Virus record (IMG/VR): IMGVR_UViG_3300025133_009608
Coordinates: 186,001-250,000 of that record
DNA: 64,000 bases
Direction: 5' to 3' (one strand)
Part shown: positions 1-64,000 of the stretch, one piece after another
Layout of the letters: each line of letters opens with the position of its first letter
Numbering within the stretch: position 1 is the stretch's first letter
The notes under the pieces: model-generated
Told to the model about the DNA's origin: nothing
Seen by the model: only the letters and a program-made list of their open reading frames with translations
Database searches by the model: none
Program-made: the position numbers and the translations under genes

Positions 1-116
1 ATCTTATTTATAAAGTTTTTGCCCAAGTCACTCACTCCCCAGCAAAGAGGCCGAAGGCAGTTCGTGTAATCCATGATAAATCGATCTTACTTATCGAAAA
101 GTGATAAGATGAAAGC

Positions 117-150
117 GCGGAGCAGGGAGAACCACAAACCCCTGCTCCGC
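117..150 (-). terminator. GC-rich hairpin downstream of 172..381
   Basis: Stem GCGGAGCAGGG/CCCTGCTCCGC, loop AGAACCACAAAC. Confidence 0.55.
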
Positions 151-171
151 TGGAGTCGCACCACTGGCGCA

Positions 172-381
172 TTACCAAGACTTGCGGTGCTTCGCGTAAC
201 GCTGAGCCTTGCCCTTTCCTCGTCGCCCGTCGCCCCTTGAGGCCTTTGATTGATGCTTTCCAGCACCCGCCCCTGCCCGAAGAATAAGGCCAATCGCCCC
301 CTCGTCGCGGCGGCGAGGTGCCGAAACAACAATCCGCTTTTTTTTCCTCTCGTTTACGATTTGGGGCTTTTTGGCCATCAC
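172..381 (-). CDS. Small, very basic early protein (K/R/G-rich C-terminus)
   Basis: Follows the promoter at 400-421 with RBS AGGGAGGA; ends GKGKAQRYAKHRKSW. Confidence 0.7.
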   Translation of the reverse strand: MMAKKPQIVNERKKKRIVVSAPRRRDEGAIGLILRAGAGAGKHQSKASRGDGRRGKGKAQRYAKHRKSW

Positions 382-414
382 ATCCTCCCTATACTTCGCT
401 ATAATGAATCGATC

Positions 415-615
415 TTATTTACGGGAAACGAGGCCGCCCATTGGAGCGTATTCAAAGATATTCGGATTTGTTAGAATGTCCCTTGTTTTTTCTCGGATAT
501 ACTCAAGCGTACACGCCGAGAAGGTACGGAGGCAATACCCCTCTGTTCCGTTATGATAAATGGCATGAGCATAGCAAAGCTCGCCCTCGCGCGCTTCAAT
601 GTATATTCCTTCCAT
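415..615 (-). CDS. Hypothetical early protein
   Basis: Directly downstream of the promoter at 662-683, with a GAGG RBS. Confidence 0.55.
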   Translation of the reverse strand: MEGIYIEAREGELCYAHAIYHNGTEGYCLRTFSACTLEYIREKTRDILTNPNIFEYAPMGGLVSRK

Positions 616-716
616 TTCCTCATCCCTCCGAGAAAGGTGGTTTGTCCTCTCTACACTTACCTATAATGAATCGATCTTATTTATGGAAGTTATTGCTTAT
701 AAGTATAGCCCGAAGC

Positions 717-738
717 GGGGCGCGGATATCCGCGCCCC
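717..738 (-). terminator. Perfect palindromic hairpin GGGGCGCGGATATCCGCGCCCC
   Basis: Lies between the stop of 747..1289 and the next promoter. Confidence 0.6.
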
Positions 739-746
739 TATGGGAG

Positions 747-1289
747 TTATCCGACCCTCTCGCCTCCGATGGATACGTACTCATAAGAGCCGGCGGTAAG
801 CTTGAACCTGCGGAACTTGCTCGCTGGAGCCTGACGCTGGATCCAGCGTTTTACCAGCGTCTTGTCAGCGGAGGTTACCGCCTTGTAAACTCCGCGCTGT
901 ACGGTGTCTTTGGAGACAATCAAGCCCCAGAGGTAAAGATCCCCTTGAGGGTCTGACGCAAGTCGGGCCAACCCGTCTTGTACATAGTTGTAGTCGGTAG
1001 AGCCGCCACCAGCGGCGATCCGAGAAATACTTTTCTCGTAACTTGCGGACTGCTCCGCAAGAGCCTTGCGGCAAGTTTCAAGGTCAACACCTTGAACTCC
1101 GCAGTTCGCGAACACCGTCTCGGCAGTCATCTCGGCCAGCACGATCGCCGATCGCTCCAACAGGGACAGGTAACTAACCTTTCCGTTTACCGTGTAATGG
1201 GCGATCTCGCCAGAAGTCTTGCTCTCATAAGAACGAAGATGAAGGAAGCCGCCAGCTACGGCCGCCGAGTTTGCAGTTTGAATATCCAT
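747..1289 (-). CDS. Hypothetical early protein (likely start MDIQT at 1289)
   Basis: Promoter at 1349-1370; GGAG RBS and leader shared with ardC. Confidence 0.75.
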   Translation of the reverse strand: MDIQTANSAAVAGGFLHLRSYESKTSGEIAHYTVNGKVSYLSLLERSAIVLAEMTAETVFANCGVQGVDLETCRKALAEQSASYEKSISRIAAGGGSTDYNYVQDGLARLASDPQGDLYLWGLIVSKDTVQRGVYKAVTSADKTLVKRWIQRQAPASKFRRFKLTAGSYEYVSIGGERVG

Positions 1290-1304
1290 GATAAACTCCA
1301 ACGC

Positions 1305-1376
1305 AAAGAGGGGAAAAGTAAAAGTGGTTTGTCCTCTCTACACTTACCTATAATGAATCGATCTTATTTATGGAAG
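1305..1376. repeat. 72-bp exact direct repeat with 2747-2818 (about 53 bp also at 637-689)
   Basis: AAAGAGGGGAAAAGTAAAAGTGGTTTGTCCTCTCTACACTTACCTATAATGAATCGATCTTATTTATGGAAG. Confidence 0.9.
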
Positions 1377-1404
1377 TTATATAGAAACATTTGAGACATG
1401 AGTT

Positions 1405-1439
1405 GGGCGGCCGAAGAAAACCACAAACCTCGGCCGCCC
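1405..1439 (-). terminator. GC-rich hairpin downstream of 1480..1770
   Basis: Stem GGGCGGCCGA/TCGGCCGCCC, loop AGAAAACCACAAACC. Confidence 0.5.
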
Positions 1440-1479
1440 TGCGAGAATCACCGCCAGACTCGATCGCAACTCAAAAGTT

Positions 1480-1770
1480 TTAGTATGCCACCTGAACCCA
1501 TTTTGTGGACTCAGGTGTGCTAACGCTCTCCAGACCGTCATACTCAGATATTACATACCTGCACCCCTCATGGCATTCCACCTCAAGCGAGGCGTTCGGC
1601 CCAGAGGCCGCCTCCTCTCCGAGCGCGAGCACACACTCTACGAGAAGGGGATCGTGCCTATTATTGTAATAAAAAGACTCAGGATCAGCCCCACGAGCAG
1701 TCAGCCATTCTTCTGCCGCAGATGACAACCCGAAGCCGCCATAACAACTATTCACTACTACTTTAAACAT
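1480..1770 (-). CDS. Conserved phage hypothetical protein
   Basis: KVVVNSCYGGFGLS...RHDPLLV...EYDGLE pattern, typical of a widespread phage family; has promoter and RBS. Confidence 0.75.
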   Translation of the reverse strand: MFKVVVNSCYGGFGLSSAAEEWLTARGADPESFYYNNRHDPLLVECVLALGEEAASGPNASLEVECHEGCRYVISEYDGLESVSTPESTKWVQVAY

Positions 1771-1816
1771 TTTCTATTCTCCCTTCATATCACTATAATG
1801 AATCGATCTTATTTAT
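1771..1816. repeat. 46-bp direct repeat with 5380-5425 (second leader subfamily)
   Basis: TTTCTATTCTCCCTTCATATCACTATAATGAATCGATCTTATTTAT. Confidence 0.85.
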
Positions 1817-1842
1817 GGAACAAGTGCGTTCGTGCCTACGGG

Positions 1843-1870
1843 GGAATGGGGCCGTATACGGCCCCATTCC
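1843..1870 (-). terminator. Palindromic hairpin after ardC
   Basis: GGAATGGGGCCGTATACGGCCCCATTCC. Confidence 0.65.
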
Positions 1871-1876
1871 ATTTGT

Positions 1877-2731
1877 CTAAAGCTCCCTTAGAAACTTGAT
1901 GGCACGGTTCGCTTGCCCTGCGGCCTCCGAGATTTTTCTCGGATCTTTTTTGAGACAGCGAATCCAAGACCCGATGTAGGCTTCGTGATTTTTAAAGATC
2001 TCAGGTCGTGAGATCCCAAGCTCGTGACAAAGGAATGCCGAACCCATCTCAGCTACAAGCTCTTCAAACGCATAGCTCTCACGGGTACGCAGGGTTTGGC
2101 CCACACCTTCTCGATTCATACGCTCAGAGTGACCCGTCCAGTGGACAAGCTCGTGCATGGCGGTCGCCCAATAGTGAGCAACCGATGTAAACGCGCCCGC
2201 TGGTGGCAGGGTGATCTCATCACTACTTGGGCTATAGCAGGCCCGATTCCCGCCGTGACCGACTACAGCCTTTGACTTGGCCAATACAGCGGCCGCCTTT
2301 TCAAATCCGATCGATGGGTCGATCTCGTCAATCACCTCGATCTCTGGGGTGCCATCCATCTGCTCTGCATTGAAGGCGGCGAAAACCGCAAACCCGATGC
2401 AGACCATTACTGGTTTTCCGTTTTTCGTGAGGCCTTCAGGGTGGCGGATCATTCTGGGGCGTAGGCCATAGAAGGCCTTTTCTCCCTTGCGAACCGTCGC
2501 CCCCATTTTCTTCGCCTGCTTATACCCCGCCCAGCGGGTGTCGGAGCGACCCGACATGAGCATCAACAGAAAGTTGAGGCCGTTATACTCTTTGCCAGTG
2601 GCAAAGTTATGTGGAACCATTGAGGTTCCGTCCCAAGGCTTGTGCCAAGGGATCTCTCCCTTTTCGAGGCTGGCCACAATTTTGGCGACGATGTCGCTGA
2701 GGTGTGCCTCGACTTTCGCGGATGATGCCAT
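1877..2731 (-). CDS. ardC: ArdC-family antirestriction protein (ssDNA-binding DUF1738 plus zincin-like domain)
   Basis: PWHKPW, YNGLN, VRKGEK, HELVHWTGH, YAFEELVAEMGSAFLC motifs. Confidence 0.9.
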   Translation of the reverse strand: MASSAKVEAHLSDIVAKIVASLEKGEIPWHKPWDGTSMVPHNFATGKEYNGLNFLLMLMSGRSDTRWAGYKQAKKMGATVRKGEKAFYGLRPRMIRHPEGLTKNGKPVMVCIGFAVFAAFNAEQMDGTPEIEVIDEIDPSIGFEKAAAVLAKSKAVVGHGGNRACYSPSSDEITLPPAGAFTSVAHYWATAMHELVHWTGHSERMNREGVGQTLRTRESYAFEELVAEMGSAFLCHELGISRPEIFKNHEAYIGSWIRCLKKDPRKISEAAGQANRAIKFLREL

Positions 2732-2939
2732 GATAAGCTCCAGTGTAAAGAGGGGAAAAGTAAAAGTGGTTTGTCCTCTCTACACTTACCTATAATGAAT
2801 CGATCTTATTTATGGAAGAAATAAAAAGCAGTTGCTGCAAGTTACAATCGACTAAACTATAATGAATCGATCTTATTTATGGAAGAAGCTGCTACCTCAT
2901 TTTGGGGCGAAACATCGCCTCCACAGTATCTGCTACCGA

Positions 2940-2972
2940 AGATGAGGGTGGAACGCCTGCCCACCCTCATCT
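2940..2972 (-). terminator. Hairpin after 2986..3582
   Basis: AGATGAGGGTGG/CCACCCTCATCT stem. Confidence 0.6.
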
Positions 2973-2985
2973 ATCTCCATGCAGA

Positions 2986-3582
2986 CTAAGCCACGGATAC
3001 CTTGACCTGAATCCCCGCCAGCGTGGATACCATCTCCTCGGTCGGAGCGGCAGTAGGTGACCCAGGATGCCATGTCCAGACCATCTGGCCGCTATCGCCA
3101 GGGCCGATGATCACAAAGGCATGATCGGTTTCGGGCAGATCGGATTCAACGCCGTCAAGCACGATCTCCATTGTCGGAATCTCCTCCCCGTTTAGCTTAT
3201 GACTATGCAGTGATCGTCTAACGGAAAGCTGCGAGGAGGTAGATCCAGGGAGAATCTTGGAGAGAAGGCTTTGCAACGATACCACTCCAAGACGAGCCGT
3301 GTACTCCGCTGGAATATCCACCCTAACGTATGTACATGGGGAATATGTACTGCCAGGAAAGGAGGCCTCCATATCCTCATGGGATACGACAACGGCACTC
3401 GGCGCGGCAGCCGCAAAGAACTCGAACAGAGTGGCCTTATCGGTGACTCCCGCGACATAAGAGCCTCGACCCTTGCGCTGTTCGAGACCTTTGATGTGAT
3501 CATCTAAGGCTCCATCGGCCGCCGCAGTCGCGGCGGCGTAGGTGTTTTCCATGGCGGTTAGCATGATTTCAGAAGCGGTCAT
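2986..3582 (-). CDS. Hypothetical early protein
   Basis: 198-aa ORF with promoter variant at 3624-3645 and GAGGA RBS; C-terminal WTWHPG. Confidence 0.7.
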   Translation of the reverse strand: MTASEIMLTAMENTYAAATAAADGALDDHIKGLEQRKGRGSYVAGVTDKATLFEFFAAAAPSAVVVSHEDMEASFPGSTYSPCTYVRVDIPAEYTARLGVVSLQSLLSKILPGSTSSQLSVRRSLHSHKLNGEEIPTMEIVLDGVESDLPETDHAFVIIGPGDSGQMVWTWHPGSPTAAPTEEMVSTLAGIQVKVSVA

Positions 3583-3638
3583 TTTGTTCCTCGTTTGTTT
3601 TTTTGTTTCTCTCTACACCTAAGCGTAATGAATCGATC

Positions 3639-3902
3639 TTATTTATTAGACAACAGTACTCTCATAAGCCGCCGATAAGCCGCTGCCGCATTATTCTTGG
3701 CAAATGCGACGGCATCCTCGCCTCTACTGTCCTCAAGGCTCTGGGCCTCGCGCCCTGTCTCGCATTTTAGCTCTGCGAGGCTCATGCCGAGAAAAGGCTC
3801 GACATCGTTCAGCTCTCGTTCGAGCTGATCATATAGAGCGATAAGGTAGCCAAGTTGCCACTTCTTTTCGCGTAGCGGTGCTACCTTTGTCTTGGTGTTC
3901 AT
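3639..3902 (-). CDS. Hypothetical early protein
   Basis: Promoter at 3926-3947 and AAGGAG RBS. Confidence 0.65.
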   Translation of the reverse strand: MNTKTKVAPLREKKWQLGYLIALYDQLERELNDVEPFLGMSLAELKCETGREAQSLEDSRGEDAVAFAKNNAAAAYRRLMRVLLSNK

Positions 3903-3967
3903 TTTTCTATCTCCTTATGCTTTACTATAATAAATCGATCTTATTTATCGAACTTTTATCCCCCTTC

Positions 3968-5380
3968 TCATTTTAGAGAAGTAAGGGCTACTTCCAGCAA
4001 GTCACTTTGACTTAGAGTTTCGTCTTCCATTTGGGCATCAAAGGATGCCTTCAGCATATCGCCAAAGTGTCTTCCCGCTGGAACTCCAGCCTCTATAAGG
4101 TGCCTTCCCATAAGAACGGGTTCTATTGGCTCTGCTCCAAACTCAGAAAAATGATCCCAGCACATTTCACTCGTCTTGTGTTCAAAATCGGCATCTCCAA
4201 TGTGAACGGACGGGCCGCCGCAAGAATCACACTTGCACATCCACCCAAGAACGTCGAGCCTGATTCGATTATGCAACCGCTTCCAACCGCCCACCTTAGC
4301 CTTCCCCTGAAACAGGTTCCACGGTTGCATGTGTTCGCCAACGATAGCCGCGGTCTTTTCGATAATACCTTTATTATTCATCATGCGTCGCAAAAATGAT
4401 TCCACAATCGGCATACCTGCGCGATCATGTCCCCATGCCGTCCACAAACGCTCCTTGGAGGCCTCATCGTTCGCGACCATCGCTGGAGTAATCGTGGTTA
4501 CTGGCTTCCCAACATCATGACACATTGTACCAAACATAAATGCCTCAATCCAATCGCTCGGAATATCGGCGTTATCGCGAACCCATGCGGCACTATCAAC
4601 CGTGTGCAAGCTATGTATCCACACATCCCCTTCTGGATGCCATTCTGGGTGTTGCTCACATCCAATCAAGGCGGAAAGCTCAGGAAAGTTAGAGATCCAG
4701 CCAGACTCCCTCAAGAACTCAAGACCCACAGATGGAGCGGGAGCCTTCAAGAGCAACTTGCGAAACTCCTCATGCACACGTTCTTTTGCAAGGTGTGGAA
4801 ATGAATCGGCCATGCCACGAATAATGTTCATCGTAGCAGGATCAACAACCTTTGCTTTTCGAGCAAGAAGTTGCATCGCCCGAAGCCCCCTTAGCGGGTC
4901 TTGGCCAAAAAGCTCAGGATCGGTAGCTCGAAGAACTCCGTTAGACAGATCCTCCATTCCTCCAAAGGGATCAACGATCTTCCCCGTACTGAGATCAAGT
5001 GCCATAGCATTGATCGTGAAATCACGCCGACGACAGGCTTCCTCAAACGTCATGTTTGGATCGAGGTCTACCATCAGATCGTTATGACCCAGCCCAACAT
5101 GATTGTCGAGCCTCGGAACATTTATATCAATATCAAGACCATCACATTCAGCGGCGGACAGCTTGAGAACCCCAAACGAAGCCCCGACTACTTTCGGGGA
5201 AAGATCCGAAAAAATCTCGGTGAGCCTTTCAAAGGAGAGGCCGAAAACCTCAATATCCCAATCTTTGGGAAGCCTTCCCTCAAGGGAGTCAATCACCGCT
5301 CCGCCAACAAGTAGAGCGGAGCCTCCTGCCGACTCCACTCGGCTTACGATAGAGGCAATCATTTCTGGTGCTTGAATCAT
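3968..5380 (-). CDS. cca: CCA-adding tRNA nucleotidyltransferase with HD domain
   Basis: LVGGAVID, DWDIE, RRDFTINAMA, DPLRGLR, ERVHEE, HPEGDVWIH, CHDVGKP. Confidence 0.9.
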   Translation of the reverse strand: MIQAPEMIASIVSRVESAGGSALLVGGAVIDSLEGRLPKDWDIEVFGLSFERLTEIFSDLSPKVVGASFGVLKLSAAECDGLDIDINVPRLDNHVGLGHNDLMVDLDPNMTFEEACRRRDFTINAMALDLSTGKIVDPFGGMEDLSNGVLRATDPELFGQDPLRGLRAMQLLARKAKVVDPATMNIIRGMADSFPHLAKERVHEEFRKLLLKAPAPSVGLEFLRESGWISNFPELSALIGCEQHPEWHPEGDVWIHSLHTVDSAAWVRDNADIPSDWIEAFMFGTMCHDVGKPVTTITPAMVANDEASKERLWTAWGHDRAGMPIVESFLRRMMNNKGIIEKTAAIVGEHMQPWNLFQGKAKVGGWKRLHNRIRLDVLGWMCKCDSCGGPSVHIGDADFEHKTSEMCWDHFSEFGAEPIEPVLMGRHLIEAGVPAGRHFGDMLKASFDAQMEDETLSQSDLLEVALTSLK

Positions 5381-5435
5381 TTCTATTCTCCCTTCATATC
5401 ACTATAATGAATCGATCTTATTTATCGAGGTAGCC

Positions 5436-5753
5436 TTATTGGCTTGTCACCCTCCAAACGCCATATGCCCAAACAGCTACGCCAAGAAACCCGCCGCCTC
5501 CGATGTGTGGACAGCTTATCCTCTCAAGCTCTCTCGTCTCATCTGGGTGTTCTGGAGGCAGCGAAGCAAGGTGCCATCTGGAATATGACTTTTGCTCGGC
5601 GCGCGAACCATTATAGCTATTCCACTTGGCCCCTGGGAGCTTGCGACCAGCAATCCCGACCGCATCATAGCAGCCCCCACAAACCTGAACCTCAACGGTT
5701 TCAACGATTATATTTTTATCTCCAACGATTTCTTCACCTTGCTTGTCGCCCAT
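5436..5753 (-). CDS. Hypothetical early protein
   Basis: Promoter at 5774-5795 and GAGG RBS. Confidence 0.55.
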   Translation of the reverse strand: MGDKQGEEIVGDKNIIVETVEVQVCGGCYDAVGIAGRKLPGAKWNSYNGSRAEQKSYSRWHLASLPPEHPDETRELERISCPHIGGGGFLGVAVWAYGVWRVTSQ

Positions 5754-6255
5754 GTTACCTCTCTTTACTTACCTATAATGAATCGATCTTATTTGCGGAA
5801 GTTATACCGTCATAGTCCAATGTCAGTCGCCCCGCCCTCTCGGCCCATCGGGGCGACCCCAAAACCCCCCATACTTTTGTTCCAAAGCCCAAACATCAAA
5901 TAAAAGTTTCCAACCCCTATAAGAAAAACGAAATAACAGCCCTCACGGTTCAACAGGGCACTCCACCAGCCCAACCAAATCATTTATTCCCACAGATAAA
6001 TAGAAGTATCGATAAGAATATCCCAATAACAATACATTTATCCAACACATCAATACATAAACGAACACCAAATAAACATAAGCCGTACACTAATAAACGT
6101 ATAGCGCACAGTAAATGTATTAGCGCACAACAAATAAACAAACGTGCAACGCAATACATAAAAGAATAAAAGAAATAAATACATATATGTATTGCAACTA
6201 TATGGTTATATGGCTTGACGGCCCACCAGCGGCGTGTTACGCGCGGCGCGCACCA

Positions 6256-6387
6256 CATCTGCTTCAATTGCTCAGAATCAATGATTTTAAATAATGCTGC
6301 AGGGGAATGCTGCATCTGCTTCAATTGCTCAGAATCAATGATTTTAAATTCAGCACTCCCCATTGTTTAGAATCAATAATTTAAAAA
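6256..6387. repeat. 37-bp direct repeat x2 (6256-6292, 6313-6349) plus a degenerate third copy (6362-6387), with IHF-like sites
   Basis: CATCTGCTTCAATTGCTCAGAATCAATGATTTTAAAT; AATCAATAATTTA at 6371-6383 fits WATCAANNNNTTR. Confidence 0.85.
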
Positions 6388-6864
6388 ATAACCTTATCCC
6401 CTTAGGGCCGAAGTGGGGGATTTGGACTTATAGCTCTTTATGGTTACTTACTTATAATTTAAAAAATCCTGTATAGCCCTATAGGTTATTCTTTTACTTA
6501 TCTCTTAGTATTTAATTTTATTCTATCTCTTACTGGGGATAATCAATCCCTATTCTATTGGGAATACTTATTTTAAATTCCTATTCAACAACTCTGGATT
6601 ATTTTTTATTTAAACTGGGGCTTTATTCTGTCCCACTTAATCCCATTTAATTCCATTCTGCTCCATTCTGGCCCACAATTAAAAATAAATGGATGTTTGG
6701 ACTGAATTAAATGTTGATTTTCATTGGTATTCGTTCGTGGAAACTTGGGTGTGGTTCGGTTTTTCCATTTTTATATAAAAACCAGGGGACTTTGGGGTGG
6801 TGGGCTTTTTTGTTGAAATTCATTTATTTATTAAATAAATTGGGGATTGTTTGTATAAAAAAAT

Positions 6865-6884
6865 AAGGCCCCGCTGGGGGCCTT
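6865..6884 (-). terminator. Intrinsic terminator (possibly bidirectional)
   Basis: AAGGCCCC/GGGGCCTT stem flanked by A and T tracts, downstream of 6983..7555. Confidence 0.6.
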
Positions 6885-6982
6885 TGTTCTTTGCCTTGCG
6901 GCTTTCATTAATTATATATATAAACCGGGGCTTTTTTTGCTTTATTAAATCTCCGGGATTATTTGTGGTGGTCCCCGCGAGA

Positions 6983-7555
6983 TTAAAAAATATTTGTGAG
7001 GGACAACATTAATAATCCCTCATGTGTTTCTTTTATTTCCCTGGCCTTTCCTTCTCCCATTTCGACGGCGAGTTGCTTTTGCATGGTGCCGAGATGTTCA
7101 TATCGCCCCGACCAATTTGATGGATTATAATACATAATAGCATTTCCGTGGTCGGTTCCGATCAGGCTCGGAGGAGATGGGTCCGCATAAATTATTTTAT
7201 TAAAAGAATGGGCGGCCTTTGCCCTTGCTATTCCCCGGGCTCCCGCGCTCCATCCGACGAGCCGGATCGAGGATGCCTTGTCCCCATTCAGCGCCGCCTC
7301 TCCGGCTGCCATCATTCTGGCCCAACTGGCATCGGGTCCCGCGGCCACCACAACAATGGAGTTATCGGGACGAGACATTCCTTCCACCACTCCCCCCACA
7401 TATGATTGGCCTCCGCCATGGACTCCTGGATATACATATACAAGTAGCGGCCTTTCCGAAACATTTGATTTAAATACTAAACTTCCGTCTATTCTTTCTG
7501 ATCCTATTTTTAAAATAGTTTTATGTATCTGACTTATTTTTTCTAATCTATTCAC
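6983..7555 (-). CDS. Alpha/beta-hydrolase-like protein with N-terminal tag
   Basis: LVGWSAGARG nucleophile-elbow (GxSxG) motif. Confidence 0.55.
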   Translation of the reverse strand: MNRLEKISQIHKTILKIGSERIDGSLVFKSNVSERPLLVYVYPGVHGGGQSYVGGVVEGMSRPDNSIVVVAAGPDASWARMMAAGEAALNGDKASSIRLVGWSAGARGIARAKAAHSFNKIIYADPSPPSLIGTDHGNAIMYYNPSNWSGRYEHLGTMQKQLAVEMGEGKAREIKETHEGLLMLSLTNIF

Positions 7556-7594
7556 TTTCTGCTCCGTGGTAATTTTAATTATCTTTTAAAGATA

Positions 7595-8386
7595 TTATCC
7601 TGTTATCATCCAACCATTTATTCCATCGCATATTATTGTTATGCTTGCGTGATTTATATTCAAATCAAAGCTTGCCGCGCCATCTATTGTATCCGGAGAT
7701 GATGGATTTATTCTTATTCTATTTGTTCCGGCATTTCCGGTTGCATCTTTTATTATTAACTTCATTCCCGCGGATGTCCCCCTGGCCGGAAGGGCAATAT
7801 CTATCGTACTTATCGGGTTGCATCTTAATAAATAATCACTTTCCGTCGCGGAATAATTTGAAGAAATGTCCGTGATTGAAACCTTGACCCCTCCATCTAT
7901 CTTCATATTTCCCCCCAGATGGACGGGAGCCGTCGGGGTGCCTGTTCCTATGCCTATGTTGCCGGAAGTCCCCTCGAGGCGAATGTAGGTCGTATAATTG
8001 GCCTTTAGGTCCAGGGTCTCGGACGCCGCATCCCCCTTTATCTGCACGGAGGAGTCTCCCCAGAACAATCCCCTGTTATTATCACAATAAAAGTTGTTCC
8101 CCTGAACCCTAACCCCTCCGCCCTTGAAGGTGTAATAACTCCAAGACCCGGCAGCCCCGGGGACTGAGCCGGTGCCGAATCCAATTCCGCCATCAGTCTC
8201 AATTAAGAGCCTTTCCGTTCCGGCGGTTGAAAATCTTATTTTATCTTCATCTGGTGATTTCTCTACTTCTATTTTGGTGTCTGCATCCGCATCTTTTAGT
8301 TCAGATATACTTAAAGAGCTTTCATTTACATCATCTCCAGTTATTGAATCATCTAAAATTTGCCTTCCAGTAACTCTTGTTCCCAT
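7595..8386 (-). CDS. Virion structural, tail-fibre/baseplate-type protein
   Basis: DADADTKIEVE, GNIGIGTGTP and C-terminal LP...IIKD...GNAGTN..I...DTIDG motifs typical of phage fibre/connector proteins. Confidence 0.65.
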   Translation of the reverse strand: MGTRVTGRQILDDSITGDDVNESSLSISELKDADADTKIEVEKSPDEDKIRFSTAGTERLLIETDGGIGFGTGSVPGAAGSWSYYTFKGGGVRVQGNNFYCDNNRGLFWGDSSVQIKGDAASETLDLKANYTTYIRLEGTSGNIGIGTGTPTAPVHLGGNMKIDGGVKVSITDISSNYSATESDYLLRCNPISTIDIALPARGTSAGMKLIIKDATGNAGTNRIRINPSSPDTIDGAASFDLNINHASITIICDGINGWMITG

Positions 8387-8451
8387 TATATTGTTCCTAT
8401 TATTTTAATAATGATATTCATTGCTAAAGTCCACCATCCGTGGAGTTAGTA

Positions 8452-9054
8452 TCAGCTTCTTTTGGCAATAAGATTGAGGTTCCTTACTCCCTTCTGGCTC
8501 CATATACACCCGGAGGCCGCGTCCCATGGATAATACCAGTTGTACTCCATCCTCATGCTCGGCAAATATGGGCAAATTTCTATTCCAGAATATTCCGTGG
8601 CAACTTCTTTCCAGTCTATTGGGTTGTGGTGATCCCCTCTTTTTATAGGGACAGAGAAGTGCCAGTAAAAGGTTTTCAGGTCATCTTCATTCGCAATGCG
8701 CAATACAGATTCTGATAACTCTAGTTCGTAAATATAATTTATCTTTTCTCTATACTTAGAAAGCCCCGACTCTGCGAACTCCAGCCACTCTGTTCCGCAT
8801 CCGTACCAAAGGCCGTTTGGCTTCGCAAAGACCACTGGAGAGGAGGGCTGATCAGACTCTGAAATTCTGACTATCTCACTTCTAGATAAAATTATTTTAG
8901 AATACGAGGACAGGTCAACTCCGAACATCGAAGCTTCGCCCTCTTCCGAGGTGGATCCGGACTTGCGGATCGATATGAGTGGAGCCGCGGCCTGTATGGG
9001 TCCGGCTTCGATGACCGCCCTGTGCAGATTGGCTATTTTATTAAAACGACTCAT
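8452..9054 (-). CDS. Conserved viral hypothetical protein with N-terminal tag
   Basis: KPNGLW...IDW...YSGIEI...WDAASGCIW pattern. Confidence 0.65.
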   Translation of the reverse strand: MSRFNKIANLHRAVIEAGPIQAAAPLISIRKSGSTSEEGEASMFGVDLSSYSKIILSRSEIVRISESDQPSSPVVFAKPNGLWYGCGTEWLEFAESGLSKYREKINYIYELELSESVLRIANEDDLKTFYWHFSVPIKRGDHHNPIDWKEVATEYSGIEICPYLPSMRMEYNWYYPWDAASGCIWSQKGVRNLNLIAKRS

Positions 9055-9119
9055 AATATGTGTACCACTCCCCTTATTTTTATATTTGGGCCTCTTGGTC
9101 CATTTTATCCAATTATTCG

Positions 9120-9764
9120 TTATGAGTCAATCAGGTCATGCGGTCCCGGTTGTCTTCCGTAGGGTCCATCAAGCCATCGCCTGTCGCTCCGCGCAGGCAC
9201 TCTTTCCATTGCTTTAAGTTCTGCGTGCCAGTCTTCAACAACTGGCTGCGCAGGCACTCTTTCCATTGCTATATCAACCGGCTCGATACGTTCCTCGAAG
9301 CTGACCGGCTCAGAATGGAGTCTTTCGTATTCTCTTCTCCCATTGGCAAGTCCCCTATTCCATATGCTTAATAGCTCTGAGTCCCTCCTTAGTCTCGGCG
9401 AGGCTTTGGGTCGAACACCACCGGCAGCAGCCCTGAACGCATAAAGATAATGCCCAAGCTGGCGGCCCTCTAGTCCTATATGTGGATCGTATGGAAGCGC
9501 CGCCAGGGCTTGGGCCGAGTACATATGCCTCCCGCCCCTGGGACTGGGAGTTATGTTTGTCATATCGACTCGGTCCCAACCCTCCTCGTAAAGTTCTTGC
9601 TCCTCCCCGTATTCATCGTCCCGACGAGAGTCCTCATCCCACAGCCCATCACTCGAACCGAAATCTTTAGTTGCTTTCTTTATAACCGCGTCCAAGTAAT
9701 CCGCTTCTTTCACAAGCCCCCTCTCGTCTAAATGGGTAGCTAATTTTATTAGTTCTATGATCAT
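9120..9764 (-). CDS. Hypothetical protein with N-terminal helical tag (likely start MIIEL at 9764)
   Basis: GGAG RBS; LIKLATHLDERGLVKEADYLDAVIKKA; internal 23-bp duplication at 9191-9213 and 9248-9270. Confidence 0.65.
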   Translation of the reverse strand: MIIELIKLATHLDERGLVKEADYLDAVIKKATKDFGSSDGLWDEDSRRDDEYGEEQELYEEGWDRVDMTNITPSPRGGRHMYSAQALAALPYDPHIGLEGRQLGHYLYAFRAAAGGVRPKASPRLRRDSELLSIWNRGLANGRREYERLHSEPVSFEERIEPVDIAMERVPAQPVVEDWHAELKAMERVPARSDRRWLDGPYGRQPGPHDLIDS

Positions 9765-9828
9765 CTCGCCTTCTCCGCTTAATTGTGCTATCTGGTGACT
9801 TATATTTAATAATATATATTGCAATATA

Positions 9829-10545
9829 TTATTGAATATTAGCAGTATTCACTCGAGCTCTCGACTCTGCTCTGATCTTGGCAATGTTAAAGTCATGTTT
9901 CGCCTGAATATCTGCCCTTTTGGTAAGAGATGAGCCGTCTTCCCTGATCCAGGAGTAGTGGTAAAGAACCTCATGAATATAGTGAATGGGATATTTTTCG
10001 GAAATTCTCGTCCACATATCATAATCTTCGCTGATCCAATATTCTTCATTAAACCCACCGAGCTCTTCCATCACATCTCTTCTTATTGTAGTAGAGCAAG
10101 AGGCAACAAAATTTTGTCTCATCATCTTGTGCCAGTCGATCTTGATCGGACCTTTATAAAATGGCTTCATAAGTCTCTTTCGATCAACAAGAATCTGGTA
10201 GTTGCCACAGGTCATTCCTATCTCTGGATGCTTTTTAAATTCGTCCAGAGAGAGACGCAACTTGTCTGACCTCCAGAGATCATCAGCATCAAGCAGGGAG
10301 ATGTATGGAGCGTCCGAAGCTTTTATCGCTATGTTCCTCGAAGCCGCAGGCCCAAGGTTTTTATCATTTCTAATATAAGTGATGTTATTATATTTCTTAG
10401 TTATCTTTTCAACGTCTTCTTGGGAATGGTCATCAACCACAATGATATTTATCTTATTGTGGGATTGGCCCAAGGCGCTTTGGATCGCCTCATCTAAAAA
10501 TGTCCCGGGGTTGTAGGCCGGGATTATAACATCTACGTAATCCAT
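9829..10545 (-). CDS. Glycosyltransferase family 2
   Basis: VIIPAYN, VVDDHS, NLGPAASRN, LDADD, SEDYDMW. Confidence 0.9.
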   Translation of the reverse strand: MDYVDVIIPAYNPGTFLDEAIQSALGQSHNKINIIVVDDHSQEDVEKITKKYNNITYIRNDKNLGPAASRNIAIKASDAPYISLLDADDLWRSDKLRLSLDEFKKHPEIGMTCGNYQILVDRKRLMKPFYKGPIKIDWHKMMRQNFVASCSTTIRRDVMEELGGFNEEYWISEDYDMWTRISEKYPIHYIHEVLYHYSWIREDGSSLTKRADIQAKHDFNIAKIRAESRARVNTANIQ

Positions 10546-10625
10546 TTGGATATTCTACTGTGCCGCACGAAGCTTTATGCGACTAATCTGTTTCCACCCT
10601 GGAAAAGCGAACATTGTGCCCGGCA

Positions 10626-11864
10626 CTACGCTAACGCCTCCCGCTCTGATGAGTTCAATACCCTGTGGCCAGAGGGAACGGAATTCATCAGAGCTGGCGC
10701 TCTGGATAGTTCCTGATCCGCATACGCGGCCCAGCCCGGCTCCTTTTGGGCGCGGCCTCCCCAGTGCTTTCTTGCGTACAATTCATTGAACGCCTCAGCC
10801 CCATTAGCTCTCGCCCTACGCGCGCCATTGACTGCGCCCATACCGCCATACCACCTCAGAGCAACTTCCCACCAGTTCCCTAGCTGCCCATAGTACTGGC
10901 AGAGCTTGTATCTAGCGACATGGTCTTGATTATGAGGAGTATTCTCGGCTCCCGCCTCAAGTCCGGACTGAGCAGCCCAAGTCGCCCAGTTGGATTCAAG
11001 GATTTGATACCGCCCCCTTGCCATTGTACCGCGGTTGAGAGCATTATAGTCGCCGCTACTCTCCTGTCCTGCAACTGCTTCCATAAACAATTCGAGCTCG
11101 CCCGACGGGCAACTGTGTGATGCCGGGTTTTCGAGCGGGGCCGCGGGCTGAGCCGCTTGCTGGTGTCTGTCTGCCGCAAGTGCAGCGCCCTCCAGCAGGC
11201 CGAGTAGATACACTTTTCTAGTTACTCCGAATCTAGGAACGTTTCCGAAATACTCATTATCATTTAGCTCCGCAATAAGACCATTGACCAAGCTCAGCAC
11301 ATCGGCATCAACGCCTCCAAAGGTAATGCCGTCCTCCAATCTTTGAATTATCTCTTTGACCTCTCTCCTTGCAGGCTCCCAGGGCTTTTGACTTCCGTCG
11401 GAATTCCACAAGATATCTCCCGCAGCGGTAAGAGGGCCGGCCATTCTCCCGGGAGCTTCAGGTGCTGGTTCAGGTGCTGGTTCAGGTGCTGGTTCAGGTG
11501 CTGGCTCAGGTGCTGGCTCAGGGGCTGGCAGAGTATCATTGCCGGAAAGGGGGAAGTTATCCCACAGGTCCTGAACACTTTTTAATCTTTTATAAGCACG
11601 CGTTCCCTCTCCGTATGTTCTTCCGATCCCATTTCCGCTCTTTGTTCGAAGAACCTCAAATGTATCCGATTCATAGTAGTACCTGAAGGCATAAGGCTTA
11701 TGCCCGTTTCCATTAGATCTTGGCTGCCAGAAGTCTATGTAATCAGCACTTGCCATTCGGATAATTAAATCCGCCTCTAGCGTGTTACCACTTCTTCTTA
11801 AATGTTTTGCTAAAATATTAATTTTTCTTTTAATAATATAATTCATGATACTAATTCTGCCCAT
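10626..11864 (-). CDS. Tagged modular protein with C-terminal lysozyme-like/transglycosylase domain
   Basis: QESSGDYNALN...ARGRYQI...W...QD; PAPE linker; N-half paralogous to 19169..20404. Confidence 0.7.
   Translation of the reverse strand: MGRISIMNYIIKRKINILAKHLRRSGNTLEADLIIRMASADYIDFWQPRSNGNGHKPYAFRYYYESDTFEVLRTKSGNGIGRTYGEGTRAYKRLKSVQDLWDNFPLSGNDTLPAPEPAPEPAPEPAPEPAPEPAPEAPGRMAGPLTAAGDILWNSDGSQKPWEPARREVKEIIQRLEDGITFGGVDADVLSLVNGLIAELNDNEYFGNVPRFGVTRKVYLLGLLEGAALAADRHQQAAQPAAPLENPASHSCPSGELELFMEAVAGQESSGDYNALNRGTMARGRYQILESNWATWAAQSGLEAGAENTPHNQDHVARYKLCQYYGQLGNWWEVALRWYGGMGAVNGARRARANGAEAFNELYARKHWGGRAQKEPGWAAYADQELSRAPALMNSVPSGHRVLNSSEREALA
11457..11528. repeat. 12-bp tandem repeat x6 encoding a (PAPE)n linker
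   Basis: (T/C)TCAGGTGCTGG units. Confidence 0.9.
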
Positions 11865-11957
11865 TCTGCGCCCGCATGGATGATATGTTGCTATTATACT
11901 AGAATAATTAGCAGGGATTTTATTCTAAAATATAAATGAGCATAACCCTGATAATCA

Positions 11958-12710
11958 TTAATCTTCGATATCAAAAAATACGAACCCCCCAGGCCCCTCG
12001 CGGAGCCCAAGGTTGTGATAAGAAATATCACTTGCAAGGTCTAGATCTAAAAGAAGAAGATAGTCCTCTACGAGGCGATGCACCCAGTCTTTCGTCAGGC
12101 TGCCAGATAAATGTTCGTTTATCACTCCAACGCTAGAGGCGGCAATGTCGTCATTTAAAATAAAATTCACAACTTCGTTAGTAATCAGCAGGTCATCTAT
12201 ATACATTAATTGCGATATTTTCTCTGGAATTAATCCAAAATTACTATCTATCAAAAAATCTATTGATGAAAAAAGCTTACTAGACTCATCCTGGCTCAGT
12301 CCAATGGAGTATGTGGTTTCATTTTTTAACAATTCCATAAATCTATATTTGAACATGTATCCGGGAAAAGTCGAGCCACTTAGAGACCCCTCGGAATACA
12401 CTCTAAGCCCATTTCCTGCAATTCTTGGGAGTGCGATATTGTCGCCTGAGCGACAGACTCCCGGGGTCTTATGGGCACTTATTTTGAGGGCAATAGACCC
12501 AACTCTATATACGATCCCAGAGGTTCCCGAGCCAATCTCGGCCGGAGCCTCTGAGAATGAAGATAAGAATGAAATATTATCTATAATAAAACTTTTTGTA
12601 TTCCACCATACATTTCCAATCCACTCATGGCATTCGACCTCAGAGAGTGGCCTGAAAGACTGATTGATGCAAACGTTTTTTTCAAGCATTAGGCTGCCCT
12701 TGGGCTTCAA
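11958..12710 (-). CDS. Protein-kinase-like protein
   Basis: IGSGTSGIVY Gly-loop, ALK lysine, DISYHN catalytic loop, FFD. Confidence 0.6.
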   Translation of the reverse strand: MKPKGSLMLEKNVCINQSFRPLSEVECHEWIGNVWWNTKSFIIDNISFLSSFSEAPAEIGSGTSGIVYRVGSIALKISAHKTPGVCRSGDNIALPRIAGNGLRVYSEGSLSGSTFPGYMFKYRFMELLKNETTYSIGLSQDESSKLFSSIDFLIDSNFGLIPEKISQLMYIDDLLITNEVVNFILNDDIAASSVGVINEHLSGSLTKDWVHRLVEDYLLLLDLDLASDISYHNLGLREGPGGFVFFDIED

Positions 12711-13145
12711 TTAAATATTATCGAGAAGCGCTGCGACTAGTCTTTTTCGTGCTCGCGGCCTAATCTTGCTTTTTTGCGCAATAGAACTAAGCTTTTTTAA
12801 AGAATTTTTTCTTGATTCTCTGGCCTCTGCAATCGGCTGAAATATAGGGAGAGGCAAGTCGCCTGGAGGCCCCATTTTTACAAGCTCCTTCTCATGCCCA
12901 AGCGCCGGCTTGGTAACTGGGTTGCCACCCTCATCTAGCAGCCCTTCCGTGTATCGGTCGAGAAATTGTTCTTTATCCCACTCTACCGTTTCTTCTTCGT
13001 GGTTTATGGTTAAGAGCCCAACTATAGAGTTGAGCTTGACCCTTGGCTCTTCAGGCCCGTCAATTATATCTTTAATGACCTCAATCACAATATCTTCCTG
13101 ACCCCTATCGACAGTCAGTTCTGACCATAAATTCTCTTTGCCCAT
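12711..13145 (-). CDS. Hypothetical protein
   Basis: 144-aa ORF with GGAGG RBS. Confidence 0.6.
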   Translation of the reverse strand: MGKENLWSELTVDRGQEDIVIEVIKDIIDGPEEPRVKLNSIVGLLTINHEEETVEWDKEQFLDRYTEGLLDEGGNPVTKPALGHEKELVKMGPPGDLPLPIFQPIAEARESRKNSLKKLSSIAQKSKIRPRARKRLVAALLDNI

Positions 13146-13189
13146 CCGAAAGCCTCCGCGCTTACGTTATTATAATATATTACTATTTT

Positions 13190-13918
13190 TTAGAGAGAAT
13201 CTAGGATTTCAGATACATTATCTATATCGTCCTTAAGAACAAAGGTTACCCAAACTATATCTTCTGTAAGCTGGGGAACTATAAACTCATTTACATCAAC
13301 GGCCATTACCAGCCCTACCAGCCTACCCCTGCGATCAAATACCCCAGAGCCGCTTGAGCCGGGCCACGCATACGAATTCATTATCGCCACCGTATTGCCC
13401 TGCTCAAAGCCGGTGATGACTCCGTATACAAAAAGCCTGTCGTGAAATGCGGGATATCCAGTATAAAAAACTCGCTCTCCCAGCAGATCGTCCAAATCAA
13501 GCCGAGTCCTGCGGAGGGTTACTGGAGATGTTCCTTCCATTTCTGGTATCAAAATTGCTGCAAAATCGCTTTCAGCATTTCTATATATAACAGAACCAAC
13601 TGTGGAGTCGCTCCCTCTGCCGTTTATAAGAAAAATATCAGAACCAGCAACAACGTGAGCTGCAGTTATAACAATATGATGATCACCTATAGCAAAATAC
13701 GTCCCAGACCCATGCCCCCGGTTCTCCATATCAATAACTTTTACTGCAGCATCTCTGCTTTTTGACTCTGCTCTAGACAGAGACGCCTGTTCCGCAGAGG
13801 CCGAGCCCACATTTTCTGCCGTCACGCTCTCTGCGAGTACTGCCTCTGCTCCGCAAATATGGAGGTAAGAGGCTATCGCTATAATTACCCCTATCGCTAT
13901 ATATATAAAATTTTTCAC
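13190..13918 (-). CDS. Trypsin-like (S1) serine protease with N-terminal TM/signal
   Basis: TAAHV, D, PGSSGSG catalytic triad motifs; GTG start overlaps the upstream stop. Confidence 0.85.
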   Translation of the reverse strand: MKNFIYIAIGVIIAIASYLHICGAEAVLAESVTAENVGSASAEQASLSRAESKSRDAAVKVIDMENRGHGSGTYFAIGDHHIVITAAHVVAGSDIFLINGRGSDSTVGSVIYRNAESDFAAILIPEMEGTSPVTLRRTRLDLDDLLGERVFYTGYPAFHDRLFVYGVITGFEQGNTVAIMNSYAWPGSSGSGVFDRRGRLVGLVMAVDVNEFIVPQLTEDIVWVTFVLKDDIDNVSEILDSL

Positions 13919-14244
13919 TATCCCACTACCTTCGTGTACCAAATCATCGCTGCCATCAGAAATTGTACTACCGCGAAGATCGTAACCGCCTTTGTCTTAA
14001 ATAGGTTAAGGTCAGAAACATGCTCGCTAAGCTCCTTTAGTTGAGTTGGAGATAAAACTTCGTCAATTTTTGATTTCCATATCCTTAGCTCATCGACCCT
14101 GTCTTCTTTCGCCTTTAGCTCTACAATTTCTTCTTTTAATTCTTGAATCTGCTTGTTCAGCGCTGCCATTCCATCAGACAGGCTACTGAGCTCATTAAGA
14201 ACAAGCCTCGAGTATTCTCCCCAGCCATTTTTATCCTCTGGCAT
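13918..14244 (-). CDS. Coiled-coil protein with C-terminal TM helix
   Basis: Heptad pattern and hydrophobic C-terminus; AGGAGGAG RBS. Confidence 0.6.
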   Translation of the reverse strand: MPEDKNGWGEYSRLVLNELSSLSDGMAALNKQIQELKEEIVELKAKEDRVDELRIWKSKIDEVLSPTQLKELSEHVSDLNLFKTKAVTIFAVVQFLMAAMIWYTKVVG

Positions 14245-14315
14245 AGCTCCTCCTTTAAATATTAGACTGCCTTTGTGTATTATGTAGTTATCAATAATAG
14301 TTATTAAAAATTGTG

Positions 14316-14882
14316 TTATTGATTTCTAGTGTCTTCTATGAGCATTCTTATATATTCTGAGCCAAACCCTTTCAGGGAAGCGTTTAGTGTCATATCTTTT
14401 GTTATAAAAAAGAATGTCGGCCAGGACGTAAGCGGCCATGCTTCAGTTCCTATTAGGTCGCGACTTCCCGCAAGAACCGGGGCAGATGTTATTCCAAATC
14501 TATCCGCCCATTCTTTGCAGTCCTCTTCCGACGGGGGAAGCCCCTCGTCTGTTTCGATCAATATCGTTACATATACCAGATCACTATTTGCATCTTGGGT
14601 GCTCTGAACCTCTGCCGCTGCAGATTGGCATGGCGGACACCACTCTGCGCTAAAATCTAGTATTATAATCTTCCCAAAGTTGTCATAAAGGGAGAACAAA
14701 TCGCCATTTTGGTCTGCAAGCTCAACATTACAGGGGTGGTCCCCAATCTCCTGCGAGCAGCTGTCCCAAGTTATCGGAGAGGGGGGAGACGAGTCGCCAT
14801 TGTCCGATACAACTACGTTGCTCGGGCCGCAAGCCGTCATAAAAAAAATAAATGAAATAATAAATCTAAACATTAGTCGCAC
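14316..14882 (-). CDS. Thioredoxin-fold (TlpA/redoxin) lipoprotein
   Basis: DFSAEWCPPC, WPT; lipobox MTAC. Confidence 0.85.
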   Translation of the reverse strand: MRLMFRFIISFIFFMTACGPSNVVVSDNGDSSPPSPITWDSCSQEIGDHPCNVELADQNGDLFSLYDNFGKIIILDFSAEWCPPCQSAAAEVQSTQDANSDLVYVTILIETDEGLPPSEEDCKEWADRFGITSAPVLAGSRDLIGTEAWPLTSWPTFFFITKDMTLNASLKGFGSEYIRMLIEDTRNQ

Positions 14883-16477
14883 TCTCCTATTACTGCGTAG
14901 TTAATATCTATAGAGCTGCCGTCCGGCGGTGCGGAGCCGAATATAATACTGTTAATCGAGGAATCAAATATCCAGTCGGTAGAGGCAATTCCATCGACGG
15001 TAACCTCTATCGTTTCCTCTATTGGGGTCTTGGATAGGGCGAATATAATTCCGGCCAGAGAGTCCCTAGCCAGGCCCTCCATCGTTACGCTCCAATCATT
15101 TGCGCAAATTGACATTGATGTTCCGCCGAGATCCATCGTTACATCGTAGTATCCAGAGCCAAATTGTGCGCCGCCATTAGAGGTGCAGCCAGATGGATAG
15201 TCTCCGATTATAGAGTGTGCAACGATCATGCTTGATGATGTCTTCGTAGACAAAAGATGAGCGGAGTAATCCGATGAGGACATTGAAGAGCTAGACGCTG
15301 AGTGATCCGGCTCGTCCGATACATAAACTATAACCATTTTTGCGTCGGCCCTAAAAAATCCGGTCGAACTCCCCGTTGCGGCATCGCCCCCTGGAGACGT
15401 TGCAAGAAAAGACTCAAAAAGCCCCTTCTCCGTTGGGCTTCCTGAGTATCCAATTGTATCTACTTGGTCTTCAAAGTCAGATATGGGATCCGTTGATGCA
15501 GAGGTTATAATCGGCCCAACAAAGTCGGGGGAGTCCGTTGTTATAAGGGCCAGATGATAGTCCACCCCCGCCGCCGAGAATACGCTTATAAAGTTAGAAA
15601 AGTTATTCTTCAAGTTCGTCTGATTCGAACTCATTGAGCCGGAGTTATCCACAACAAATAATATGTCCACATTGACCAGGCCTTCTTGGGTAAAGCTATC
15701 AGTTATCCAATCTTTATACTCTCCAATGGCCTCATGTGCCGACTCCACTACCGGCGTTGCCGGATCATTGGAATCCACCTGGACATACGCCGAGTCACTG
15801 AGTCCATCTATTGGAATATAATCTATATCCAGAAAGATGTAATCTCCAGGAATAATAGTTATAGGAAGTGGGCCATATTCTCCGGTATAGTTTCCTAGAA
15901 AGAAATCATTCGGAATTGTTGCATAATATTGTAAATCGTAAATTATTAAATTAGAATTTCCAAGATTTCCTACTATAATTTCCAGCTGCTCTTCGCAGCC
16001 AAGATATACGCTTCCCATGTCATAATTTTCTGGGTCTATATATATCACCGGGGCATCGCCGGTTCCATCCAGAGTTATTTCGACTATTGGCTCGTCCATA
16101 TCGTTAGACGCAACGCTCAGGGTGTCAAGATTGGTCTCAAACGTCTGCGGAGAATATGTAATGATAACATCAAAAGAGCCTCCCGGCTCAATCTCGGCGG
16201 GCCCCAAGTAAGAAAAAGAAAACGTTGAAAAACTATTGCTTAGATACATATCATTAATGTCTAAGTTATCGTTTCCTATGTTTTTTATTGAGACTATGGC
16301 GTCTAAGGATTCGCTCCCCGCGCTCAAGGACCCGAAAGAATGCTCGGTCGGAGTGACTTCTATTTCTGGGGCAAGAATTCCCGGCTCAAGCTCTTCTACA
16401 ATTGGAGATATTTTATAATCACTACATCCGGCTATAGATGCGAGTAATAATATTTTATATAAAAACATCATAACCAA
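14873..16477 (-). CDS. Lipoprotein with Ig-like domains and a vWA domain
   Basis: Lipobox IAGC; two Ig-like repeats; DILFVVDNSGSM MIDAS; VSDEPD. Confidence 0.8.
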   Translation of the reverse strand: MVMMFLYKILLLASIAGCSDYKISPIVEELEPGILAPEIEVTPTEHSFGSLSAGSESLDAIVSIKNIGNDNLDINDMYLSNSFSTFSFSYLGPAEIEPGGSFDVIITYSPQTFETNLDTLSVASNDMDEPIVEITLDGTGDAPVIYIDPENYDMGSVYLGCEEQLEIIVGNLGNSNLIIYDLQYYATIPNDFFLGNYTGEYGPLPITIIPGDYIFLDIDYIPIDGLSDSAYVQVDSNDPATPVVESAHEAIGEYKDWITDSFTQEGLVNVDILFVVDNSGSMSSNQTNLKNNFSNFISVFSAAGVDYHLALITTDSPDFVGPIITSASTDPISDFEDQVDTIGYSGSPTEKGLFESFLATSPGGDAATGSSTGFFRADAKMVIVYVSDEPDHSASSSSMSSSDYSAHLLSTKTSSSMIVAHSIIGDYPSGCTSNGGAQFGSGYYDVTMDLGGTSMSICANDWSVTMEGLARDSLAGIIFALSKTPIEETIEVTVDGIASTDWIFDSSINSIIFGSAPPDGSSIDINYAVIGECD

Positions 16478-17336
16478 CCTCTATGTAGGATCCGTAATCT
16501 GGTGTAAAGTTAAAAATAACAGAATTAGATCCTTCTGAATACTCCCATCTATCCGTCTTTTCTCCATCTATATAGGCGACAATAGAGCTAATAACTGGGG
16601 CCGGATCAGACAGGGCTATGGAGTCGATTCGCTGCGTTAGGAACGACGACTCAGACAACCATACAGACCAGGCCTCTCCACATATATCTATTGCCGATTT
16701 TCCATATATATTTGCAATTTCTATATATTTATATCCGACATCATTTGAGAATGATGAAAAGCACAGGCTATTTTCAATTTGCGTGATGGAAACCACATCA
16801 TGTCGCGTCGACGGAGTTATGCTATACAGCCATTCGGAAAAAATACTTGCAGAGATTCCACTTTGCTCATCTTCATCCGATATTAAAAATAGTAACAAAT
16901 CAGACTCTTCCCTGATAAAGCCCGCTCCATCTTCAGATGTCAGAAAAGAATATGTAGCCATAAACCCGGCCTCTCCGTTCGCCGGAGGCAGCGTGCTCGG
17001 TGCTACTAACATGTCAATGGCGGATGAGCTGCTATCGTAAATTCCAGAAAATCCAAGATTCTGACCGTCTGCCGTTATAAAGCCAAAGTGGTACTCCGAG
17101 GTTAGCCCCTCTATATCGACTCGCAACTCTTCCATTCCAGTTCCGATACTATCAAAGTTGTCGGACATAGAGCCGGAAGTGTCAATGACCACAAGAATAT
17201 CTATTTTTCCAATCCTATCAATCTGCCTCACCGAGTCTACTACGACTCTGGTCTCTTTTCTGTCGGTCATGGCTATATCACTGCTGCATCCAGTCATAAG
17301 GATGAATAACGACAGTAATTTATTTACCAAGCTCAT
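16455..17336 (-). CDS. vWA-domain lipoprotein
   Basis: Lipobox MTGC; DILVVIDTSGSM; ISDEDEQS; paralogous to the C-half of the neighbouring gene. Confidence 0.8.
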   Translation of the reverse strand: MSLVNKLLSLFILMTGCSSDIAMTDRKETRVVVDSVRQIDRIGKIDILVVIDTSGSMSDNFDSIGTGMEELRVDIEGLTSEYHFGFITADGQNLGFSGIYDSSSSAIDMLVAPSTLPPANGEAGFMATYSFLTSEDGAGFIREESDLLLFLISDEDEQSGISASIFSEWLYSITPSTRHDVVSITQIENSLCFSSFSNDVGYKYIEIANIYGKSAIDICGEAWSVWLSESSFLTQRIDSIALSDPAPVISSIVAYIDGEKTDRWEYSEGSNSVIFNFTPDYGSYIEVGYDVFI

Positions 17337-17431
17337 TCTCCGCCTCCAAGCTGGGCTATCACAATCAGGATTACCAGTATATATAAAAATATTAACTGTT
17401 TTAAGCTGTGCGAAGAATTAGATGGCTGAAT

Positions 17432-18640
17432 TTATTCTATTTCATATTGCCCAACATCTATCACCACAAGGTCGCCTATATCTCCATGACTATTTTTTTC
17501 AATTCTTTGCATAATGTTATTTGCATGCAAGTCATTCCATAAGATTCCAGCGCTTTTTAGCTCCATTATCGCAGAAAACAAAGATCGAGTTTCTGGTGCA
17601 TATTCTTCAAAATATAAAAACCCCTCCTCTTGGCCATCGTATGACTCCCTTGGAGGGAAGACTCCGTCACGCGGCTTATTGTACTTTGGAAGAGGTCTTT
17701 TTGGAGATGAAAAATATTTATTTAATGATATTATGTAATGCTTTATAAAAATTTCCACCAAATCTTTGGACCCATAAAAATCTGAAAATGATGCCCGAAT
17801 ATTATTAGATATAAGTTCGGATTCAGAATGGACATCTTCTATAGATATCACTCCCTTGAATATATCAGACTCTAAATTCGTTGTCACAAATGATACCTTT
17901 GTTGCAAATTTCAAGAATGAAGCAATGCCATCCTGCTCTTCTTCTGTTTCGCTTGCGGACTTAACGACAGAAACCAGCGCATCGCCCATGGCTCTTATGA
18001 GGGCTTTGTGGATAAATTCTTCATCTTTCTTCTTATCGCTGGTCTTATCACTCCTTCCTCTTAAGAGGTTATTTATTTCCGCAGAATAGGGGCCTAGCTT
18101 TTCCATTATAATTACCGTTCCAAGGAGAGAGTGTGACCTTCCGGCTCTACTTTCAGAGCTGACCTTATTCATATCTATAATAGCTTTTATCTCTGGGAGG
18201 TGCCTTTTTGCATTTGCACTTATATTGGAGTTTTTTATCTTCCGCCAAACAGCGGGCTCCGGATCTGTTGTATCAACAATTTTTGCGATCGATGGGCCGT
18301 TTTGATATAACACTTCAAATATATCTCCATATTTTGACTTTATATGATGACCCTCTGTTGCGTTTACTCCGCCAATATATTTAATCGGAATTATGCCGTG
18401 CCCCCTTAGGCCTTCTTCCTTTGCTCTGATCGCCTCTTGGCGCCGCAATTGGGCCTGATAAATATCAGCTTCTCGCCTCGCCTCAGCTCGATCTCTTTGC
18501 TCTTGGGTTGGCTCTCTATAGGGAATTACACGAGTGGCGTCGATGCCAGCAGTCGCGATTAGCCAATATTTGTGAATTAACCCCGGGGTGAGAGCTTGCT
18601 TTAATAATTCTGATATTTTATTTATTCTAATTTTATTCAT
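17432..18640 (-). CDS. Protein-kinase-like protein with N-terminal tag
   Basis: IAKI, IIMEKL, DLHANNIM, VVIDVG. Confidence 0.7.
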   Translation of the reverse strand: MNKIRINKISELLKQALTPGLIHKYWLIATAGIDATRVIPYREPTQEQRDRAEARREADIYQAQLRRQEAIRAKEEGLRGHGIIPIKYIGGVNATEGHHIKSKYGDIFEVLYQNGPSIAKIVDTTDPEPAVWRKIKNSNISANAKRHLPEIKAIIDMNKVSSESRAGRSHSLLGTVIIMEKLGPYSAEINNLLRGRSDKTSDKKKDEEFIHKALIRAMGDALVSVVKSASETEEEQDGIASFLKFATKVSFVTTNLESDIFKGVISIEDVHSESELISNNIRASFSDFYGSKDLVEIFIKHYIISLNKYFSSPKRPLPKYNKPRDGVFPPRESYDGQEEGFLYFEEYAPETRSLFSAIMELKSAGILWNDLHANNIMQRIEKNSHGDIGDLVVIDVGQYEIE

Positions 18641-18682
18641 GATTTTGTAGATTATTTTACTAAAGGCCGCAACTATGTTCTC

Positions 18683-18696
18683 AACTATTAATAGTT
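18683..18696. promoter_or_regulatory. Palindromic putative late-promoter motif between divergent genes
   Basis: AACTATTAATAGTT is a perfect palindrome giving CTATTAAT on both strands. Confidence 0.45.
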
Positions 18697-18738
18697 AATA
18701 ATAAACTATAATAACCCATTAAATCCTGGAGAAAGAAA

Positions 18739-19152
18739 ATGGCAGTAACAATTCAAACGCTTAGAGATGCAGAACTTGACGCTACAATAAAAATAGTCTG
18801 TGATGGCGATGGAGATGGCGGAACGACGATAAATATATCTGACCTAAGTGGCGCAGAGGATGACGGAACTGACAGGGTCAGCATATCAAGAATGATGCTA
18901 ACGGCAAACGGCTCCGTATCGATAGAGTGGGATGCCGATAGTGGCGTGCTCGCGGCCCAGCTAACCTCGGGGCAGACCGATTGGACAATGACCCTGCCGA
19001 ATAATGCTGGGGCGGGAGTTACCGGAGATCTTATTGTTACCTCTGGAGATGCAATCACTCACTTTACGATGATCTTGTTCCTAAAGAAGGTTGCCGGGTT
19101 CGAGGGGTCTGCGCTATCATACAGAAAAGTTATGCCACCACGTCGGGCATAG
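18739..19152 (+). CDS. Hypothetical, probably virion structural protein
   Basis: GGAG RBS; G/T/D-rich beta-type composition. Confidence 0.6.
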   Translation: MAVTIQTLRDAELDATIKIVCDGDGDGGTTINISDLSGAEDDGTDRVSISRMMLTANGSVSIEWDADSGVLAAQLTSGQTDWTMTLPNNAGAGVTGDLIVTSGDAITHFTMILFLKKVAGFEGSALSYRKVMPPRRA

Positions 19153-19168
19153 TGCTTGCCTTCGCGCG

Positions 19169-20404
19169 CTATACGGTCTCTGATCCTCCGCCACCTCTGG
19201 GGCCTTGCAGGAACGCAAGGCCGTCTTGGCTTACAGAGTTGATCTTTACGTGAACGTGTGGGTCGGGGCGCCGAGTTTCGTCCCCAATGCGTGCGTCGAC
19301 AAGCCCGCGCGAAACCGCCTCTCTTGCAACCTCAAGTGCTCCTGGGGTATTTCTAAGATCAAATGCAATACCGAGGGCGTGATTTGATATTGGATTGCTC
19401 TCTAAGTATATCGCAGCACAACTTACTGCTTCAGATCTGTCTTTTCCTTCGAAGCAATCCGCTATAGCGGCAGCGCCGACGTCATCCCTATAGAGGTCAA
19501 TGAGATAGGCCCGTCCTGCGCCATTCTCATCTCCTCCGTTATTTATATAATTGTGATACATTACGCCCGCCTGGTGGGCCGATCCCCGAAAGGCGGATGT
19601 CATAACCAGCGCTGGCATGCCCATTGTTCTTGCGAGGTTTGCCATTATATCCGCCGCATTTTTTGCATCCTCACTCAGTCCGCTATAGTTGATTCCGGCT
19701 TTTTGCTCAATTGGCTCGATTACCGCTGAGCTTTCCGTCTTCAGTATGGCACCCTCCAGGTGGCTCAATAGGTAGTCGCGCCTCGTCATATTTAGCCTGC
19801 GAACGTTCCCGTAATACCCGCGCCGTCCGAGAGCATCAACCAGCCCTCTCGCAAGGCTGAGGTCTTCGTGGGCGGCTCCTCTTTCTCTCCCGAACAATGT
19901 CCCATCATCAAGTCTCTGAATTAGTTCCATGACCTCTCTTCGGACCCCTGGCCACGGCCTCTGTGTCCCGTCACTTTCCCATAGAACTTGCTCAGCAGCT
20001 GTTATCGCTGGAGCTGCAACGGCACCCACTGGGGATGTCTCCTGCGGGACATCCGACGTGACAGTGGGTGCCGTTGCGCTGCCTCTTGGGGTCTCTTGGG
20101 ATTGCTCCCCCACCGGGTATAGAGCCCACTTGTCTTCGAGGCCTTTTAATATTCTATATACGGAAGTTCGAGGCCCAAATATCTTCCCGATGCCATTCCC
20201 CTCTTTGGTTTGCAAGACTTCGAATTCATCTCTGGAGTAGTGATACCTAAAGGCATAAGGCTTATACCTGGTGCCGTCTTCCGATGGCTCCCAGAAGTCA
20301 ATATAAGTGACGCTCGCCAGGCGGATGACAAGGCCCGACTCTTCAACGGCCCCTGCGGCCTCTAGGTATTCTGCCAAAGCATTTATTTTTTCTTTATAAT
20401 TCAT
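19169..20404 (-). CDS. Tagged modular protein with C-terminal M15-like Zn peptidase domain
   Basis: TSAFR...Q, SNHALGIAFDL, PHVHV (H-x6-D...HxH); N-half paralogous to 10626..11864. Confidence 0.7.
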   Translation of the reverse strand: MNYKEKINALAEYLEAAGAVEESGLVIRLASVTYIDFWEPSEDGTRYKPYAFRYHYSRDEFEVLQTKEGNGIGKIFGPRTSVYRILKGLEDKWALYPVGEQSQETPRGSATAPTVTSDVPQETSPVGAVAAPAITAAEQVLWESDGTQRPWPGVRREVMELIQRLDDGTLFGRERGAAHEDLSLARGLVDALGRRGYYGNVRRLNMTRRDYLLSHLEGAILKTESSAVIEPIEQKAGINYSGLSEDAKNAADIMANLARTMGMPALVMTSAFRGSAHQAGVMYHNYINNGGDENGAGRAYLIDLYRDDVGAAAIADCFEGKDRSEAVSCAAIYLESNPISNHALGIAFDLRNTPGALEVAREAVSRGLVDARIGDETRRPDPHVHVKINSVSQDGLAFLQGPRGGGGSETV

Positions 20405-20524
20405 AATTAAAAATACAACTCCATCATAGCCCGATACTATCTTTCTATATTTAGAAAATTAGCAGAAACACCCTGTGAGTAGATATTACGATTCCAAAGA
20501 TAATCATCTAGTAATTATTAAAAA

Positions 20525-20716
20525 TTAATCTCCACCATAAACGGCATAGAGATCTTCTTCATCTTCCTGTATTTTAATGGATTTTTTAAGATGTTTTATT
20601 TTTTCTTTTAGGCTAGAATTTTCTGCCTCTAGATCTAAAATATATTTCTTTAAACTATATATGGTGTCTTTATCGCTTTCCAATCTAGTTAGCATGCCGC
20701 CTCCTATCATATCCAT
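20525..20716 (-). CDS. Small coiled-coil protein
   Basis: Short ORF coupled to the upstream gene; GGAGG RBS. Confidence 0.5.
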   Translation of the reverse strand: MDMIGGGMLTRLESDKDTIYSLKKYILDLEAENSSLKEKIKHLKKSIKIQEDEEDLYAVYGGD

Positions 20717-21282
20717 ATAACATTAGCAAATTGCCATAATGTGTCAAAGAAGTTTTCAATTATTTCAATATCTTCGCTGATATTGGTCGAACCCTTCGGG
20801 GCCAGAATAATCTTATCATTTCCTATTGGCGGCGATTTTTGCTTCCCCTCAATTTTTGTTTTTTCTTTCCATATTTTTTCATCTGGATTTACGGGAACAT
20901 ATCCTATCGGCACAAGATCATGGCCAAAGCCAACTTCATCGATACCCTCTTTTGAGGCCGATGGTATAATTATTATATCCCACCCCATATCATCGGCGGG
21001 ATTATTCATCGTAACAACCTCTCCGTAATGAAAGGGGACTTCTAAATAAAAATCTTTTCCGAACCTCTTTTTTGTTCCAATCGGATTGTCCAGATATAAG
21101 GCCTGCCCGGGATTTTCGTTCAAATGAGTAATGGCGTTATCAATACCATCAATATCTATCTCCTCAACTGGGACGTTGATATTCGAAAATTTTATAAGGC
21201 AGGCTATTTTTTTTTGAGATGGCCGATTGTTTTTATCAAGCTCCCGGTATAATTTTAGCAAGATATTTTTTGGCATGATCAT
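20707..21282 (-). CDS. Inorganic-pyrophosphatase-like protein (divergent)
   Basis: VPFHYG...PADDMGWDIII...NDKIILA...IENFF resembles family I PPase YPxNYG/DGDPxD/DxKIIA; start overlaps the upstream stop (ATGA). Confidence 0.5.
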   Translation of the reverse strand: MIMPKNILLKLYRELDKNNRPSQKKIACLIKFSNINVPVEEIDIDGIDNAITHLNENPGQALYLDNPIGTKKRFGKDFYLEVPFHYGEVVTMNNPADDMGWDIIIIPSASKEGIDEVGFGHDLVPIGYVPVNPDEKIWKEKTKIEGKQKSPPIGNDKIILAPKGSTNISEDIEIIENFFDTLWQFANVIWI

Positions 21283-21524
21283 TCCTTGTGGATTCTTAGC
21301 CAACAGCTTAGGACTCTTTCTATTTCTTTTTTTACTTCGCATTTACCTTCGGAGCTGCAGTCAAATAATAGGTGTCTTATTTCTCTCTTTAATCGAAGAG
21401 CTTCGCGTCCCTTCTTTCTTTTGTCTTTTATTTTTGATATATCTTCCCATAAGATTTCGATCTTATCTAGTAATTGTGCAAGATCACGCCTTGTTTTTAT
21501 TTCTGTTCTAATAAAAAATTGCAT
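21279..21524 (-). CDS. Hypothetical basic protein
   Basis: ORF coupled to the downstream gene. Confidence 0.5.
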   Translation of the reverse strand: MQFFIRTEIKTRRDLAQLLDKIEILWEDISKIKDKRKKGREALRLKREIRHLLFDCSSEGKCEVKKEIERVLSCWLRIHKE

Positions 21525-21608
21525 AAGATTAACCCATCATTATCATAATGATATAATAGTAAAACATCAACCAGGATGGTGCTCAAGAGTATTATCTGAC
21601 TAATATTT

Positions 21609-22121
21609 TTGTATATTTATGAAAATATAACATGGAATGTTAAATTAATGCTAGAAGAAAAAACAATCAGAGGAATGAACGGAGAGGAATTTTCATATGA
21701 TGAATTCCTAAAAATAGTAAAAGACCTCGATGAAAATGGCTATTCGACTTATGTTGGAACCGATTCTCAAAAGTTTAAAGACAAAGTGTCAATGGTTAGT
21801 TGTGTCTGCCTGTACAGGCAAAGCGTTGGCTCTAAGATATTTTATATTAAAGAAAATATGAAAAAAGAAATAATTCCAACCTTGCGCTCAAGAATATTAT
21901 ATGAAGCTTATCGCAGCATAGAGATTGCGTTAGAGATGGATAGAATAATATATGGAGAACTAATTGTCCACCTGGATGTGGGCGCTGATGCTATAAAAAA
22001 TAAAACCGCCCGGTTTGAAAAAGAACTACAAATACTGGTTAGGTCTCAAGGGTTCGGCTGCGAGATAAAGCCAAATAGCTGGGCGAGTAGCAGCATAGCG
22101 GATAGATTTACAAAGAGCTAA
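21609..22121 (+). CDS. YkuK/DUF458 RNase H-like protein
   Basis: YVGTDSQ, RILYEAYRS, VHLDVG, KPNSWASSSIAD. Confidence 0.85.
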   Translation: MYIYENITWNVKLMLEEKTIRGMNGEEFSYDEFLKIVKDLDENGYSTYVGTDSQKFKDKVSMVSCVCLYRQSVGSKIFYIKENMKKEIIPTLRSRILYEAYRSIEIALEMDRIIYGELIVHLDVGADAIKNKTARFEKELQILVRSQGFGCEIKPNSWASSSIADRFTKS

Positions 22122-22128
22122 GTTGGGA

Positions 22129-23769
22129 TTATTTCTTGCCGATTGCGCACATAACTCTATGTAATGTGTTTTCTCCGGGATCTTCTCTATCTTCCCACAC
22201 GGTGCCTATTGCTGACATATATTCTTGAAATGTTATTTCATCTTTGCTTATGCATCTGCAGAAGTTTTCATTAGCCACCGGGACGATTAAGTCTCCGTTT
22301 TTAGATGGGCCGGCTATGAATACTGGAAGCTGTCCGATGAAGGAAAGTATTTCTCCTATGGCATCTACTCCCGAATCTTTTATCGCCGGCAGCCCATTGC
22401 CGACAACAATTGCCCTGTCAGTTACGATCATCGGCGTGCTGGTGCCTTTGCTTTCTTTATAAAACTTATTGTTATCAACCCAAACGACGCAGCCCTCGGG
22501 TATACCGAGCTTCCATGTTTTTTGATTTGTCTCTGGCCATTCATCTATGTCTCCGACCTCGATGAACTCTCCAAAGTCTGCCGATCCGGACACAAACATA
22601 ACATAGCCCTCTTCTCCGAGCACCTCAGAGTCCTCGCGCTCGTGGCCTGGACTGTGGGCAGAAGCGTCCCCCTCGACATACTTGGCTCGGAACATATTAA
22701 GAACTCTCATGTCATATGTGCCATCGCTGTAGTCGCTCGCGGCTGAGTATCCATAAGATCCCTGGATGGCTCCGCGCGAGTCCCCATCTGCTGTAAATTG
22801 GACCCAATTATTTGTAGGGTTGGGATTTGTTTTTCCAAGATTTATTTGCAATCCATCTGCTTGATCACTGTCGCTATTATTGCGGACATATGCGACATAC
22901 CCAGACTCCTTAACTCCCATCAGGTATACCCCGTCGTCTGAGTTAATCCATACCTCTCCTTCGGTGGAGCTTATCGTTACATCATCATCGGCGGAAAGCC
23001 TGAGGGTATCCCCAGCGTGTACGCTTATATCGTCATCCGCACTTACCAAAATGTCTCGCGGTGCACTTATAGTAATATTTCTATTTGAGTCACCACCAGT
23101 CGAAACATAAGCCTCCCCGGCGGCAGGGTCGCCAAGAATAACATCCGCCCAGGCCCAGAATGCGCTTCCGCCTGTATCACTTGCTCTTAATAACATCCCA
23201 GGCTCCGGGCTTCCATCTTCAATTTTTAAAGATTTGCATTGAACCTGACCTTCGTCGGTTATTCTTGTCTTCCAGACATTACCAGCCCCGGTTTGAAATT
23301 TTGCAATATAGCCGGACTGACCCTCTTTATTTCTAACTACAAGGCCAGTATAATTCCCCGTATCGTCCGGGGTGGATGAATTTTCGACTATGAGCCCCAT
23401 AGAAATAGCTTCGATTCCACCACCAGCATTTACATTTATATCGCTGTCAGCATATAAATGTAATTTGTTTGTAGCCTCAACGGCAATATCTCCAGAAAGA
23501 ACGGATACAGTATTGCTGGGGGCCACTCCGTCTATTCTGGTTCTAAGTCTTAACTTCTTGGATCTAGAGCTAATCCACTCATCGGCCCAAACTATAACAT
23601 TGGTTTCGGCATTTAAATATACATTAGAGTCAAGAGTTTCGTTTTGAAAAACTGCATCTCCGGCCTTAAGAATCAACCGGGAGGTGCTGCCGCTAGCATG
23701 GATTGTTAGCTCTTTTTCGCCTTGAAACACATCTATAGTATGACTGTCCGAATATCTATCTTTTGACAT
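22129..23769 (-). CDS. Tail fibre/spike-like protein with C-terminal intramolecular chaperone-type domain
   Basis: Beta-helix-like repeats; ADFGEF...GQLPV...GDLIVP...IG..WED C-terminus. Confidence 0.6.
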   Translation of the reverse strand: MSKDRYSDSHTIDVFQGEKELTIHASGSTSRLILKAGDAVFQNETLDSNVYLNAETNVIVWADEWISSRSKKLRLRTRIDGVAPSNTVSVLSGDIAVEATNKLHLYADSDINVNAGGGIEAISMGLIVENSSTPDDTGNYTGLVVRNKEGQSGYIAKFQTGAGNVWKTRITDEGQVQCKSLKIEDGSPEPGMLLRASDTGGSAFWAWADVILGDPAAGEAYVSTGGDSNRNITISAPRDILVSADDDISVHAGDTLRLSADDDVTISSTEGEVWINSDDGVYLMGVKESGYVAYVRNNSDSDQADGLQINLGKTNPNPTNNWVQFTADGDSRGAIQGSYGYSAASDYSDGTYDMRVLNMFRAKYVEGDASAHSPGHEREDSEVLGEEGYVMFVSGSADFGEFIEVGDIDEWPETNQKTWKLGIPEGCVVWVDNNKFYKESKGTSTPMIVTDRAIVVGNGLPAIKDSGVDAIGEILSFIGQLPVFIAGPSKNGDLIVPVANENFCRCISKDEITFQEYMSAIGTVWEDREDPGENTLHRVMCAIGKK

Positions 23770-23770
23770 T

Positions 23771-24310
23771 CTATTTCCCCAAAGCAATTGCTGCTTTCTT
23801 CGCCTTCCTCATTTGTTTTTTAACCTTCTTTAGATACATGGTTCGACTTACCCTGCCGGCGTGATCTAACATGGTTTTCCCGTTTAAATGATCGACTTCA
23901 TGTTGGATAATAACGGCGGATAGCCCTTTGAACTCTTCGGTATGAGCCTTTCCGTCCGGACCTTGAAAGGATAATGTAATTGAATAATGCCGAGATATGT
24001 CAATTCTAAATTCCGGCAAAGATAAACATCCCTCTTCCGCCGGGATCATATCATCAGAGGCGGTTATTATTTCTGGGTTAACTATCTTCACGATGGTTCC
24101 ATTATCTCCATCTATAGACATAATGAATAACCGGCGAGGGTCCTCCACCTGCGGCCCAGCAAGTCCCACTCCTCCAAAATAATTCATAACCTGACCCATT
24201 TTATCCATATGGGAGTCTAATTCTATGCCAAACTCGGAATCCTCCACTCTTCTGGCTGTCTTTCTGAGCTCTGCGTTTGGCATGAATAATAAGTTATTGA
24301 GTTCTGGCAT
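23771..24310 (-). CDS. def: Peptide deformylase
   Basis: GVGLAGPQ, EGCLS, QHEVDHLNG. Confidence 0.95.
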   Translation of the reverse strand: MPELNNLLFMPNAELRKTARRVEDSEFGIELDSHMDKMGQVMNYFGGVGLAGPQVEDPRRLFIMSIDGDNGTIVKIVNPEIITASDDMIPAEEGCLSLPEFRIDISRHYSITLSFQGPDGKAHTEEFKGLSAVIIQHEVDHLNGKTMLDHAGRVSRTMYLKKVKKQMRKAKKAAIALGK

Positions 24311-24376
24311 TTTATGTTCCTGGTTTGTTTATACGTATCCATCAATTTGATTGAAAATTAATAGATGATTTTAGTA

Positions 24377-26623
24377 TCATTTTGAAGGCAGCGTCTTTAA
24401 TATGTTTTTGCACTTAGGATATCCACTACATGCAAAAAACTTTCCGTTAGATGATGTTCTTTCTACAACTTCATTCTTTTTACACTTTGGACAAGTAACT
24501 CCTGTTCCCTTCGCGACTGCTTTCTTTTTGCTTTTTTCTATAATATTCCCATCGGCATCTATATTGACAATGGTCTTGCACTTTGGATATTGATTGCAAG
24601 AATTAAATTTCCCATACCTGCCGGTCTTCTCTATCAAGTCTCCATTTTTGCACTTGGGACACTTCATTCCAATAGACTTGGGCGCTTCACGCAGAATCAT
24701 TTCGTCATTTTCGCCAACACTCGCCGTGAACTTGCATACTGGATAGCTCTTACAGCCGAAGAACGGCCCTCGCTTTGACTCTCTTTTTATAACTATATTG
24801 GAGCACTCGGGACACTTATGACCCGTCTCTACTGTCTCTGGTGCGTTTTCCTTCAACCCAAGCTTTGCTGTCCCATCGCATTCGGGCCACGCAGTACACG
24901 CCAAAAACGGTCCAAATTTAGATAACTTCTTCCTCATCTTCTCGGAGCATTTTGGACACTCAACGTCCGATACAAACGTGCTGGGAAGCTCTGCCTCCAT
25001 GGCGGAGTCGACCTGATCGCTTAGGCCGGAATTAAAAAACTCCAAAACGTCTGGCAGCCTTTTGCTTCCATCTGCAATTTTATCTAAATTAGATTCCATG
25101 TCTGATGTAAACTTAGCATCAACGATCGATGGAAAGCTGTCAGTCAAATAGTCAGAGACCATGATTCCGGTTTCTGTTGCTGCCAAAGACTTCTTTTTTC
25201 TTTCCACATACTTTCTATTAAGAAGAGTATCCAGAATAGAAGCATAGGTGCTCGGCCTTCCAACTCCCTCCTTTTCCAGGAGCTTAATCAATGATGCGTC
25301 AGAAAACCTAGACGGAGGTTTGGTAAAATGCTGGGAAGAAGTAAGTTTATTCCAAGATATCTTTTGGCCAACACTTACCTTTGGAAGGATGACATCATCT
25401 TTTATCTCTCCGTACTCCCTTAGGAAGCCATCGAACAGTAGCGTGCTTCCGTTTTTCTTAAAATTGAATATAGTTTTTCCATGCTCATATTCCAGCCTCA
25501 AAGAGACCTGTCCAAATTCGGCGTCTGCCATTTGGGAGGCGGAAAATCTACTCGCAATCAATCGTAATAGCTTCTTCTCGTCCGAGGTTACGGGAGATGA
25601 GGACGGATCATACGTGGGGATTACCGCCTCGTGCGCATCTTGGGAGCCAGATTTTGGGCCATAAGCGATCACGGTCTTCGAGAGATATTTTTTTCCGTGG
25701 CTTTTCTCGAGCCTTGCTCTTAGGTCTAAAATCTTTTGAGGATCCACCCGAATAGAGTCTGAGCGGTGATACGTGATATTACCCTGACTAAAAAGACTTT
25801 GAGCTACATTCATGGTTTTTTTTGCACTCCACCCAAATGCATTGCTTGCAGACTGCTGCATAGTTGAGGTTATAAATGGGGGTGCGGGCTTTCTCGCCCT
25901 CTTCTTCGTTGTAAAATCAGAAACAATCAAATCGTCTTTCTTCTTGTCCATAGCGGAAGTAATCTTATCTGCATCTGCTTGGCTCTTTAATTTCGTCGCT
26001 TTTCCGTTTATTCCATAAAAGTCAGCATCAAAACTTAACTTTGTGGAAACAGAGATCTCCCAATATTCATCTGGAACAAATGATTGAATAATCTTTTCTT
26101 TATCTGCTATAAACTTGAGAGCTACAGACTGAACTCTACCCGCACTGGTTCCACGCAAGCCCTTATTCCACATCACAGGGCTCACACGGAATCCCACCAG
26201 TCTATCCGTCATTCGACGAGCCTGCTGGGCATCATAAAGATCCTCATTAAAAGGAATTGGATTCTTAATCCCGCCCAGCACATCTTTTTTCGTTATTGTT
26301 TTAAAAATTGAACGATAAATCTTCTTTCCGCGCTTCGGCAGGTGGCCCTTGATGTGAAAGGCTATTCCGCTACCTTCCCTGTCTGCATCAGTCGCGATAT
26401 AAATTTCATCGTGCTGCTTCGCCTGCAGCTTGATGTTTTTTACAACATCCTTTTTGTCCTGACTGACAAGATAGTTCGCGGTCCAAGTATCAGTATCAAT
26501 GCCCATATTCTTTTTGGACAAGTCCATAATATGACCAACAGATGCTATGACCGTGTAGCCGGGCCCCAGAATCTTTTTTATTTTTGCGCACTTATTCGGT
26601 GATTCGACAATTACTAACGGCAT
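24377..26623 (-). CDS. topA: DNA topoisomerase I (type IA) with C-terminal zinc ribbons
   Basis: IVESPNK, ATDADREG, SAGRVQS, ITYHRSDS, QDAHEA, GRPSTYA; four C4 ribbons. Confidence 0.95.
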   Translation of the reverse strand: MPLVIVESPNKCAKIKKILGPGYTVIASVGHIMDLSKKNMGIDTDTWTANYLVSQDKKDVVKNIKLQAKQHDEIYIATDADREGSGIAFHIKGHLPKRGKKIYRSIFKTITKKDVLGGIKNPIPFNEDLYDAQQARRMTDRLVGFRVSPVMWNKGLRGTSAGRVQSVALKFIADKEKIIQSFVPDEYWEISVSTKLSFDADFYGINGKATKLKSQADADKITSAMDKKKDDLIVSDFTTKKRARKPAPPFITSTMQQSASNAFGWSAKKTMNVAQSLFSQGNITYHRSDSIRVDPQKILDLRARLEKSHGKKYLSKTVIAYGPKSGSQDAHEAVIPTYDPSSSPVTSDEKKLLRLIASRFSASQMADAEFGQVSLRLEYEHGKTIFNFKKNGSTLLFDGFLREYGEIKDDVILPKVSVGQKISWNKLTSSQHFTKPPSRFSDASLIKLLEKEGVGRPSTYASILDTLLNRKYVERKKKSLAATETGIMVSDYLTDSFPSIVDAKFTSDMESNLDKIADGSKRLPDVLEFFNSGLSDQVDSAMEAELPSTFVSDVECPKCSEKMRKKLSKFGPFLACTAWPECDGTAKLGLKENAPETVETGHKCPECSNIVIKRESKRGPFFGCKSYPVCKFTASVGENDEMILREAPKSIGMKCPKCKNGDLIEKTGRYGKFNSCNQYPKCKTIVNIDADGNIIEKSKKKAVAKGTGVTCPKCKKNEVVERTSSNGKFFACSGYPKCKNILKTLPSK

Positions 26624-26673
26624 TTCGGCCCCCTATTGTTTGGCAGAACGAGTACTAAGTTAATTTTAATTTT

Positions 26674-27213
26674 CTATTTGGCAACAGATTCCGTTTCTGC
26701 CGTATTATCTGTGCTTCCAAATCCCCCATCTCCTCGCTCCGTTTCTTCAATCTTGGTAATTTCAAAGCTGGCAGTAAGGCGCTTCCTCAGGATGGCCTGG
26801 AACATGCAGGGCTTTTTCGCCAAAATTAACTCACCCAAAGCATGCATGCTTTGGGGCCGAGCTCCAAATATCTTCACGACGCCCCCGGGGCACGAAACTC
26901 CCCTGCCGGTAGCGCCAGGCTGGTGATTATTAACTCGAACCGGAATCAGAACCTCTCCAGTATAGGTTTCGTCTATAACTCCTATGGAGTTCGCCATCGA
27001 AAGAGGGGTCTTCGATATGCTACTCCGGGGAACAACCTCAAAGTAATGCCCACGACTCGGCTGAAGGCTAATATCTGTGCCAAAGAATATTACATCGCCA
27101 TCAATTTTGTGCACTCGAGTGAATGTAATATCATATCCTGTATCTGTATTGTGCGCCCTAGTGGGCATCACAGCTCTTTCGCTAAGCAAATCTACCTTGA
27201 CTTTAACTGCCAT
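26674..27213 (-). CDS. dut: dUTPase
   Basis: GYDI, PRSS, GVIDETYTGE, RGDGGFGST. Confidence 0.9.
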   Translation of the reverse strand: MAVKVKVDLLSERAVMPTRAHNTDTGYDITFTRVHKIDGDVIFFGTDISLQPSRGHYFEVVPRSSISKTPLSMANSIGVIDETYTGEVLIPVRVNNHQPGATGRGVSCPGGVVKIFGARPQSMHALGELILAKKPCMFQAILRKRLTASFEITKIEETERGDGGFGSTDNTAETESVAK

Positions 27214-27262
27214 TTTTTCTCCATATATTTTTTAGGTTGGCACTAACAATATACGCAGGAAA

Positions 27263-27562
27263 TTGGATATTGCCATTAAATTAAAATATGATTTTTTAAA
27301 CAAGAAAACAAGTACAATAATTAACACAAATGAGAGAGAGATGATAAACAAAAAAGAAGATAAATGCTATATCGAATTAAATCTAGAATATGTTCTACAT
27401 TCTAGCATAAAAGATAAAGATTTATTGATCGAAGACATTAATATTATTATATCAGAACTTCTCGGGAAAGAAGATGCTATTCATATTTCTGCCAACATAA
27501 ATGTTATATCAGAAGACAAAATGGTATTTCCGGTCTATGGCGGCACTCAGTATGAGAACTAA
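27263..27562 (+). CDS. Hypothetical protein
   Basis: 99-aa ORF filling the gap; AGGA RBS. Confidence 0.45.
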   Translation: MDIAIKLKYDFLNKKTSTIINTNEREMINKKEDKCYIELNLEYVLHSSIKDKDLLIEDINIIISELLGKEDAIHISANINVISEDKMVFPVYGGTQYEN

Positions 27563-27975
27563 CTGGTCGCCCAATCCATATAAGACCAAATCGCCCTAGA
27601 GACGTCTCTGTTCCATTTATCTTTATTTATTGGAATATTTAGTCTTTCTGCCAACTTAAGCCCGCGACTCCAGGCTTCTATTTCCTCTATGACGGTAAAG
27701 ACCTTATAAATCTTTGAGCGCTTAGTGTACTCCCCATATATCTGTCTGCAATTCATTTTGTCGCCATTCTTATGAATAAGAATGTGCCCGCACTCATGGA
27801 GTAAAATGTGGAGCTGCATTTCCTCAGATCGGGAAGAGTTTATTGATACAATCTTAGACTCTACATCAACGGCGTCGCCCCCATCGCGGCCTAATAGTAA
27901 ATAAAATCCACGATCTTCCAGCCAGCAATGTACCTTGAAGATGTCTAGCCCGAAGGTGTCTTGCTCGTGCGACAT
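27559..27975 (-). CDS. HExxH metallopeptidase-like protein
   Basis: LLHECGH...EEIEAW. Confidence 0.6.
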   Translation of the reverse strand: MSHEQDTFGLDIFKVHCWLEDRGFYLLLGRDGGDAVDVESKIVSINSSRSEEMQLHILLHECGHILIHKNGDKMNCRQIYGEYTKRSKIYKVFTVIEEIEAWSRGLKLAERLNIPINKDKWNRDVSRAIWSYMDWATS

Positions 27976-29859
27976 TTACCTTTCCCACCTGGGTCTTTTA
28001 AAATAATTTCTTATTTCAGTATAAGCATCTGAGACGTCTGTATCTACTGTGTTATTGCCAAATGTGAAATCATCATTTGCCAACCAACCCGATCCTGGAT
28101 TCATTCCAAATTCAACTCTTAAATATACATTACCTACACTTTCAACTAACGAAGTTTCAAATATTATATTTACAGGCGCGGCTCCCACATCAAATGTAAA
28201 GGATTCGGCTGTATATGGGCCTGGACCTTCCTCTTCGTAGGTGCCGTCATCATACAAGACAATACCATCGCTTGTATATATTTTTTTATTGAATAACTCA
28301 GTGGTATTCGCAGGAGGAGCAGGAACGGGAGTATTAATATTATCTTTTAATTTAAAATCTATACTCCCAGTGTATTTTTCATTAGACACCCATCTCTGGC
28401 TCCACCCCGGAATGCCGGAGTGTCTTTCTGGCCAAATGCATAGTATAGCGAAATCCCCCAAGCCAGTAGGTACTTTTTCTTTAAATACCCCACCAGATGG
28501 ATCGAATATATCTATGGGCCAATTCCAGGCAAGTGTGGAGCTAACAATATCAGATACCGATTCAAATTTATCAACGGTGTGGTCGGGCACTATTCCTTCG
28601 CCATATAAATAGGCCTGTTCGACGTAGTGCAGTTCCTTTTTTCCTATTGCTGTTTTATATTTTTTACATAAAAATCTAGCATTATTAACATATTTTGACT
28701 TATTTGCATATACAGCAAAAAATCCATCAACTTTTGATGCAAACTTTTTGTGCAACTCTGGCGGCCTAGTAATTATCAATCCTGTTTTGTCGGGAAAGGC
28801 AACTGAATCTATTTGCTGGTATGACTCCATTACATCAAAAGTTTGAATATATGATACCAGCTTTCCATCAATTTCGATACGTGGGTTTTCTATATATAGT
28901 AATTTGTTAGCCCATTCGTTTATATACTTTGTTGCGACAACTTCTATTCTTAATACATTTGTGCCAGAAACAACCCACTCAGTAATATTGCTATTAAAAT
29001 ATTCTATAAAGCTGTGGCCAAGCCAATCCTCAGAATATATTTCGGTCCCATTAATAAAAAACTTTTTGTATAATCCACTAAATTCTTCTTCATTGTTGGC
29101 GTCATTAAAAAGAAAACTAACAACGGCTGTGTCTGGGGAGAAAGAGATGTCAAAAGAATATTCTGTTGCTACATATTCGTCCTTAATCATATTACTTTCG
29201 ATAGTCATGCCAATTACTGTACTTGGTATTATTTGCTTTAACATATGATTAAAATATTGTGTTGGCCAAAATTTAAAGCTAGAATTACTACTTTTGGCTG
29301 CGATAGTTATGTTTTCTATTTCTACTTCGGTGTATCCTCCAAATACAGGATCCATTACCGGGCCGAAGTCATCGACAGAGAATCCGACAAAGTGTGGGTA
29401 GGTCAGAGATAGTGCGGAAAATTCTGTCGCTGCTGCAGCCCATGAAACAGCGGAATCACGATCATTACTCGTAGGAACACCAATTCCCGCTATTCCTCCT
29501 CGATTGCCACCTGTGATTCCCCATCTATTTGTAATGCCTTTAATGAGGTGGCGCTCCCTTACGGTGGCAAATATTTTTATACCCGTTCCCACGGTTTCAT
29601 TTAGAAGAGATATAAAATCAACCCAGTATTCACCAGCGGAGTTGTCACCCGCAATCCCATCGTCTGCAGTGAATCCGAAAAAAGTCTGACCGGAGTCAAT
29701 CATGGCTTCGACCGTTTTCTTCATATCTTTTTTTCTAAATTCTGAATATGGAACTGTATTGCCCGCGCCTGGTCCATGCGAATTAGGCACGGCTCTTCCA
29801 TATGATCCAATCAGCTCAGGTTTTGACGCATTTCTCGTAAAGGTTGCTGGAAATAACAT
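27976..29859 (-). CDS. Large hypothetical protein, possibly virion-associated with a glycoside-hydrolase-like barrel
   Basis: 627-aa ORF; GFSVDDF motif and beta-sandwich-like segments. Confidence 0.5.
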   Translation of the reverse strand: MLFPATFTRNASKPELIGSYGRAVPNSHGPGAGNTVPYSEFRKKDMKKTVEAMIDSGQTFFGFTADDGIAGDNSAGEYWVDFISLLNETVGTGIKIFATVRERHLIKGITNRWGITGGNRGGIAGIGVPTSNDRDSAVSWAAAATEFSALSLTYPHFVGFSVDDFGPVMDPVFGGYTEVEIENITIAAKSSNSSFKFWPTQYFNHMLKQIIPSTVIGMTIESNMIKDEYVATEYSFDISFSPDTAVVSFLFNDANNEEEFSGLYKKFFINGTEIYSEDWLGHSFIEYFNSNITEWVVSGTNVLRIEVVATKYINEWANKLLYIENPRIEIDGKLVSYIQTFDVMESYQQIDSVAFPDKTGLIITRPPELHKKFASKVDGFFAVYANKSKYVNNARFLCKKYKTAIGKKELHYVEQAYLYGEGIVPDHTVDKFESVSDIVSSTLAWNWPIDIFDPSGGVFKEKVPTGLGDFAILCIWPERHSGIPGWSQRWVSNEKYTGSIDFKLKDNINTPVPAPPANTTELFNKKIYTSDGIVLYDDGTYEEEGPGPYTAESFTFDVGAAPVNIIFETSLVESVGNVYLRVEFGMNPGSGWLANDDFTFGNNTVDTDVSDAYTEIRNYFKRPRWER

Positions 29860-29871
29860 TAAACTACCTAA

Positions 29872-30486
29872 TTAGAAATTATCCTGAGCAATACTGTATA
29901 GTTTCGCTCCATCATATGATATGAATGAAATTATAGTGGTAGTCCCACCGGCCACGCTGGATGGAGATACTCCGTTTGGAAAACTAAAGATAGAGTGCCA
30001 TATGGTATTGACAGTAACGCTCTGCTCTATGATTAAAATATATGTAGTGCCAGGCGATATATTGCTAGGGGCATCAAATGCAGAGTCACTCGACAGAGAT
30101 ACTCTTGCCATCTGGCCAGAGCCCATATCCCAACCAACGGTTCCGTCGGCCTCTTGTAAGTCTATAGTTCCAATTGATATTCCGCCTGCCGTAATCCTGC
30201 CCCCAGTGGTTCTACCAGAAGATACTACATCATCGAGCGATGGAGTCGGTGGAATTGTAATATTTAGAATCTTCTCGTCGATGGCCTCCAGTCGCTCCCC
30301 TACTGTGGAGTATTCGCCGAACGAATCGGATGCTTGCGGATCGACGCCAAGAGTTGTTTCTATATTTATTATTCCAGATCGATACCTATTTAGATCTTCC
30401 GCTCTTACTGGGCTTACTCCATCTATAACTAGTGGCAGCTGCTGGTATCCGTCAATTGCGGATGGATATATGCTAAAGTCAGACAT
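29872..30486 (-). CDS. Virion structural protein (fibre-like)
   Basis: YPSAIDG...INIETTLG N-terminus; PSNISPG.TYILII.Q...W..FSFPNG C-terminal fibre-type domain. Confidence 0.6.
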   Translation of the reverse strand: MSDFSIYPSAIDGYQQLPLVIDGVSPVRAEDLNRYRSGIINIETTLGVDPQASDSFGEYSTVGERLEAIDEKILNITIPPTPSLDDVVSSGRTTGGRITAGGISIGTIDLQEADGTVGWDMGSGQMARVSLSSDSAFDAPSNISPGTTYILIIEQSVTVNTIWHSIFSFPNGVSPSSVAGGTTTIISFISYDGAKLYSIAQDNF

Positions 30487-30494
30487 CTATTAAC

Positions 30495-30668
30495 CTACTT
30501 GTACTTTCTTGGGGATGAAACTATTTTTGAAACTCTCTTTTTTCGAATCGATGTGCCGCGACTTGCAAGCTTCGAACTAGCCGAGCTGCTCGACGTTAGT
30601 TTTTTAGAAACTTTTTTTGATAATGACTTCTTTGTTCTTTTTATTCGCTTTCCACAACCACAGCCCAT
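30495..30668 (-). CDS. 57-aa K/R/S-rich basic peptide (not in the ORF track)
   Basis: Manual translation: MGCGCGKRIKRTKKSLSKKVSKKLTSSSSASSKLASRGTSIRKKRVSKIVSSPRKYK; GAGGA RBS; TACTAATATTT upstream. Confidence 0.7.
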   Translation of the reverse strand: MGCGCGKRIKRTKKSLSKKVSKKLTSSSSASSKLASRGTSIRKKRVSKIVSSPRKYK

Positions 30669-30737
30669 AATTTCCTCGCTTATTGTCTATTTTAAATTAA
30701 AAATATTAGTATCTCTTATAGTTGCCGATATTATATA

Positions 30738-31601
30738 TTGCTAATTAATAACCATAATACGGCAGAGTCTCTTTTCGGAACAGAAGATAATACAGGTTTG
30801 AACGTGAATAATATTCTAAAATACATTTTGGTATTAACAACCGCAATATCATCTACATATATTACGAAAAGCATTTTAACCTTTAAAAAAGAACATGCTA
30901 ATTTTGAATCATTTCAAATATCAGCAAGAAGCCAAGAGCAAAAAATGCTCAATCCAGTGGTTAAGCTGTCCTACTTGACGCCAAGTCACTTGGATGAGTC
31001 CGGCGAGCCGCAGGGGGTTTCGCTATCCACAGCGACTGGATTTGGCATCGAATACGATGCGGTTAGAAATATATCATATGCAATAACAAATGCTCACTTT
31101 TGCAATGCTGGATTTGAAAATGAAAATTCAAACCTTCTTGCTGAAACATCAGATTACTTTAGACATAATTACCCACGCACAGATGCGATGCCGGGCGAGG
31201 CGCTATATATGGACCGCGGACTTGACCTATGCATAGTCGCTATCTATGGATATATAGCTCCGGCTATAATCGCGAATATAGGATATGAGGTTCAGCAATT
31301 TGAAAACATCTATATAGTCGGAGCCCCGTCTGGAGTCCTTCCTGTGATTATAGATACATATATGTCCGCCGAAGCACACAGGCCATCCATAAGGCTGGGA
31401 GCAATGAATCTCAGCGGAAACAACTACCTTCTAGTATCAGAGCAAGTTTTTCCAGGCCACTCCGGCAGTCCAATTTTTAATGAATCCGGAGAAGTGATCG
31501 GGGTTATTTTTGCATCGCTATCAAGATATGGAGGAATAGGTATACCCCTGGGGGACCTATATGCGTTTCTTCAGGATTTTCATAAACTTGCATCTAACTA
31601 G
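30738..31601 (+). CDS. Trypsin-like serine protease
   Basis: TNAHFC, DLC, PGHSGSP. Confidence 0.85.
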   Translation: MLINNHNTAESLFGTEDNTGLNVNNILKYILVLTTAISSTYITKSILTFKKEHANFESFQISARSQEQKMLNPVVKLSYLTPSHLDESGEPQGVSLSTATGFGIEYDAVRNISYAITNAHFCNAGFENENSNLLAETSDYFRHNYPRTDAMPGEALYMDRGLDLCIVAIYGYIAPAIIANIGYEVQQFENIYIVGAPSGVLPVIIDTYMSAEAHRPSIRLGAMNLSGNNYLLVSEQVFPGHSGSPIFNESGEVIGVIFASLSRYGGIGIPLGDLYAFLQDFHKLASN

Positions 31602-32164
31602 GGCTTTTTCTTCTTGTTCTTCTTTTTGTCAATAAGCTTTTTTAATCGACCCTGTGAATATTTCGAGTAAGCTCCGACAAATGAGGGGTTTACCATTTTT
31701 CCGTCCATCGCCATTCGCAATAACTTATTTGCGTTATTGGCGATCCTAATCCCCTCTGCCCCAATCTCGTCGACCTCTCCGTCTGAGCCTTTTTTCGTAT
31801 ATACCTCGCTGATCTTCTCCACCTGATTCGCGGAAACGCCATAAAGCATCATGTTTGGCCTAAGATCATCAATAAGGACTCTTAGCTCCCTTTTTTGCTC
31901 CGCTATTCTCTTGAAGTTTTTATTCGCATTATTCTTACAGGGCAGCTTACAAGTGTCACAGCTATCCTTAAGGCCCATGTCCCATAATTTGCAGCCAAAG
32001 AATAATTTTTCAGATTCCGGCTCTGACTTTATTGCCTCCGAGCAGCCATAAAAAATATCTCCGTCAACAATCCTTGCCTCTCCGTTGCAATACTTGCTAT
32101 TGCGCATTTCAGATGTCATTTTGCAAAATTTTTTACAATCAATAATTTTTACATCATTAGGCAT
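31598..32164 (-). CDS. Cys-rich hypothetical protein
   Basis: 188-aa ORF with multiple Cys in the N-half. Confidence 0.6.
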   Translation of the reverse strand: MPNDVKIIDCKKFCKMTSEMRNSKYCNGEARIVDGDIFYGCSEAIKSEPESEKLFFGCKLWDMGLKDSCDTCKLPCKNNANKNFKRIAEQKRELRVLIDDLRPNMMLYGVSANQVEKISEVYTKKGSDGEVDEIGAEGIRIANNANKLLRMAMDGKMVNPSFVGAYSKYSQGRLKKLIDKKKNKKKKP

Positions 32165-32363
32165 TTTTCAACTTAGAGCGAATAGATACAAGCTCAGAAA
32201 TAAGACTGTCTATAGCTTCCGAGTCAAGCTCGGCGGTGACAAGCACTATGGAGTCTTCGTTTTTTCGCGCCTTTATCGAAAGAGAGGCGGACAAATCACC
32301 AGATGACTCGATCTTTAAATAGTTATTATTTTCTAATTTTATTTTCATTATTACCTGACTCAA
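32157..32363 (-). CDS. Small hypothetical protein
   Basis: Coupled ORF within the operon. Confidence 0.5.
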   Translation of the reverse strand: MSQVIMKIKLENNNYLKIESSGDLSASLSIKARKNEDSIVLVTAELDSEAIDSLISELVSIRSKLKNA

Positions 32364-32378
32364 TCAGCGCGGGAAAGC

Positions 32379-33002
32379 TTAGCTCGGGAGGCACGAATCC
32401 CACGGCCTTCCCCCTTTTCCAAATACGTGCCCAGAATCCCTGCCGAGCTCTACCCAGCAATTATTTTCTTGCCGAGCCCAGTAGGGCGGAGAAGAAAGCC
32501 TTATACTGTAATAATAAGATGCATTTCCAATTTCGCCACCACTTTTTTCTCCGGAGCTTACAATCTGCCTTGCGGCCGCCCATTTCTCAGTATTTTTGTA
32601 TCTCATGATAAATTCAGAATACGTTGATGCAGAATAGCTATTAAGACATGAAAACTCATACGGAGAAGTAACTACTTCGTACATTGACTTCCCTGAATAT
32701 TCAGACCTGTTTTTTATAACTGTAAATACATTCTTCATAGCAACCACTCCTTGTGCTTGCGCCTCCGCCATTACTACTGATATAATTAAATCAATTGAAT
32801 TAGATGGCTCCGGGACGACAATAAGCTGCCCAGCCCATATCCTGCCCGGGGTTACCCCCGGGTTGGCAAGGCGCAGCTCTTCTTGTGACACTCCCATTCT
32901 TTCTGCTATCTGCCCAAATGTATCACCAGGTACAACAACATATGTTGACTCAGAGGCCATAATTATCTTTATGTAACTCTCTATTTTGTTTTTTCTTTTC
33001 AC
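32379..33002 (-). CDS. LysM plus SleB-like (Hydrolase_2) cell-wall hydrolase
   Basis: YVVVPGDTFGQIA LysM; MAEA...VIKNR...YEFSC...A.YYY...PYW...GHVF. Confidence 0.85.
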   Translation of the reverse strand: MKRKNKIESYIKIIMASESTYVVVPGDTFGQIAERMGVSQEELRLANPGVTPGRIWAGQLIVVPEPSNSIDLIISVVMAEAQAQGVVAMKNVFTVIKNRSEYSGKSMYEVVTSPYEFSCLNSYSASTYSEFIMRYKNTEKWAAARQIVSSGEKSGGEIGNASYYYSIRLSSPPYWARQENNCWVELGRDSGHVFGKGGRPWDSCLPS

Positions 33003-34297
33003 AGAATTTCCGCCGCATGCGTTGCTAGTGGGCTGCGAACTCCCTTTAGGAGAGTTATGTGTCCGGCGAGCTCAAAGTCTTTAAACTTCTCTACAATAGC
33101 TCCGAGGCCGCAGGTGCTTGAGTCAAGGTGCGGCGCATCGATCTGCTCCAAGTCACCAAGCATAATTAGCTTCGAGCCCTCACCCATCCTAGTAATAACG
33201 GCTTTTGCTTCATGCAGCGTGATGTTCTGTGACTCATCTAGAATAAATAAAGTTCTTGGCAGGCTTCGTCCCCGAATGTGTGACAGTGCTTGAATTTCAA
33301 TAATTCCCTTATCAATCATTAAGTCCAAATAATCTCTTCCGTTTTTGAATATTATTTCAAGATTATCAAATATCGGCTGTAGCCATGGGGCCATCTTCTC
33401 TTCTAGCAGTCCGGGAAGGAATCCTATATCGGCGCTCATGCTTTCAGTTGGCCGAGAGATGATGATCTTGTCGTACGTCCCTATGTTTAGTTGGTGAATT
33501 GCCGCCACGGCAGCAAGCAAAGTCTTTCCACAACCGCTTTTTCCTGTTATAGTTGCGAGATGAACGTTGCTATCAAGAAGCATGTCCATCGCGAATGCTT
33601 GCTCTTTGTTTCTTGGAGATATTCCCTCTATGCCAAACCCCTTTGCGGAGGCAAATATTAGGGGCTTTATCTCTCCTCCTCGAAACGATGCGAGCGCACT
33701 CTGCTGCCCACCCTTTACTACTACAAATTCATTTGGCTCCAAAGAGAGATCATCAGCCTCAACGTAGCCCTCGCTGTAAAACGAATTTATCTGCTCGGGA
33801 GTCATATTCAATACAGAGACTCCAGTAAAAGCGCCTCTTCGCTCTACTCTTGCCTTTTCTTTTATATAATTTTCAGCTTTTAACCCAAGGCTATCACACT
33901 TTACTCTTACATTTATATCTCTAGAGACTAGGAAAACATTATCATTATTTTTCGAAAGCTTTACTGCGACAGATATAATTTTATTATCATTAGAGTCGGA
34001 CATTCCGGATGGAAGAATCGAGGTATCAGAGTCGGTTGATACAATGATCGTCTGGCCGTTATCAAGTGAGATTCCGTCTTGCAATGATCCTTTTTCTCGC
34101 AATTTGTCCAAAAAACGATTGATATACCGAGCAGAGTTTCCGGCCGAATCATTTCTAGTTTTTATATTATCTATTTCTTCTAACACTACCATTGGCAAAA
34201 CCACATCGGTATCTGGGAATCCGTGTATCGAGTCTTCATGATAAATTAAAACTGAAGTATCTAATACAAATGTTTTTCTTTTACTCTTCTCTGTCAT
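32999..34297 (-). CDS. phoH: PhoH-family ATPase with N-terminal PIN domain
   Basis: VLDTSVL PIN; GKSGCGKT; IGFLPG; RGRS; DESQN; GDLEQID. Confidence 0.9.
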   Translation of the reverse strand: MTEKSKRKTFVLDTSVLIYHEDSIHGFPDTDVVLPMVVLEEIDNIKTRNDSAGNSARYINRFLDKLREKGSLQDGISLDNGQTIIVSTDSDTSILPSGMSDSNDNKIISVAVKLSKNNDNVFLVSRDINVRVKCDSLGLKAENYIKEKARVERRGAFTGVSVLNMTPEQINSFYSEGYVEADDLSLEPNEFVVVKGGQQSALASFRGGEIKPLIFASAKGFGIEGISPRNKEQAFAMDMLLDSNVHLATITGKSGCGKTLLAAVAAIHQLNIGTYDKIIISRPTESMSADIGFLPGLLEEKMAPWLQPIFDNLEIIFKNGRDYLDLMIDKGIIEIQALSHIRGRSLPRTLFILDESQNITLHEAKAVITRMGEGSKLIMLGDLEQIDAPHLDSSTCGLGAIVEKFKDFELAGHITLLKGVRSPLATHAAEIL

Positions 34298-34631
34298 TGT
34301 CTAAAATCTCCTCTTCTGCAATTGACCAGTGCTCAAGAGTTATCTCATAATAAAGATCTCCACTGGGTTCTTCCTTCATCTTCATTTCTGGGCCAGCCCA
34401 CTCTCCAATTACCTCTCCTTCGTGAGAAACGCTAAGGGCTCCAATTCCTGGGTAATCTATAATTTCTAGATCATTGCTTATAAAATATTCAACCATGATA
34501 TCCCGGGGCATATTAAGTATATCTGTCTCATCTATACCAATATAAATTAATAAGTTTGAAAGCCACTGAGATCTAACCTCGCTTATTGTGTCATCAAAGC
34601 CAGTTCTATCTGTTAAAATTATTGTTTTCAT
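34281..34631 (-). CDS. Hypothetical protein
   Basis: 116-aa coupled ORF. Confidence 0.6.
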   Translation of the reverse strand: MKTIILTDRTGFDDTISEVRSQWLSNLLIYIGIDETDILNMPRDIMVEYFISNDLEIIDYPGIGALSVSHEGEVIGEWAGPEMKMKEEPSGDLYYEITLEHWSIAEEEILDNDREE

Positions 34632-34643
34632 TCGAAGGTCGCA

Positions 34644-37169
34644 CTATCCACAGCGACTAGCCCCACAGCCAAGGCAGGTTGCACAGCCCTCCTGATAGAT
34701 AAGAGACCCTTCAGAGCCGCAACTCTGACAGGCCCGCTCAGATACCGCTGTTCCATCGCTTATATATTTCTTCAATACTCTGGCAACAACTTTGGAAAAC
34801 GATGAAAAATCTGCATCTTTATCCTTCTGAAGCTGCTCTACCATGTAATTAACTGGCGCTCCATGCCTGAGCCCGAGAGATATGGTTCTTGTGAATGCTG
34901 AATAATTTGGATTATCAAATATTTCAACTATATTTTTAACAACAAACTCATCGTCCTTCTCTCCGAATGATAAATCATATATTGAATTCATCGTCTTTCT
35001 GGACCTTTTCGTTATGGTCCCTTTCGCAAATGATCTCGGAATCTCCACATACCGGCTGAGCCCTCCGAATACCTCGTAGGGTCGCCCGCTCATTATGCCC
35101 ACCAGAATCGTCCACGCCTCGCCCTTGATGGATGCCCGATGGATTTCGCAAGAAAGGCTATCGGGGCGCCTGGGGGCCGAGTGCTGGTCAAAGATGCTAT
35201 CGCTATCATCGCTCGCATCACTCTTTGATATTAGAACCCCGTCTCTGCTTCCTTCGACATATACTGTCATGCCCTTTAGTCCCATTTCCCATCCTTTTCG
35301 GTAGATATTATCGACATCTTTTGCAGTGGCACTGCTCGGTAAGTTTGTGGTTCTGCTTATTGCATGGCAAATCCATTTTTGAGCCGCAGCCTGAAGCCTA
35401 ACTCCAGACTCCCAATCTATTTCTGCCGATGTCGCCCCGTGATAGGGGGACTCTGCCGGATCCGACTTCCCGGATATCTCCATCCATTTTTTAAAATTAT
35501 GATGATAAACAGAAAAGTGCTGCCACTTATCTCCCATCTCATCTATAAAGTCAATCGCAGAATCATCATAAGATGATATATTCATAGGGATCTTCTTTCT
35601 CCTAATATATTCAAGCCTAAAGGAGGGCTCGATTCCCGAAGTGGTTTGAGTAAGGCAGGATACGCTCCCGCAAGGCGCGATTGTTGAAATAGATATATTT
35701 CTCCGTCCATGCTTAAGATGCAGTTCCCTGAGCATATCGCTCTCAGCGAATAGGCGCTCTATAAATGGATGGCCTTCTTCTTTTTCAAAAGAGTAAATCT
35801 CAAAAGCCCCCCGCTCCGATGCCAGCATACATGACTCTGTATACGATGATATTGCAAGTTCTTTTGTTATCTTTTCAATCATCGCGATAGATTCGTCCGA
35901 TCCATACCTGAGTCCGAGCATCGCAACGGTATCTCCAAGGCCGGTCATTCCAAGGCCCGTTCTTCTCCCTGCCTCTGCAGACTTCCTGATTTTCAGCCAC
36001 AGACTCAATTCTACTGCCTTCGTGTCCTCCGGTTCTGGATCGGATTTTATTTTTCTTATAATATTATCGATATGGTCGATTTCTATATCTACCATATCAT
36101 CCATCAGTCTCTGGGCCTTTCTGGTTAGTTTTGAAAATAGTTTAAAATCAAATTTTGAATTATTTTTAAATGGGTTTTCCACGAAAGAGGTGGTATTTAA
36201 TAGCAATAGTCTACAGCTGTCGTTTGGAGATAAGACCAACTCTGAGCATGGATTGGTGCTTGTTATCCCAAATCCCTCCGACTCATAAGCATTGGCAGGA
36301 GTATTGTTTAGTATGTTATCCCAGAATAATATGCCAGGCTCGGCAGAAACATGTGCTGCCGAAACAATTTCTCCCCAGAGAGCTTTCGCTGATACCATTT
36401 TTGATATCTTAATCTCTGAGTCCTTTGCGTCTACCGGCCACCGAAGCTGAGCATCAGAATCAGACTCTACCGCACTCATAAATTCGTCGGAAAGCCTTAT
36501 AGATATATTTGCTCCAGTAACCTTTGTCTTGTCTTTCTTTATTTCTATAAATGTTTTTATATCAGGATGATGGACAGATATCGTGATCATCAGCGCCCCT
36601 CTTCGATTGCCTTGTGCTACCTCTCTGCACGAATTAGAGAACCTCTCCATGAAGATCCCGATTCCATCTGTGGTCTTCGCCGCATTGGACGTTGGCATGC
36701 CCTGCGGCCTTATATTTGAAATATCAAACCCAACGCCGCCTCGGCGCTTCATGATCTGCACCTGTTCCTGGTCTGTTTTTAGGATTCCTCCATAGGAATC
36801 TATAGGAGAGTCGATCACGAAGCAGTTCGATACAGATTGGATTTGAAACTTATTCCCTATGGCCGACATCGGAGATCCCTGCGGGACAATATACTTAAAT
36901 CCATCGAGTAGACCGAAGATCTCTTTTTCGCTCATTGGGTTATCGTATCTTTTTTCAATTCTGGAGAACTCTCTCGCTAATCGCTGGTGCATTTGTCTCG
37001 GCGATGTCTCAAGAAAGTCTCCATCTAAATTTTGCAGCGCATACTTCGAAGTCCAGACTCCCGCAGCAAGCTCGTCTCCGTCAAAGTACTCTAGGGCGCC
37101 GCTATATGCGTCATTGTATGTGCTCATCTTGTCATCTCTGAGCTTGATTTTTTCTAATTCATTTTCCAT
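34644..37169 (-). CDS. nrdJ: Class II (B12-dependent) ribonucleotide reductase
   Basis: SNCFV, RRGGVG, TNPCSE, IAPCGS, TTSGIEP; C-terminal Cys motifs; no beta subunit nearby. Confidence 0.9.
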   Translation of the reverse strand: MENELEKIKLRDDKMSTYNDAYSGALEYFDGDELAAGVWTSKYALQNLDGDFLETSPRQMHQRLAREFSRIEKRYDNPMSEKEIFGLLDGFKYIVPQGSPMSAIGNKFQIQSVSNCFVIDSPIDSYGGILKTDQEQVQIMKRRGGVGFDISNIRPQGMPTSNAAKTTDGIGIFMERFSNSCREVAQGNRRGALMITISVHHPDIKTFIEIKKDKTKVTGANISIRLSDEFMSAVESDSDAQLRWPVDAKDSEIKISKMVSAKALWGEIVSAAHVSAEPGILFWDNILNNTPANAYESEGFGITSTNPCSELVLSPNDSCRLLLLNTTSFVENPFKNNSKFDFKLFSKLTRKAQRLMDDMVDIEIDHIDNIIRKIKSDPEPEDTKAVELSLWLKIRKSAEAGRRTGLGMTGLGDTVAMLGLRYGSDESIAMIEKITKELAISSYTESCMLASERGAFEIYSFEKEEGHPFIERLFAESDMLRELHLKHGRRNISISTIAPCGSVSCLTQTTSGIEPSFRLEYIRRKKIPMNISSYDDSAIDFIDEMGDKWQHFSVYHHNFKKWMEISGKSDPAESPYHGATSAEIDWESGVRLQAAAQKWICHAISRTTNLPSSATAKDVDNIYRKGWEMGLKGMTVYVEGSRDGVLISKSDASDDSDSIFDQHSAPRRPDSLSCEIHRASIKGEAWTILVGIMSGRPYEVFGGLSRYVEIPRSFAKGTITKRSRKTMNSIYDLSFGEKDDEFVVKNIVEIFDNPNYSAFTRTISLGLRHGAPVNYMVEQLQKDKDADFSSFSKVVARVLKKYISDGTAVSERACQSCGSEGSLIYQEGCATCLGCGASRCG

Positions 37170-37170
37170 A

Positions 37171-37710
37171 TTATCGGCTCTCTACTTTTAGGTTTTTGAT
37201 CGCTTCATTTTTTATCTGACGAACCCTTTCTGGGGAAACTCCGATATCTTTTCCGATTTCGGCCAAAGTATGTCCGAATAGAATATTTTTAATTAATACG
37301 CCACTCGCCCTTCTATCCGAGTAGTTTTTTACATCAATAATAGTGGTGGCCCCATCTTCGTAACAACTACAGGTGCTTGCAAGCATATCTCTGCATATCT
37401 TTTTCGCAGCGCTATTTTTTTGATTTTTTGAAAACGAGTCCCTTAAGCCGTTTGCCACATTCCAATGCATCCATCTAAAGAAATCAAATTCCTTTTTATA
37501 ATCATAAGAAGAGATGGCGCGCCACATACCCAGCTTTATAATTTGGAGAACATCATCCTTTTCCGAAAAGAATCTAGACTTATTGAACTTACTCTCGGCC
37601 AGATGCTGAACTTTTCCGAATAATTCGTGCCTCCATTTCAATGAATCATTATTTTCATTAATTATATAAAGTATTTTTATATCCAAATTGGTTATGCTAT
37701 AAAACGTCAC
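37171..37710 (-). CDS. Phage sigma-70-family factor (regions 2 and 4)
   Basis: DDVLQ...GMWRAISSYD...F..W; TLAEIGKDIGVSPERVRQIKNEAIKNL. Confidence 0.85.
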   Translation of the reverse strand: MTFYSITNLDIKILYIINENNDSLKWRHELFGKVQHLAESKFNKSRFFSEKDDVLQIIKLGMWRAISSYDYKKEFDFFRWMHWNVANGLRDSFSKNQKNSAAKKICRDMLASTCSCYEDGATTIIDVKNYSDRRASGVLIKNILFGHTLAEIGKDIGVSPERVRQIKNEAIKNLKVESR

Positions 37711-38288
37711 TTACCATCCTCTTCATCGTCATCTCTTGGGTGATATTGGTCAACAAAAACTCCTTCTTTCCAGGTTCTAACAACGGATGTTTCCTCAGAC
37801 AAGGTAAACACGGCCATAACGTCTTCTCTTGTAGAAAATGATGCCGCACTAATATGCCTAGTCCCGCATCCCTCTGGAACTTCAAGAGCCGGATTTTCTA
37901 CAATTAGATAAATTCTATTTCCAATTATTTGTCCATTTCTATTTACAATAACGGCGCCATCATGGCCTTCTTCTAGCAAGAGCTTTATATCATCTTTAAA
38001 AGAAAGAGAGGAAACGTCCATATATTTTTGGATTGGATTTACTCCAATCTGTCTCATTCCGCCTATTATGTGCCCCTTCGCAGTGTCAAATACCCCAAGC
38101 ACAACCAGGATCCCTATGGTCTTCTTCTTTTCGAGAAAGTCTTTTGAGATTTCACATAAAAAGCTAAAAATTCTCTTTTCTACTTTCTGGTGCTCTCTTG
38201 CTGCGCTAAATTGAAACGAAAAATCTGCCGATGCAGATTTGTTATGGGCCACAGGCCCCAGCTGTTCGGTTGGTTGATCGTCGTTCAT
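37707..38288 (-). CDS. Standalone diadenylate cyclase (DAC/DisA_N) domain protein
   Basis: HDGAVIV, GTRHISAA, LSEET. Confidence 0.8.
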   Translation of the reverse strand: MNDDQPTEQLGPVAHNKSASADFSFQFSAAREHQKVEKRIFSFLCEISKDFLEKKKTIGILVVLGVFDTAKGHIIGGMRQIGVNPIQKYMDVSSLSFKDDIKLLLEEGHDGAVIVNRNGQIIGNRIYLIVENPALEVPEGCGTRHISAASFSTREDVMAVFTLSEETSVVRTWKEGVFVDQYHPRDDDEEDGK

Positions 38289-38365
38289 TCTAAACCTCGG
38301 ATTGTTTTGTGTGGCTAGATTATACTAATCCGAAGGCAAGGTTTTTCGATAAAAACTTATTTTAT

Positions 38366-39757
38366 TTATCCACTAAACCCAAGCTCGTCACGAGTATAGT
38401 GCAGCTCCTCTCCGTCGTCGTCTATTGTCTGAACATTTACTGGGGCTCCCCATACTTCAAACAAGTATCCCATTACCTTTTCTAGGTGCTTGGGATCGAG
38501 AGTCCCAATGTCTCCACTTGTATGTTCGAGCTCCAAGCCCTCATGACTTGCCTTTACAATGCACAGCTCCGGGGCGCGATACCCATAGCAATCAGAAATC
38601 AAATTCTCAACCACATCGTCTAAATCTGTTGATATAATCTTAATAATTTTTCCGGCCTTTTGGTCTTTTATATACTTATAGCAAAACAGCTTGAGGCCCT
38701 CCGCGATCTCCTTGGTCAAATAGGTTCGCACGAAAGATACGTCATCTTCATTTGCAACAACTTCATAAATTTTTTCTAGGCCATTTATTTCAGACTCTCC
38801 GTCTTCAAACTTTTTGTCCCAACGCTTCTTAATGTCGTTTAAAAGAGTGAAGCCCAAAAAGTATGGATTAATTTTTAACTTATTTCCGCCAGGCTGAACA
38901 ACTCTTTCGTGAATCTTTACGAACTCTAGGTATTCGGCCTCTGTGATAGACTTCATTCTGTACATTATCTCCGCGTGAATCCAAGATGCAATCCCTTCGT
39001 TTAGTCGCTGAGTAACGTACTGTGGATAAAAATAATATGACTCCTCTCTGATGATCTCAAAAATATCTCGCTCCCAATCTTCCAAGTTTGCGTGCTGAAT
39101 TAAAAACCACAAAAGATCATATTCAGGATGCGGAGGAAACGTGGGGGGCTTTCTCTCTTTTTTCTTTTTCGGGGTACCAAGAATGTCTACGAACTCATCT
39201 TTGTGCCCTGCTCGCGCTTTATAGGACTTCTTAGGGAGCCCTTTACCATAGGGCTTTCTCAAAACGCCCCTGTGCCAGTCTATATTTTTATCCATAGAAA
39301 AGGCTACATCCATAATATGCTCAACGGCCTTTAGTCCGTGTTTCTCAATGTAGTCATCTATCCTTCTTGCCCTCTCTGCTGCGTGATAAACCATTTTGTT
39401 ATCTGTCTGTTTGAATAAATAATTATGCTTAAAACAGGCAGAGTGACCGAGCACATGTGCCATTACCATTATGTTTGCAATATCTGAATTTGTATCCAAT
39501 AAAAAAGCGTATGACGGATCATTATTTAGCACAAGCTCATAAACCTTTGAGTGTCCCATCTCTCCTTGCATCTTCTGATACTCATAAGACTGCCCATACG
39601 ACCAGTGCCTTGATCTTGACGGAAGACCATAAGACATAACCTCCAAAAGAACCTCCTGTCCAACAACTTCCCATTGGACTGGATAATAATCGAGATTCAA
39701 CTCTTCTTTTGCAATCTTTTCAATTTCTTTAAGTTTTTCTTTTAAATTTTTATTCAT
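38366..39757 (-). CDS. spoVR: SpoVR/YcgB family protein
   Basis: GLPSR..HWSYG, YELVLN.DP, AHVLGH..FKHN, NEGIASW, NPYFLG. Confidence 0.9.
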   Translation of the reverse strand: MNKNLKEKLKEIEKIAKEELNLDYYPVQWEVVGQEVLLEVMSYGLPSRSRHWSYGQSYEYQKMQGEMGHSKVYELVLNNDPSYAFLLDTNSDIANIMVMAHVLGHSACFKHNYLFKQTDNKMVYHAAERARRIDDYIEKHGLKAVEHIMDVAFSMDKNIDWHRGVLRKPYGKGLPKKSYKARAGHKDEFVDILGTPKKKKERKPPTFPPHPEYDLLWFLIQHANLEDWERDIFEIIREESYYFYPQYVTQRLNEGIASWIHAEIMYRMKSITEAEYLEFVKIHERVVQPGGNKLKINPYFLGFTLLNDIKKRWDKKFEDGESEINGLEKIYEVVANEDDVSFVRTYLTKEIAEGLKLFCYKYIKDQKAGKIIKIISTDLDDVVENLISDCYGYRAPELCIVKASHEGLELEHTSGDIGTLDPKHLEKVMGYLFEVWGAPVNVQTIDDDGEELHYTRDELGFSG

Positions 39758-39787
39758 GATATAAGCTGCTCCATGGCACCGGATAGA

Positions 39788-40981
39788 TTATTGACCCTTC
39801 TTTTTCTTCTTGGAAATATTATCTATGTTAAAGAACACTTTTAATGCGTCGAACACCTGGCTTCTCTCCGTTACTCTCATGGATACAAATCTAGTTCTAT
39901 TGATCTCTCGGGCAAGCAGGCTTGATAGCAGATCTCCCTCTCGAATCCACGCCCTATGCTCTGTGCTTGGAATAATCTCCCCGTATCCAATGGCCGTAGT
40001 CAGCGGAAGCAGTTTTTTTATATAGTCAACGCACAGAAGGTTATCTTCGCCCCAGTTGTCTCCATCAGACCACTCCATTATATAATTGTTGTATTCCTCG
40101 GGCGGGTGGTTTGACATAATGTGTTCATATGCCATCTTAAATGCAGAACTACACTTTGTTCCTCCGCCGCTATTTACGCTGAAAAATTGCTCTTCATCGA
40201 CTATGAAGGCTTCGGTGTCATGGGCAATAAATACTAGCTTTATATTATCGTACCTTCTCTTTAAAAACTGCACCATCCAGAAATAAAAGCTCTTCGCTAT
40301 ATATCTCTTCTCCTCAGTCATCGAACCGCTGCGGTCCATCATTGCATATATAACAGCGTTTGAATGATACTCTCTTACCGTATCCCAGGACCGATAGCGA
40401 AAATCTGACTCATTTATGCCATCAATTTTCGCCTCACCCTTAGCTGCATTTCTTTTTATGTTTTGAAGAATTGTTTTCTTCAAATCTAAATCTGGATTTA
40501 TTCCCTTCTTCTCAATTGAATCTACCTCTTCGTACTCTACGGCGATTGAGCTTCCAAGGTTTGGTTCCATCCACGGCAAATCCAGCTCCTTAAGAAGCAC
40601 ATCTACTAACTCGTCTATGGATACTTCCGCATCAAAGGTTCGGGGACCCGTTTCATCTCCAGGCTTTCCATCTCCGGGCTTACCCCTTTGGGGTTTTCCG
40701 TTCCCGATTCTAAATTTATCGCCCGGCTTCGTGCTAACCCCCTGGCCGACACCGCCGTTCTTATTTAGTTTCCCATATTTAAATTTGTACTGATCCAAGA
40801 ACTTTATCGGAACTTTTATCTTCTTATTGCCGTCGGTTGTTATAACATTGTATTCTGTAATAAGATCTTTTCCGTGTTTTCTTATGGCGTCTTTTACCAA
40901 CTCCTTATGCCTGTCAGAATCTCTCTTTCCACGGCGTTTAAGATTCCAAATGTCAGAGAGGCTTTTGCCATTTTTCGACAT
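39788..40981 (-). CDS. yhbH: YhbH/YeaH (DUF444) vWA-like protein
   Basis: D..RH, SNAVIYAMMDRSGSM, FIAHDTEA, SGGGTKCSSA, SDGDNW. Confidence 0.9.
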   Translation of the reverse strand: MSKNGKSLSDIWNLKRRGKRDSDRHKELVKDAIRKHGKDLITEYNVITTDGNKKIKVPIKFLDQYKFKYGKLNKNGGVGQGVSTKPGDKFRIGNGKPQRGKPGDGKPGDETGPRTFDAEVSIDELVDVLLKELDLPWMEPNLGSSIAVEYEEVDSIEKKGINPDLDLKKTILQNIKRNAAKGEAKIDGINESDFRYRSWDTVREYHSNAVIYAMMDRSGSMTEEKRYIAKSFYFWMVQFLKRRYDNIKLVFIAHDTEAFIVDEEQFFSVNSGGGTKCSSAFKMAYEHIMSNHPPEEYNNYIMEWSDGDNWGEDNLLCVDYIKKLLPLTTAIGYGEIIPSTEHRAWIREGDLLSSLLAREINRTRFVSMRVTERSQVFDALKVFFNIDNISKKKKKGQ

Positions 40982-40989
40982 TGCTTATC

Positions 40990-42915
40990 CTAGTTTCTGG
41001 CCATCAGTGAGCTGACGTACTTGAGCAGGTTGTTTGCGCTTTCCGGAGTATACCCATGATGATCACAAAGCGCCTCGATTACTACATTTAACTTTTTAAG
41101 TGCATTTTCATCTGGATTTCTTGTACTGACCGTCAACCTGATGACGTCCTGCCGCTCATCAAATAGCTGCTTCTCGAGACCCTCTCTTAGTCTGGGGTGC
41201 TCTTTGTAATTATAGGTTCCATTATCATTTGCAGAGCGGAGCATCTTTCTAAAGATTTCTTGTCTGAATGATTTCTTTCCGGACTCTGTAATTTTCACCT
41301 TCTCTTCTATTGAGCGCATAAGTCTTTCGTCTGGCTCTCGAAGATTCCCCCACTCATCCTCTATTTTTGAGCCATCCAAAAATGCCTCTACTTGATCCAT
41401 ATAGTTTTGAAGTAAGTTTGAAACCTCTTCTTCGAAGTTTAGGAAGAAAGCTTTTTGAACCTCGTTCTTAGCCAACTTGCTATACTCCTCTATCACAAAG
41501 GTTAAGATATTCTCTAGTCGCTCAATTTCCTTTTCGTCAAGTTTCGGATTGGAGATGAACCCTGATCTAATAGATCGAATTATATCGACTGGAGAAATAC
41601 TAGAAACGCCATCTTCGGCAAGGGTTGCTGAAATTCTATTTATAATATATCGAGGAGACACCCCGTCCATGCCTTCTGATGAAAACTCTTTTCTAAGAGC
41701 CTGAACTTCCATCTTTGTAAAGCCCTCAACGTCATCTCCATTATATAGGCGCATTTTATTCATTATGGATAAGCCCTCATTTTTAGAAGTCTTAAGCCTT
41801 GAGAGCACTGCAAACATAGCGGCACAATGAAGCGTATACGGGGCTATATGAACGCCATCGAATCTAGACTGAGAGATCAGCTTTTCGTATATCTTCATCT
41901 CTTCGCTGACCCGAGTATTGTAAGGAACTTTTACCACAATTATGCGGTCGTGCAGAGCCTCCATCTCATCTTTCGCCAAAAAACGATCGTATTCTGTCTG
42001 GTTTGTGTGGGCTAATAAAAATTCATCTGCATAAATTAATGGAAATCTTCCAGTTTTAATATTCTTTTCTTGTGCCAATGTTAGCAGAACATAGAGGAAT
42101 TTCTGATCGACCTTGAGCATTTCGACGAACTCCATCATCCCGCGATTTGCTATATTTAACTCCCCATCAAATCTGTACGCTCTAGGATCAGATTCTGCTC
42201 CATATTCCCCAATCTTGCTAAGATCCATGGAGCCAACTAATTCTGAAATATCTTGGCTCTTTTTATCTGACGGCACGAAGGTTCCAATTCCAGTTCTAGA
42301 CTGCTCTGATAGTATCACTCTCTTTACTGGGAGGTCTAGAAAGTTCCCATCGTATTTATCTCGAAGGATAAGACCCATAAGAGGGCTTAGCTGCCCACGG
42401 ATTAGGATGCCGTGCTCCTCCTTGAACTGGCCCCTTAGGCTTTCGGGAATTGCGCATAACGGGTCCTCCTGCATTGGGGAGTCTGAGAGTCCGTATAGGG
42501 CGCCCTCGTCTATTCTGGAAAATGCCTCCATTCCTCTTTTTAGCGAAATGGCCAACTGAGACTTACCACTAGAAGTTGGTCCAAACATTAAAAGTATTCT
42601 TCGAGAAACTTCACTGCCAGTAGCTGCGGCCCGAAGGTAGGACATGATTTCTTCTATTGATTCGTCAATACCAAATAAATCATTTTCAAAGAATTTATAA
42701 TTTGTTATATTGCCATCCTCGTCTCTGTCAATTCCGGCGTGTTCGATCATCTTTAGGGCCCGCTCGTGAGCACCCATATGAATCGAGGGATTCGTGATTA
42801 CCATCTCGATATAATCTTTGAGAGTGCCCTTCCACAAGGACTCTTCGCCGGCCTCAATGTGCTCGCCTAGCGCGTCTAAAATTGAAAGATTTTTCTTTGA
42901 AGTCTTTTTTGGCAT
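40990..42915 (-). CDS. prkA: PrkA/YeaG AAA+ serine kinase family protein
   Basis: GPTSSGKS, QDISELVGS, ESDPRAY.FDGELN.ANRG..EFVEMLK, EGMDGVSPR. Confidence 0.92.
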   Translation of the reverse strand: MPKKTSKKNLSILDALGEHIEAGEESLWKGTLKDYIEMVITNPSIHMGAHERALKMIEHAGIDRDEDGNITNYKFFENDLFGIDESIEEIMSYLRAAATGSEVSRRILLMFGPTSSGKSQLAISLKRGMEAFSRIDEGALYGLSDSPMQEDPLCAIPESLRGQFKEEHGILIRGQLSPLMGLILRDKYDGNFLDLPVKRVILSEQSRTGIGTFVPSDKKSQDISELVGSMDLSKIGEYGAESDPRAYRFDGELNIANRGMMEFVEMLKVDQKFLYVLLTLAQEKNIKTGRFPLIYADEFLLAHTNQTEYDRFLAKDEMEALHDRIIVVKVPYNTRVSEEMKIYEKLISQSRFDGVHIAPYTLHCAAMFAVLSRLKTSKNEGLSIMNKMRLYNGDDVEGFTKMEVQALRKEFSSEGMDGVSPRYIINRISATLAEDGVSSISPVDIIRSIRSGFISNPKLDEKEIERLENILTFVIEEYSKLAKNEVQKAFFLNFEEEVSNLLQNYMDQVEAFLDGSKIEDEWGNLREPDERLMRSIEEKVKITESGKKSFRQEIFRKMLRSANDNGTYNYKEHPRLREGLEKQLFDERQDVIRLTVSTRNPDENALKKLNVVIEALCDHHGYTPESANNLLKYVSSLMARN

Positions 42916-42931
42916 TCTACTTTTCTCCTGC

Positions 42932-43219
42932 TTATTTTTCTTCACCAAAGATGTCACGAATAGCTCTCTGGTCACCTTCTCTTATTTTATTAGTAATAAC
43001 CCTGGCCTCTTCTTTTGCTTTTTCAACTATTTCTTCTTTTCTTCTTTCTATCTTACCGAAGGGGGCCGAGACTTTTCTGATCAAAGTTTTATTTTGACAT
43101 TCATCGCATAAAAGATCTTCAAAATGATTATTACAAATTAGTTGTTTATATTTTAAAATTCCATAATTAAAATTATGCTGAGTCAAGCATTTGGTACATT
43201 CAAATGTATATTTTGGCAT
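42932..43219 (-). CDS. FmdB-like zinc-ribbon protein
   Basis: MPKYTFECTKC...CDEC. Confidence 0.7.
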   Translation of the reverse strand: MPKYTFECTKCLTQHNFNYGILKYKQLICNNHFEDLLCDECQNKTLIRKVSAPFGKIERRKEEIVEKAKEEARVITNKIREGDQRAIRDIFGEEK

Positions 43220-43404
43220 TATGCCTCCGAGGTTTCTTTATAAAAGAGCAAATCATTTTTAAATTCTATATTTCCAGATAGAGACAGATCTCTTAGTAAT
43301 TTTTTTTTGAACTTTTCATCAGTTATTACTACGCTTATTTCCAAATCATTAGTTTTTGTGTCATATTTAATATTTTTAATCTTTCCAACCTTTTTTTCTT
43401 TCAT
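43219..43404 (-). CDS. Small hypothetical protein
   Basis: Coupled ORF. Confidence 0.5.
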   Translation of the reverse strand: MKEKKVGKIKNIKYDTKTNDLEISVVITDEKFKKKLLRDLSLSGNIEFKNDLLFYKETSEA

Positions 43405-43712
43405 TCCATCCCCAGTGCGGCGAGCGCCTCTAGTATATGTGGATTAGACTGATTCGCCATAAACAGCAATAGGCTCTTATCTAATTTTTCATATTCACAA
43501 ATCATATATGACGGTATGTCAATTGCCGGAATCGCCTCGGGCCGGTCCGGACTGCCCATATATTTGTCAAGAGGAATGGCTCTAATATACTTATCGCTTC
43601 GGCCAACTTTTACGATCAAATATGTTCGATCTTTTTCGAAGATAGTGCTGATCTTGACTATATCTTTTGAGCGGAGATTATTTATATCTGATGGCTTAAA
43701 TTGCATTTTCAT
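43401..43712 (-). CDS. Hypothetical protein
   Basis: Coupled ORF downstream of dnaB. Confidence 0.5.
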   Translation of the reverse strand: MKMQFKPSDINNLRSKDIVKISTIFEKDRTYLIVKVGRSDKYIRAIPLDKYMGSPDRPEAIPAIDIPSYMICEYEKLDKSLLLFMANQSNPHILEALAALGME

Positions 43713-45063
43713 CTCCCGGATCCTCAACCCAGTCATCCGGGAAATCTTCAATTCTAGACTTTGCGAAAACTTTTCTTAGCGAGACGGTCCCCTTTGGGCC
43801 GTCTCTATTTTTTACAATATGTATTTGCATATCTTCTCGTAACTGCTCGTCTTCTCTGTTCCCAATTATGAACGCAATGGCTGCATTATCTCCAATCATT
43901 TTGCTTCGGCCAAAATCCTCAAGGCTAACATTGTCTTCTTGTTTTCCGTTCTTTTTTCTTCCCGCGGCCTTTCTTTGCGCTGCGGTTATAACCGGAATGT
44001 CTTTTTTTCTGCAAAACTCATGCATCTCTTCGGACACCTTTCCGACGTCGAGCCAGTCGGATCCAGCGGTTCCAAGGACTGGCTTCATTAGTTGCAGGTA
44101 ATCGATAAAGATTGCATCCGGCCTAAATATTCCCATAATACTTTCAAACTTTGCTTCGATCTCTCCCATGGTAGAGCCGCGTGGCAAATCGAGTATATAA
44201 AATATTTTATCATAGTTTTTTTGAAACTTAAGACCCTTTTTCCATCGTTTCTTTTCGCCATCTTTTAGCCGCCCGCGCATAACTCCGCGGTGGGATACTT
44301 GCGCTATATTCGCATCAAGCCTCTGCTCTAGCTGCTTTTTGCTCATCTCGAGTGATACATATAAAATATTTTTTCCATCATTAGATGTAATATCGCCAGT
44401 TTCCGGAGAATTTGTTCCCCTCCATGCATTTATGGCCATATTCATCATCAATAATGACTTGCCCGATGAGCTTGCTCCGCCGATCACCAACATCTCTGAG
44501 TTCTTAATCCCCCAGGTATATTCATCTAGCGCAGGATATCCTGATAAAAAGCCGCGTATTTCTTCTGGGTTTTCCGCCGTATATTCATAATCTCTAATTC
44601 GGTCCTCAACCGACATTGAAACCATTCCCTCTGAAAATACATCGTTTTTGTACAGCTTCTCAGTCTGCGAAAGTACTTTTTTCAAGCCCTCATTGAAATC
44701 CTCAACCGACTCCTCCCCCCTCTCTACATCCTCTGCGACCCCTCCTACTTTGCTAATTAGAAATTTATTATAGCGCTCTTTTATTTTATCTAAAAAATAT
44801 CCGACTTCATTTGCGGCACATGACTCTTCTTCTATAAATCTTGCGATCTCTGAGTCCTCTCCCTCTTCCTCGAGCAAGGAATATAGGACATCAAAAGATG
44901 GCGGAATCTTGTGCCGAGAATAATATTTATACATTGCAGCCTCTGCCGGCTTCATGGTCGGAAGAACAACTTTGTTTAAAAGATCATGCTCTATCTCTCT
45001 ATAGATCCCATTTAGCTCGATTGAGCCTTTTAGCATCCAGTTTATAATCTTAGCATCTATCAT
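43696..45063 (-). CDS. dnaB: DnaB-like replicative helicase
   Basis: GASSSGKS, VSLEM, FIDYLQLM, AAQ, KNRDG. Confidence 0.9.
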   Translation of the reverse strand: MIDAKIINWMLKGSIELNGIYREIEHDLLNKVVLPTMKPAEAAMYKYYSRHKIPPSFDVLYSLLEEEGEDSEIARFIEEESCAANEVGYFLDKIKERYNKFLISKVGGVAEDVERGEESVEDFNEGLKKVLSQTEKLYKNDVFSEGMVSMSVEDRIRDYEYTAENPEEIRGFLSGYPALDEYTWGIKNSEMLVIGGASSSGKSLLMMNMAINAWRGTNSPETGDITSNDGKNILYVSLEMSKKQLEQRLDANIAQVSHRGVMRGRLKDGEKKRWKKGLKFQKNYDKIFYILDLPRGSTMGEIEAKFESIMGIFRPDAIFIDYLQLMKPVLGTAGSDWLDVGKVSEEMHEFCRKKDIPVITAAQRKAAGRKKNGKQEDNVSLEDFGRSKMIGDNAAIAFIIGNREDEQLREDMQIHIVKNRDGPKGTVSLRKVFAKSRIEDFPDDWVEDPGDENAI

Positions 45064-45728
45064 TTAGCTCTCTTTCTGAAGTCCGATCCGGAAACTACAT
45101 ATTCTTTTAAAAATTTTGAAAACAAAGACTCGGTAGACCTGGAAAAGCTACCGGCCAATACGTCCTTGAGTGACGGGGTATTTGAGCAAATTATCGTCGG
45201 CATCTTATTTTGGAACCTATGCCGAAGAACCCTCTCCATAGTTTGTCCGAACAGGAGTTCGGCCTTTTCGGACGGATAGACCCATCGGGAATCATACTCG
45301 TCGATTACTATAAAATCCGTCGATGTTATCTTGGAAAAAAAATTTCGGTCTTCGATTGAGTCTTGGATCATATCGCTCATATTATAGTACCCAGCCGAGT
45401 AGCCTTTTGTGATTGCTATTTTCAAAAAACACGCTGCCATATACGTCTTGCCGGTACCTAGCGGGCCAATAAACCCAAAGGACTCTCCGTCATCGTACAT
45501 TTTATCTATATTCGTTATCTTCGGCTCCATTGCCGACTTGAACCTCCTATCTCCGGCGAAGTCTTTGAATGAATGCTTCCAATATTCGAGTGGAATTTCG
45601 GCGCTGGTGTATCTATCAACCCTAGAGAATTTCTTTGAGCACTGGTTGCAGGTATTTTCTCCGCACTTATCACATTCATTTTTTATCAACAATTTTTCTC
45701 TATCTAATTTACTCTTTGGGATCATCAT
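45060..45728 (-). CDS. DnaC/IstB-like AAA+ helicase loader
   Basis: Cys cluster, GPLGTGKT, VIDE, R..NKMPTIICSN. Confidence 0.8.
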   Translation of the reverse strand: MMIPKSKLDREKLLIKNECDKCGENTCNQCSKKFSRVDRYTSAEIPLEYWKHSFKDFAGDRRFKSAMEPKITNIDKMYDDGESFGFIGPLGTGKTYMAACFLKIAITKGYSAGYYNMSDMIQDSIEDRNFFSKITSTDFIVIDEYDSRWVYPSEKAELLFGQTMERVLRHRFQNKMPTIICSNTPSLKDVLAGSFSRSTESLFSKFLKEYVVSGSDFRKRAK

Positions 45729-46128
45729 CGCCCTCTATGACAAAGTTCATGCCACTAAGGCCTCCTTTTGCGTCCGGCTCTCCCCCGAAAAATGCAGAAA
45801 AATTATTATCTTCACCATCATCAATGTGGTTAAGCATCGATTTTGGAATCGACATTGCGCTTTCATCATAATGCAATCTATTTTCTGGAAAAGAAGTATC
45901 AGCTGCCTTTGCTGGCTCTCCCTCTTCGGGTCCAAGGTGCTGAATTGGAGCCGATGCCCCCTTTTCGAGTATGCTCATCGCTGAGACCTTGCTTTTAAAT
46001 ATCAAGTATAATTGTCCATCGGACCTCACCACTAGGTTTTCATCGCTTGTCGACTCAACGATCCCCGTTAGGGTCCATCCTCCGTCTAAAAACAGCGCGG
46101 CTGTTAGTCCTTCTAATTTGTGCTTCAT
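45709..46128 (-). CDS. Hfq/Sm-like RNA-binding protein with acidic tail
   Basis: LFLDGGWTLTGIVES..ENLVV..GQLYLIFKSKVSAM aligns with the Hfq Sm1/Sm2 pattern. Confidence 0.55.
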   Translation of the reverse strand: MKHKLEGLTAALFLDGGWTLTGIVESTSDENLVVRSDGQLYLIFKSKVSAMSILEKGASAPIQHLGPEEGEPAKAADTSFPENRLHYDESAMSIPKSMLNHIDDGEDNNFSAFFGGEPDAKGGLSGMNFVIEGDDDPKE

Positions 46129-46727
46129 TGTATTAACCCAAGTTGTTTCGCTCTACCTATAAGGGCAGCTTCTGGCTCATGGGGCGAAAGCGAATATGTT
46201 TCTATATATCTTTTTATAATCTCTAAGTCATCAGTGGTTTCAATTTGGTGCTCGGATGCTAGGCTGGGATGAGTTTCCTTGCACCATTCGGCTAATATTT
46301 TGAATTTATTCTTTTCATTATGCTTTTTTAGCATTGAATCATACATCCTTTCAAATTCATTGATCATTGATGGCATTAAAAACAATCCAGTACCAGTAAC
46401 GGATTTTTCACCACTTCTAAACTTATAATTAAACATCCATGATATATAATTTGAAATTTTTACCGTCAAATCGAGCTTTGTCTTTTTTCTTTCCTCATCG
46501 CCCAATTCATCATAATTTTCTGGGGCCAAAGTTTTAAATAATTTTGCGAAGTCACGGCTCTCCTTTCCAAGGCCTGGGCTCCCATTCCACCTGACCAGCC
46601 TAAAGTTTACGCCATTTTTATTTCGATACTCATGGCAAAATAGTGCCATAAGAGTGATGTGATTCCATGATTTTTTTGGCTTTGATATCCACTTTGGTAT
46701 ATTCTCATAAAATTCTTCTTGAGTCAT
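46125..46727 (-). CDS. Hypothetical protein in the replication operon
   Basis: 200-aa coupled ORF. Confidence 0.6.
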   Translation of the reverse strand: MTQEEFYENIPKWISKPKKSWNHITLMALFCHEYRNKNGVNFRLVRWNGSPGLGKESRDFAKLFKTLAPENYDELGDEERKKTKLDLTVKISNYISWMFNYKFRSGEKSVTGTGLFLMPSMINEFERMYDSMLKKHNEKNKFKILAEWCKETHPSLASEHQIETTDDLEIIKRYIETYSLSPHEPEAALIGRAKQLGLIQ

Positions 46728-47263
46728 TTGGAGTCCTCGTCTGGATTGAATACTGAAAAACTAACCCTGCCGTCGTCGACCGCTCGTCGGATCGCCCGCT
46801 GCACCTTGCTTAGCGAGCTTCCTCCGGTCTTTACGTCAAGGAATATAATCTGCTCTATATCTTGCGCAACACCTTCTCGAACTCGGGCCAGTCCGTCAAA
46901 AACTACAAAATCGATGGGCGCGGCAAAGAATCTAAAATCCTTTGGGTCCAGGCCGGTCTCCATTGCGAATGGAGCGAAATGTTCTGCCGTCTGCCCGCGA
47001 GTTATCGATTTAGATTTTTCTACTGCATCTTTTCTGATGTGCCGCTCTCTGATTTGCATCCAGTTTTCATACTCTGACTTAATTCTCTCCTCCAGCCTTC
47101 TCATCTCCAACTTGTGGCGATCAGAGATAACGCCAAGCTCTGTCTTTAGGGCCATATTTTGCATCTCTACGCCATTAGGCAGAGGCTTCGGCCTTGACAA
47201 GTAGAGAGACCCCAAGAGTGCTCCTATAAATATTATCAGGGCAAAAATCATAACATATTCCAT
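46724..47263 (-). CDS. Holliday-junction-resolvase-like PD-(D/E)xK endonuclease with N-terminal TM
   Basis: GQTAEHFAPF, FRF...PIDFVVFDG, FLDVKTG.S.LS..Q. Confidence 0.8.
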   Translation of the reverse strand: MEYVMIFALIIFIGALLGSLYLSRPKPLPNGVEMQNMALKTELGVISDRHKLEMRRLEERIKSEYENWMQIRERHIRKDAVEKSKSITRGQTAEHFAPFAMETGLDPKDFRFFAAPIDFVVFDGLARVREGVAQDIEQIIFLDVKTGGSSLSKVQRAIRRAVDDGRVSFSVFNPDEDSK

Positions 47264-47332
47264 AAAAATCTCCGGATGCATATATGGTACCAATGCGGAC
47301 AGAACATGTCTAAAAAAACTAATTAAAACTTT

Positions 47333-48871
47333 TCAGGTCCACTCGATTATCTTCCTATCTGGGTACTTCTTTAGTGGGATGTTTCTAGACATTATTATTT
47401 TGAATCCCGGTTCGCTCTGATAAACTTTTATTCGAGCCTCAGAGTGATCTCTTAGATACTTGCAGTTATCAAAAAACTCTACGACAATGGCCTTCTTTTT
47501 CCCCTTGTTTTTTCTGATAACCCTGCCAATTCTCTGAAGTGCTCTTCCGCTGGACTTGCCCGAGCCGGCAAGAATTAACGCATCAAGACTGGGGATGTCG
47601 ACGCCCTGATCAAAAATCTTTGAGGCGATTAGCAAGTCCAGGTTTCCATCTTTCATCTTCTGAATGGCCTCCATTCTATTCTTCGTGCTTCGAGCGCCGT
47701 CCAAAAACTCAACCCTATACTCATCTTGCAGCCTTTCCATAAGAAGCTTGCCATGGGCAACTCTAACTACAAGAATTAGAACTTTTCTTCCGCCATCTAT
47801 TAGCCTTCTCGCGGCCTTTATGATGAGATCGTTTCGCTCCTCGTTCTCTACGATATAATTTTTATACACTTCGTGATATGTCTTGCCAACCTTTCGCATG
47901 GTTGGGACGTTTAAAAAATGTATATCCGGAGGAACCAAGTACTCCTCCCTGATTAGCTTTGTGGCACTGATGTCAACAATTTTTGGGCCAGCCACAGCCT
48001 CGATTAGAAGATCATCCCCGCCATCCCGCCATGGCGTTCCAGAGAGCAAGAACCTGTGTCGAGCAGATGTCGAGGCTTTGTGCAAGAACTGCAAAGTCTC
48101 AGATGCCGCATATTGGCACTCGTCAAAAATAAACAATTGAGCATTCTCAACCGCCGCCCTAACGCTTTCCTTGTTAAGGGCTTTGATATGTTTTTTTGAA
48201 TCTTGAGTTGTATCATTATCTATCGTCTTAACTTTTTTGTTAAATGCAGCAGCAGCAGACCAGATTGTCATTATCGTGATGTCTTTTGACACATCACATT
48301 CTCCGCCTCCGACGATTCCGCAGTCTATCCCATAGGCGTCTTTCATTGTATCTTTCATTTGATATAATAATTCAATCCCAATAACATAGATTACAGTTGG
48401 TATATTGTAATGCGCAGCGATAGAGCAGAGCATAAATGCCTTCCCCGAGCCTGTAGCTGACTTTATTATTCCGCCTCCGGACTTTATGGATGATCTTAGC
48501 GCCTTCTGCTGATAGTCTCTCGGCTCAAATGCCTCCGGGAGCATCTGGATTGGCTCGCCATACTTTGGAACTGGGCGATTATCGATTATTTCATACGTCA
48601 ATTTGTTTTCATCTAAAATTTTTGTCACTATCTTTAGTAGGCCTATATGGCATTTCCCATATTTTGTCATGAGTCGGACTTGCCCATCCCAGCCGCCCTG
48701 GCTCCCTCTCGCTCCGAACCCTCCGCGACCGCCCTGCATATATTTGTACCCAGGATGCTCGTAGCTAGTCGCCTCATCTATGATCTTCGTAACCTCCTGT
48801 GGAATGAATCCGCTTATTTTGCAGTTAACATTATCCAGAGAAATAGAAATTATATCGTCTTCACTGCTCAC
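47333..48871 (-). CDS. Superfamily 2 helicase (UvsW/XPB-like)
   Basis: RDYQ, ATGSGK, DECQ, SGTP, GVDIP, QRIGRVIR. Confidence 0.9.
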   Translation of the reverse strand: MSSEDDIISISLDNVNCKISGFIPQEVTKIIDEATSYEHPGYKYMQGGRGGFGARGSQGGWDGQVRLMTKYGKCHIGLLKIVTKILDENKLTYEIIDNRPVPKYGEPIQMLPEAFEPRDYQQKALRSSIKSGGGIIKSATGSGKAFMLCSIAAHYNIPTVIYVIGIELLYQMKDTMKDAYGIDCGIVGGGECDVSKDITIMTIWSAAAAFNKKVKTIDNDTTQDSKKHIKALNKESVRAAVENAQLFIFDECQYAASETLQFLHKASTSARHRFLLSGTPWRDGGDDLLIEAVAGPKIVDISATKLIREEYLVPPDIHFLNVPTMRKVGKTYHEVYKNYIVENEERNDLIIKAARRLIDGGRKVLILVVRVAHGKLLMERLQDEYRVEFLDGARSTKNRMEAIQKMKDGNLDLLIASKIFDQGVDIPSLDALILAGSGKSSGRALQRIGRVIRKNKGKKKAIVVEFFDNCKYLRDHSEARIKVYQSEPGFKIIMSRNIPLKKYPDRKIIEWT

Positions 48872-49275
48872 TGCTCACTTTTCCTTTCCCTCTTATTCCA
48901 TCGGCCTCGTTCTGAAAATTTTTCAATTCCATGTGGTACCGGTTCGCCGAACTCATCTAGCGCTACAAAAATAATTTTATCAATCGTAATGAGAGACTTC
49001 TTGTCCCTCTTGTTCCTAACCAACACCTTGAGTGTTATCGATGTCGTCCCGAATTCTACAATTTCTGTTCCAAACTCAATAACATCACCAGATTTTGCAG
49101 AATTTAAAAAATTAATTTCAGACATATGAACGGTAACTACATTTCTTGTGCCTAGTTGACAAAATACAAAAATGCTTGCTTCTTCGTCAATTAGCGATAA
49201 AAGCCTTCCGCCAAAGAGGGTGCCCCTTGGGTTTAAATCTTGTGGCTTTACAAGATAACGGCTTCTAAATTTCAC
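48868..49275 (-). CDS. Hotdog-fold acyl-CoA thioesterase
   Basis: DLNPRGTLFGGRLL..IDE; GTTSIT; FVALD. Confidence 0.85.
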   Translation of the reverse strand: MKFRSRYLVKPQDLNPRGTLFGGRLLSLIDEEASIFVFCQLGTRNVVTVHMSEINFLNSAKSGDVIEFGTEIVEFGTTSITLKVLVRNKRDKKSLITIDKIIFVALDEFGEPVPHGIEKFSERGRWNKRERKSEQ

Positions 49276-50207
49276 TTTATCTTTCCAGCCTCTTTGCATA
49301 AGGTTGCAATATCTAGGCCGGCGCAATCGATTTTCTTTTTAGTTAAGTGATAATGACTCACAAACCCACTAAAACTACAGGCTACGGCACTGGGAGAGAC
49401 TCCGGAGACGCCCAGTCCGCCATCATCAGTTGGCGACACAAGGGGGATTTCAATTCCGTTACTAATGGCCGCCCACAAAGCCTTTAGAGCTCTTATCTGC
49501 ACGTCATAAAAGCCCAAGTGAGAAGACAGCTTCTTTCCTCTTACTATTGCGTTCGTAACTACGGGCCTTTTGCCAAATCCATTATCAACGTACCAATCTT
49601 GATATTTTTCATAATAAGCATTTGAAATCTCAACGCCAATGGAGCTGTGATTCCATTTCGCGCCGCCGGCGTGCCACGCTCCATGCTGAGTATCTAGCAA
49701 CTGATATATTGTTCCATCATTATCTATACAAAAATGTACTGATATTCCTCTGTTATTAAGAACGCTGGCACAAGACGCCGAAGACAAGCAAACATCCCAA
49801 TGATTTACAAACATAGTTGGCTTCCGGTCTTCCTTTCCTGAATAATCATAATAATTTCCAGAGCCCGCCTTAAGTCCACCGGACTCATCCCACAAGACCA
49901 CCTTATGCCATCTTATGGGCAGTGGCTTGCCGTTGTGAATTATATATTTTTCGTCACTACAGGCCTCGAGACCACTGGGCGCCGAGGTATCAGCGCTCGG
50001 CAAGTGGCTTGAGATATTCGCTTGGCGCTCAGTCCATATTCTTCTATATGTGGACGGACCCACTAATCCATCTGATTTTATCTTATTCTTTTTTTGCCAC
50101 TTCTTTACTGCATCAACCAGATCGTCGTCAAAATTGACAACTCCAAACCAGGTTGGATCCCATGATAATTTTTCGGCACTTGCAGAGTTATAAAAGTTTT
50201 TATCCAT
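49272..50207 (-). CDS. N-acetylmuramoyl-L-alanine amidase with PG-binding domain (endolysin candidate)
   Basis: VKKWQK...DGLVGPST; HW...SVHFCID.DG, AWHAG, SIGVEI, HYH...K.DC. Confidence 0.85.
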   Translation of the reverse strand: MDKNFYNSASAEKLSWDPTWFGVVNFDDDLVDAVKKWQKKNKIKSDGLVGPSTYRRIWTERQANISSHLPSADTSAPSGLEACSDEKYIIHNGKPLPIRWHKVVLWDESGGLKAGSGNYYDYSGKEDRKPTMFVNHWDVCLSSASCASVLNNRGISVHFCIDNDGTIYQLLDTQHGAWHAGGAKWNHSSIGVEISNAYYEKYQDWYVDNGFGKRPVVTNAIVRGKKLSSHLGFYDVQIRALKALWAAISNGIEIPLVSPTDDGGLGVSGVSPSAVACSFSGFVSHYHLTKKKIDCAGLDIATLCKEAGKIK

Positions 50208-50211
50208 AACA

Positions 50212-52635
50212 TTACCGTCTGCGTCTCTTGTCTATGATAGAGCCGCGCTGAAGCTTGTTAAAGCCCGACTTCTTCTTCTTGATTTTTCTGTGAACCTGGT
50301 CGGCAACGGTGTTAACGTTATCCTCTTCAAGATCGAGGGTCATTGCTGCCACTCTTCCTTTTTCTTTTTGGCCGGCGACCTCTGCCTGCATTCTGCTCTC
50401 TTGTTTGAGGCTTTCAATTCGGTCCCTGGGAAGCCCGAGTCCGGCGAACCAAGAGTAAATCTTTATGGAATCGGAGTCACTCTCTATGTCGTATACTCCC
50501 TGGAATACGGAGGCTCCGTTTGTTTGCTCTGAAATCATATGAAAACAATAATTTATATTTATTGCCGGAAGCTTGTTAAGAACGCCCTCTGGGGCTGAAA
50601 TTATAACTCCACCGACCCTAGTCTGAGAGATGTCAAAGCCAGATGCCAACATATTCCCACTAAGACTCTCTATTACCGCCTCTGCTAGCGCCGTCTCCTC
50701 CATATAATCTTCAACTTCAATCATCCCATAAACAGAGCAGTCTCCGCATGAGATTATCTTTCCAAAGTCACTTGGATCCATTGAAGTATATCGAGACGGA
50801 CGAGACGTAAGTGTATTAAATACATGAAGCGGTTCAACAATTGCATTGTTAGATACGCTCCAAAAGTTATTCTGACTGAGGTTAGAATAAATTTGCTCGA
50901 TTCTCGCATTATCAGCCACAATAAGACTCGAAACCATATTGTCAGAAGTCATTCTTGCAAGTCTAGAAAGGGTTTCTATCGAGTTTCGCTTAGACCGGGC
51001 GTCCTCGGTTGCCTTCGGAAGAATGTAAATCACCCCCACTGGCATGCCGGTCTCAAATAACATCCCCACCATAGTGTCAACGCTTGAAGAGCCCGTTCCG
51101 CCGCCGCCCGATATTGCCAAATAAACCATGTGGTTTCCCGCAGCAACGTCTCCTACGAACTTATGTATATCGGACTCGTTTTCTTCAAAAATCTCTCGAC
51201 CAAGATCCAGATCCTTTCCCGTCCCACCAAGACTGCCCTCAAGAAGCAGCTTCTGAGTGGGAAGAACATCTATAAACTCCAGGTCTTGCGCGGAAGTATT
51301 AATTACTCCAACGTCATATCCTTTTTTATGCATTGTTTCTGCAATTCTCGACCCGGCCTGACCGACACCTATTACTGCTATCTCAATGCTGACAGACTGC
51401 TGAGTTATTATGCTTGGCACATCGTCCTCCATAGTTTTGCTTACCTTGGCCCTTAGAGCCTCAAGGACGTTTTCATCCAAAGAGCTTCCAGAATCTTCGG
51501 GCTGCTCTGTCGAATCATCAAAGGCGTCCATGAGTGCCTCATTTTCAGCCTCAATTTGCTTTGTTTTTTTCGTCTTCTTCTTTATCTTTACATCTTTGAC
51601 GCTAGTTTTCTTCGCTGTCATAAAATCCTCATAATAGCTCTTGAGCTGTGTTAAAATTTGATATTCGCTGGTTATCGCAAATTTTACCGGAGTTTCGTTT
51701 GCATTATACGAAATAACATCACAAAGATACTTGGAATGTTTATTCATAGGATCGGCATTCGTAGTTATTATATCACACCCCATCGCAGAGGCCTCATAGA
51801 GACTCATGCCCAGACCCTCTCGGGTTGACGGCATTAGCACACAATGAGAATTGTCATAAATACTAACCAGGTCTTTCGACACTAATATAGAATTTATTAG
51901 TATGATATTCTTACATTTTTCAGCCAGGGCCCGATCCCTATCAGAAAGAAGCCCGCTTATTGTCAGGGTTGTGCTCGCTCCAGAGTTAGTTGAGAATTTC
52001 GTATATGCCTTAATTACTTCTGTTGTATTTTTCTGACTAAACGATGGGTTTGTAGACCCGGGATGAAAAAATCTTATGCCAGAAAGGTCTTTTTTGTCTA
52101 CCTTTCGAGAAAAGGTGTCTTGATTTACGTAATTCCAGGACATTTTTTTTGCGTTTTCATATTTCCCAAAGATCTCTTTTGATGTATCTGTCAGGCACCA
52201 TATTTCATCAAACGTTCTGTATGAATTGTTATCTATATACCTCTTTATCGACCACTCCGGCATTGGTATGTCTATAATTTTCAAATTTGGGTTGCCCGTC
52301 CTGGCCCTTGTTGTCCATTGAGCCTTCGGCATGAAGGTTTCGAATGATATTATAAGATCTATATTATTTTTGGCAACAATATGTTCGATCCGAGTAGTTT
52401 GCGCGACAATTGTCAACCCGGCATGCAGATTGGCGTCGTTTGGCCGGGGGTACACCGGAGAGAATCCCGCCCGGCCATGAAGTCTTTTGAACTTTGGCTT
52501 TGCAGTATAAATAACTTTATTGTTTTTCGACAGCATGTCTCCAAGAGATTTCGCCAAATAATAAAGACCCGACTCGAATAGATACGTCTTTATTAGAATG
52601 CTCTTGTTTTTAATGTTATCTACTTCGCTATCCAT
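50212..52635 (-). CDS. In-frame fusion of a GT-B (GT4-like) glycosyltransferase and a tubulin/FtsZ-family GTPase (PhuZ/TubZ/CetZ-like), with internal RBS+ATG at 51621
   Basis: GT: PSTREGLGMSLYEA. Tubulin: GVGQAG, INTSAQDL, GGGGTGS, DPSD. Confidence 0.85.
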   Translation of the reverse strand: MDSEVDNIKNKSILIKTYLFESGLYYLAKSLGDMLSKNNKVIYTAKPKFKRLHGRAGFSPVYPRPNDANLHAGLTIVAQTTRIEHIVAKNNIDLIISFETFMPKAQWTTRARTGNPNLKIIDIPMPEWSIKRYIDNNSYRTFDEIWCLTDTSKEIFGKYENAKKMSWNYVNQDTFSRKVDKKDLSGIRFFHPGSTNPSFSQKNTTEVIKAYTKFSTNSGASTTLTISGLLSDRDRALAEKCKNIILINSILVSKDLVSIYDNSHCVLMPSTREGLGMSLYEASAMGCDIITTNADPMNKHSKYLCDVISYNANETPVKFAITSEYQILTQLKSYYEDFMTAKKTSVKDVKIKKKTKKTKQIEAENEALMDAFDDSTEQPEDSGSSLDENVLEALRAKVSKTMEDDVPSIITQQSVSIEIAVIGVGQAGSRIAETMHKKGYDVGVINTSAQDLEFIDVLPTQKLLLEGSLGGTGKDLDLGREIFEENESDIHKFVGDVAAGNHMVYLAISGGGGTGSSSVDTMVGMLFETGMPVGVIYILPKATEDARSKRNSIETLSRLARMTSDNMVSSLIVADNARIEQIYSNLSQNNFWSVSNNAIVEPLHVFNTLTSRPSRYTSMDPSDFGKIISCGDCSVYGMIEVEDYMEETALAEAVIESLSGNMLASGFDISQTRVGGVIISAPEGVLNKLPAININYCFHMISEQTNGASVFQGVYDIESDSDSIKIYSWFAGLGLPRDRIESLKQESRMQAEVAGQKEKGRVAAMTLDLEEDNVNTVADQVHRKIKKKKSGFNKLQRGSIIDKRRRR

Positions 52636-52705
52636 TTAAATATCTTACCATAGTGCATTATTTTAGACCAACTTATCTCATTCTACTCTTGAATATTAAT
52701 AGCGA

Positions 52706-53650
52706 TTAAAGAGAGCCGAGAATTTCGCAATACTTAGAAAACAAAGCCTCGGATGAGAAGTTTTCAACGGCATACTCATAAGCTCCAGCCTTCAAATTTC
52801 CACGAAGCCTTTCATCTTCCATTATTTCAATTATTGCCTCAGAATAGTCCTCAATCGTCTTATTAACGATGATTCCGGTCTCATAGTTTTTGCCATGCAA
52901 ATATATTTTAGGATGAGTTACGGAGCAGACGCCAGACGCCCAACTCTCCATAAGGGTTTGGGATTTTGTTTCAGATATTGACGTACCAACGTATAAGCTG
53001 GCGCTTTTAGCTAAGTCAATATGATCAGAATATGAATATGGAGAAGGGTGCCCTATAAATTTAAAATCATATTGTGGCAAAGCCTTTTCCAACTTCAGGC
53101 CAAAGCCTATATCTTTCGCAAAATGCTTAGAGTTTCCCTTCCACATAATAAACCCAGCATCATTATCGCTAGGCTTCCACAGCTCCATCTCTGGCCCAAC
53201 AATGAGAGTCGACATTTTCCTCAAATCAAATTTATGTTCTTTCGCTATTTTATATTTCAACCTATCATTTACAGATAACACATAGTTCGGAGCAGCCATC
53301 CCAAGTAGTGTCGATTCTCTCTTTAGATCTACACAGTCCAAGACGTTTGGGCCCATTATCAACGGAGTCCCAGTATTATTTGAAATCTTTCCGGCGACTC
53401 GATAATGCCCCCCGCTGCCGCTCCAATGATGAGCATAGTCAGACCCCTCAATGCTTCTTTTTAGTCTTGCGATATCTACAATTGAGTAATAATTAATTCC
53501 ATCAAGTTTTTGCTCTACTTTTAGTGTGGTAAATATATCTATTTGAAATCGTTTATCCATTGCCTTTATAAAATTATACAGGGACATTCCGGGGCCATTT
53601 GTAAACCGCCTTGTAGCCCCTACATTGAATGCAAAAATTGTTATTTTCAT
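52706..53650 (-). CDS. GT-B (GT4-like) glycosyltransferase
   Basis: SISETKSQTLMESWASG, ETGIIV. Confidence 0.75.
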   Translation of the reverse strand: MKITIFAFNVGATRRFTNGPGMSLYNFIKAMDKRFQIDIFTTLKVEQKLDGINYYSIVDIARLKRSIEGSDYAHHWSGSGGHYRVAGKISNNTGTPLIMGPNVLDCVDLKRESTLLGMAAPNYVLSVNDRLKYKIAKEHKFDLRKMSTLIVGPEMELWKPSDNDAGFIMWKGNSKHFAKDIGFGLKLEKALPQYDFKFIGHPSPYSYSDHIDLAKSASLYVGTSISETKSQTLMESWASGVCSVTHPKIYLHGKNYETGIIVNKTIEDYSEAIIEIMEDERLRGNLKAGAYEYAVENFSSEALFSKYCEILGSL

Positions 53651-54504
53651 TTTAAGATTTTACCAACTTCACCTGTAAGCTTGGGATATATTTTATAAGA
53701 CAATTCGAAGAGCTCGTCGTCAAAAAGCCCCAGGAATCTATCGTCTTTTAAATATCTCTTCCAGCGACTCAAAACTTTCATTTCCTGAGCCGCCCCATTC
53801 TTCGTTGTTAGGTCAAAGCTGCTTCCAAACCCATTAGATGGTACCTTGGAGATTCCCTTGTCCGAAAAGTCCAAATCCAATTTTTTGGATATTTGCTTTC
53901 GATACTTTTCTGACAAAAACCATTCGTTATAAGATATAGAAATCGAATCCCCAAGAAAAGATGTCTCTCCTAGAAGCTCTCTTGCATGCTCTTTCCATCT
54001 TTCCGCCATTCTATTGTCTGCCCATCCGATTTCGCTGGTTTGATCTATATTCTTTTTGATAGAGATTAGGCTCTTTCCTTCCTCTTTTCGAATGGTGTTA
54101 TTTCTATCAAACAATCTTATTCTACTCGCAAATAAGTTAAACGGATCCCGCAAGATTAAGATCTTATATAGCCTCTTCGGCCTTCTCAGTTTCATCAGAC
54201 TTTTTGGGTCCTTTTTGTACTTTATCATTCTTGCAAGAGATGAGTCTTCACAGTTAAATGCGAAGTATGGGAGGTTCGCCGGGAATGGAGACCCACTTCC
54301 GATTATTCGTCCACGATCCACATACATATTCGGCGGCTTGTGGCATATGATGTCATTATGAAAATAAATTGGCTCTTTAGTTTGAGAAAAAATCCAATGC
54401 ATTACCGCATGATGTCCCGATCTTCTCATCGCATAAAACTCGAGTTGATTTTTTACCGACCGAAACTTACGACGACACCCCTTAAGCTTCGCGGCCATAA
54501 TCAT
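53647..54504 (-). CDS. Sulfotransferase-like protein
   Basis: MRRSGHH (5'-PSB-like) and ILRDPFNLFASR (3'-PB-like) motifs. Confidence 0.6.
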   Translation of the reverse strand: MIMAAKLKGCRRKFRSVKNQLEFYAMRRSGHHAVMHWIFSQTKEPIYFHNDIICHKPPNMYVDRGRIIGSGSPFPANLPYFAFNCEDSSLARMIKYKKDPKSLMKLRRPKRLYKILILRDPFNLFASRIRLFDRNNTIRKEEGKSLISIKKNIDQTSEIGWADNRMAERWKEHARELLGETSFLGDSISISYNEWFLSEKYRKQISKKLDLDFSDKGISKVPSNGFGSSFDLTTKNGAAQEMKVLSRWKRYLKDDRFLGLFDDELFELSYKIYPKLTGEVGKILK

Positions 54505-54850
54505 CTTCTATGCGAACAACGTCGTCCAACTGATGCGTTGATACCTCAATCAATTCCACGTTTACTTCATTTGCGGCAAACCGATGAGTCAGGCCGACCG
54601 GAACATGAAACGTCTGCCCTGGAAATAATTTTATTATCTTTAAATCCGTCATATCGTTGAACGCTCCCCTGGTGTGCAGATAAAGGATTCCAGACTTAAC
54701 CATTATGGTTTCTTCCTTTTCCTCATGATACTGAAACGACAGTTGGTGCCCAGCTTTAATGAACAATATTTTCCCCACATATCCCGATTCGGAGCAAGAC
54801 TTCGCCCAGATCTCTTCGTGTCCCCAAGGTTTTTCGACTTTACTTAGCAT
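54482..54850 (-). CDS. Cupin protein (mannose-6-phosphate isomerase type II-like)
   Basis: KPWG, LSFQYHEEKEET, HRF, EVST. Confidence 0.85.
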   Translation of the reverse strand: MLSKVEKPWGHEEIWAKSCSESGYVGKILFIKAGHQLSFQYHEEKEETIMVKSGILYLHTRGAFNDMTDLKIIKLFPGQTFHVPVGLTHRFAANEVNVELIEVSTHQLDDVVRIEDDYGREA

Positions 54851-54851
54851 T

Positions 54852-56969
54852 TTAAGCCAAATCAGATAGCATGGGCTCCGTGACGTCCCACTTCTCTAAA
54901 ATTTTATATAAATTAGCTATAGTTAAGCCTAAATGCTCTGCTGCTTTATTTTTATTACCATCAAACATCGACACGGCATCTTTTATATCCCTTACCGTTT
55001 TGTCCTGAAACTCTCTCCTGTATACGCTCAGTAGCTTCATTTCGAGATCCATCATATATCGATTTAAAGTTGACGAACTAATCCCAAGCTCCCTGGCCGT
55101 AGTGGTTGCAATTCCGCCATTATTAATAAGAGCTATATCAATTTTATTTCTAATCTCATCTGGAGTTAGCGATTTTGGCATATATCCTAAAATATCCACC
55201 CCGTAATATTCCAGCCGGGCGCTCAAGCCTCTATCATTTGTGCTTAGTGCCCGGGCCATTGCACTTTTATTGCCAAAATTTTCCTCCAGTATTCTTATGA
55301 ACTCCTCCCTACTGCTATCAAAATCTAAATCACGGTAGCTAATTCTACGCGCCTTTCCGCTTATTTCATATAGATCTATATTATTTCTTCTGACAACGGC
55401 TCTAATTCCACTCTCTGTTCTGTTTAGCTTTTTGGCAACAGCGTTTACGTCTCCATTTAGCTCATAAAGAGCAGCAACGACATCCTCCGCCGACACTGGC
55501 TGCTCATTATATAGAAGATCACTTTTATCAAATTTATATTTTTTCATCTTAGTGGCAAATGTGGCCGAGTGCATGTTGATCATCCGGGCCGCCTCGGCAA
55601 TTGAGTGGCTGGATTTTAGTGCATTTAAAATGCTACTCGATTCAGCGTCTTCTACTCTCTTTTTTATTTCATCAATATTTATCCCGAGCGTCCTCATCTC
55701 AATTCTAAGCGTTATTCCGGGCCTTTTTATTTTTCTTGATGTCTCTTTTACATTCCCATTGTTAGCAATCAGCGTGTCAATAATAATCTTCTTTCTCTCT
55801 TCGTCTTTTTTTGTATCCCTGTAATCTTCCGGGTTTAGCCCAAACTTATCCGCATAATGCGCTAAGCTCTGGTACTTCACTCCCATCAACTTGGCGGCAA
55901 GAACTCGGTCTCCATTTGCCTCTACTAAAAACTTTTCTATCTCTGTTATCTTTCTCCTCTCTTCTGCCGCTCGCTCTTTTTCTCTTTCCTCTTTGATGAT
56001 GTTTTTTGCATCAGAGATTTTACTACCAAAATCTGGATGTGCCTCTTCAAATATGTCGATGACTTTTCCCTTTAGCCACCAGGCCGCATCTATAACTTCC
56101 AAATCGGCAGCCTCCATGGAGTCCATATAATTTATGATTTCAAATTCTGGTTTAGACTTTATTTTGTCAGAATAGTAACTATTACTCGCACCAGAGGGAT
56201 ACGGAGAATGGGGATCGCTCTTCAGTATGTTGCACCTATTTCCGCCGCGAGCATGGTCTTTTCCATATTTTTCTTCAACATCTTTATATATCGAAACCTC
56301 AACTCCCAAGAATCGCCTTCTAAAGGACTCCTTGGACTCGCCATCGCTCCTCTCTATGGGCTCTAGGTGGACCATTTCTATCGGCTTATGGAGCGTAGTC
56401 CAGGCTGCGCCACATCGAATATGAGAATTGCCCTCGGTATAATCCGCTGACATCTGATTTGGACCGCCGCCCGCCGCGGGACCATCAGAATTGGGGGAAA
56501 AAATATCACTTAAGCGCATCTTTCTGCTCATAAATTTTTCTACCGCGCCCTTGTCGAATGGCTCGGTATATAATTTTTTTATGGTATCAAGCCCGGCGGA
56601 CGTTACATATAGACGGCCGATTTTGTGCTGTAAGAGCCGCGTGATGGGATTCTTTGCCTCTCCGACATACCAGTTGTATATCGGCAGGCCCGTTAGTGCG
56701 TCGACCACTTGTTTTCCGTCAACTTTGTTTTCTAATTTTAATACATATATGTAGTGAACGCCATCTTGCAGCGGCCCCATTGCTGAAACCTCCTGCCCCG
56801 GCCCTATCCCTAGGTGTGGGATCGGAACTCTGCCGCGCGCGCTCTTTGATATTAGATGACTATAGTCGCAGTTATATGGCATGAGCTCGCCGACGGCGGC
56901 AGCGGCGTCTTTCAGCCCCATGTCCTCCAATATGCCTCGTAATAGTGGGATTTTATTAAATCCTTTCAT
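54852..56969 (-). CDS. GIY-YIG nuclease with seven tandem Fis-type HTH domains and N-terminal tag
   Basis: YIYVLKLE..WYVGE...RLLQH..GAAWT.LHKP..YG...RGG; repeated L...GN...AA..LG.....L... Confidence 0.75.
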   Translation of the reverse strand: MKGFNKIPLLRGILEDMGLKDAAAAVGELMPYNCDYSHLISKSARGRVPIPHLGIGPGQEVSAMGPLQDGVHYIYVLKLENKVDGKQVVDALTGLPIYNWYVGEAKNPITRLLQHKIGRLYVTSAGLDTIKKLYTEPFDKGAVEKFMSRKMRLSDIFSPNSDGPAAGGGPNQMSADYTEGNSHIRCGAAWTTLHKPIEMVHLEPIERSDGESKESFRRRFLGVEVSIYKDVEEKYGKDHARGGNRCNILKSDPHSPYPSGASNSYYSDKIKSKPEFEIINYMDSMEAADLEVIDAAWWLKGKVIDIFEEAHPDFGSKISDAKNIIKEEREKERAAEERRKITEIEKFLVEANGDRVLAAKLMGVKYQSLAHYADKFGLNPEDYRDTKKDEERKKIIIDTLIANNGNVKETSRKIKRPGITLRIEMRTLGINIDEIKKRVEDAESSSILNALKSSHSIAEAARMINMHSATFATKMKKYKFDKSDLLYNEQPVSAEDVVAALYELNGDVNAVAKKLNRTESGIRAVVRRNNIDLYEISGKARRISYRDLDFDSSREEFIRILEENFGNKSAMARALSTNDRGLSARLEYYGVDILGYMPKSLTPDEIRNKIDIALINNGGIATTTARELGISSSTLNRYMMDLEMKLLSVYRREFQDKTVRDIKDAVSMFDGNKNKAAEHLGLTIANLYKILEKWDVTEPMLSDLA

Positions 56970-57009
56970 AGTAATAGGTCTCAAATTATTAGTAAGGATT
57001 TAGAATTCA

Positions 57010-57336
57010 TTAAAATGATACACTCTCGCCGCAACCGCAAGTTCTATCTGCCTTTGGGTTGTTGAATACCAGGCCAGATTTCAAAAGGTCTTCTTCGTAG
57101 TCAATTTCCACTCCATTTAAGAATAAATAAGACTTCATATCAATACAAACTTTGACACCGTTGAACTCAAACACCTTATCCCTCTCTTCGGGCTGGTCTA
57201 TGAATTCATATTTGTACATATAGCCAGAGCAGCCGCCGCCCTGAAGTTTTATTCTAAGATAGTTATCTGGTGTTTGCCGCTTCATTAGAAGCGATCTTAC
57301 CTTGTCCTGCGCAGGTTGTGTCATTGTAATTGCCAT
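57010..57336 (-). CDS. iscA: IscA/HesB Fe-S carrier
   Basis: GGGCSG, CGCGESVSF. Confidence 0.92.
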   Translation of the reverse strand: MAITMTQPAQDKVRSLLMKRQTPDNYLRIKLQGGGCSGYMYKYEFIDQPEERDKVFEFNGVKVCIDMKSYLFLNGVEIDYEEDLLKSGLVFNNPKADRTCGCGESVSF

Positions 57337-57347
57337 TTTGTGCCAAC

Positions 57348-57611
57348 CTAGTAGTATGGGTTTGTGCCAGAAAGGTGATCGGTAACATCCTCAATCTCGC
57401 CGATATCTGGAAACACTTCTCTAAAATGTCTTTGGACTCCAAGCATCATAGTTATTTTTGATGATGCGCACCCATGACACCCTCCACCCATTATTATTTT
57501 AAGTGAATTGTCACTTTCATTGAATTCATGAATGGAAATGTTTCCTCCGTGCATTTCTAAGCCAGAATTTATATCTTCATCTATGATTTTCTGTATCTCT
57601 TCTTTATTCAT
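57348..57611 (-). CDS. Nfu/NifU C-terminal domain protein
   Basis: L..HGG, GGCHGC..S..T. Confidence 0.85.
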   Translation of the reverse strand: MNKEEIQKIIDEDINSGLEMHGGNISIHEFNESDNSLKIIMGGGCHGCASSKITMMLGVQRHFREVFPDIGEIEDVTDHLSGTNPYY

Positions 57612-57996
57612 TCTCTATCCCACGTTTTTTCTTCCAATCACTGATTGCAGCCTTGATGGCATCTTCTGCAAGGACAGAGCAGTGAATTTTGACCGGCGGC
57701 AATGAGAGCTCTCTCGCAATATGGGAATTGGAAATAGCCTCCGCCTCATCGGTGGTCCTTCCGATGACCATGGTGGTCGCCAGTGAGCTAGAGGCCACGG
57801 CTGAGCCACACCCAAATGTCTTGAATTTTGCGTCCTCGATGATACCGTTGTCATTAATCTTGAGTTGCAGTTTCATCAAATCGCCGCAGGCTGGCGCGCC
57901 TACCATGCCAGTACCAACATTCGGATCAGACTTATCTAAGCTGCCCATGTTTCTTGGACTGTCAAAGTGATCCATTACCTTGTCTGAATATGCCAT
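57604..57996 (-). CDS. iscU: Fe-S scaffold IscU
   Basis: PRNMG, APACGD, FGCGSA, LPPVKIHCS. Confidence 0.95.
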   Translation of the reverse strand: MAYSDKVMDHFDSPRNMGSLDKSDPNVGTGMVGAPACGDLMKLQLKINDNGIIEDAKFKTFGCGSAVASSSLATTMVIGRTTDEAEAISNSHIARELSLPPVKIHCSVLAEDAIKAAISDWKKKRGIENE

Positions 57997-58019
57997 TATA
58001 TCTCCAGATATATATCTAA

Positions 58020-59003
58020 TTATTGGCCAATTGCGCTCAGCATTTCCAGGTCGTTCTCATACATCTCTTTTAATAGCGCCTTCCAGTCATATTCTGGGTC
58101 CCAGCCGAGCTTCTCTCGAGCCTTGCTCGCGTCTCCTAGTAGGTATGGGACATCTGACGGTCTCAGAAATCTTTTATCCAACTCATATACTTCTTCAAAC
58201 TCCAGGCCGGCGAGATAACAAACGTACCTGAGCATTTCTCCTATTGTTGCTCCCGATCCTGTGGCTATGACGTAATTTTCCGGAGCTTCTTGCTGTAGCA
58301 TCAGCCACATCGCTTTTACATAGTCCTTGCTGCAGCCTTCATCTCTAAATGCGGACAGGTCGCCCATTTTCAACGTATCTTGAAGCCCCAACTTAACGGA
58401 AGCAACTCCGTGAGTTATCTTTCGAGCTGCAAAGCTCACGCCTCGGCGCAGAGAAGAGTGATTGAACAAAATTCCAGAAACGGCGAACAACCCATAAGCT
58501 TCTCGGTAATTATTTACGGACAGGTGAGCCGCACACTTAGAAATAGCGTAGGGAGAGCGGGGATTGAGGGGAGAGTTCTCGTTATACCCCTCCCTTGGGC
58601 AGTCAACTCCCCCTAGCATTTCGCTCGTGGAGGCTTGATAATAGCGAGTGGCCGGAGAGTAGTCTTTCAGCAAAGAAAGATGCATTATCACGGCTTCTGC
58701 GTTTACCTGAAATACCTTTACCGGATTCACAAAGCTGTAACCAACATGACTGGCGGCCCCTAGGTTGTAAAACTCATGAGGCTGTACGTCATGGATCAAC
58801 CGGCCGATAAAAATGGGATCAGAAAGGTCTCCCTCGGTGTAGTGGAAGTTTTCATCATCCATTAGATGAGCTATGTTCTCCGTTCCAGAATTAACGCTCT
58901 TGCGAATACTAACTCCAAATACCTCATACCCCTTACTTAGCAGAAATTCTGCCAAATATGAACCATCCTGTCCCGCCGTGCCTGTTATTATTGCCCTAAG
59001 CAT
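58020..59003 (-). CDS. gmd: GDP-mannose 4,6-dehydratase
   Basis: TGTAGQDGSYL, YQASTSE, PRSPYAISK, LRPSDV. Confidence 0.92.
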   Translation of the reverse strand: MLRAIITGTAGQDGSYLAEFLLSKGYEVFGVSIRKSVNSGTENIAHLMDDENFHYTEGDLSDPIFIGRLIHDVQPHEFYNLGAASHVGYSFVNPVKVFQVNAEAVIMHLSLLKDYSPATRYYQASTSEMLGGVDCPREGYNENSPLNPRSPYAISKCAAHLSVNNYREAYGLFAVSGILFNHSSLRRGVSFAARKITHGVASVKLGLQDTLKMGDLSAFRDEGCSKDYVKAMWLMLQQEAPENYVIATGSGATIGEMLRYVCYLAGLEFEEVYELDKRFLRPSDVPYLLGDASKAREKLGWDPEYDWKALLKEMYENDLEMLSAIGQ

Positions 59004-59086
59004 TAAAGCTCCTTAATTATAGAATTATAATACTTCATATAAGGCATTTACTTTGTCTATTTTTTATCGAACAATAATTTTTAAAA

Positions 59087-59638
59087 CTATTTTTCCAAAA
59101 TAACACTACCCGCCGAAGGTAGGTCATACAGCCTAACCTCTCCGCCTTTTGCTCCAAGGCTCCCGAACCCCCCGCCGCCGGGCTCAAGGCCTCCATCCTC
59201 CTCCGGGCCCATAGCTCCGGTAACCGGTCTCCCCGATTTTATTATTTCTTGTATTTCCATAATTGTTTCGTGCATATCTTCGGAATAAAACGGCAACCTA
59301 TAAGATCTTGGATCTGATAACTGCCGGCGTCGAAAAAACTCATAAGAATCATCCAACTCTCCATCGGCTTCGCTTATCCATAAAAATATTGCCCCCGGCT
59401 CTCCAGACGCCTTATTTGGACTTCTTGCCAGGGCCCAGTGTATTAAAAATTTATCTGGCAACCCGACCTCGGCGGGCCATCCGGCCAAGTTCTCTAAAGA
59501 TCGGGCGATATTGAGCGAAAACAAGACCGTAGCCGTTATCGCAACAAGCTTAGCCCACCACCTACCGCTTGATCCGATAACAAACCATAACAATATTGAC
59601 GCAAGGACTATAAATATCAAAGAAACCTCTATCACCAT
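59087..59638 (-). CDS. Membrane protein (2 TM plus soluble domain), third gene of the MotA/ExbB triad
   Basis: Hydrophobic N-terminus; coupled to the upstream gene. Confidence 0.6.
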   Translation of the reverse strand: MVIEVSLIFIVLASILLWFVIGSSGRWWAKLVAITATVLFSLNIARSLENLAGWPAEVGLPDKFLIHWALARSPNKASGEPGAIFLWISEADGELDDSYEFFRRRQLSDPRSYRLPFYSEDMHETIMEIQEIIKSGRPVTGAMGPEEDGGLEPGGGGFGSLGAKGGEVRLYDLPSAGSVILEK

Positions 59639-60219
59639 CCGATCCCTGTAAAATACTTTGGAATACTATTCGTCCCAATTACCCGTCCTTCTCGATCCAA
59701 TATAAACCTACAGGCAGTCTCTTCTTGCCCGCTGTACCTCATTAACAGGGTTCTTGAAGAAACTGTTCCAAATGGATTTATTTTATCTATTGTAACCAGG
59801 ACTGGAGTTTCTCCTTCGGTTCTTTTGATGTAAGCATGGATATTTACAACATATTCTCCCGGCATCATTCCCCTGATCATAACGATCTCCCTGTTATCGC
59901 TATTATCTATTGATTCTGATATCGAGGAGGAGTAGGGATCAACTCCAAGGTCATCTCGATCTAAATGCATCATTCCCGCCTCCTGGTTTCTAAAGAACAC
60001 AACATTGCCCTCTGGGTCTTCGACATAAATGTCTATATCATCGTTTCTGTCACCCGGCCATGATGCTGTGATTATAAACTCGGCCCTCACGTCTATTTCG
60101 CTTGACTCTTTTTCTGGACTTACAATTAACAGCGCAATTGCGAATAGAGCAACAAAGCACAGAAGCGTATTAAATAAAATATCAAGAAATGCCAAGTTTG
60201 AATGGTATGACCTTCCCAC
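59632..60219 (-). CDS. Single-TM MotB/ExbD-like partner with periplasmic beta domain
   Basis: AFLDILF (TM Asp); DIDIYV.DP, LDRDDLG, GEYVVNIH. Confidence 0.6.
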   Translation of the reverse strand: MGRSYHSNLAFLDILFNTLLCFVALFAIALLIVSPEKESSEIDVRAEFIITASWPGDRNDDIDIYVEDPEGNVVFFRNQEAGMMHLDRDDLGVDPYSSSISESIDNSDNREIVMIRGMMPGEYVVNIHAYIKRTEGETPVLVTIDKINPFGTVSSRTLLMRYSGQEETACRFILDREGRVIGTNSIPKYFTGIGW

Positions 60220-60678
60220 TTATTTCGCCTCAGAGTCGTCGATATTAAAGCATTGAACTTTTAACAGGGCACTGCTTATGAGGCCAGTAAGAGTTGTATA
60301 TAGCGCCGTTGACATTCCAACTCCTAGTTCTGTAATCAAATCCTGAATTGTACTTATATCTTCTATATTTATGCCAGCAAACCCACTAAGCATTTCTATA
60401 AAACCTATAACAGTTCCAATCATTCCTATTGTGAGAACCAGATCGCTCATAAACCATCCAAATTCTATATTCGGGGTCAGACCTCGATCGATCTGCCATG
60501 ATTTATGCCCACACCACACGGACGTAACAATTAAAACGAGTAAGTTTACAAAGCTCAGCTTGGTAAAGTCACTATCCCAAAGAGCCTCTCCCAGGCCCAT
60601 ATAGAGTCCCTGGGTTATCGCCCCGAGCATGAGCGAAAAAAACAACCACCAGGTTAAAAATGTTTTATATTTATTCAC
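60220..60678 (-). CDS. MotA/TolQ/ExbB proton-channel family protein
   Basis: IGMIGTVIG and GMSTALYTTLTGL. Confidence 0.85.
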   Translation of the reverse strand: MNKYKTFLTWWLFFSLMLGAITQGLYMGLGEALWDSDFTKLSFVNLLVLIVTSVWCGHKSWQIDRGLTPNIEFGWFMSDLVLTIGMIGTVIGFIEMLSGFAGINIEDISTIQDLITELGVGMSTALYTTLTGLISSALLKVQCFNIDDSEAK

Positions 60679-63600
60679 TCAGCGCCCCTGCTTGGTAACG
60701 CTCGAAAGCCACCGGGCGCGAGCTGTCCGCCCATTAGGAGCAAGCCCACTATAGTCATCGATCTTATCCAGACCGAGCTCAAAAAAGTAGTAACCACCTT
60801 TTGCCTCTGCTAATCGACTGGCTGCAGAAATTGCGAAATCTGCATCACCGTATATTTCGTGTATTTTGCTATCAAAAAATTCATAAGGAGAGGCCTTCGC
60901 CAGAGACTCCGCAGCCTCCATTGTCAAGTGTCCGTATTCATCCGATTCGTGAAATTTTAGATCAAAAAAGATTCGAGGGCCTAATTCTATCATCCCCTTC
61001 ATGGCAATCGGTATTCTGTCTTTGTACTTATCTATTTTGTAAAGATCACTTCCAAAGAATACCCACGGAAAGCTCTCTATTATCCTGTCTATTGCGACTT
61101 CCGCAAGAACCTCGTACCTTTCATCGGCTGCCGTATCGGGGCCCTCCTCGAAAAAGGCCCATGGGTATTTCCCTGTAGCCAAGGCCTCCGCTGCGGCGAG
61201 CCCAAATTCCGAATATTCCGCCATCATGTGAAGGTTGAGCTTAAAAAATTCATCTGGATTTTTTTCGGATAAAGCTTTCGCGGCGGGCAGGGCTGCTGCC
61301 GCGTATATATCACTTGGGCCCTGCTTATGTATTTCTAATTGAAAATAAGAATATGGACGTGACTCTACCATGCATTTTACAAATTTCTTATTTAATACTT
61401 CAAATCTTGGGTCATTAAATCGGCCATTTAATAACTTTAAGTATTTTTCATAATCACTACATACATATCTCTTGGCCATCCTGATGGCTATCGTGATAAA
61501 CTCCTCGACGGTGTGTAGTCCGTTATCTGTAAAGTCAGAGAAGCTATCCGAGTTATTTTTCGCCAAGGTTGCATCAAGTGTGTGCATCGTGTTATTTGTC
61601 AGCAACTCTTTTAGATTAACATTGGTCGCGTACTCTCCTAAGGCCTTAATTGCTTGTCCTTTTTTGTAATAATCATTTTGATTCTCCATATTATATATCA
61701 CGTATCTATCCAAAAAGACTCTTGCAGACTCCTTTAGCCCTTCATCATCAAATACTTCATTAGGAAGGTTTTCCATCATATCTTGAATCATATACCCATC
61801 TGGGACGCCAAAGCCTTCGATTCTCGCATCCGAATTAAAGGCGTCAATCCATACCTTCATCCGTTCCCGAATAAATTCTATAGTTTTATATTTTTCAACC
61901 GGGAGAATCACCAACGCCCTCCATTCCAGATGGGATCCAAGAGATGTTTCTATTAGCATTTCTCGCAACTCCTCTGTTTCTAGCAAATCAAAGATCCCCA
62001 GAACCTCTTCTTCCGATATATGCTCGGAATGTAGGACGTATGAGCTCACAGCTTTCGAGATAAGCACATCTGGCAGGTGATTGTCCTTATTCGCCCTCAT
62101 AACCTTCTCAAATCCGTAACTTCGTTCGTCGATCATTATTGTTTCAATATTTTTAGCAAGAAACCTCAAAGCAATTGGGGATAGCGCAGACATCCCAAGT
62201 ACGGAAAAGAAAACACTACTGAGATTGTACTCTTTACCTTTCTCTTCCATATTGCTCAAAACACCGTCGACCAAGTTATGCTCCTCTCGACCGGCTAGGA
62301 CTGCTATAACTTCATCCGGAGACCATAGGGCTCCGGAGTAATAATTATCCATTATCTTTTCAGTCTCGGCAATCATCCAATAATCGTCTGAATCTTCATA
62401 ATCTATTGGAGCAAAATACTCATCCAGCCAATTACGAATATATGGTGCATACTTCTGTACCGGAGGGGCGTTTTCCTTTCCCTTTATTTGATGCACATTT
62501 CTGCCCGATGAGCCTCCCACCTCTATTGTCACGTGAGGCTCATTCTTGGCGTCTCTTAGAGAATAGATCTTAAGGCGCCCAATGATGATGTCATCGCAAT
62601 AGCCCCCAACGCAGTGCCCCATGTTGCGACCCTCGGTTTCGACATCCTCGGGCGGGACAAGAACCATCGTGTATCCGTCCCCAAAATCATGATGAACATT
62701 TTTTGTATTATATTCGCCAACTTCAATAGCCGGAACAAACTGCTCGTGCCACTTTTCGGCAGCCTGGATCATGGTCTGCGCGGAAATACTCTGCCATGGG
62801 CCCATTCCCGGCTCAGGGAACGCATCCAGAGAGTTCACATAATCCTTAATTTGAATTAAAACCAGCCGTGGCGATGCCGCTTCATTCATATTAATGTTCG
62901 CCAGCCACTTAATAAATGGCTTTCTATTCTTATGGGGCAACAGGTCATCACCGACGAGGGCAATGGCATTTAATGCCGATCTATTAAAAATTGGTCCATC
63001 CTCTGCCCTCTCGGAAAGGCTCTCAAAATAAGATCGAGGATCTTGCTCCGGGCTCTTTGCGATCTGCTTTTGCAATGACTTTATATTAATCTTTTTTAGA
63101 TACTCCTTATCTGCCTGTGCGGCAACCTTGTGCAGCTTTTCTATCTGGCCCATCCGGCCTCTTTCGCTTTCGCAAGCTCTAATTATTGATATATCTTTTG
63201 CCTCTTTCTTGAAGCCATTACTCCGAAGCCATTTCGACAGCCTATCTAGAGCATAATCAGGCTCATCTGGCCACTCATCCGGATCGAACTCAGACCACTG
63301 CTCATTTAGCGAAATATATTTAGATGGTATGTGACCATTGATAATTATTGTATCGTGATCAACTCCGTCATTAGCCGCCTCAGAATCAGAATACTCCACC
63401 CCCAGAGCCCAGGCTATGGAGTTTATCATTTTTTCTCTATAAATAGCCGGCTCCATCTCTATAACAGGGAGCTCTTCATTCTTTTGCTCATAATCTTTGC
63501 GCATCGCGCTTAAATCTATTTCAAATATATAGTCGCCATAAGAGTCAATTGCTTCTGGATTGAAGCTTGCGAAAATAGCACTTCCAACCCAGCGATTTGA

Positions 63601-63999
63601 AAGCCCCCTCGTCTTGCTCATTGGAGATAGCCCTTCTCGCATAATTGATTTAACATTCTCTCCTGGAGTTGCGTGATAGGCTATTCCGGCAAAGTAATCC
63701 TCCTGATAATTCTCCTCGTCAACGTAGTCTTCTGGGGAAATGTTATAAATCCAATGATTCGCGTCTTCGGAGCCGCTTATATTTTCACCGTCCATGTCAG
63801 CAACATGTTTGTCGCCCCGCCAGCCAAATGCATAAATTTTACTCAGGCCCTCTTTTTCGTTCGTAAGATCTATAACTTCCGTGGATCCACCGTCCTTATT
63901 TATAAGCTCAGAAAACCTACTCCAATTAAGCGCCTCATACCCCCCTATCACGTCCTCAAGGATCCCGAGCTCTTCCTCGGTCAAGCCTTCTGGTTTCAT
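60679..63999 (-). CDS. Large polyvalent protein: ADP-ribosyltransferase-like domain, internal tag, PcfJ-like domain and helical repeats (may extend beyond the window)
   Basis: YHAT...SIMREGL...IFAS...IP; EGRNMGHCVGGY..YSLRD..PHVTIE..QIKG..N; about 30-aa repeats at the C-terminus. Confidence 0.65.
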   Translation of the reverse strand: MKPEGLTEEELGILEDVIGGYEALNWSRFSELINKDGGSTEVIDLTNEKEGLSKIYAFGWRGDKHVADMDGENISGSEDANHWIYNISPEDYVDEENYQEDYFAGIAYHATPGENVKSIMREGLSPMSKTRGLSNRWVGSAIFASFNPEAIDSYGDYIFEIDLSAMRKDYEQKNEELPVIEMEPAIYREKMINSIAWALGVEYSDSEAANDGVDHDTIIINGHIPSKYISLNEQWSEFDPDEWPDEPDYALDRLSKWLRSNGFKKEAKDISIIRACESERGRMGQIEKLHKVAAQADKEYLKKINIKSLQKQIAKSPEQDPRSYFESLSERAEDGPIFNRSALNAIALVGDDLLPHKNRKPFIKWLANINMNEAASPRLVLIQIKDYVNSLDAFPEPGMGPWQSISAQTMIQAAEKWHEQFVPAIEVGEYNTKNVHHDFGDGYTMVLVPPEDVETEGRNMGHCVGGYCDDIIIGRLKIYSLRDAKNEPHVTIEVGGSSGRNVHQIKGKENAPPVQKYAPYIRNWLDEYFAPIDYEDSDDYWMIAETEKIMDNYYSGALWSPDEVIAVLAGREEHNLVDGVLSNMEEKGKEYNLSSVFFSVLGMSALSPIALRFLAKNIETIMIDERSYGFEKVMRANKDNHLPDVLISKAVSSYVLHSEHISEEEVLGIFDLLETEELREMLIETSLGSHLEWRALVILPVEKYKTIEFIRERMKVWIDAFNSDARIEGFGVPDGYMIQDMMENLPNEVFDDEGLKESARVFLDRYVIYNMENQNDYYKKGQAIKALGEYATNVNLKELLTNNTMHTLDATLAKNNSDSFSDFTDNGLHTVEEFITIAIRMAKRYVCSDYEKYLKLLNGRFNDPRFEVLNKKFVKCMVESRPYSYFQLEIHKQGPSDIYAAAALPAAKALSEKNPDEFFKLNLHMMAEYSEFGLAAAEALATGKYPWAFFEEGPDTAADERYEVLAEVAIDRIIESFPWVFFGSDLYKIDKYKDRIPIAMKGMIELGPRIFFDLKFHESDEYGHLTMEAAESLAKASPYEFFDSKIHEIYGDADFAISAASRLAEAKGGYYFFELGLDKIDDYSGLAPNGRTARARWLSSVTKQGR

Positions 64000-64000
64000 G

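What the first reader, a model, noticed from the sequence alone, without database searches (positions are those of the whole stretch)
10626..20404. Paralogous carrier proteins with swapped peptidoglycan-hydrolase domains
Seen: 10626..11864 and 19169..20404 share the tag, domain 1 (YIDFW.P...KPYAFRY.Y..D.FEVL.TK.GNGIG), a variable low-complexity linker and domain 2 (LW.SDG.Q.PW...RREV.E.IQRL.DG...Y.GNV.R...TR..YLL..LEGA.L). They then diverge: a lysozyme-like glycosidase versus an M15-like Zn peptidase. Inference: a polymorphic effector architecture, with a common uncharacterised carrier and complementary wall-cutting activities, probably for DNA entry.
Basis: partly seen in the sequence, partly recalled or inferred. 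Interest (0 to 1): 0.7.

Follow-up and report, generated by a model that had tools for sequence, protein, structure and literature searches.

The report
Swappable wall-cutting enzymes on a phage carrier
Two genes of an uncultured giant marine phage share a previously undescribed N-terminal tag and carrier but end in different cell-wall-cutting enzymes, and related phages swap these enzyme heads (even for a phosphatase) between two fixed genome slots, which suggests a plug-in effector system, possibly delivered by the virus particle.

Summary
ORF A (window 10626-11864, minus strand) and ORF B (19169-20404, minus strand) are 45% identical over about 229 N-terminal residues (E 2e-57) and unrelated after that. 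A ends in an SLT-type lytic transglycosylase. B ends in an LAS/M15-type zinc peptidase.

The window lies in a 317-kb uncultured myovirus whose head protein is nearest to that of Bacillus phage G. The carrier consists of a roughly 30-aa helical-hairpin tag, an orphan alpha/beta domain (D1), a disordered linker and an orphan three-helix bundle (D2).

The tag is a diverged member of a terminal peptide found on at least 14 other proteins in this genome and in many related giant-phage contigs, on very varied cargo. D1 is very rare: 7 hits among 1.84 billion representative proteins. Elsewhere D1 is fused to SLT or to Cys-X5-Arg phosphatase-like domains.

Synteny with two related phages shows two fixed slots flanking a conserved nine-gene cassette. 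Slot contents differ between phages. The ORF A unit is 90% identical across phages while the backbone is 70-79% identical. A 125-nt tract inside D1 is shared at 90-91% with a phosphatase gene.

The polymorphic-effector reading is therefore well supported. Virion delivery for DNA entry is plausible (structural-gene-type promoter motif, no export signal, separate endolysin candidates) but not shown.

The parts
10626..11864 (-). ORF A: tag, D1, linker, D2, then an SLT-type lytic transglycosylase. The probable true start is Met7 at 11846.
11748..11846 (-). ORF A diverged N-terminal tag (about 33 aa, helix-turn-helix hairpin)
   Evidence: aligns with the canonical tag family; helices 3-16 and 20-31 in the AF2 model of the paralog
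11547..11747 (-). ORF A domain 1 (orphan small alpha/beta domain)
   Evidence: only 7 hits among 1.84e9 representatives
11650..11774 (-). 125-nt recombination tract spanning the tag end and D1 start. It is 90-91% identical to the phosphatase-bearing gene of a related phage, with flanks at about 45%.
11433..11546 (-). ORF A Pro/Ala/Glu-rich disordered linker
   Evidence: the equivalent stretch has pLDDT <50 in the model
11169..11432 (-). ORF A domain 2 (orphan three-helix bundle)
10641..11129 (-). ORF A SLT / lysozyme-like catalytic domain. The GQES motif lies at 11058-11069, with the putative catalytic Glu codon at 11061-11063.
   Evidence: GQES/EQES conserved in P0002 and P0003 and in the L048 ortholog
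11893..11913 (-). Promoter-like element TGCTAAT-N8-TATAAT upstream of ORF A, of the class shared with structural genes
19169..20404 (-). ORF B: tag, D1, linker, D2, then an LAS/M15-type zinc peptidase
20312..20404 (-). ORF B diverged N-terminal tag
20111..20311 (-). ORF B domain 1
   Evidence: pLDDT 78-89
20006..20110 (-). ORF B disordered linker
   Evidence: pLDDT <50 for residues 100-131
19733..20005 (-). ORF B domain 2 (three-helix bundle)
19205..19711 (-). ORF B M15-like domain. Motifs: TSAFRG at 19583-19600, SNHALGIAFD (H-x6-D) at 19358-19387, HVHVK (H-x-H) at 19244-19258.
20445..20464 (-). Promoter-like element TGCTAAT-N8-TATAGA upstream of ORF B
11958..19152 (.). Conserved nine-gene cassette between the two slots: lipoproteins with Ig/vWA domains, a thioredoxin-like lipoprotein, a trypsin-like protease and others. 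It is syntenic at 70-75% DNA identity in a related phage.
9120..9824 (-). Neighbouring gene with the canonical tag (true start Met21 at 9764), of unknown function

Best explanation
ORF A and ORF B are paralogous effector cartridges of an uncultured, phage-G-like marine jumbo myovirus. Each has a short N-terminal helical-hairpin tag, which is a diverged copy of a terminal peptide marking many proteins of this phage clade. After the tag come an orphan adaptor domain D1, a flexible linker, an orphan three-helix bundle D2 and a catalytic head. The head is a lytic transglycosylase that cuts the glycan strand in A, and an LAS/M15 zinc peptidase that cuts the peptide stem or cross-link in B. The two genes sit in two recombination-prone slots flanking a conserved envelope-directed cassette. 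Whole genes and heads are exchanged between slots and between phages by recombination in the shared carrier sequence. Inferred, not shown: the tag and carrier recruit the enzymes into a phage assembly, most likely the virion. From there the two complementary activities would open the peptidoglycan locally at the start of infection, alongside other tagged cargo.
For: Shown. Paralogy of the carrier. SLT identity: Pfam above cut-off, E-S motif, predicted fold. M15 identity: zinc-ligand motifs and predicted fold, conserved in paralog C. Tag family under protein-level selection: codon-position identity 0.70/0.82/0.50 against 0.27 for upstream DNA. Tag present in 17 loci of other large viral contigs, usually at Met1 and sometimes at the extreme C-terminus. 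D1 fused to SLT, M15 or phosphatase-like heads. Slot swapping and mosaic DNA. Indirect support for virion delivery. No signal peptide or TM segment in A, B or C. A T[AG]CTAAT promoter-like motif about 9-fold enriched in upstream regions, shared by A, B and C with the sheath, fibre-like and head-module genes, and distinct from the early promoter array. Separate conventional endolysin candidates: PG_binding_1+Amidase_2 and LysM+Hydrolase_2. A ClpP-type head maturation protease is encoded. Precedents exist for packaged and ejected proteins with N-terminal targeting propeptides in T4 and SPN3US (PMC10052503).
Against: There is no direct evidence of virion location. Late promoters also fit lysis genes. 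The tag also sits on an AdoMet decarboxylase and precedes a lipoprotein-like signal in one protein. Neither is an obvious capsid cargo, so the tag may target something other than the virion. The complex prediction of tag with major head protein gave no answer. Most tagged proteins are very acidic, unlike the basic T4 internal proteins (own knowledge). The M15 assignment is below the Pfam thresholds. Enzyme activities are untested.
Confidence: 0.45

Rival explanations
1. A and B are accessory endolysins that act from within at lysis. The carrier would be a novel wall-binding or regulatory module, and the two activities would cooperate with the amidase endolysin after holin action.
For: Both heads are typical endolysin catalytic domains. 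Modular endolysins with an N-terminal binding domain and a C-terminal catalytic domain are known from jumbo phages (own knowledge: phiKZ gp144). The structural-gene-type promoter motif would also suit lysis genes. There is no export signal, as for holin-dependent endolysins.
Against: D1 also carries phosphatase-like heads, and the tag carries AdoMet decarboxylase and many acidic proteins, none of which need wall binding. D1 and D2 show no similarity to this phage's own LysM or PG_binding_1 domains or to any Pfam family. The genome already has two conventional endolysin-type genes with known binding domains.
Confidence: 0.2
2. The tag is a docking peptide for an intracellular phage assembly or hub rather than the virion, for example a factory, a chaperonin or protease complex, or tag-tag networks. 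A and B would be recruited there and act on the wall only after membrane damage, or together with the exported cassette proteins.
For: Tag cargo includes a metabolic enzyme. A protein with three internal tag modules exists, suggesting multivalent networking. The tag can be N- or C-terminal. The genome encodes two GroEL-like paralogs and a ClpP-like protease. A and B flank a cassette of exported envelope proteins.
Against: Cytoplasmic peptidoglycan hydrolases have no substrate without export or delivery from outside. No partner has been identified. The promoter motif is shared with structural genes.
Confidence: 0.2
3. The tag and carrier form a non-classical export or secretion signal that takes the enzymes to the periplasm during infection, for envelope remodelling or superinfection exclusion.
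For: The genes neighbour lipoproteins, a thioredoxin-like protein and a protease that carry signal peptides. One tagged protein has a lipobox-like signal directly after the tag.
Against: The tag is amphipathic and charged, with no hydrophobic core. It also occurs at C-termini. Phosphatase and AdoMet decarboxylase cargo point to cytoplasmic targets. No secretion machinery was identified.
Confidence: 0.1

Closest known systems
T4 internal head proteins (IPI-III, Alt) with the capsid targeting sequence, and the ejection proteins and paralog families of phiKZ/SPN3US
   Same: Several otherwise unrelated proteins of one phage share a short N-terminal peptide. In the known systems, that peptide or propeptide directs them into the prohead, they are ejected with the DNA, and a prohead protease exists (PMC10052503). 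This phage encodes a ClpP-type maturation protease.
   Different: The tag here is about 30 aa and a predicted helical hairpin. It can be C-terminal or internally repeated, and it has no match in cultured phages. Packaging and cleavage are not shown. The cargo is mostly acidic.
Virion-associated peptidoglycan hydrolases (T7 gp16 N-terminal transglycosylase, phiKZ gp181, T4 gp5, T5 Pb2)
   Same: An SLT-type or metallopeptidase domain carried by a phage particle component to open the wall at entry (reviews PMC6116005 and PMC5380687, listed; details from own knowledge).
   Different: The known cases are domains of large structural proteins such as the core, tape measure or spike. Here they are about 400-aa stand-alone proteins with a dedicated tag and carrier, and interchangeable heads.
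Modular endolysins (binding domain plus catalytic domain; domain shuffling)
   Same: A conserved N-terminal part with swapped catalytic domains, and two bond specificities.
   Different: The N-terminal modules are not any known wall-binding domain. They are also fused to phosphatase-like heads.
Bacterial polymorphic toxin systems (conserved N-terminal trafficking part, variable C-terminal toxin cassettes, recombination-driven replacement)
   Same: Conserved carrier and variable enzymatic tips. Mosaic DNA with a short high-identity tract at the junction. The phosphatase heads give weak hits to the polymorphic-toxin DSP-PTPase family Tc-R-P.
   Different: This system is phage-encoded, with no secretion-system domain. 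No adjacent immunity gene was noticed in the conserved flanking genes, and none was searched for. The replaced units include whole genes with their promoters, moving between two fixed slots.
Encapsulin cargo-loading peptides and the P22 scaffolding-protein helix-turn-helix coat-binding domain
   Same: Short terminal peptides, N- or C-terminal, that load diverse cargo into HK97-fold shells. The P22 module is a roughly 30-aa helical hairpin (own knowledge).
   Different: This is analogy only. No sequence relationship was tested, and the tag versus head-protein prediction gave no answer.

Membership tests
SLT / family-1 lytic transglycosylase (PF01464, lysozyme-like) | Profile match above the curated threshold | tested here: met
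   ORF A 23.8 bits against cut-off 21.3; relative P0003 30.9 bits
SLT / family-1 lytic transglycosylase (PF01464, lysozyme-like) | Catalytic Glu in the E-S motif, followed by the G-x-Y/M-Q motif | tested here: met
   GQES and YQI are present in A (window 11058-11069 and 11001-11009) and conserved in P0002 and P0003 and in the L048 ortholog
SLT / family-1 lytic transglycosylase (PF01464, lysozyme-like) | Lysozyme-like fold | tested here: met
   Atlas predicted-structure matches to SLT clusters, TM 0.58-0.68 over residues 246-408; predicted models only
SLT / family-1 lytic transglycosylase (PF01464, lysozyme-like) | Cleaves MurNAc-GlcNAc with 1,6-anhydro product | not testable with these tools
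   Needs muropeptide analysis
LAS / M15 zinc metallopeptidase (VanY, Peptidase_M15_3, DUF5715) | Profile match above the curated threshold | tested here: not met
   VanY 15.7 bits against 25; paralog C Peptidase_M15_3 13.6 against 23.2; PDB profile hits to LdcB/DacB only at E about 1
LAS / M15 zinc metallopeptidase (VanY, Peptidase_M15_3, DUF5715) | Zinc ligands H-x6-D and H-x-H (S-x-H-x-x-G-x-A-x-D motif) | tested here: met
   SNHALGIAFD 340-349 and HVHVK 383-387 in B, with the same motifs in paralog C
LAS / M15 zinc metallopeptidase (VanY, Peptidase_M15_3, DUF5715) | LAS fold | tested here: met
   Atlas structure matches with TM 0.52-0.73 to M15_3, VanY and DUF5715 clusters; feature score 0.95 to unnamed viral and bacterial clusters; predicted models only
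Capsid-targeted internal/ejection proteins (T4 CTS type) | Short shared terminal peptide on several otherwise unrelated proteins of one phage | tested here: met
   At least 14 canonical plus 3 diverged tags in this genome
Capsid-targeted internal/ejection proteins (T4 CTS type) | Physical presence in proheads or virions and removal of the peptide by the prohead protease | not testable with these tools
   A ClpP-type maturation protease gene exists. There is no proteomics. The tag versus head-protein prediction gave no answer.
Modular endolysin (cell-wall-binding domain plus catalytic domain) | N-terminal module is a recognised wall-binding domain | tested here: not met
   No Pfam hit for the tag, D1 or D2. 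hhalign against the phage's own PG_binding_1 and LysM gave probabilities of 0.2% and 1.5%. D1 is also fused to phosphatases.
Polymorphic toxin systems | Conserved N-terminal part with variable C-terminal enzymatic cassettes exchanged by recombination | tested here: met
Polymorphic toxin systems | Secretion or trafficking domain of a known system and an adjacent immunity gene | tested here: not met
   No signal, TM or known trafficking domain. The neighbours are conserved cassette genes irrespective of the head. Immunity genes were not specifically searched for.
Cys-based (PTP/DSP) phosphatases, for the heads of P0004-P0006 | H-C-x5-R-(S/T) P-loop | tested here: met
   HCTHGADRTG, HCRWGADRTG and HCHHGADRTG. 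Pfam hits to DSPc, Y_phosphatase3 and Tc-R-P are all below their cut-offs.

The most novel reading that the evidence does not exclude
The roughly 30-aa terminal helical hairpin is a general cargo-loading peptide that defines the packaged and injected effector arsenal of a large clade of uncultured giant marine phages (phage-G-like head). The cargo would include wall hydrolases, phosphatases, a SAM decarboxylase and many acidic candidate anti-defence proteins. The D1-bearing genes would be hot-swappable enzyme cartridges exchanged between fixed genomic slots.
Probability: 0.3. Interest if true: 0.8.

Novelty: new variant of a known kind. Interest (0 to 1): 0.62.

Why it matters
If the tag is a targeting peptide, the delivered proteome of an abundant but uncultured clade of giant ocean phages could be read from sequence. 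At least 278 IMG/VR contigs share the head protein. It would also give a natural, modular way to load foreign cargo into very large capsids. The two-slot cartridge exchange is a clear example of polymorphic-toxin-style evolution in a virus. The carrier domains D1 and D2 have no detectable relatives and are new targets for structural and functional work. Paired glycan- and peptide-cutting enzymes are also of practical interest as enzybiotic parts.

Tried and rejected
- **Word-index search with the carrier.** It returned only the query and missed even paralog A, probably because linker words swamped it, so it is not informative. The same search with the M15 region found only paralog C.
- **Pattern scans for the carrier.** Scans of IMG/VR found nothing. 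The metagenome scan added only one truncated fragment.
- **tblastn against GenBank phages.** ORF B, a tagged protein and the bare tag all gave no match.
- **phmmer of both C-termini against PDB.** No hits. The B+C profile gave only E about 1 hits to LdcB and DacB.
- **Fold searches with the carrier model.** No significant match in PDB, BFVD, AFDB clusters or the Atlas. VIA-align matched D2 only to generic three-helix bundles at noise level.
- **Complex prediction of head protein with tag.** No answer, so it was not used as evidence.
- **Genome scans for S77 and S78 prohead proteases.** Negative, and the S77 control rang nowhere. The protease was found by PHROGs instead.
- **Genome scans for further SLT, M23 or lysozyme domains.** Negative, but the tool also missed ORF A's own weak SLT domain, so they are insensitive.
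- **Tag as a repeated DNA or promoter cassette.** Rejected: third codon positions diverge and the upstream DNA is unrelated.
- **Carrier as a known wall-binding domain.** Rejected.


Full report
**Context.** The window is bases 186001-250000 of a 316,664-bp IMG/VR virus record with no end repeats found, estimated 94% complete. Nearly all genes lie on the minus strand. The genome encodes a major head protein (phrog_2522), portal, large terminase and tail sheath. It also encodes a ClpP-type head maturation protease and two GroEL-like paralogs. The head protein is 51% identical to that of Bacillus phage G, the nearest cultured phage. It is 78-89% identical to the head proteins of 278 IMG/VR contigs. 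Relatives of the finding come from marine samples, including Tara Oceans. This is therefore an uncultured, phage-G-like giant myovirus. Lipobox signals in neighbouring genes suggest a diderm host (my inference).

**The observation.** ORF A (10626-11864, minus, 412 aa) and ORF B (19169-20404, minus, 411 aa) exist as described. They are 45% identical over 229 residues (E 2e-57) and show nothing in common afterwards. An 88%-identical ortholog and ORF B both begin MNY, so ORF A probably starts at Met7, window 11846.

**The heads.** The evidence for each C-terminal domain is as follows.
- ORF A residues 261-354 match Pfam SLT above the curated cut-off, 23.8 against 21.3 bits.
- ORF A's E-S motif (GQES) and the following YQI are conserved in all SLT-bearing relatives.
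- The Atlas model of ORF A matches SLT clusters at TM 0.58-0.68.
- ORF B's head is too diverged for Pfam: VanY at E 0.013.
- ORF B's only close relative is a third paralog, C, at genome 158351-159265, 61% identical.
- ORF B has the LAS/M15 signature S-x-H-x-x-G-x-A-x-D plus H-x-H.
- LdcB and DacB align on exactly these motifs, though without significance.
- ORF B's predicted structure matches M15_3, VanY and DUF5715 clusters at TM 0.52-0.73.

I accept both assignments. The M15 one rests on motifs and predicted fold, not on a significant profile score. Enzyme activity is untested.

**The carrier.** An AF2 model built from eight sequences has mean pLDDT 73.

| Segment | Residues (ORF B) | Prediction |
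|---|---|---|
| Tag | 1-31 | helix-turn-helix hairpin |
| D1 | 32-97 | three-stranded sheet plus two helices, pLDDT 78-89 |
| Linker | 100-131 | disordered |
| D2 | about 136-227 | three-helix bundle |

None of the three modules matches Pfam or PHROGs. None has a significant structural neighbour in PDB, BFVD, AFDB clusters or the Atlas. D2 resembles only generic helical bundles at Z about 8, within the tool's stated noise range. D2 and D1 do not resemble the PG_binding_1 and LysM domains found elsewhere in this window.

**The tag is a clade-wide feature.**
- An all-against-all comparison showed a roughly 30-aa N-terminal motif (consensus MIKELIKLANxLDERGLVKEADYLD) on many proteins.
- An HMM finds 14 strong members in this genome.
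- A, B and C carry diverged copies that align in register.
- The motif nearly always begins at the initiator Met. In one protein here and three elsewhere it forms the extreme C-terminus. One related protein contains three internal copies.
- Between copies, codon positions 1, 2 and 3 are 70%, 82% and 50% identical, and the upstream DNA is at background (27%). Selection therefore acts on the peptide, not on a DNA repeat.
- The tag occurs in 17 loci of 13 other large viral contigs, up to 372 kb. Some of these share the head protein.
- Tagged genes are often clustered.
- No cultured phage has the tag, and no database entry names it.

Cargo is diverse. It is mostly small, very acidic proteins of unknown function. 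One protein has a lipoprotein-like signal directly after the tag. In a related phage, one is an S-adenosylmethionine decarboxylase at 66 bits.

**D1 is rare and travels with different heads.** A profile of the carrier, searched exhaustively against 1.84 billion representative proteins, found seven proteins. Besides ORF B itself and an ORF-A-like fragment (P0002), the hits include:
- P0003: tag, D1, linker, SLT, with no D2.
- P0004 and P0005: diverged tag, D1, linker, then a domain with the H-C-x5-R-T P-loop of Cys-based phosphatases.
- P0006: canonical tag, acidic linker, D1, then the same kind of head.

The phosphatase Pfam hits are all below threshold, so that assignment rests on the motif. 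Paralog C carries the M15 head behind a diverged tag and a repetitive linker, with no D1 or D2. The modules therefore combine freely. D2 was seen only in the A/B lineage.

**Two slots and mobile cartridges.** A 14-kb contig of a related phage (L004/L048) is collinear with window 10580-21979. The nine genes between B and A are conserved at 55-88% protein identity and 70-75% DNA identity. The flank upstream of B is conserved at 79%.

| Phage | Slot 1 (ORF B position) | Slot 2 (ORF A position) |
|---|---|---|
| This phage | ORF B, M15 head | ORF A, SLT head |
| L048 | full ORF A ortholog, SLT head | P0004, phosphatase-like head |
| L129 | SLT-type gene | not on the contig |

Sources for the table are. 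In L048, the ORF A ortholog is 87-88% identical in protein. Its DNA is 90.4% identical including about 100 nt of upstream sequence. The cartridge is thus better conserved than its backbone, which points to recent exchange. Inside P0004, a 125-126-nt tract spanning the end of the tag and the start of D1 is 90-91% identical to ORF A, while both flanks are about 45% identical. I read that tract as a recombination or gene-conversion footprint in the shared carrier.

**Expression signals.** A near-invariant 25-bp element, ATAAATAAGATCGATT[CT]ATTATAG, occurs about 33 times. All copies lie within genome 160-192 kb, each before a small gene, which looks like an early promoter array. A and B lack it.

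A different element is about 7- to 11-fold enriched in upstream regions: T[AG]CTAAT followed 6-10 nt later by a -10-like hexamer. It sits in front of the following genes:
- ORF A, ORF B and paralog C;
- two canonical-tag genes;
- the tail sheath gene;
- fibre-like genes;
- several head-module genes.

This suggests co-expression with structural genes. The timing itself is inferred.

**What it most likely does.** The following points are shown:
- a conserved tag and carrier with interchangeable enzymatic heads;
- two complementary wall-cutting specificities in one genome;
- exchange by recombination at fixed slots.

The function is inferred. A, B and C have no signal peptide or membrane segment, so they can reach peptidoglycan only from outside with the particle or after membrane permeabilisation. 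The phage has separate conventional endolysin-type genes with recognised binding domains. D1 and the tag also carry cargo that has no business at the wall.

Together with the structural-gene-type promoter motif, the maturation protease, and the precedent of packaged and ejected proteins with targeting propeptides in T4 and SPN3US (PMC10052503), I favour delivery by the virion. I put this at about 0.45. Several things keep the rivals alive: the AdoMet decarboxylase and lipoprotein-like cargo, the acidic nature of most tagged proteins, the C-terminal and repeated tags, and the absence of any identified receptor. The rivals are accessory endolysins, docking to an intracellular assembly, and non-classical export. 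The one complex prediction allowed (head protein with tag) gave no answer and is not counted.

**Novelty.** Modular lysins, virion-associated hydrolases, capsid-targeting peptides and polymorphic toxin cassettes are each known. The following appear undescribed in the libraries searched:
- the specific tag;
- the orphan D1 and D2 modules;
- their combination with wall hydrolases and phosphatases;
- the two-slot cartridge exchange in a giant-phage clade.

I class this as a new variant of a known kind. It carries a real chance that the tag defines a new cargo-targeting system.

Noticed in passing
window 1-5790 (genome 160.3-191.8 kb): About 33 copies of a near-invariant 25-bp element, ATAAATAAGATCGATT[CT]ATTATAG, each 24-80 nt upstream of a small ORF. 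It looks like a dense array of phage-specific, presumably early, promoters in a region of higher GC.
   Followed up: partly
window 8452-9054 (-); also genome 192983-193555, 252955-253314, 256564-259950: A second shared N-terminal motif, roughly M-x-R-F/S-x-K-I-x-x-L-H-K-x-A, on several otherwise different proteins, including one of 1128 aa. This may be another terminal tag family in the same phage. It was seen by eye only.
   Followed up: no
window 49272-50207 (-) and 32379-33002 (-): Conventional endolysin-type genes: PG_binding_1 + Amidase_2, and LysM + Hydrolase_2 (SleB-like). Counting A, B and C, this gives the phage five predicted peptidoglycan hydrolases.
   Followed up: partly
window 17432-18640 (-) and 11958-12710 (-): Two cassette proteins show protein-kinase-like motifs by eye: a Gly-rich loop with an ALK motif, and HxN...(I/F)D motifs near the C-terminus. 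Pfam found nothing at E <= 0.01. This is notable because the neighbouring slot holds a phosphatase-like head in a related phage.
   Followed up: no
genome 155144-155653 (-), outside the window (L037:15147-15623): A canonical tag is followed directly by a hydrophobic segment and a lipobox-like ASGC, so a tagged putative lipoprotein or membrane protein. Genome 112644-113450 has a diverged tag followed by a Gly/Ala-rich membrane-like region.
   Followed up: no
L048:11101-12087 (+): A 328-aa protein with three tag modules (residues about 1, 81 and 231), each preceded by a similar acidic spacer. The internal copies lack a Met, so this is a true tandem repeat.
   Followed up: partly
L005:9287-9961 (+): Tag fused to an S-adenosylmethionine decarboxylase domain (PF02675, 66 bits), immediately downstream of the tag-D1-phosphatase gene P0006. 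Five tagged ORFs lie within this 10-kb locus.
   Followed up: partly
window 10580-10624: The 45 nt just 3' of ORF A's stop are 93% identical to the end of the L048 locus, beyond the slot-2 genes there. This may be a conserved slot boundary.
   Followed up: no
window 11977-12012 (-): A strong terminator-like hairpin (11 pairs, 7 G-C) with a T-rich tail, just upstream of the point where homology to the mobile ORF A unit begins (11960) and inside the 3' end of the preceding ORF.
   Followed up: no
genome 158351-159265 (-), paralog C (L002:1474-2388): The linker of paralog C contains a direct peptide repeat (RYVPPEATSPW, twice) between the diverged tag and the M15 head.
   Followed up: no
genome 64668-66314 and 116808-118409: Two GroEL-like chaperonin paralogs, 37% identical, in one phage genome. 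The assignment is from N-terminal sequence and length only and was not checked against a family library.
   Followed up: no

What the first reader, a model, noticed from the sequence alone, without database searches (positions are those of the whole stretch)
37707..38288. Standalone viral diadenylate cyclase
Seen: a DAC domain with DGA intact and RHI in place of RHR, with no TM or sensor domain. Established: c-di-AMP controls K+/osmotic homeostasis, and cyclic nucleotides signal in anti-phage immunity. Inference: constitutive synthesis to alter turgor/lysis timing or to jam nucleotide-based immunity.
Basis: partly seen in the sequence, partly recalled or inferred. Interest (0 to 1): 0.65.

Follow-up and report, generated by a model that had tools for sequence, protein, structure and literature searches.

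The report
Sensor-less diadenylate cyclase of marine jumbo phages
A 316-kb uncultured marine phage carries a small, strongly conserved enzyme of the type that makes the bacterial second messenger c-di-AMP; it always sits behind a stress-regulator gene trio, and I found no report of such a virus-encoded enzyme.

Summary
Window 37707-38288 (-) is a 193-aa ORF that is a DAC domain and nothing else (Pfam 46.1 bits against a cut-off of 27). An AF2 model matches CdaA, CdaM and DisA structures. There is no TM segment and no sensor domain.

The window lies in a 316,664-bp IMG/VR phage record that has a large terminase.

"RHI instead of RHR" is not a lesion:
- GTRHI[ST]A occurs in 118 of 120 relatives.
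- The nearest cellular kin, DacZ-like cyclases, also lack the third Arg. NCBI-named DacZ proteins carry RHM.
- D110, G111, A112, Y127, R144, H145 and S164 are invariant, and E165 nearly so.
- dN/dS is about 0.05.

The gene always follows prkA-yeaH-spoVR. A sigma-70-like gene follows it in about half of the lineages.

Sister lineages fill the same slot with a YpsA-type SLOG protein, or with SLOG plus DAC.

No DAC was found in INPHARED, PHROGs, BFVD or the searched literature.

Best reading: an active, probably unregulated c-di-AMP synthase that is part of a host-physiology takeover cassette. The product, the host and the physiological role are all untested. The immunity-jamming idea has no support here.

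The parts
37707..38288 (-). Stand-alone diadenylate cyclase gene, 193 aa, 21.5 kDa, pI 5.2. Residues 1-21 are a variable tail, 22-27 an invariant DFSFQF motif, about 24-182 the DAC fold, and 183-193 an acidic tail.
37953..37961 (-). Codons for D110-G111-A112 (DGA motif).
   Evidence: Read. D110 and G111 are invariant and A112 is at least 90% conserved in the 62-sequence family alignment. All three are invariant in the alignment with DacZ-like domains.
37851..37859 (-). Codons for R144-H145-I146, the 'RHR' motif with Ile in the third place.
   Evidence: Read. GTRHI[ST]A occurs in 118 of 120 family members. R144 and H145 are invariant also against DacZ-like domains.
37791..37799 (-). Codons for S164-E165-E166, the SEE(T) divalent-cation and phosphate motif of CdaA-type cyclases.
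   Evidence: The role of the motif is described in PMC12974146.
38289..38365 (-). 77-nt spoVR-DAC spacer. It holds TAGTATAAT (38319-38327) about 30 nt before the ATG, and a GAGG ribosome-binding site. It may be an internal promoter.
   Evidence: The element is kept in the closest relative L029 and is similar in L002 and L008. Other lineages have no spacer. The generic promoter scan was not enriched over shuffles.
37171..37710 (-). Sigma-70-family factor (regions 2 and 4), 179 aa. Its GTG start overlaps the DAC stop by 4 nt.
   Evidence: It follows the DAC in 9 of the 18 related loci examined.
38366..39757 (-). SpoVR/YcgB-family gene, immediately upstream of the DAC.
   Evidence: Pfam 350 bits. 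It precedes the DAC in every related locus that reaches upstream of the DAC.
39788..40981 (-). YeaH/YhbH (DUF444) gene.
   Evidence: Pfam 278 bits. Synteny.
40990..42975 (-). PrkA/YeaG gene (AAA_PrkA plus PrkA C-terminal domain).
   Evidence: Pfam 380 and 235 bits. Synteny.

Best explanation
The gene encodes a catalytically competent DAC-domain enzyme with no sensor domain. It belongs to a lineage of uncultured, mostly marine jumbo phages of about 220-395 kb.

Proposed mechanism:
1. In the infected cell, two DAC domains meet head to head. Each binds ATP and a divalent cation (Mn2+ or Mg2+).
2. They condense the two ATP into 3'3'-c-di-AMP.
3. The gene is expressed from the same tightly packed minus-strand block as prkA-yeaH-spoVR, and here also a phage sigma factor.
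4. The phage-made messenger then overrides the host's own c-di-AMP set-point. That set-point controls K+ and osmolyte uptake, turgor, cell-wall state and stress signalling. This would be part of a cassette that re-programmes host starvation and stress physiology during a long jumbo-phage infection.

Shown here: the domain, the fold, the conserved catalytic residues, purifying selection, viral origin and conserved synteny.

Inferred: the product, dimerisation, unregulated activity, co-transcription and the physiological target.
For: Domain and fold.

Catalytic residues. D110, G111, A112, Y127 (= CdaA Y187), G142, R144, H145 and S164 are invariant, and E165 nearly so, across the phage family, stand-alone cellular DACs and DacZ-like domains.

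The missing third Arg is normal for this branch.
- DacZ-like relatives carry A, M, V, L, T or I there.
- DacZ is an active cyclase (PMC6741144).
- PanS minimal DACs with a still more degenerate DGF/GGR pair are active and constitutive (preprint 10.64898/2026.08.10.743927).

The DGA-to-RH spacing is 34 residues. Against CdaA the query has one extra residue between DGA and Y127 and one between Y127 and RH, so it lacks the long lid extension tied to cUA synthesis.

Selection.
- 186 relatives at 46-85% identity.
- Mean column identity 59%.
- dN/dS about 0.046 against the 85%-identical relative.

Synteny.
- DnaB-PrkA-YeaH-SpoVR-DAC occurs in all 16 DAC-anchored viral loci, in the closest relative, and in more distant RHK and RHR variants.
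- Gaps between the genes are 8, 30, 77, -4 and 1 nt.

Virus-specific.
- Only one hit among 185,579 species genomes, and that contig is itself a phage fragment.
Against: - No biochemical data exist for any RHI-type DAC. I found no single-residue study of the third Arg. Only RHR-to-AAA triple mutants and first-Arg mutants are reported (PMC3328451, PMC13022847, PMC12974146).
- The host is unknown, so it is not known whether it has c-di-AMP receptors.
- The phage carries no c-di-AMP riboswitch, no RCK_C and no DarA-type receptor.
- The DAC is missing from sister lineages that keep prkA-yeaH-spoVR. The cassette therefore works without it.
- c-di-AMP can activate a TIR-SAVED immune effector (preprint 10.1101/2025.06.19.660554), which would be a cost to the phage.
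- The invariant DFSFQF motif may mean the enzyme is regulated rather than constitutive.
Confidence: 0.55

Rival explanations
1. The enzyme is active but makes another nucleotide signal than c-di-AMP. Candidates are an asymmetric dinucleotide such as 3'3'-cUA, or linear pppApA. It would act on a receptor that has not been recognised.
For: - DAC domains are now known to make cUA as well as c-di-AMP (preprint 10.64898/2026.08.10.743927).
- The family is distant from every characterised DAC. Only 451 of 1.84 billion representatives reach E<=1e-3, and scores against all NCBIfam equivalogs are far below their cut-offs.
- In four more distant lineages the DAC directly follows a YpsA-type SLOG protein, a predicted nucleotide-ligand binder.
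Against: - The lid between DGA and Y127 is only one residue longer than in CdaA.
- The adenine-stacking Tyr and the TRH and SEE residues are canonical.
- The closest characterised class, DacZ, makes c-di-AMP (PMC6741144).
Confidence: 0.15
2. The enzyme serves counter-defence. Its product would keep a guard-type system silent, one whose effector is held off by a DAC-made decoy signal (Panoptoo-like). Alternatively it would compete with immune cyclic nucleotides at their receptors.
For: - Minimal stand-alone DACs act as constitutive decoy-signal synthases whose loss releases the PanE effector. A phage supplying the same signal would in principle defeat that guard.
- Jumbo phages carry many anti-defence genes. 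This is general knowledge and was not tested here.
Against: - PADLOC gave no match for the DAC or its neighbours, apart from a weak sigma-region-4 match to MzaA.
- No Tad2-like sponge family was found. PF13876 was also absent, but that search rang in no control genome and shows nothing.
- The gene's fixed partners are prkA-yeaH-spoVR and a sigma factor, not anti-defence genes.
- c-di-AMP can activate TIR-SAVED.
- The motifs DGA and TRHI differ from the DGF and GGR of PanS.
Confidence: 0.1
3. The protein is a catalytically dead DAC fold. It would act as a binder or sponge for c-di-AMP or ATP, or as a protein-protein regulator of SpoVR, PrkA or the sigma factor.
For: - The third Arg of RHR is missing.
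- Pfam matches only the C-terminal half of the model.
- An invariant family-specific N-terminal motif, DFSFQF, has no known catalytic role.
Against: - Every other catalytic position is invariant over 46-85% divergent relatives. A mere binder would not need that.
- Active DacZ and PanS enzymes also lack the third Arg.
Confidence: 0.07
4. The gene is a cellular gene on a mis-assembled or mis-classified contig, or a recent passenger with no role in infection.
For: - One relative sits in a MAG labelled Pacearchaeota.
- An Atlas cluster lists 'Archaea 48%'.
- One related record is classed as a provirus by IMG/VR.
Against: - The MAG contig carries the same phage gene order, DnaB-PrkA-YeaH-SpoVR-DAC.
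- The record has a large terminase, 7 tRNAs and PHROG-typed replication genes.
- A relative has direct terminal repeats and is 100% complete.
- Synteny is conserved over deep divergence and dN/dS is about 0.05.
Confidence: 0.03

Closest known systems
DacZ (archaeal diadenylate cyclase, NCBIfam NF041371) and bacterial DacZ-like or PTS-EIIA-DAC proteins
   Same: - It is the best-scoring DAC class: 50.9 bits, against 14.9-21.9 bits for CdaA, CdaM, CdaS and DisA.
- These proteins are the nearest cellular hits in the exhaustive search.
- They share the core G..G..N..DGA..G..Y..G.RH..S and the absence of the third Arg of 'RHR'.
   Different: - The phage protein has no DACZ_N, DacZ_P or EIIA sensor domain.
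- It is 193 aa rather than 270-450 aa.
- It keeps SEE, as CdaA does, where DacZ has SES.
- It has an N-terminal DFSFQF motif.
- Its score is far below the equivalog cut-off of 430 bits.
- It is viral.
CdaA / DacA catalytic domain (PDB 8ogk, 6hvm, 4rv7)
   Same: - Top structural matches: about 162 aligned columns, TM by target about 0.65.
- Matching motifs HDGA, YL, GTRH and SEET.
   Different: - No three-helix membrane anchor.
- No CdaR or GlmM partners nearby.
- Ile in place of R205.
- 23-27% identity.
PanS, the minimal DAC of Panoptoo defence (preprint 10.64898/2026.08.10.743927)
   Same: It is a DAC domain and nothing else. It shows that sensor-less DACs with a degenerate RHR can be constitutively active.
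   Different: - PanS is about 150 aa and cellular.
- It is paired with a PanE S2TM-beta effector.
- Its motifs are DGF and GGR, with a longer lid.
- The phage gene is paired with spoVR and a sigma factor, and has canonical DGA, TRH and SEE.
CdaS (sporulation-specific DAC of Bacillus)
   Same: It is small, soluble and without a membrane anchor. It is genetically tied to a sporulation or stress regulon, and prkA, yhbH and spoVR are sporulation-regulon genes in Bacillus (established knowledge).
   Different: - CdaS has two N-terminal regulatory helices and a full RHR.
- It scores only 19.6 bits here, against a cut-off of 225.
Phage-borne PrkA-YeaH-SpoVR modules (Thermus phages phiYS40 and TMA, Ralstonia phage RsoM2USA, some huge phages)
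   Same: The same three-gene module occurs in other large phages (and PHROG families).
   Different: - Those modules share at most 34% PrkA identity with this one.
- tblastn with this DAC found no match in any of the 50,697 INPHARED records.

Membership tests
DAC domain (Pfam PF02457, DisA_N) | HMM score above the curated gathering cut-off | tested here: met
   46.1 bits against 27. The six-frame search of the genome gave 46.6 bits.
DAC domain (Pfam PF02457, DisA_N) | Mixed alpha/beta DAC fold | tested here: met
   AF2 pLDDT 80.7. Foldseek hits to CdaA, CdaM, DisA and CdaS at probability 1.0, with 72 hits at E<=1e-3.
DAC domain (Pfam PF02457, DisA_N) | DGA motif | tested here: met
   D110-G111-A112. 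D110 and G111 are invariant and A112 is at least 90% conserved in the family; all three are invariant against DacZ-like domains.
DAC domain (Pfam PF02457, DisA_N) | RHR motif, all three residues | tested here: not met
   The sequence is R144-H145-I146. The third Arg is also absent in DacZ (RHM) and in most DacZ-like proteins. The strict motif therefore does not define the whole family.
DAC domain (Pfam PF02457, DisA_N) | Metal and phosphate-binding S-E-E(T) and adenine-stacking Tyr | tested here: met
   S164-E165-E166-T167 and Y127-L128 align with CdaA SEET and YL.
DAC domain (Pfam PF02457, DisA_N) | Head-to-head dimerisation of two DAC domains | tested here: inconclusive
   Complex prediction with 2 copies plus ATP and Mn gave 'no answer', score 0.01. 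This is evidence neither way.
DAC domain (Pfam PF02457, DisA_N) | Synthesis of 3'3'-c-di-AMP from ATP | not testable with these tools
   Needs purified protein and LC-MS.
DacZ (NF041371 equivalog) | Score at or above the equivalog cut-off, and an N-terminal DACZ_N or DacZ_P domain | tested here: not met
   50.9 bits against 430. Only the DAC half aligns (query 16-184 to profile 106-267), and there is no N-terminal domain.
CdaA (TIGR00159) | Three N-terminal TM helices and a score at or above the cut-off | tested here: not met
   21.9 bits against 188.8. No TM segment.
DisA (NF010009) | DAC plus linker plus HhH DNA-binding domain, about 350 aa | tested here: not met
   14.9 bits against 201. 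The protein is 193 aa with a single domain.
PanS / Panoptoo | Two-gene operon with a PanE S2TM-beta effector | tested here: not met
   The neighbours are SpoVR and a sigma factor. PADLOC 2.0.0 gave no hit, but that release predates Panoptoo.

The most novel reading that the evidence does not exclude
The slot between spoVR and the sigma gene is a phage-encoded second-messenger module. It holds a DAC, a YpsA-type SLOG protein, or both, depending on the lineage.

In this reading the phage makes its own cyclic dinucleotide, c-di-AMP or a non-canonical one. That signal is read by phage or host PrkA-YeaH-SpoVR, by the SLOG protein, or by the sigma factor, to time infection or to hold the host out of dormancy. 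Alternatively it keeps decoy-guarded defences of the Panoptoo type silent.

This would be the first virus-encoded DAC signalling circuit.
Probability: 0.15. Interest if true: 0.85.

Novelty: new variant of a known kind. Interest (0 to 1): 0.62.

Why it matters
c-di-AMP is treated as a cellular homeostasis signal. Viruses are known to degrade or sponge cyclic nucleotides, not to make this one.

This is a conserved, widespread family of phage-borne DACs with more than 180 sequence clusters. Several members come from Tara Oceans data, and they sit on contigs up to 395 kb. Some abundant ocean jumbo phages would therefore write directly into their host's K+, osmolyte and stress signalling.

The fixed link to prkA-yeaH-spoVR, a module whose biochemical role is still obscure in bacteria, gives a testable handle on that module.

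The exchange of DAC and SLOG at one genomic slot suggests the two have related roles.

The finding also shows that the textbook 'RHR' motif is really 'RH' for a large branch of the family.

Tried and rejected
- **Known phages.** Megablast of 20 kb and tblastn of the DAC against INPHARED gave no match. PhoH and DnaB find only distant cultured phages, at most 37% and 28% identity. The host could not be inferred that way.
- **Riboswitches and receptors.** There is no Rfam hit in the window and no c-di-AMP riboswitch in the genome. No RCK_C or DarA-type receptor was found.
- **psbA.** None found, so there is no cyanophage signature.
- **Homodimer.** Complex prediction with ATP and Mn gave no verdict, score 0.01. 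It is not used as evidence.
- **Sequencing runs.** There is no expression evidence.
- **Promoters and terminators.** The scan showed no enrichment over shuffles. AGTATAAT occurs 15 times in the genome and only a few copies lie upstream of genes. It is not a clear phage promoter motif.
- **Defence families.** PADLOC gave nothing relevant. The Tad2-like family and PF13876 were absent. My link of PF13876 to Acb2 is from memory, and that search rang in no control genome, so it shows nothing.
- **Literature.** Four full-text searches for phage or viral DACs found no report. One DOI was not held.
- **Third Arg.** I could not find single-residue data on the third Arg of RHR. I also could not retrieve the H. 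volcanii DacZ sequence itself. The RHM statement rests on two NCBI-named haloarchaeal DacZ proteins.
- **Longer relatives.** Proteins from the exhaustive search (P0122 of 313 aa, P0141 of 268 aa, P0149-P0151 of 277-437 aa) were not characterised beyond Pfam.

Full report
**1. The observation**

The ORF at window 37707-38288 on the minus strand is real. It is 193 aa, starts with ATG, and has GAGG 7 nt upstream.

- Pfam places it in the DAC family above the curated cut-off: 46.1 bits against 27. The match covers only the C-terminal half of the model.
- The NCBIfam DacZ model aligns residues 16-184 with its whole cyclase half.
- An AlphaFold2 model built on 62 relatives has pLDDT 80.7 and pTM 0.76.
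- Foldseek matches that model to CdaA, CdaM, DisA and CdaS structures over about 162 columns. Probability is 1.0 and 72 hits reach E<=1e-3. The full DAC fold is therefore present.
- No TM segment is present and no second domain.

**2. It is viral**

- The window is bases 186001-250000 of a 316,664-bp IMG/VR record that CheckV estimates 94% complete.
- The record has 43% GC, seven tRNAs and a tmRNA.
- It has a large terminase (phrog_675, 215 bits) and PHROG-typed replication genes.
- Related records reach 335 kb with direct terminal repeats, and 395 kb.
- No cultured phage is close.
- The tmRNA and the sigma-70-type factor point to a bacterial host. The host itself could not be identified.

**3. 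RHI is a clade trait, not a defect**

- The word search found 186 relatives of 176-207 aa, several labelled Tara, on contigs up to 328 kb. 118 of the 120 listed carry GTRHI[ST]A.
- In the family alignment D110, G111, G142-T143-R144-H145-I146 and S164-E165-E166 are invariant. A112 and Y127 are nearly so.
- The exhaustive profile search of 1.84 billion representatives returned only 451 hits at E<=1e-3.
- After the phage family come some stand-alone cellular DACs of about 170-200 aa. After those, the nearest proteins are DacZ-like (DACZ_N or DacZ_P plus DAC) and PTS-EIIA-DAC fusions.
- In those proteins the third 'RHR' residue is A, M, V, L, T or I and only rarely R. Two proteins that NCBI names DacZ read GARHMAG.
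- DacZ of Haloferax volcanii is an experimentally active cyclase, and its authors cite only the DGA motif (PMC6741144).
- A 2026 preprint shows that minimal PanS DACs with a DGF/GGR pair are constitutively active.
- The published loss-of-function mutants replace all three residues or the first Arg (PMC3328451, PMC13022847, PMC12974146). I found no data on the third Arg alone.
- Across the phage family, stand-alone cellular DACs and DacZ-like domains, the invariant core is G59, G65, N84, D110-G111-A112, G119, Y127, G142, R144-H145, S164 and G176.
- Against the 85%-identical relative, dN/dS is about 0.046. dS is 1.74, which is near saturation, so the ratio is approximate.

I conclude that the enzyme is very probably active.

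**4. Product**

- Against CdaA the query has three single-residue insertions between DGA and SEE: one between DGA and Y127, one between Y127 and RH, and one between RH and SEE.
- This is unlike the extended flexible lid that lets PanS make 3'3'-cUA.
- 3'3'-c-di-AMP is therefore the most likely product. A different nucleotide cannot be excluded without chemistry.

**5. Context**

The gene lies in a tightly packed minus-strand block: DnaB, PrkA, YeaH, SpoVR, DAC, sigma, class II RNR, a small ORF, PhoH. The gaps from prkA to RNR are 8, 30, 77, -4 and 1 nt.

- All 16 viral loci found through the DAC keep the order DnaB-PrkA-YeaH-SpoVR-DAC, as far as each fragment reaches, at 46-70% DAC identity.
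- So do the closest relative, a contig binned into a Pacearchaeota MAG, which is therefore a mis-binned phage fragment, and two more distant variants: P0121 on L019, and P0125 with RHK on L021.
- A sigma-70-like gene follows the DAC in 9 of 18 loci.
- When I anchored the search on SpoVR instead, 17 of 25 viral loci had a DAC next to it.
- Five sister loci (SpoVR 46-55% identical) and three distant ones lacked a DAC.
- In four of those sister loci the slot between spoVR and the sigma gene holds a YpsA-type SLOG protein. PF06908 scores 37.6 and 32.8 bits, above the cut-off, in two of them.
- In four more distant DAC-bearing lineages the order is SLOG-DAC. Two of these reach upstream far enough to show spoVR before it, and two have a recognisable sigma gene after it.
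- The window's own genome has no SLOG gene.

The slot therefore holds SLOG, SLOG plus DAC, or DAC. That points to an exchangeable nucleotide-signalling function attached to the PrkA-YeaH-SpoVR cassette.

**6. What the phage lacks and has**

- There is no c-di-AMP riboswitch, RCK_C domain or DarA-type receptor.
- There is a stand-alone DHH-DHHA1 protein of 289 aa, about 116 kb from the DAC and next to adenylosuccinate synthetase.
- Its sequence resembles NrnA, Rv2837c and TmPDE.
- It is conserved in the three complete relatives.
- It belongs to a PHROG family annotated DHH phosphoesterase (phrog_4771). A link to c-di-AMP turnover is possible but not indicated by context.

**7. Mechanism and rivals**

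Most likely, the phage raises c-di-AMP in the infected cell as part of a host stress and dormancy takeover cassette.

- The effects on K+ and osmolyte uptake, turgor and the cell wall follow from established c-di-AMP biology. They are inferred, not shown.
- Alternative products, a counter-defence role and an inactive binder are discussed under rivals.
- The counter-defence idea gains conceptual plausibility from Panoptoo but has no support from this genome.
- c-di-AMP can trigger a TIR-SAVED effector.

**8. Novelty**

- I found no DAC in 50,697 INPHARED genomes with this query.
- PHROGs has no matching family.
- No DAC fold appears in BFVD.
- The full-text library holds no paper on a phage-encoded DAC.
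- JGI's pipeline already labels some members 'DisA with diadenylate cyclase activity'. The domain call itself is therefore not new.
- What is new: the viral family, its DacZ-like RH-only active site, and its fixed place behind prkA-yeaH-spoVR with the SLOG exchange.

**9. Limits**

- There is no expression evidence.
- The homodimer prediction gave no verdict.
- The host is unknown.
- Nothing in this window resembled human sequence or a toxin, and no alternative genetic code was used.

Noticed in passing
Sister viral loci L038:7540-8067, L039:7467-8051, L051:7413-8027, L055:7033-7620. Also L021:1322-1858, L022:433-939 and L037:7591-8070.: A YpsA-type SLOG protein of 168-205 aa occupies the spoVR-to-sigma slot in lineages without a DAC. 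In others it sits directly upstream of the DAC. The window's own lineage has a DAC only.
   Followed up: partly
Outside the window: G000:C1 about 106953-107822 (-), which is L025:955-1824 (-).: A stand-alone DHH-DHHA1 phosphoesterase of 289 aa (phrog_4771) resembles NrnA, Rv2837c and TmPDE. It lies next to adenylosuccinate synthetase and is conserved in three complete relatives. It is a possible pApA or c-di-AMP hydrolase.
   Followed up: partly
Outside the window: G000:C1:135597-135999 (-).: A phage-encoded one-piece tmRNA with tag ANNNNHFYAAALAA. The genome also has seven tRNAs, for Arg-TCT, Leu-TAA, Ser-TGA, Asn-GTT (two copies), Met and Lys-TTT.
   Followed up: no
window 50212-52635 (-): An 807-aa protein fuses a group-1 glycosyltransferase domain (about residues 200-298) to a tubulin/FtsZ GTPase domain (residues 418-583).
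   Followed up: no
L045, L047 and L048 about 6825-7972; L040 and L042 about 4900-6000.: spoVR is interrupted by an insertion of about 0.9-1.2 kb at residue 258, or at residue 100 in other lineages. The RNR ORFs in L039 and L051 are about 1470-1570 codons stop to stop, and L039 carries an intein-like sequence. These look like mobile introns, inteins or homing elements in the cassette genes.
   Followed up: no
L018 (NZCX01000035.1, 8.2 kb, 'Candidatus Pacearchaeota' MAG).: This contig carries DnaB-PrkA-YeaH-SpoVR and the start of a DAC in the phage order. It is a phage fragment binned into an archaeal MAG.
   Followed up: yes
window 38319-38327 (-) and 11893-11901 (-); also G000:C1 about 126208 (-).: TAGTATAAT or AGTATAAT lies 28-30 nt upstream of the DAC and of an SLT-domain gene, and just upstream of a tRNA-Arg gene. 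These may be host-type -10 elements. The motif is not clearly enriched.
   Followed up: partly
window 3968-5380, 24377-26623, 54852-56984 and 60679-63999 (all -).: The window also encodes a CCA-adding or poly(A)-polymerase-family enzyme, a type IA topoisomerase with four zinc ribbons, a 710-aa protein with Fis-type and other HTH motifs, and a protein of at least 1,106 aa with a PcfJ-like region; its ORF touches the end of the window.
   Followed up: no
Proteins P0140, P0152 and P0163 (locus L024 for P0140).: Stand-alone cellular DACs of about 180-200 aa share the N-terminal [DN][FY]xxQ motif with the phage family. P0140 sits beside aconitase-C and fumarase genes. They may be the cellular source of the phage family.
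   Followed up: no

Follow-up and report, generated by a model that had tools for sequence, protein, structure and literature searches.

The DNA analyzed, referred to here as the window, is a stretch of 64,000 nt corresponding to positions 186,001 to 250,000 of the record IMGVR_UViG_3300025133_009608. The parent IMG/VR record, with 316,664 bp and an estimated completeness of 94%, represents a jumbo phage, and marine metagenomes were the sample source. The gene order in the region of interest is dnaC-like, dnaB, three small ORFs, prkA, yhbH, spoVR, a diadenylate-cyclase-fold gene (DAC), a sigma factor gene, nrdJ and phoH. The locus lies within the region for replication and nucleotide metabolism of an uncultured marine jumbo-phage clade, whose host is probably bacterial. 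All five genes of the original prediction, from prkA to the sigma factor gene, were found on the minus strand at the coordinates given below, and the complete PrkA/YeaG, YhbH/YeaH and SpoVR/YcgB triad that it described, in canonical order, was borne out by these coordinates and by Pfam matches.

The prkA gene (40990..42915, minus strand) encodes a PrkA-family AAA+ ATPase of 641 aa, counted from an ATG, with the AAA_PrkA domain (PF08298, 1.4e-113) and the PrkA C-terminal domain (PF06798, 1.6e-69). The longest ORF begins at a GTG (42975), with the ATG at 42915 lying 20 codons inside it; judging from the alignments, the latter is the more likely start, because relatives align only from approximately residue 28. 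A Walker A motif (GPTSSGKS) is located at residue 132 in the numbering of the long ORF. The next gene, yhbH/yeaH (39788..40981, minus strand; 397 aa), encodes a DUF444 protein with a vWA-like domain (PF04285, 1.5e-82), whose match to TIGR02877 (2.6e-104) is under the equivalog cut-off, and it is followed by spoVR/ycgB (38366..39757, minus strand; 463 aa; PF04293, 1.5e-104). PrkA is approximately 50% identical to the Thermomicrobium and Bacillus PrkA proteins and approximately 30% identical to YeaG, while YhbH and SpoVR are, over their full length, 36% and 34% identical to the respective proteins of Thermomicrobium; YhbH retains the MIDAS-like sequence MMDRSGSM. By sequence comparison, the window triad is of the Bacillus/Thermomicrobium PrkA type.

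With the cellular prkA-yhbH-spoVR (yeaG-yeaH-ycgB) operons of this type, the phage triad shares the three families, full-length proteins, the Walker A and MIDAS-like motifs, and the gene order, which is that of, e.g., Thermomicrobium roseum. It differs in being carried by a lytic-looking jumbo phage, near dnaB and nrdJ, and in that all three proteins are under the NCBIfam equivalog cut-offs. Moreover, DAC always follows the triad in the phage clade, whereas no DAC gene is present after spoVR in the Thermomicrobium operon, the only cellular locus examined in this respect.

Identity across the phage clade amounts to 69-75% for PrkA, 58-67% for YhbH and 51-61% for SpoVR, compared with 46-69% for DAC, 48-66% for DnaB and 25-41% for the sigma factor. 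The clade has inherited a complete PrkA/YhbH/SpoVR module, under a constraint stronger than that on its own DnaB. Homing-type genes and inteins hit PrkA and SpoVR, as is the case with conserved phage core genes: LAGLIDADG inteins occupy two sites in the SpoVR proteins of relatives, and in one relative (G023) mobile genes are inserted between the triad genes, the set being unbroken. The three small ORFs between dnaB and prkA (42932..43751, minus strand; 95, 61 and 116 aa) occur in the same order in most relatives, and gave no significant match in Pfam, PHROG or PADLOC.

Directly downstream of the triad lies the gene of a stand-alone DAC-fold protein (37707..38288, minus strand; 193 aa), which matches PF02457 (4.2e-12; 46.1 bits, with a cut-off of 27). 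Among NCBIfam families it matches DacZ best (1.3e-13), with 50.9 bits where the cut-off is 430, and its nearest neighbours in profile and atlas searches are of the DacZ class. The fold was confirmed at the level of a model, by AF2 structure prediction (pLDDT 78) and a Foldseek search with that model, which retrieved CdaA/CdaM/DisA (E 3e-7). The motifs DGA (110-112), GTRH (142-145) and SEE (164-166) are retained, and I146 takes the place of the second Arg of RHR; the resulting RHI was found in 120 of 120 homologues among the matches listed. Clustered at 90% identity, the family comprises at least 186 clusters, many of them on marine contigs of 200-330 kb; a search of 185,579 species genomes gave a single match, to a phage fragment that had been mis-binned, i.e. 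the family is found almost only in phage-like contigs. These sequence features place the protein in a DacZ-like minimal cyclase family, with predicted activity. Its likeness to DacZ lies in the best family match and in a DAC fold with DGA and SEE; it differs in the lack of N-terminal domains, the invariant RHI and the near-confinement to phage-like contigs.

The sigma-70-family factor encoded next (37171..37710, minus strand; 179 aa) is a two-domain protein (Sigma70_r2, 2.5e-06; r4, 9.9e-08), scoring 45.5 bits against TIGR02937 (cut-off of 42.9). The predicted overlap of the DAC stop and the sigma start within GTGA was confirmed (TGA, 37709-37707; GTG, 37710-37708). A GAGGA Shine-Dalgarno sequence precedes this GTG, whose use as a start is supported because orthologues begin with Met at the same alignment column. 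These orthologues, only 25-41% identical, are fast-evolving. The nrdJ gene (34644..37169, minus strand; TIGR02504, 1.8e-140), encoding a class II ribonucleotide reductase (RNR), begins 1 nt past the sigma stop; in relatives, the RNR gene after DAC-sigma keeps its position, and its sequence is highly divergent or intein-bearing. A PIN-PhoH gene (32999..34297, minus strand; PF02562, 9.9e-48; PF13638, 7.1e-29), also syntenic in relatives, forms the downstream end of the conserved block.

The 77-nt spoVR-DAC spacer contains a -10-like box, AGTATAAT (38319..38326, minus strand), a candidate internal promoter, which the window and four relatives (L047-L050) have in common in their enlarged spacers. 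Across the genome, only five intergenic GTATAAT boxes are in gene orientation, including one that precedes a tRNA gene, and a generic promoter scan of the region gave results at chance level. The position and retention of the box suggest that DAC-sigma may begin its own transcript there.

Since families such as those of the triad and DAC are typically cellular, and one relative (G002) is labelled a provirus in IMG/VR, an assembly chimera or host contamination was considered as the source of the locus. This reading has a negligible probability and is already refuted: Logan contigs from two independent runs cover 37100-41290, spanning the junctions with zero differences, and the same block is syntenic in 14 lineages, which come from many samples and include a complete 335-kb phage genome with direct terminal repeats. 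The absence of the DAC family from the species genomes, except for the one phage-like fragment, also speaks against it. The phage origin of the DNA, as originally proposed, therefore stands.

Comparison of these 14 distinct related lineages revealed that DAC directly follows spoVR in every one, while the sigma gene follows DAC in eight and is missing from six. The expected linkage to the triad in relatives thus holds for DAC, but only in part for sigma. The same genes are also separable: DAC was found nowhere in the records of approximately 25 other triad-bearing phages, and a distant phage (L054) carries DAC without triad or sigma. The description of the genes as a control circuit is weakened by this distribution. 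Both "operon" and "circuit" are proposals only: 288 of the 322 ORFs of the genome lie on one strand, junctions are tight or overlapping throughout, and relatives are collinear over the whole dnaB-to-phoH region. The sporulation or dormancy role assigned to the triad derives from Bacillus; bacteria that form no spores widely have the triad as well, and the sampled environments are marine. The part given to c-di-AMP is an assumption, because RHR is invariantly RHI in the phage DAC family. Overall, the original prediction is partly supported: the genes are genuine and their linkage is one of descent, and a working circuit is, at the sequence level, a proposal only.

PrkA triads have been captured by phages at least three times. 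PrkA, YhbH and SpoVR are already annotated in Thermus phages phiYS40/TMA/Lalka, in Ralstonia phage RsoM2USA and in PHROGs 22605/19072/35217, and their phage-borne forms were mentioned earlier (PMC8504454). These triads are captures separate from that of the window clade: those of the Thermus phages have another gene order and adjoin terL, and RsoM2USA and most IMG/VR loci are, unlike the window, of the proteobacterial YeaG type. None of these phages has a DAC gene anywhere in its record.

Two elements are newly recognized: the DAC family encoded by phages, and the gene of a DHH-DHHA1 phosphoesterase that co-occurs with it. This gene is present in the complete DAC-clade genomes that were checked (the window genome, G002 and G003), and nine records of phages with a triad but no DAC yielded none. 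DHH-DHHA1 proteins also process other substrates. No PstA/DarA or RCK_C receptor domain is encoded in the window genome.

We tentatively prefer, at somewhat less than even probability, the explanation that osmotic and starvation adaptation is plausibly the physiology on which both triad and DAC act, as separable modules and not as an obligate circuit. Cellular triads have stress and starvation phenotypes, and c-di-AMP is established as the principal nucleotide of osmoregulation. In the course of a long infection by the jumbo phage, the triad would work as it does in cells, as a module for stress or starvation that carries out remodelling driven by ATP, keeping a nutrient-limited or osmotically stressed host productive. 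The product of a DAC dimer would be c-di-AMP or a 3'3' cyclic dinucleotide akin to it; this signal could act on those host receptors that govern the homeostasis of potassium and osmolytes, and be turned over by the DHH-DHHA1 enzyme. The explanation is weakened by the loss of the second Arg of RHR, by the absence of PstA/DarA and RCK_C domains from the genome, by the other substrates of DHH-DHHA1 proteins, and by triad and DAC each occurring in phages that lack the other. Osmotic stress compromises a B. anthracis prkA mutant (PMC13001217), although the biochemical activity of PrkA is disputed, having been described as that of a protease (PMC9512850) or as neither protease nor kinase (PMC13001217).

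Gene adjacency may be merely inherited, because the whole dnaB-to-phoH region is collinear, and the triad, DAC and sigma could be three independent cargo genes, neighbours by descent with no functional coupling. This is possible, if rather unlikely. It would agree with the one-strand layout, the separability of the modules, the separate promoter-like box before DAC, and the triad of G023, which mobile genes have entered without breaking the set. It accounts poorly for DAC lying straight after spoVR in all 14 lineages despite insertions, inteins and RNR replacement elsewhere in the block, or for the distant relative L052, in which the order spoVR, two small ORFs, DAC, sigma is kept. Very little probability attaches to the triad being a MoxR/vWA-type chaperone pair for virion or replisome assembly, unconnected with host physiology, as its neighbours in the clade are replication and nucleotide-metabolism genes, not structural ones, and the phenotypes of cellular triads concern stress and starvation. 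Such a role would nevertheless suit the proximity of the window triad to dnaB, the Lalka27b triad between portal/minor head genes and terL, the phiYS40 triad next to terL, and the proposal that jumbo-phage AAA+/vWA pairs are assembly chaperones (PMC7824862).

The DAC could also be a counter-defence enzyme unrelated to the triad, its c-di-AMP or cUA-like product holding decoy-guarded (Panoptoo/Panoptes-like) effectors off or jamming host cyclic-nucleotide immune signalling. The constitutive product of anti-phage minimal DACs keeps an effector off (bioRxiv 10.64898/2026.08.10.743927), host c-di-AMP is readable by a TIR-SAVED effector (bioRxiv 10.1101/2025.06.19.660554), jumbo-phage DHH phosphodiesterases have been proposed as counter-signalling enzymes (PMC7824862), and the DAC proteins of the phage family are of minimal size and confined to phage-like contigs. 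We nonetheless regard this role as improbable, given the stable position of DAC among replication and nucleotide-metabolism genes and its high conservation, as opposed to the usual fast turnover of anti-defence genes. PanS of the Panoptoo defence likewise consists of a small DAC domain standing alone, and its second motif is non-canonical, but it is host-encoded and paired with an S2TM-beta effector, whereas the phage DAC neighbours spoVR and sigma and gave no match in PADLOC. Because the RHR motif is degenerate, the protein might instead be a nucleotide-binding regulator or sponge and not a cyclase; the invariant RHI would fit, and RHR-to-AAA mutation of M. tuberculosis DacA abolishes ATP binding and activity (PMC3328451). 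We consider this highly unlikely, as DGA, GTRH and SEE are invariant, and a profile search showed that the third RHx residue varies, non-Arg residues being common, in related DacZ-like proteins, a class whose Haloferax member has cyclase activity (PMC6741144). Deviant motifs (DGF/GGR) also occur in minimal DACs that are active, among them PanS with GGR, and that yield cUA or c-di-AMP (bioRxiv 10.64898/2026.08.10.743927).

In the preferred explanation, in which triad and DAC share a physiology, the sigma factor would redirect the RNA polymerase of the host towards one class of promoters in the phage, as a neighbour of the sensory module and not a necessary part of it. For the sigma-70-family proteins of group 2 jumbo phages, the presumed function is recruitment of the host enzyme to the promoters of the phage (PMC7824862). 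The window factor belongs to the same family, but it is short, consisting of r2 and r4 and a conserved extension at the N terminus; it evolves fast and is absent from six of the 14 lineages. Including this DAC-adjacent gene, the genome carries three sigma-like genes.

All of the genes named in the original prediction were found where it had placed them, on the minus strand of the window, and domain matches agreed with their assignments. The prkA (40990-42915), yhbH (39788-40981) and spoVR (38366-39757) genes, here called the triad, are adjacent, in this order and on one strand, and the arrangement is the same in Thermomicrobium and in 14 phage lineages. PrkA, whose likely start is the ATG at 42915, combines the AAA_PrkA domain (PF08298; 380 bits, 1.4e-113) with the PF06798 C-terminal domain (234.9 bits, 1.6e-69) over residues 51-653, and carries the Walker A motif GPTSSGKS at residue 132 of the long ORF; Lys108, in the Walker A P-loop of B. 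subtilis PrkA, is needed for ATPase activity (PMC9512850). YhbH is matched over its full length by DUF444 (PF04285; 278 bits, 1.5e-82) and scored 349 bits against TIGR02877, below the cut-off of 468. It has a MIDAS-like DxSxS motif, its MMDRSGSM aligning with the MMDVSGSM of Thermomicrobium YhbH (36% identity between the proteins). SpoVR (PF04293; 350 bits, 1.5e-104) is 34% identical to its Thermomicrobium counterpart over 464 columns.

The triad is followed by a gene with a diadenylate cyclase domain (DAC, 37707-38288; 193 aa; PF02457, 46.1 bits, cut-off 27) and by a sigma factor gene (37171-37710; 179 aa), which matched PF04542 (region 2, 27.6 bits), PF04545 (region 4, 31.8 bits) and TIGR02937 (45.5 bits, cut-off 42.9). 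The nrdJ gene (34644-37169; TIGR02504, 1.8e-140) lies downstream. The predicted overlap of the DAC stop codon with a GTG start of the sigma gene (GTGA) is present; it is preceded by GAGGA, and the initial Met of the sigma orthologues falls in the same alignment column.

The block is part of a large phage genome. The source record (316,664 bp; estimated completeness in IMG/VR, 94%) has 288 of its 322 long ORFs on one strand, seven tRNAs and a whole-genome G+C content of 43%, and its TerL shares at most approx. 25% identity with the TerL proteins of phage isolates. The possibility that the contig is chimeric with host DNA, raised in the original prediction, was ruled out: contigs from two marine metagenome runs cover positions 37100-41290, across the gene junctions, with zero differences; other lineages are syntenic; and the same block occurs in a relative (G023) with a complete genome of 335,169 bp bounded by direct terminal repeats. 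At least 91% of the sampled set of words from the block were present in three marine runs, and a DNA-level search of 50,697 phage records with the 5.8-kb block gave no match. As for the host, psbA, sought for host inference, was not found in the genome, and the taxa of the atlas matches were uninformative. The use of Shine-Dalgarno sequences is enriched (46% versus 16% background), which we take as a weak argument against hosts in which such sequences are little used.

DAC-bearing loci from IMG/VR and public assemblies were collected and, with duplicates collapsed, gave 14 distinct lineages. The triad lies upstream of DAC in every one of them, in G023 with mobile genes in between; the invariable position of DAC after the triad in this large clade of marine jumbo phages is a new observation. 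The sigma gene directly follows DAC in eight lineages and is absent from the other six, and a protein search of one complete genome of the clade (G003) revealed no orthologue elsewhere. The proposed linkage to the triad therefore holds throughout for DAC and in only eight of the 14 lineages for sigma. A more distant relative (L052) has the order spoVR, two small ORFs, DAC, sigma, ribonucleotide reductase (RNR) and phoH, and neither the triad nor sigma adjoins the distant DAC of locus L054. In approx. 25 other triad-bearing phage records, DAC occurs nowhere in the record. The lineages that lack sigma, L054 and these records speak against triad, DAC and sigma forming a functional unit by necessity.

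The spacer between spoVR and DAC is the only enlarged one in the block, and contains a box, AGTATAAT (38319-38326, minus strand), that is conserved in five divergent relatives. Only five intergenic boxes of this type are present genome-wide, one of them before a tRNA; a promoter and terminator scan gave results at chance level. We infer that the box is a candidate internal promoter, from which DAC and sigma, possibly with nrdJ, may be expressed as a separate transcription unit.

The RNR gene that follows DAC and sigma (34644-37169 in the window) is conserved in place and very variable in sequence, with 26-28% identity in some relatives and more than 1000 aa in others (compared loci: L005:13045-16242, L006:14133-17297 and L054:1-2431). 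The L054 enzyme carries an intein, and the variability suggests replacement or intein gain. Two further sigma-like genes were found in the genome of the window (G000:C1), one encoding 306 aa with regions 2 and 4 (approx. 136067-138087; L041:1456-2376) and one encoding 144 aa with region 4 only (approx. 61948-62382; L043:1363-1797). The total of three points to a multi-sigma transcription programme.

The phage PrkA is, on sequence criteria, of the PrkA type and not the YeaG type. By full-length tblastn it is approx. 50% identical to PrkA of Thermomicrobium roseum and Bacillus licheniformis and only approx. 30% identical to proteobacterial YeaG, and against NF011999, the NCBIfam equivalog of the YeaG type, it scored 301 bits (cut-off 576). 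In a maximum-likelihood tree, the DAC-bearing phages formed one clade (support 100/100), which grouped with the Thermomicrobium/Bacillus/Paenibacillus type and with long-branched Thermus phages, while PrkA of Ralstonia phage RsoM2USA and of other IMG/VR phages fell inside the proteobacterial YeaG type. These placements indicate at least three separate captures of the triad by phages; the cellular sample is small (seven plasmid-borne copies only), and for this reason a donor cannot be named. A YeaG gene of enterobacterial type also occupies bases 1-1908 of the 30.8-kb record of Enterobacter phage LAU1 (MN688132.1), perhaps as terminal host DNA in a record that stems from a prophage.

The occurrence of the triad in phages is not new in itself, since it is already recorded in databases: PHROGs contains families for all three proteins, the phiYS40 annotation includes a "serine kinase" and "SpoVR", and both of these also appear in the paper on RsoM2USA (PMC8504454). 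In the literature searched, it is not discussed beyond this annotation level. What is new is the strength of its conservation, which exceeds that of DnaB and is marked by inteins. Identity to the window proteins across the clade is 69-75% for PrkA, 58-67% for YhbH and 51-61% for SpoVR, compared with 48-66% for DnaB and 30-60% for three small upstream ORFs. SpoVR is interrupted in several relatives at two sites, near residues 108 and 258; LAGLIDADG and intein-splicing domains were confirmed in two of them (L007:11907-14480 and L073:6315-8969), and three others (L066, L069 and L080) gave split tblastn matches only. For PrkA, the L069 match breaks near residue 320, which, from the split match alone, is consistent with an intein. 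Genes with DUF7487 and HTH domains, probably free-standing homing elements, separate yhbH from prkA and from spoVR in G023 (L073:14-2188 and 4290-6313). Inteins and homing elements are usually found in those phage genes that are most highly conserved. The inteins of the SpoVR and PrkA families may mark the functional cores of these proteins, and a triad that is targeted by inteins and more conserved than the replicative helicase would, by implication, have a central role during infection. The PrkA/YeaG-YhbH/YeaH-SpoVR/YcgB set is among the most widespread in bacteria with a mechanism still to be resolved, and the activity of PrkA, as protease or kinase, is contested (PMC9512850 versus PMC13001217); an abundant clade of marine jumbo phages offers a compact natural system in which to study it.

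The DAC protein belongs to a family with a narrow range. Its best curated match was DacZ (1.3e-13), yet against the DacZ equivalog NF041371 it reached 50.9 bits (cut-off 430), with the match confined to the C-terminal DAC part (106-267 of 270) and the N-terminal region of DacZ unmatched. The family comprises at least 186 clusters at 90% identity (E up to 1e-3); identity to the query is 54-100% for the 120 homologues listed, and many family members come from marine contigs 200-330 kb long. When 1.84 billion representatives were searched exhaustively with a profile, 19 proteins scored 1e-30 or better and 55 scored 1e-10 or better; the weaker matches that followed were DacZ-like cellular proteins. 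A scan of IMG/VR with a single-protein pattern gave no matches, and an alignment-based pattern gave 16 loci. Among 185,579 species genomes, family patterns found one locus, on an 8-kb contig of a 'Candidatus Pacearchaeota' MAG (L040; NZCX01000035.1, 8231 bp). This archaeon was rejected as a cellular home of DAC, because the contig carries dnaB, small ORFs, prkA, yhbH, spoVR and the start of DAC and is thus a mis-binned fragment of the phage clade. The near confinement of this family, with its RHI motif, to phage-like contigs is new; the literature searched gives no description of phage-encoded diadenylate cyclases, and by that literature this is the first diadenylate cyclase family so confined.

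An AlphaFold2 model of DAC (pLDDT 78) gave, among its 50 best Foldseek matches, only CdaA, CdaM, DacA or DisA (best E, 3e-7; TM approx. 0.65 by target). In the DGA motif (D110-G111-A112), D and G are invariant in 25 aligned sequences; the SEE motif (TLSEETS, aligned to VVSEETG of CdaA) and GTRH are invariant in the family. The canonical RHR lacks its second Arg (R144-H145-I146), and RHI is found in all 120 homologues listed. In DacZ-like neighbours the third residue is commonly hydrophobic (RHI, RHL, RHA, RHM or RHV), RHR occurring in 6 of 149.

A non-catalytic DAC fold, to which the altered motif might point, is one of the main rival explanations. The only RHR mutant shown to be dead is a triple change, RHR to AAA, in M. 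tuberculosis DacA (PMC3328451), Haloferax DacZ is an active cyclase (PMC6741144), and activity has been shown for minimal DACs that have DGF/GGR motifs and yield 3'3'-cUA or c-di-AMP (bioRxiv 10.64898/2026.08.10.743927). Together with the retained motifs and the hydrophobic residue of the neighbours, this makes it likely that the phage DAC is catalytically active, with c-di-AMP as one candidate product. An active enzyme might serve counter-defence, a topical proposal given Panoptoo, whose minimal DAC (PanS) shares an operon of two genes with an S2TM-beta effector (PanE), whereas the phage gene is flanked by spoVR and sigma. PADLOC found no match other than a similarity of sigma region 4 to MzaA, a weak test for Panoptoo, which the 2023 version predates.

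Two further main rivals concern the block as a whole. Adjacency may simply be inherited, with no coupling among triad, DAC and sigma; the whole dnaB-phoH region is collinear throughout, so that conserved neighbourhood would be expected even then. The triad may instead be an assembly chaperone, as the Thermus-phage triads adjoin head and terminase genes. The best-supported reading of the region is nevertheless a block acting on host physiology, within which the control circuit of the original prediction is hypothetical. Going beyond domain identity, conservation and synteny, we infer that the AAA+/vWA/SpoVR stress module would be kept for infecting nutrient-limited or osmotically stressed cells, that the nucleotide made by the adjoining phage cyclase would act on host receptors and be turned over by a phage phosphodiesterase, and that the sigma factor would belong to the phage transcription programme.

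C-di-AMP is the osmoregulatory nucleotide, and prkA mutants of B. anthracis fail under osmotic stress (PMC13001217); osmotic physiology is the sole mechanistic thread between PrkA and DAC. It seems quite improbable that PrkA-YhbH-SpoVR takes the nucleotide made by DAC, c-di-AMP or another 3'3' cyclic dinucleotide, as its direct input signal, cyclase and AAA+/vWA effector being preserved jointly as a self-contained remodelling system that is gated by this nucleotide and tuned by DHH-DHHA1. If true, such gating would reveal the regulatory input that has long been missing for the PrkA/YeaG module.

A possible turnover enzyme is encoded outside the window. Phosphodiesterases of c-di-AMP and of pApA are among the stand-alone DHH-DHHA1 enzymes. 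The 289-aa DHH-DHHA1 protein of this genome (G000:C1:106953-107822; L055:955-1824) is kept in two complete genomes of the DAC clade, G002 (46% identity) and G003 (43%), and nine triad-bearing records that lack DAC gave no match to it; a DHH gene also lies 6 kb from DAC in L054. This co-occurrence with DAC and the triad is new, and the protein is a candidate c-di-AMP or pApA phosphodiesterase by its domains; a review of jumbo phages has proposed degradation of cyclic nucleotides by phage DHH enzymes (PMC7824862). A domain search found no encoded PstA/DarA or RCK_C receptor domains, and no Rfam family, and hence no c-di-AMP riboswitch, was matched within the window. DAC domains that act in phage defence were recently found to produce a variety of signals (bioRxiv 10.64898/2026.08.10.743927), so a virus that made such a nucleotide and carried DHH-DHHA1 would represent a new control of host osmotic or immune signalling.

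Several other genes of the window, all on the minus strand, are of separate interest. These encode a topoisomerase I of full bacterial type with four zinc ribbons (24377-26623), a nucleotidyltransferase of the poly(A) polymerase/CCA-adding type (3968-5380) and a large phage transcription regulator of 710 aa (54852-56984), in which a Fis-type HTH_8 domain (1.8e-21) is accompanied by another HTH around residue 620. In an 807-aa ORF (50212-52635), a glycosyltransferase group 1 domain (residues 200-298) is fused with a tubulin/FtsZ GTPase domain (418-583), a combination that is unusual for a phage tubulin.
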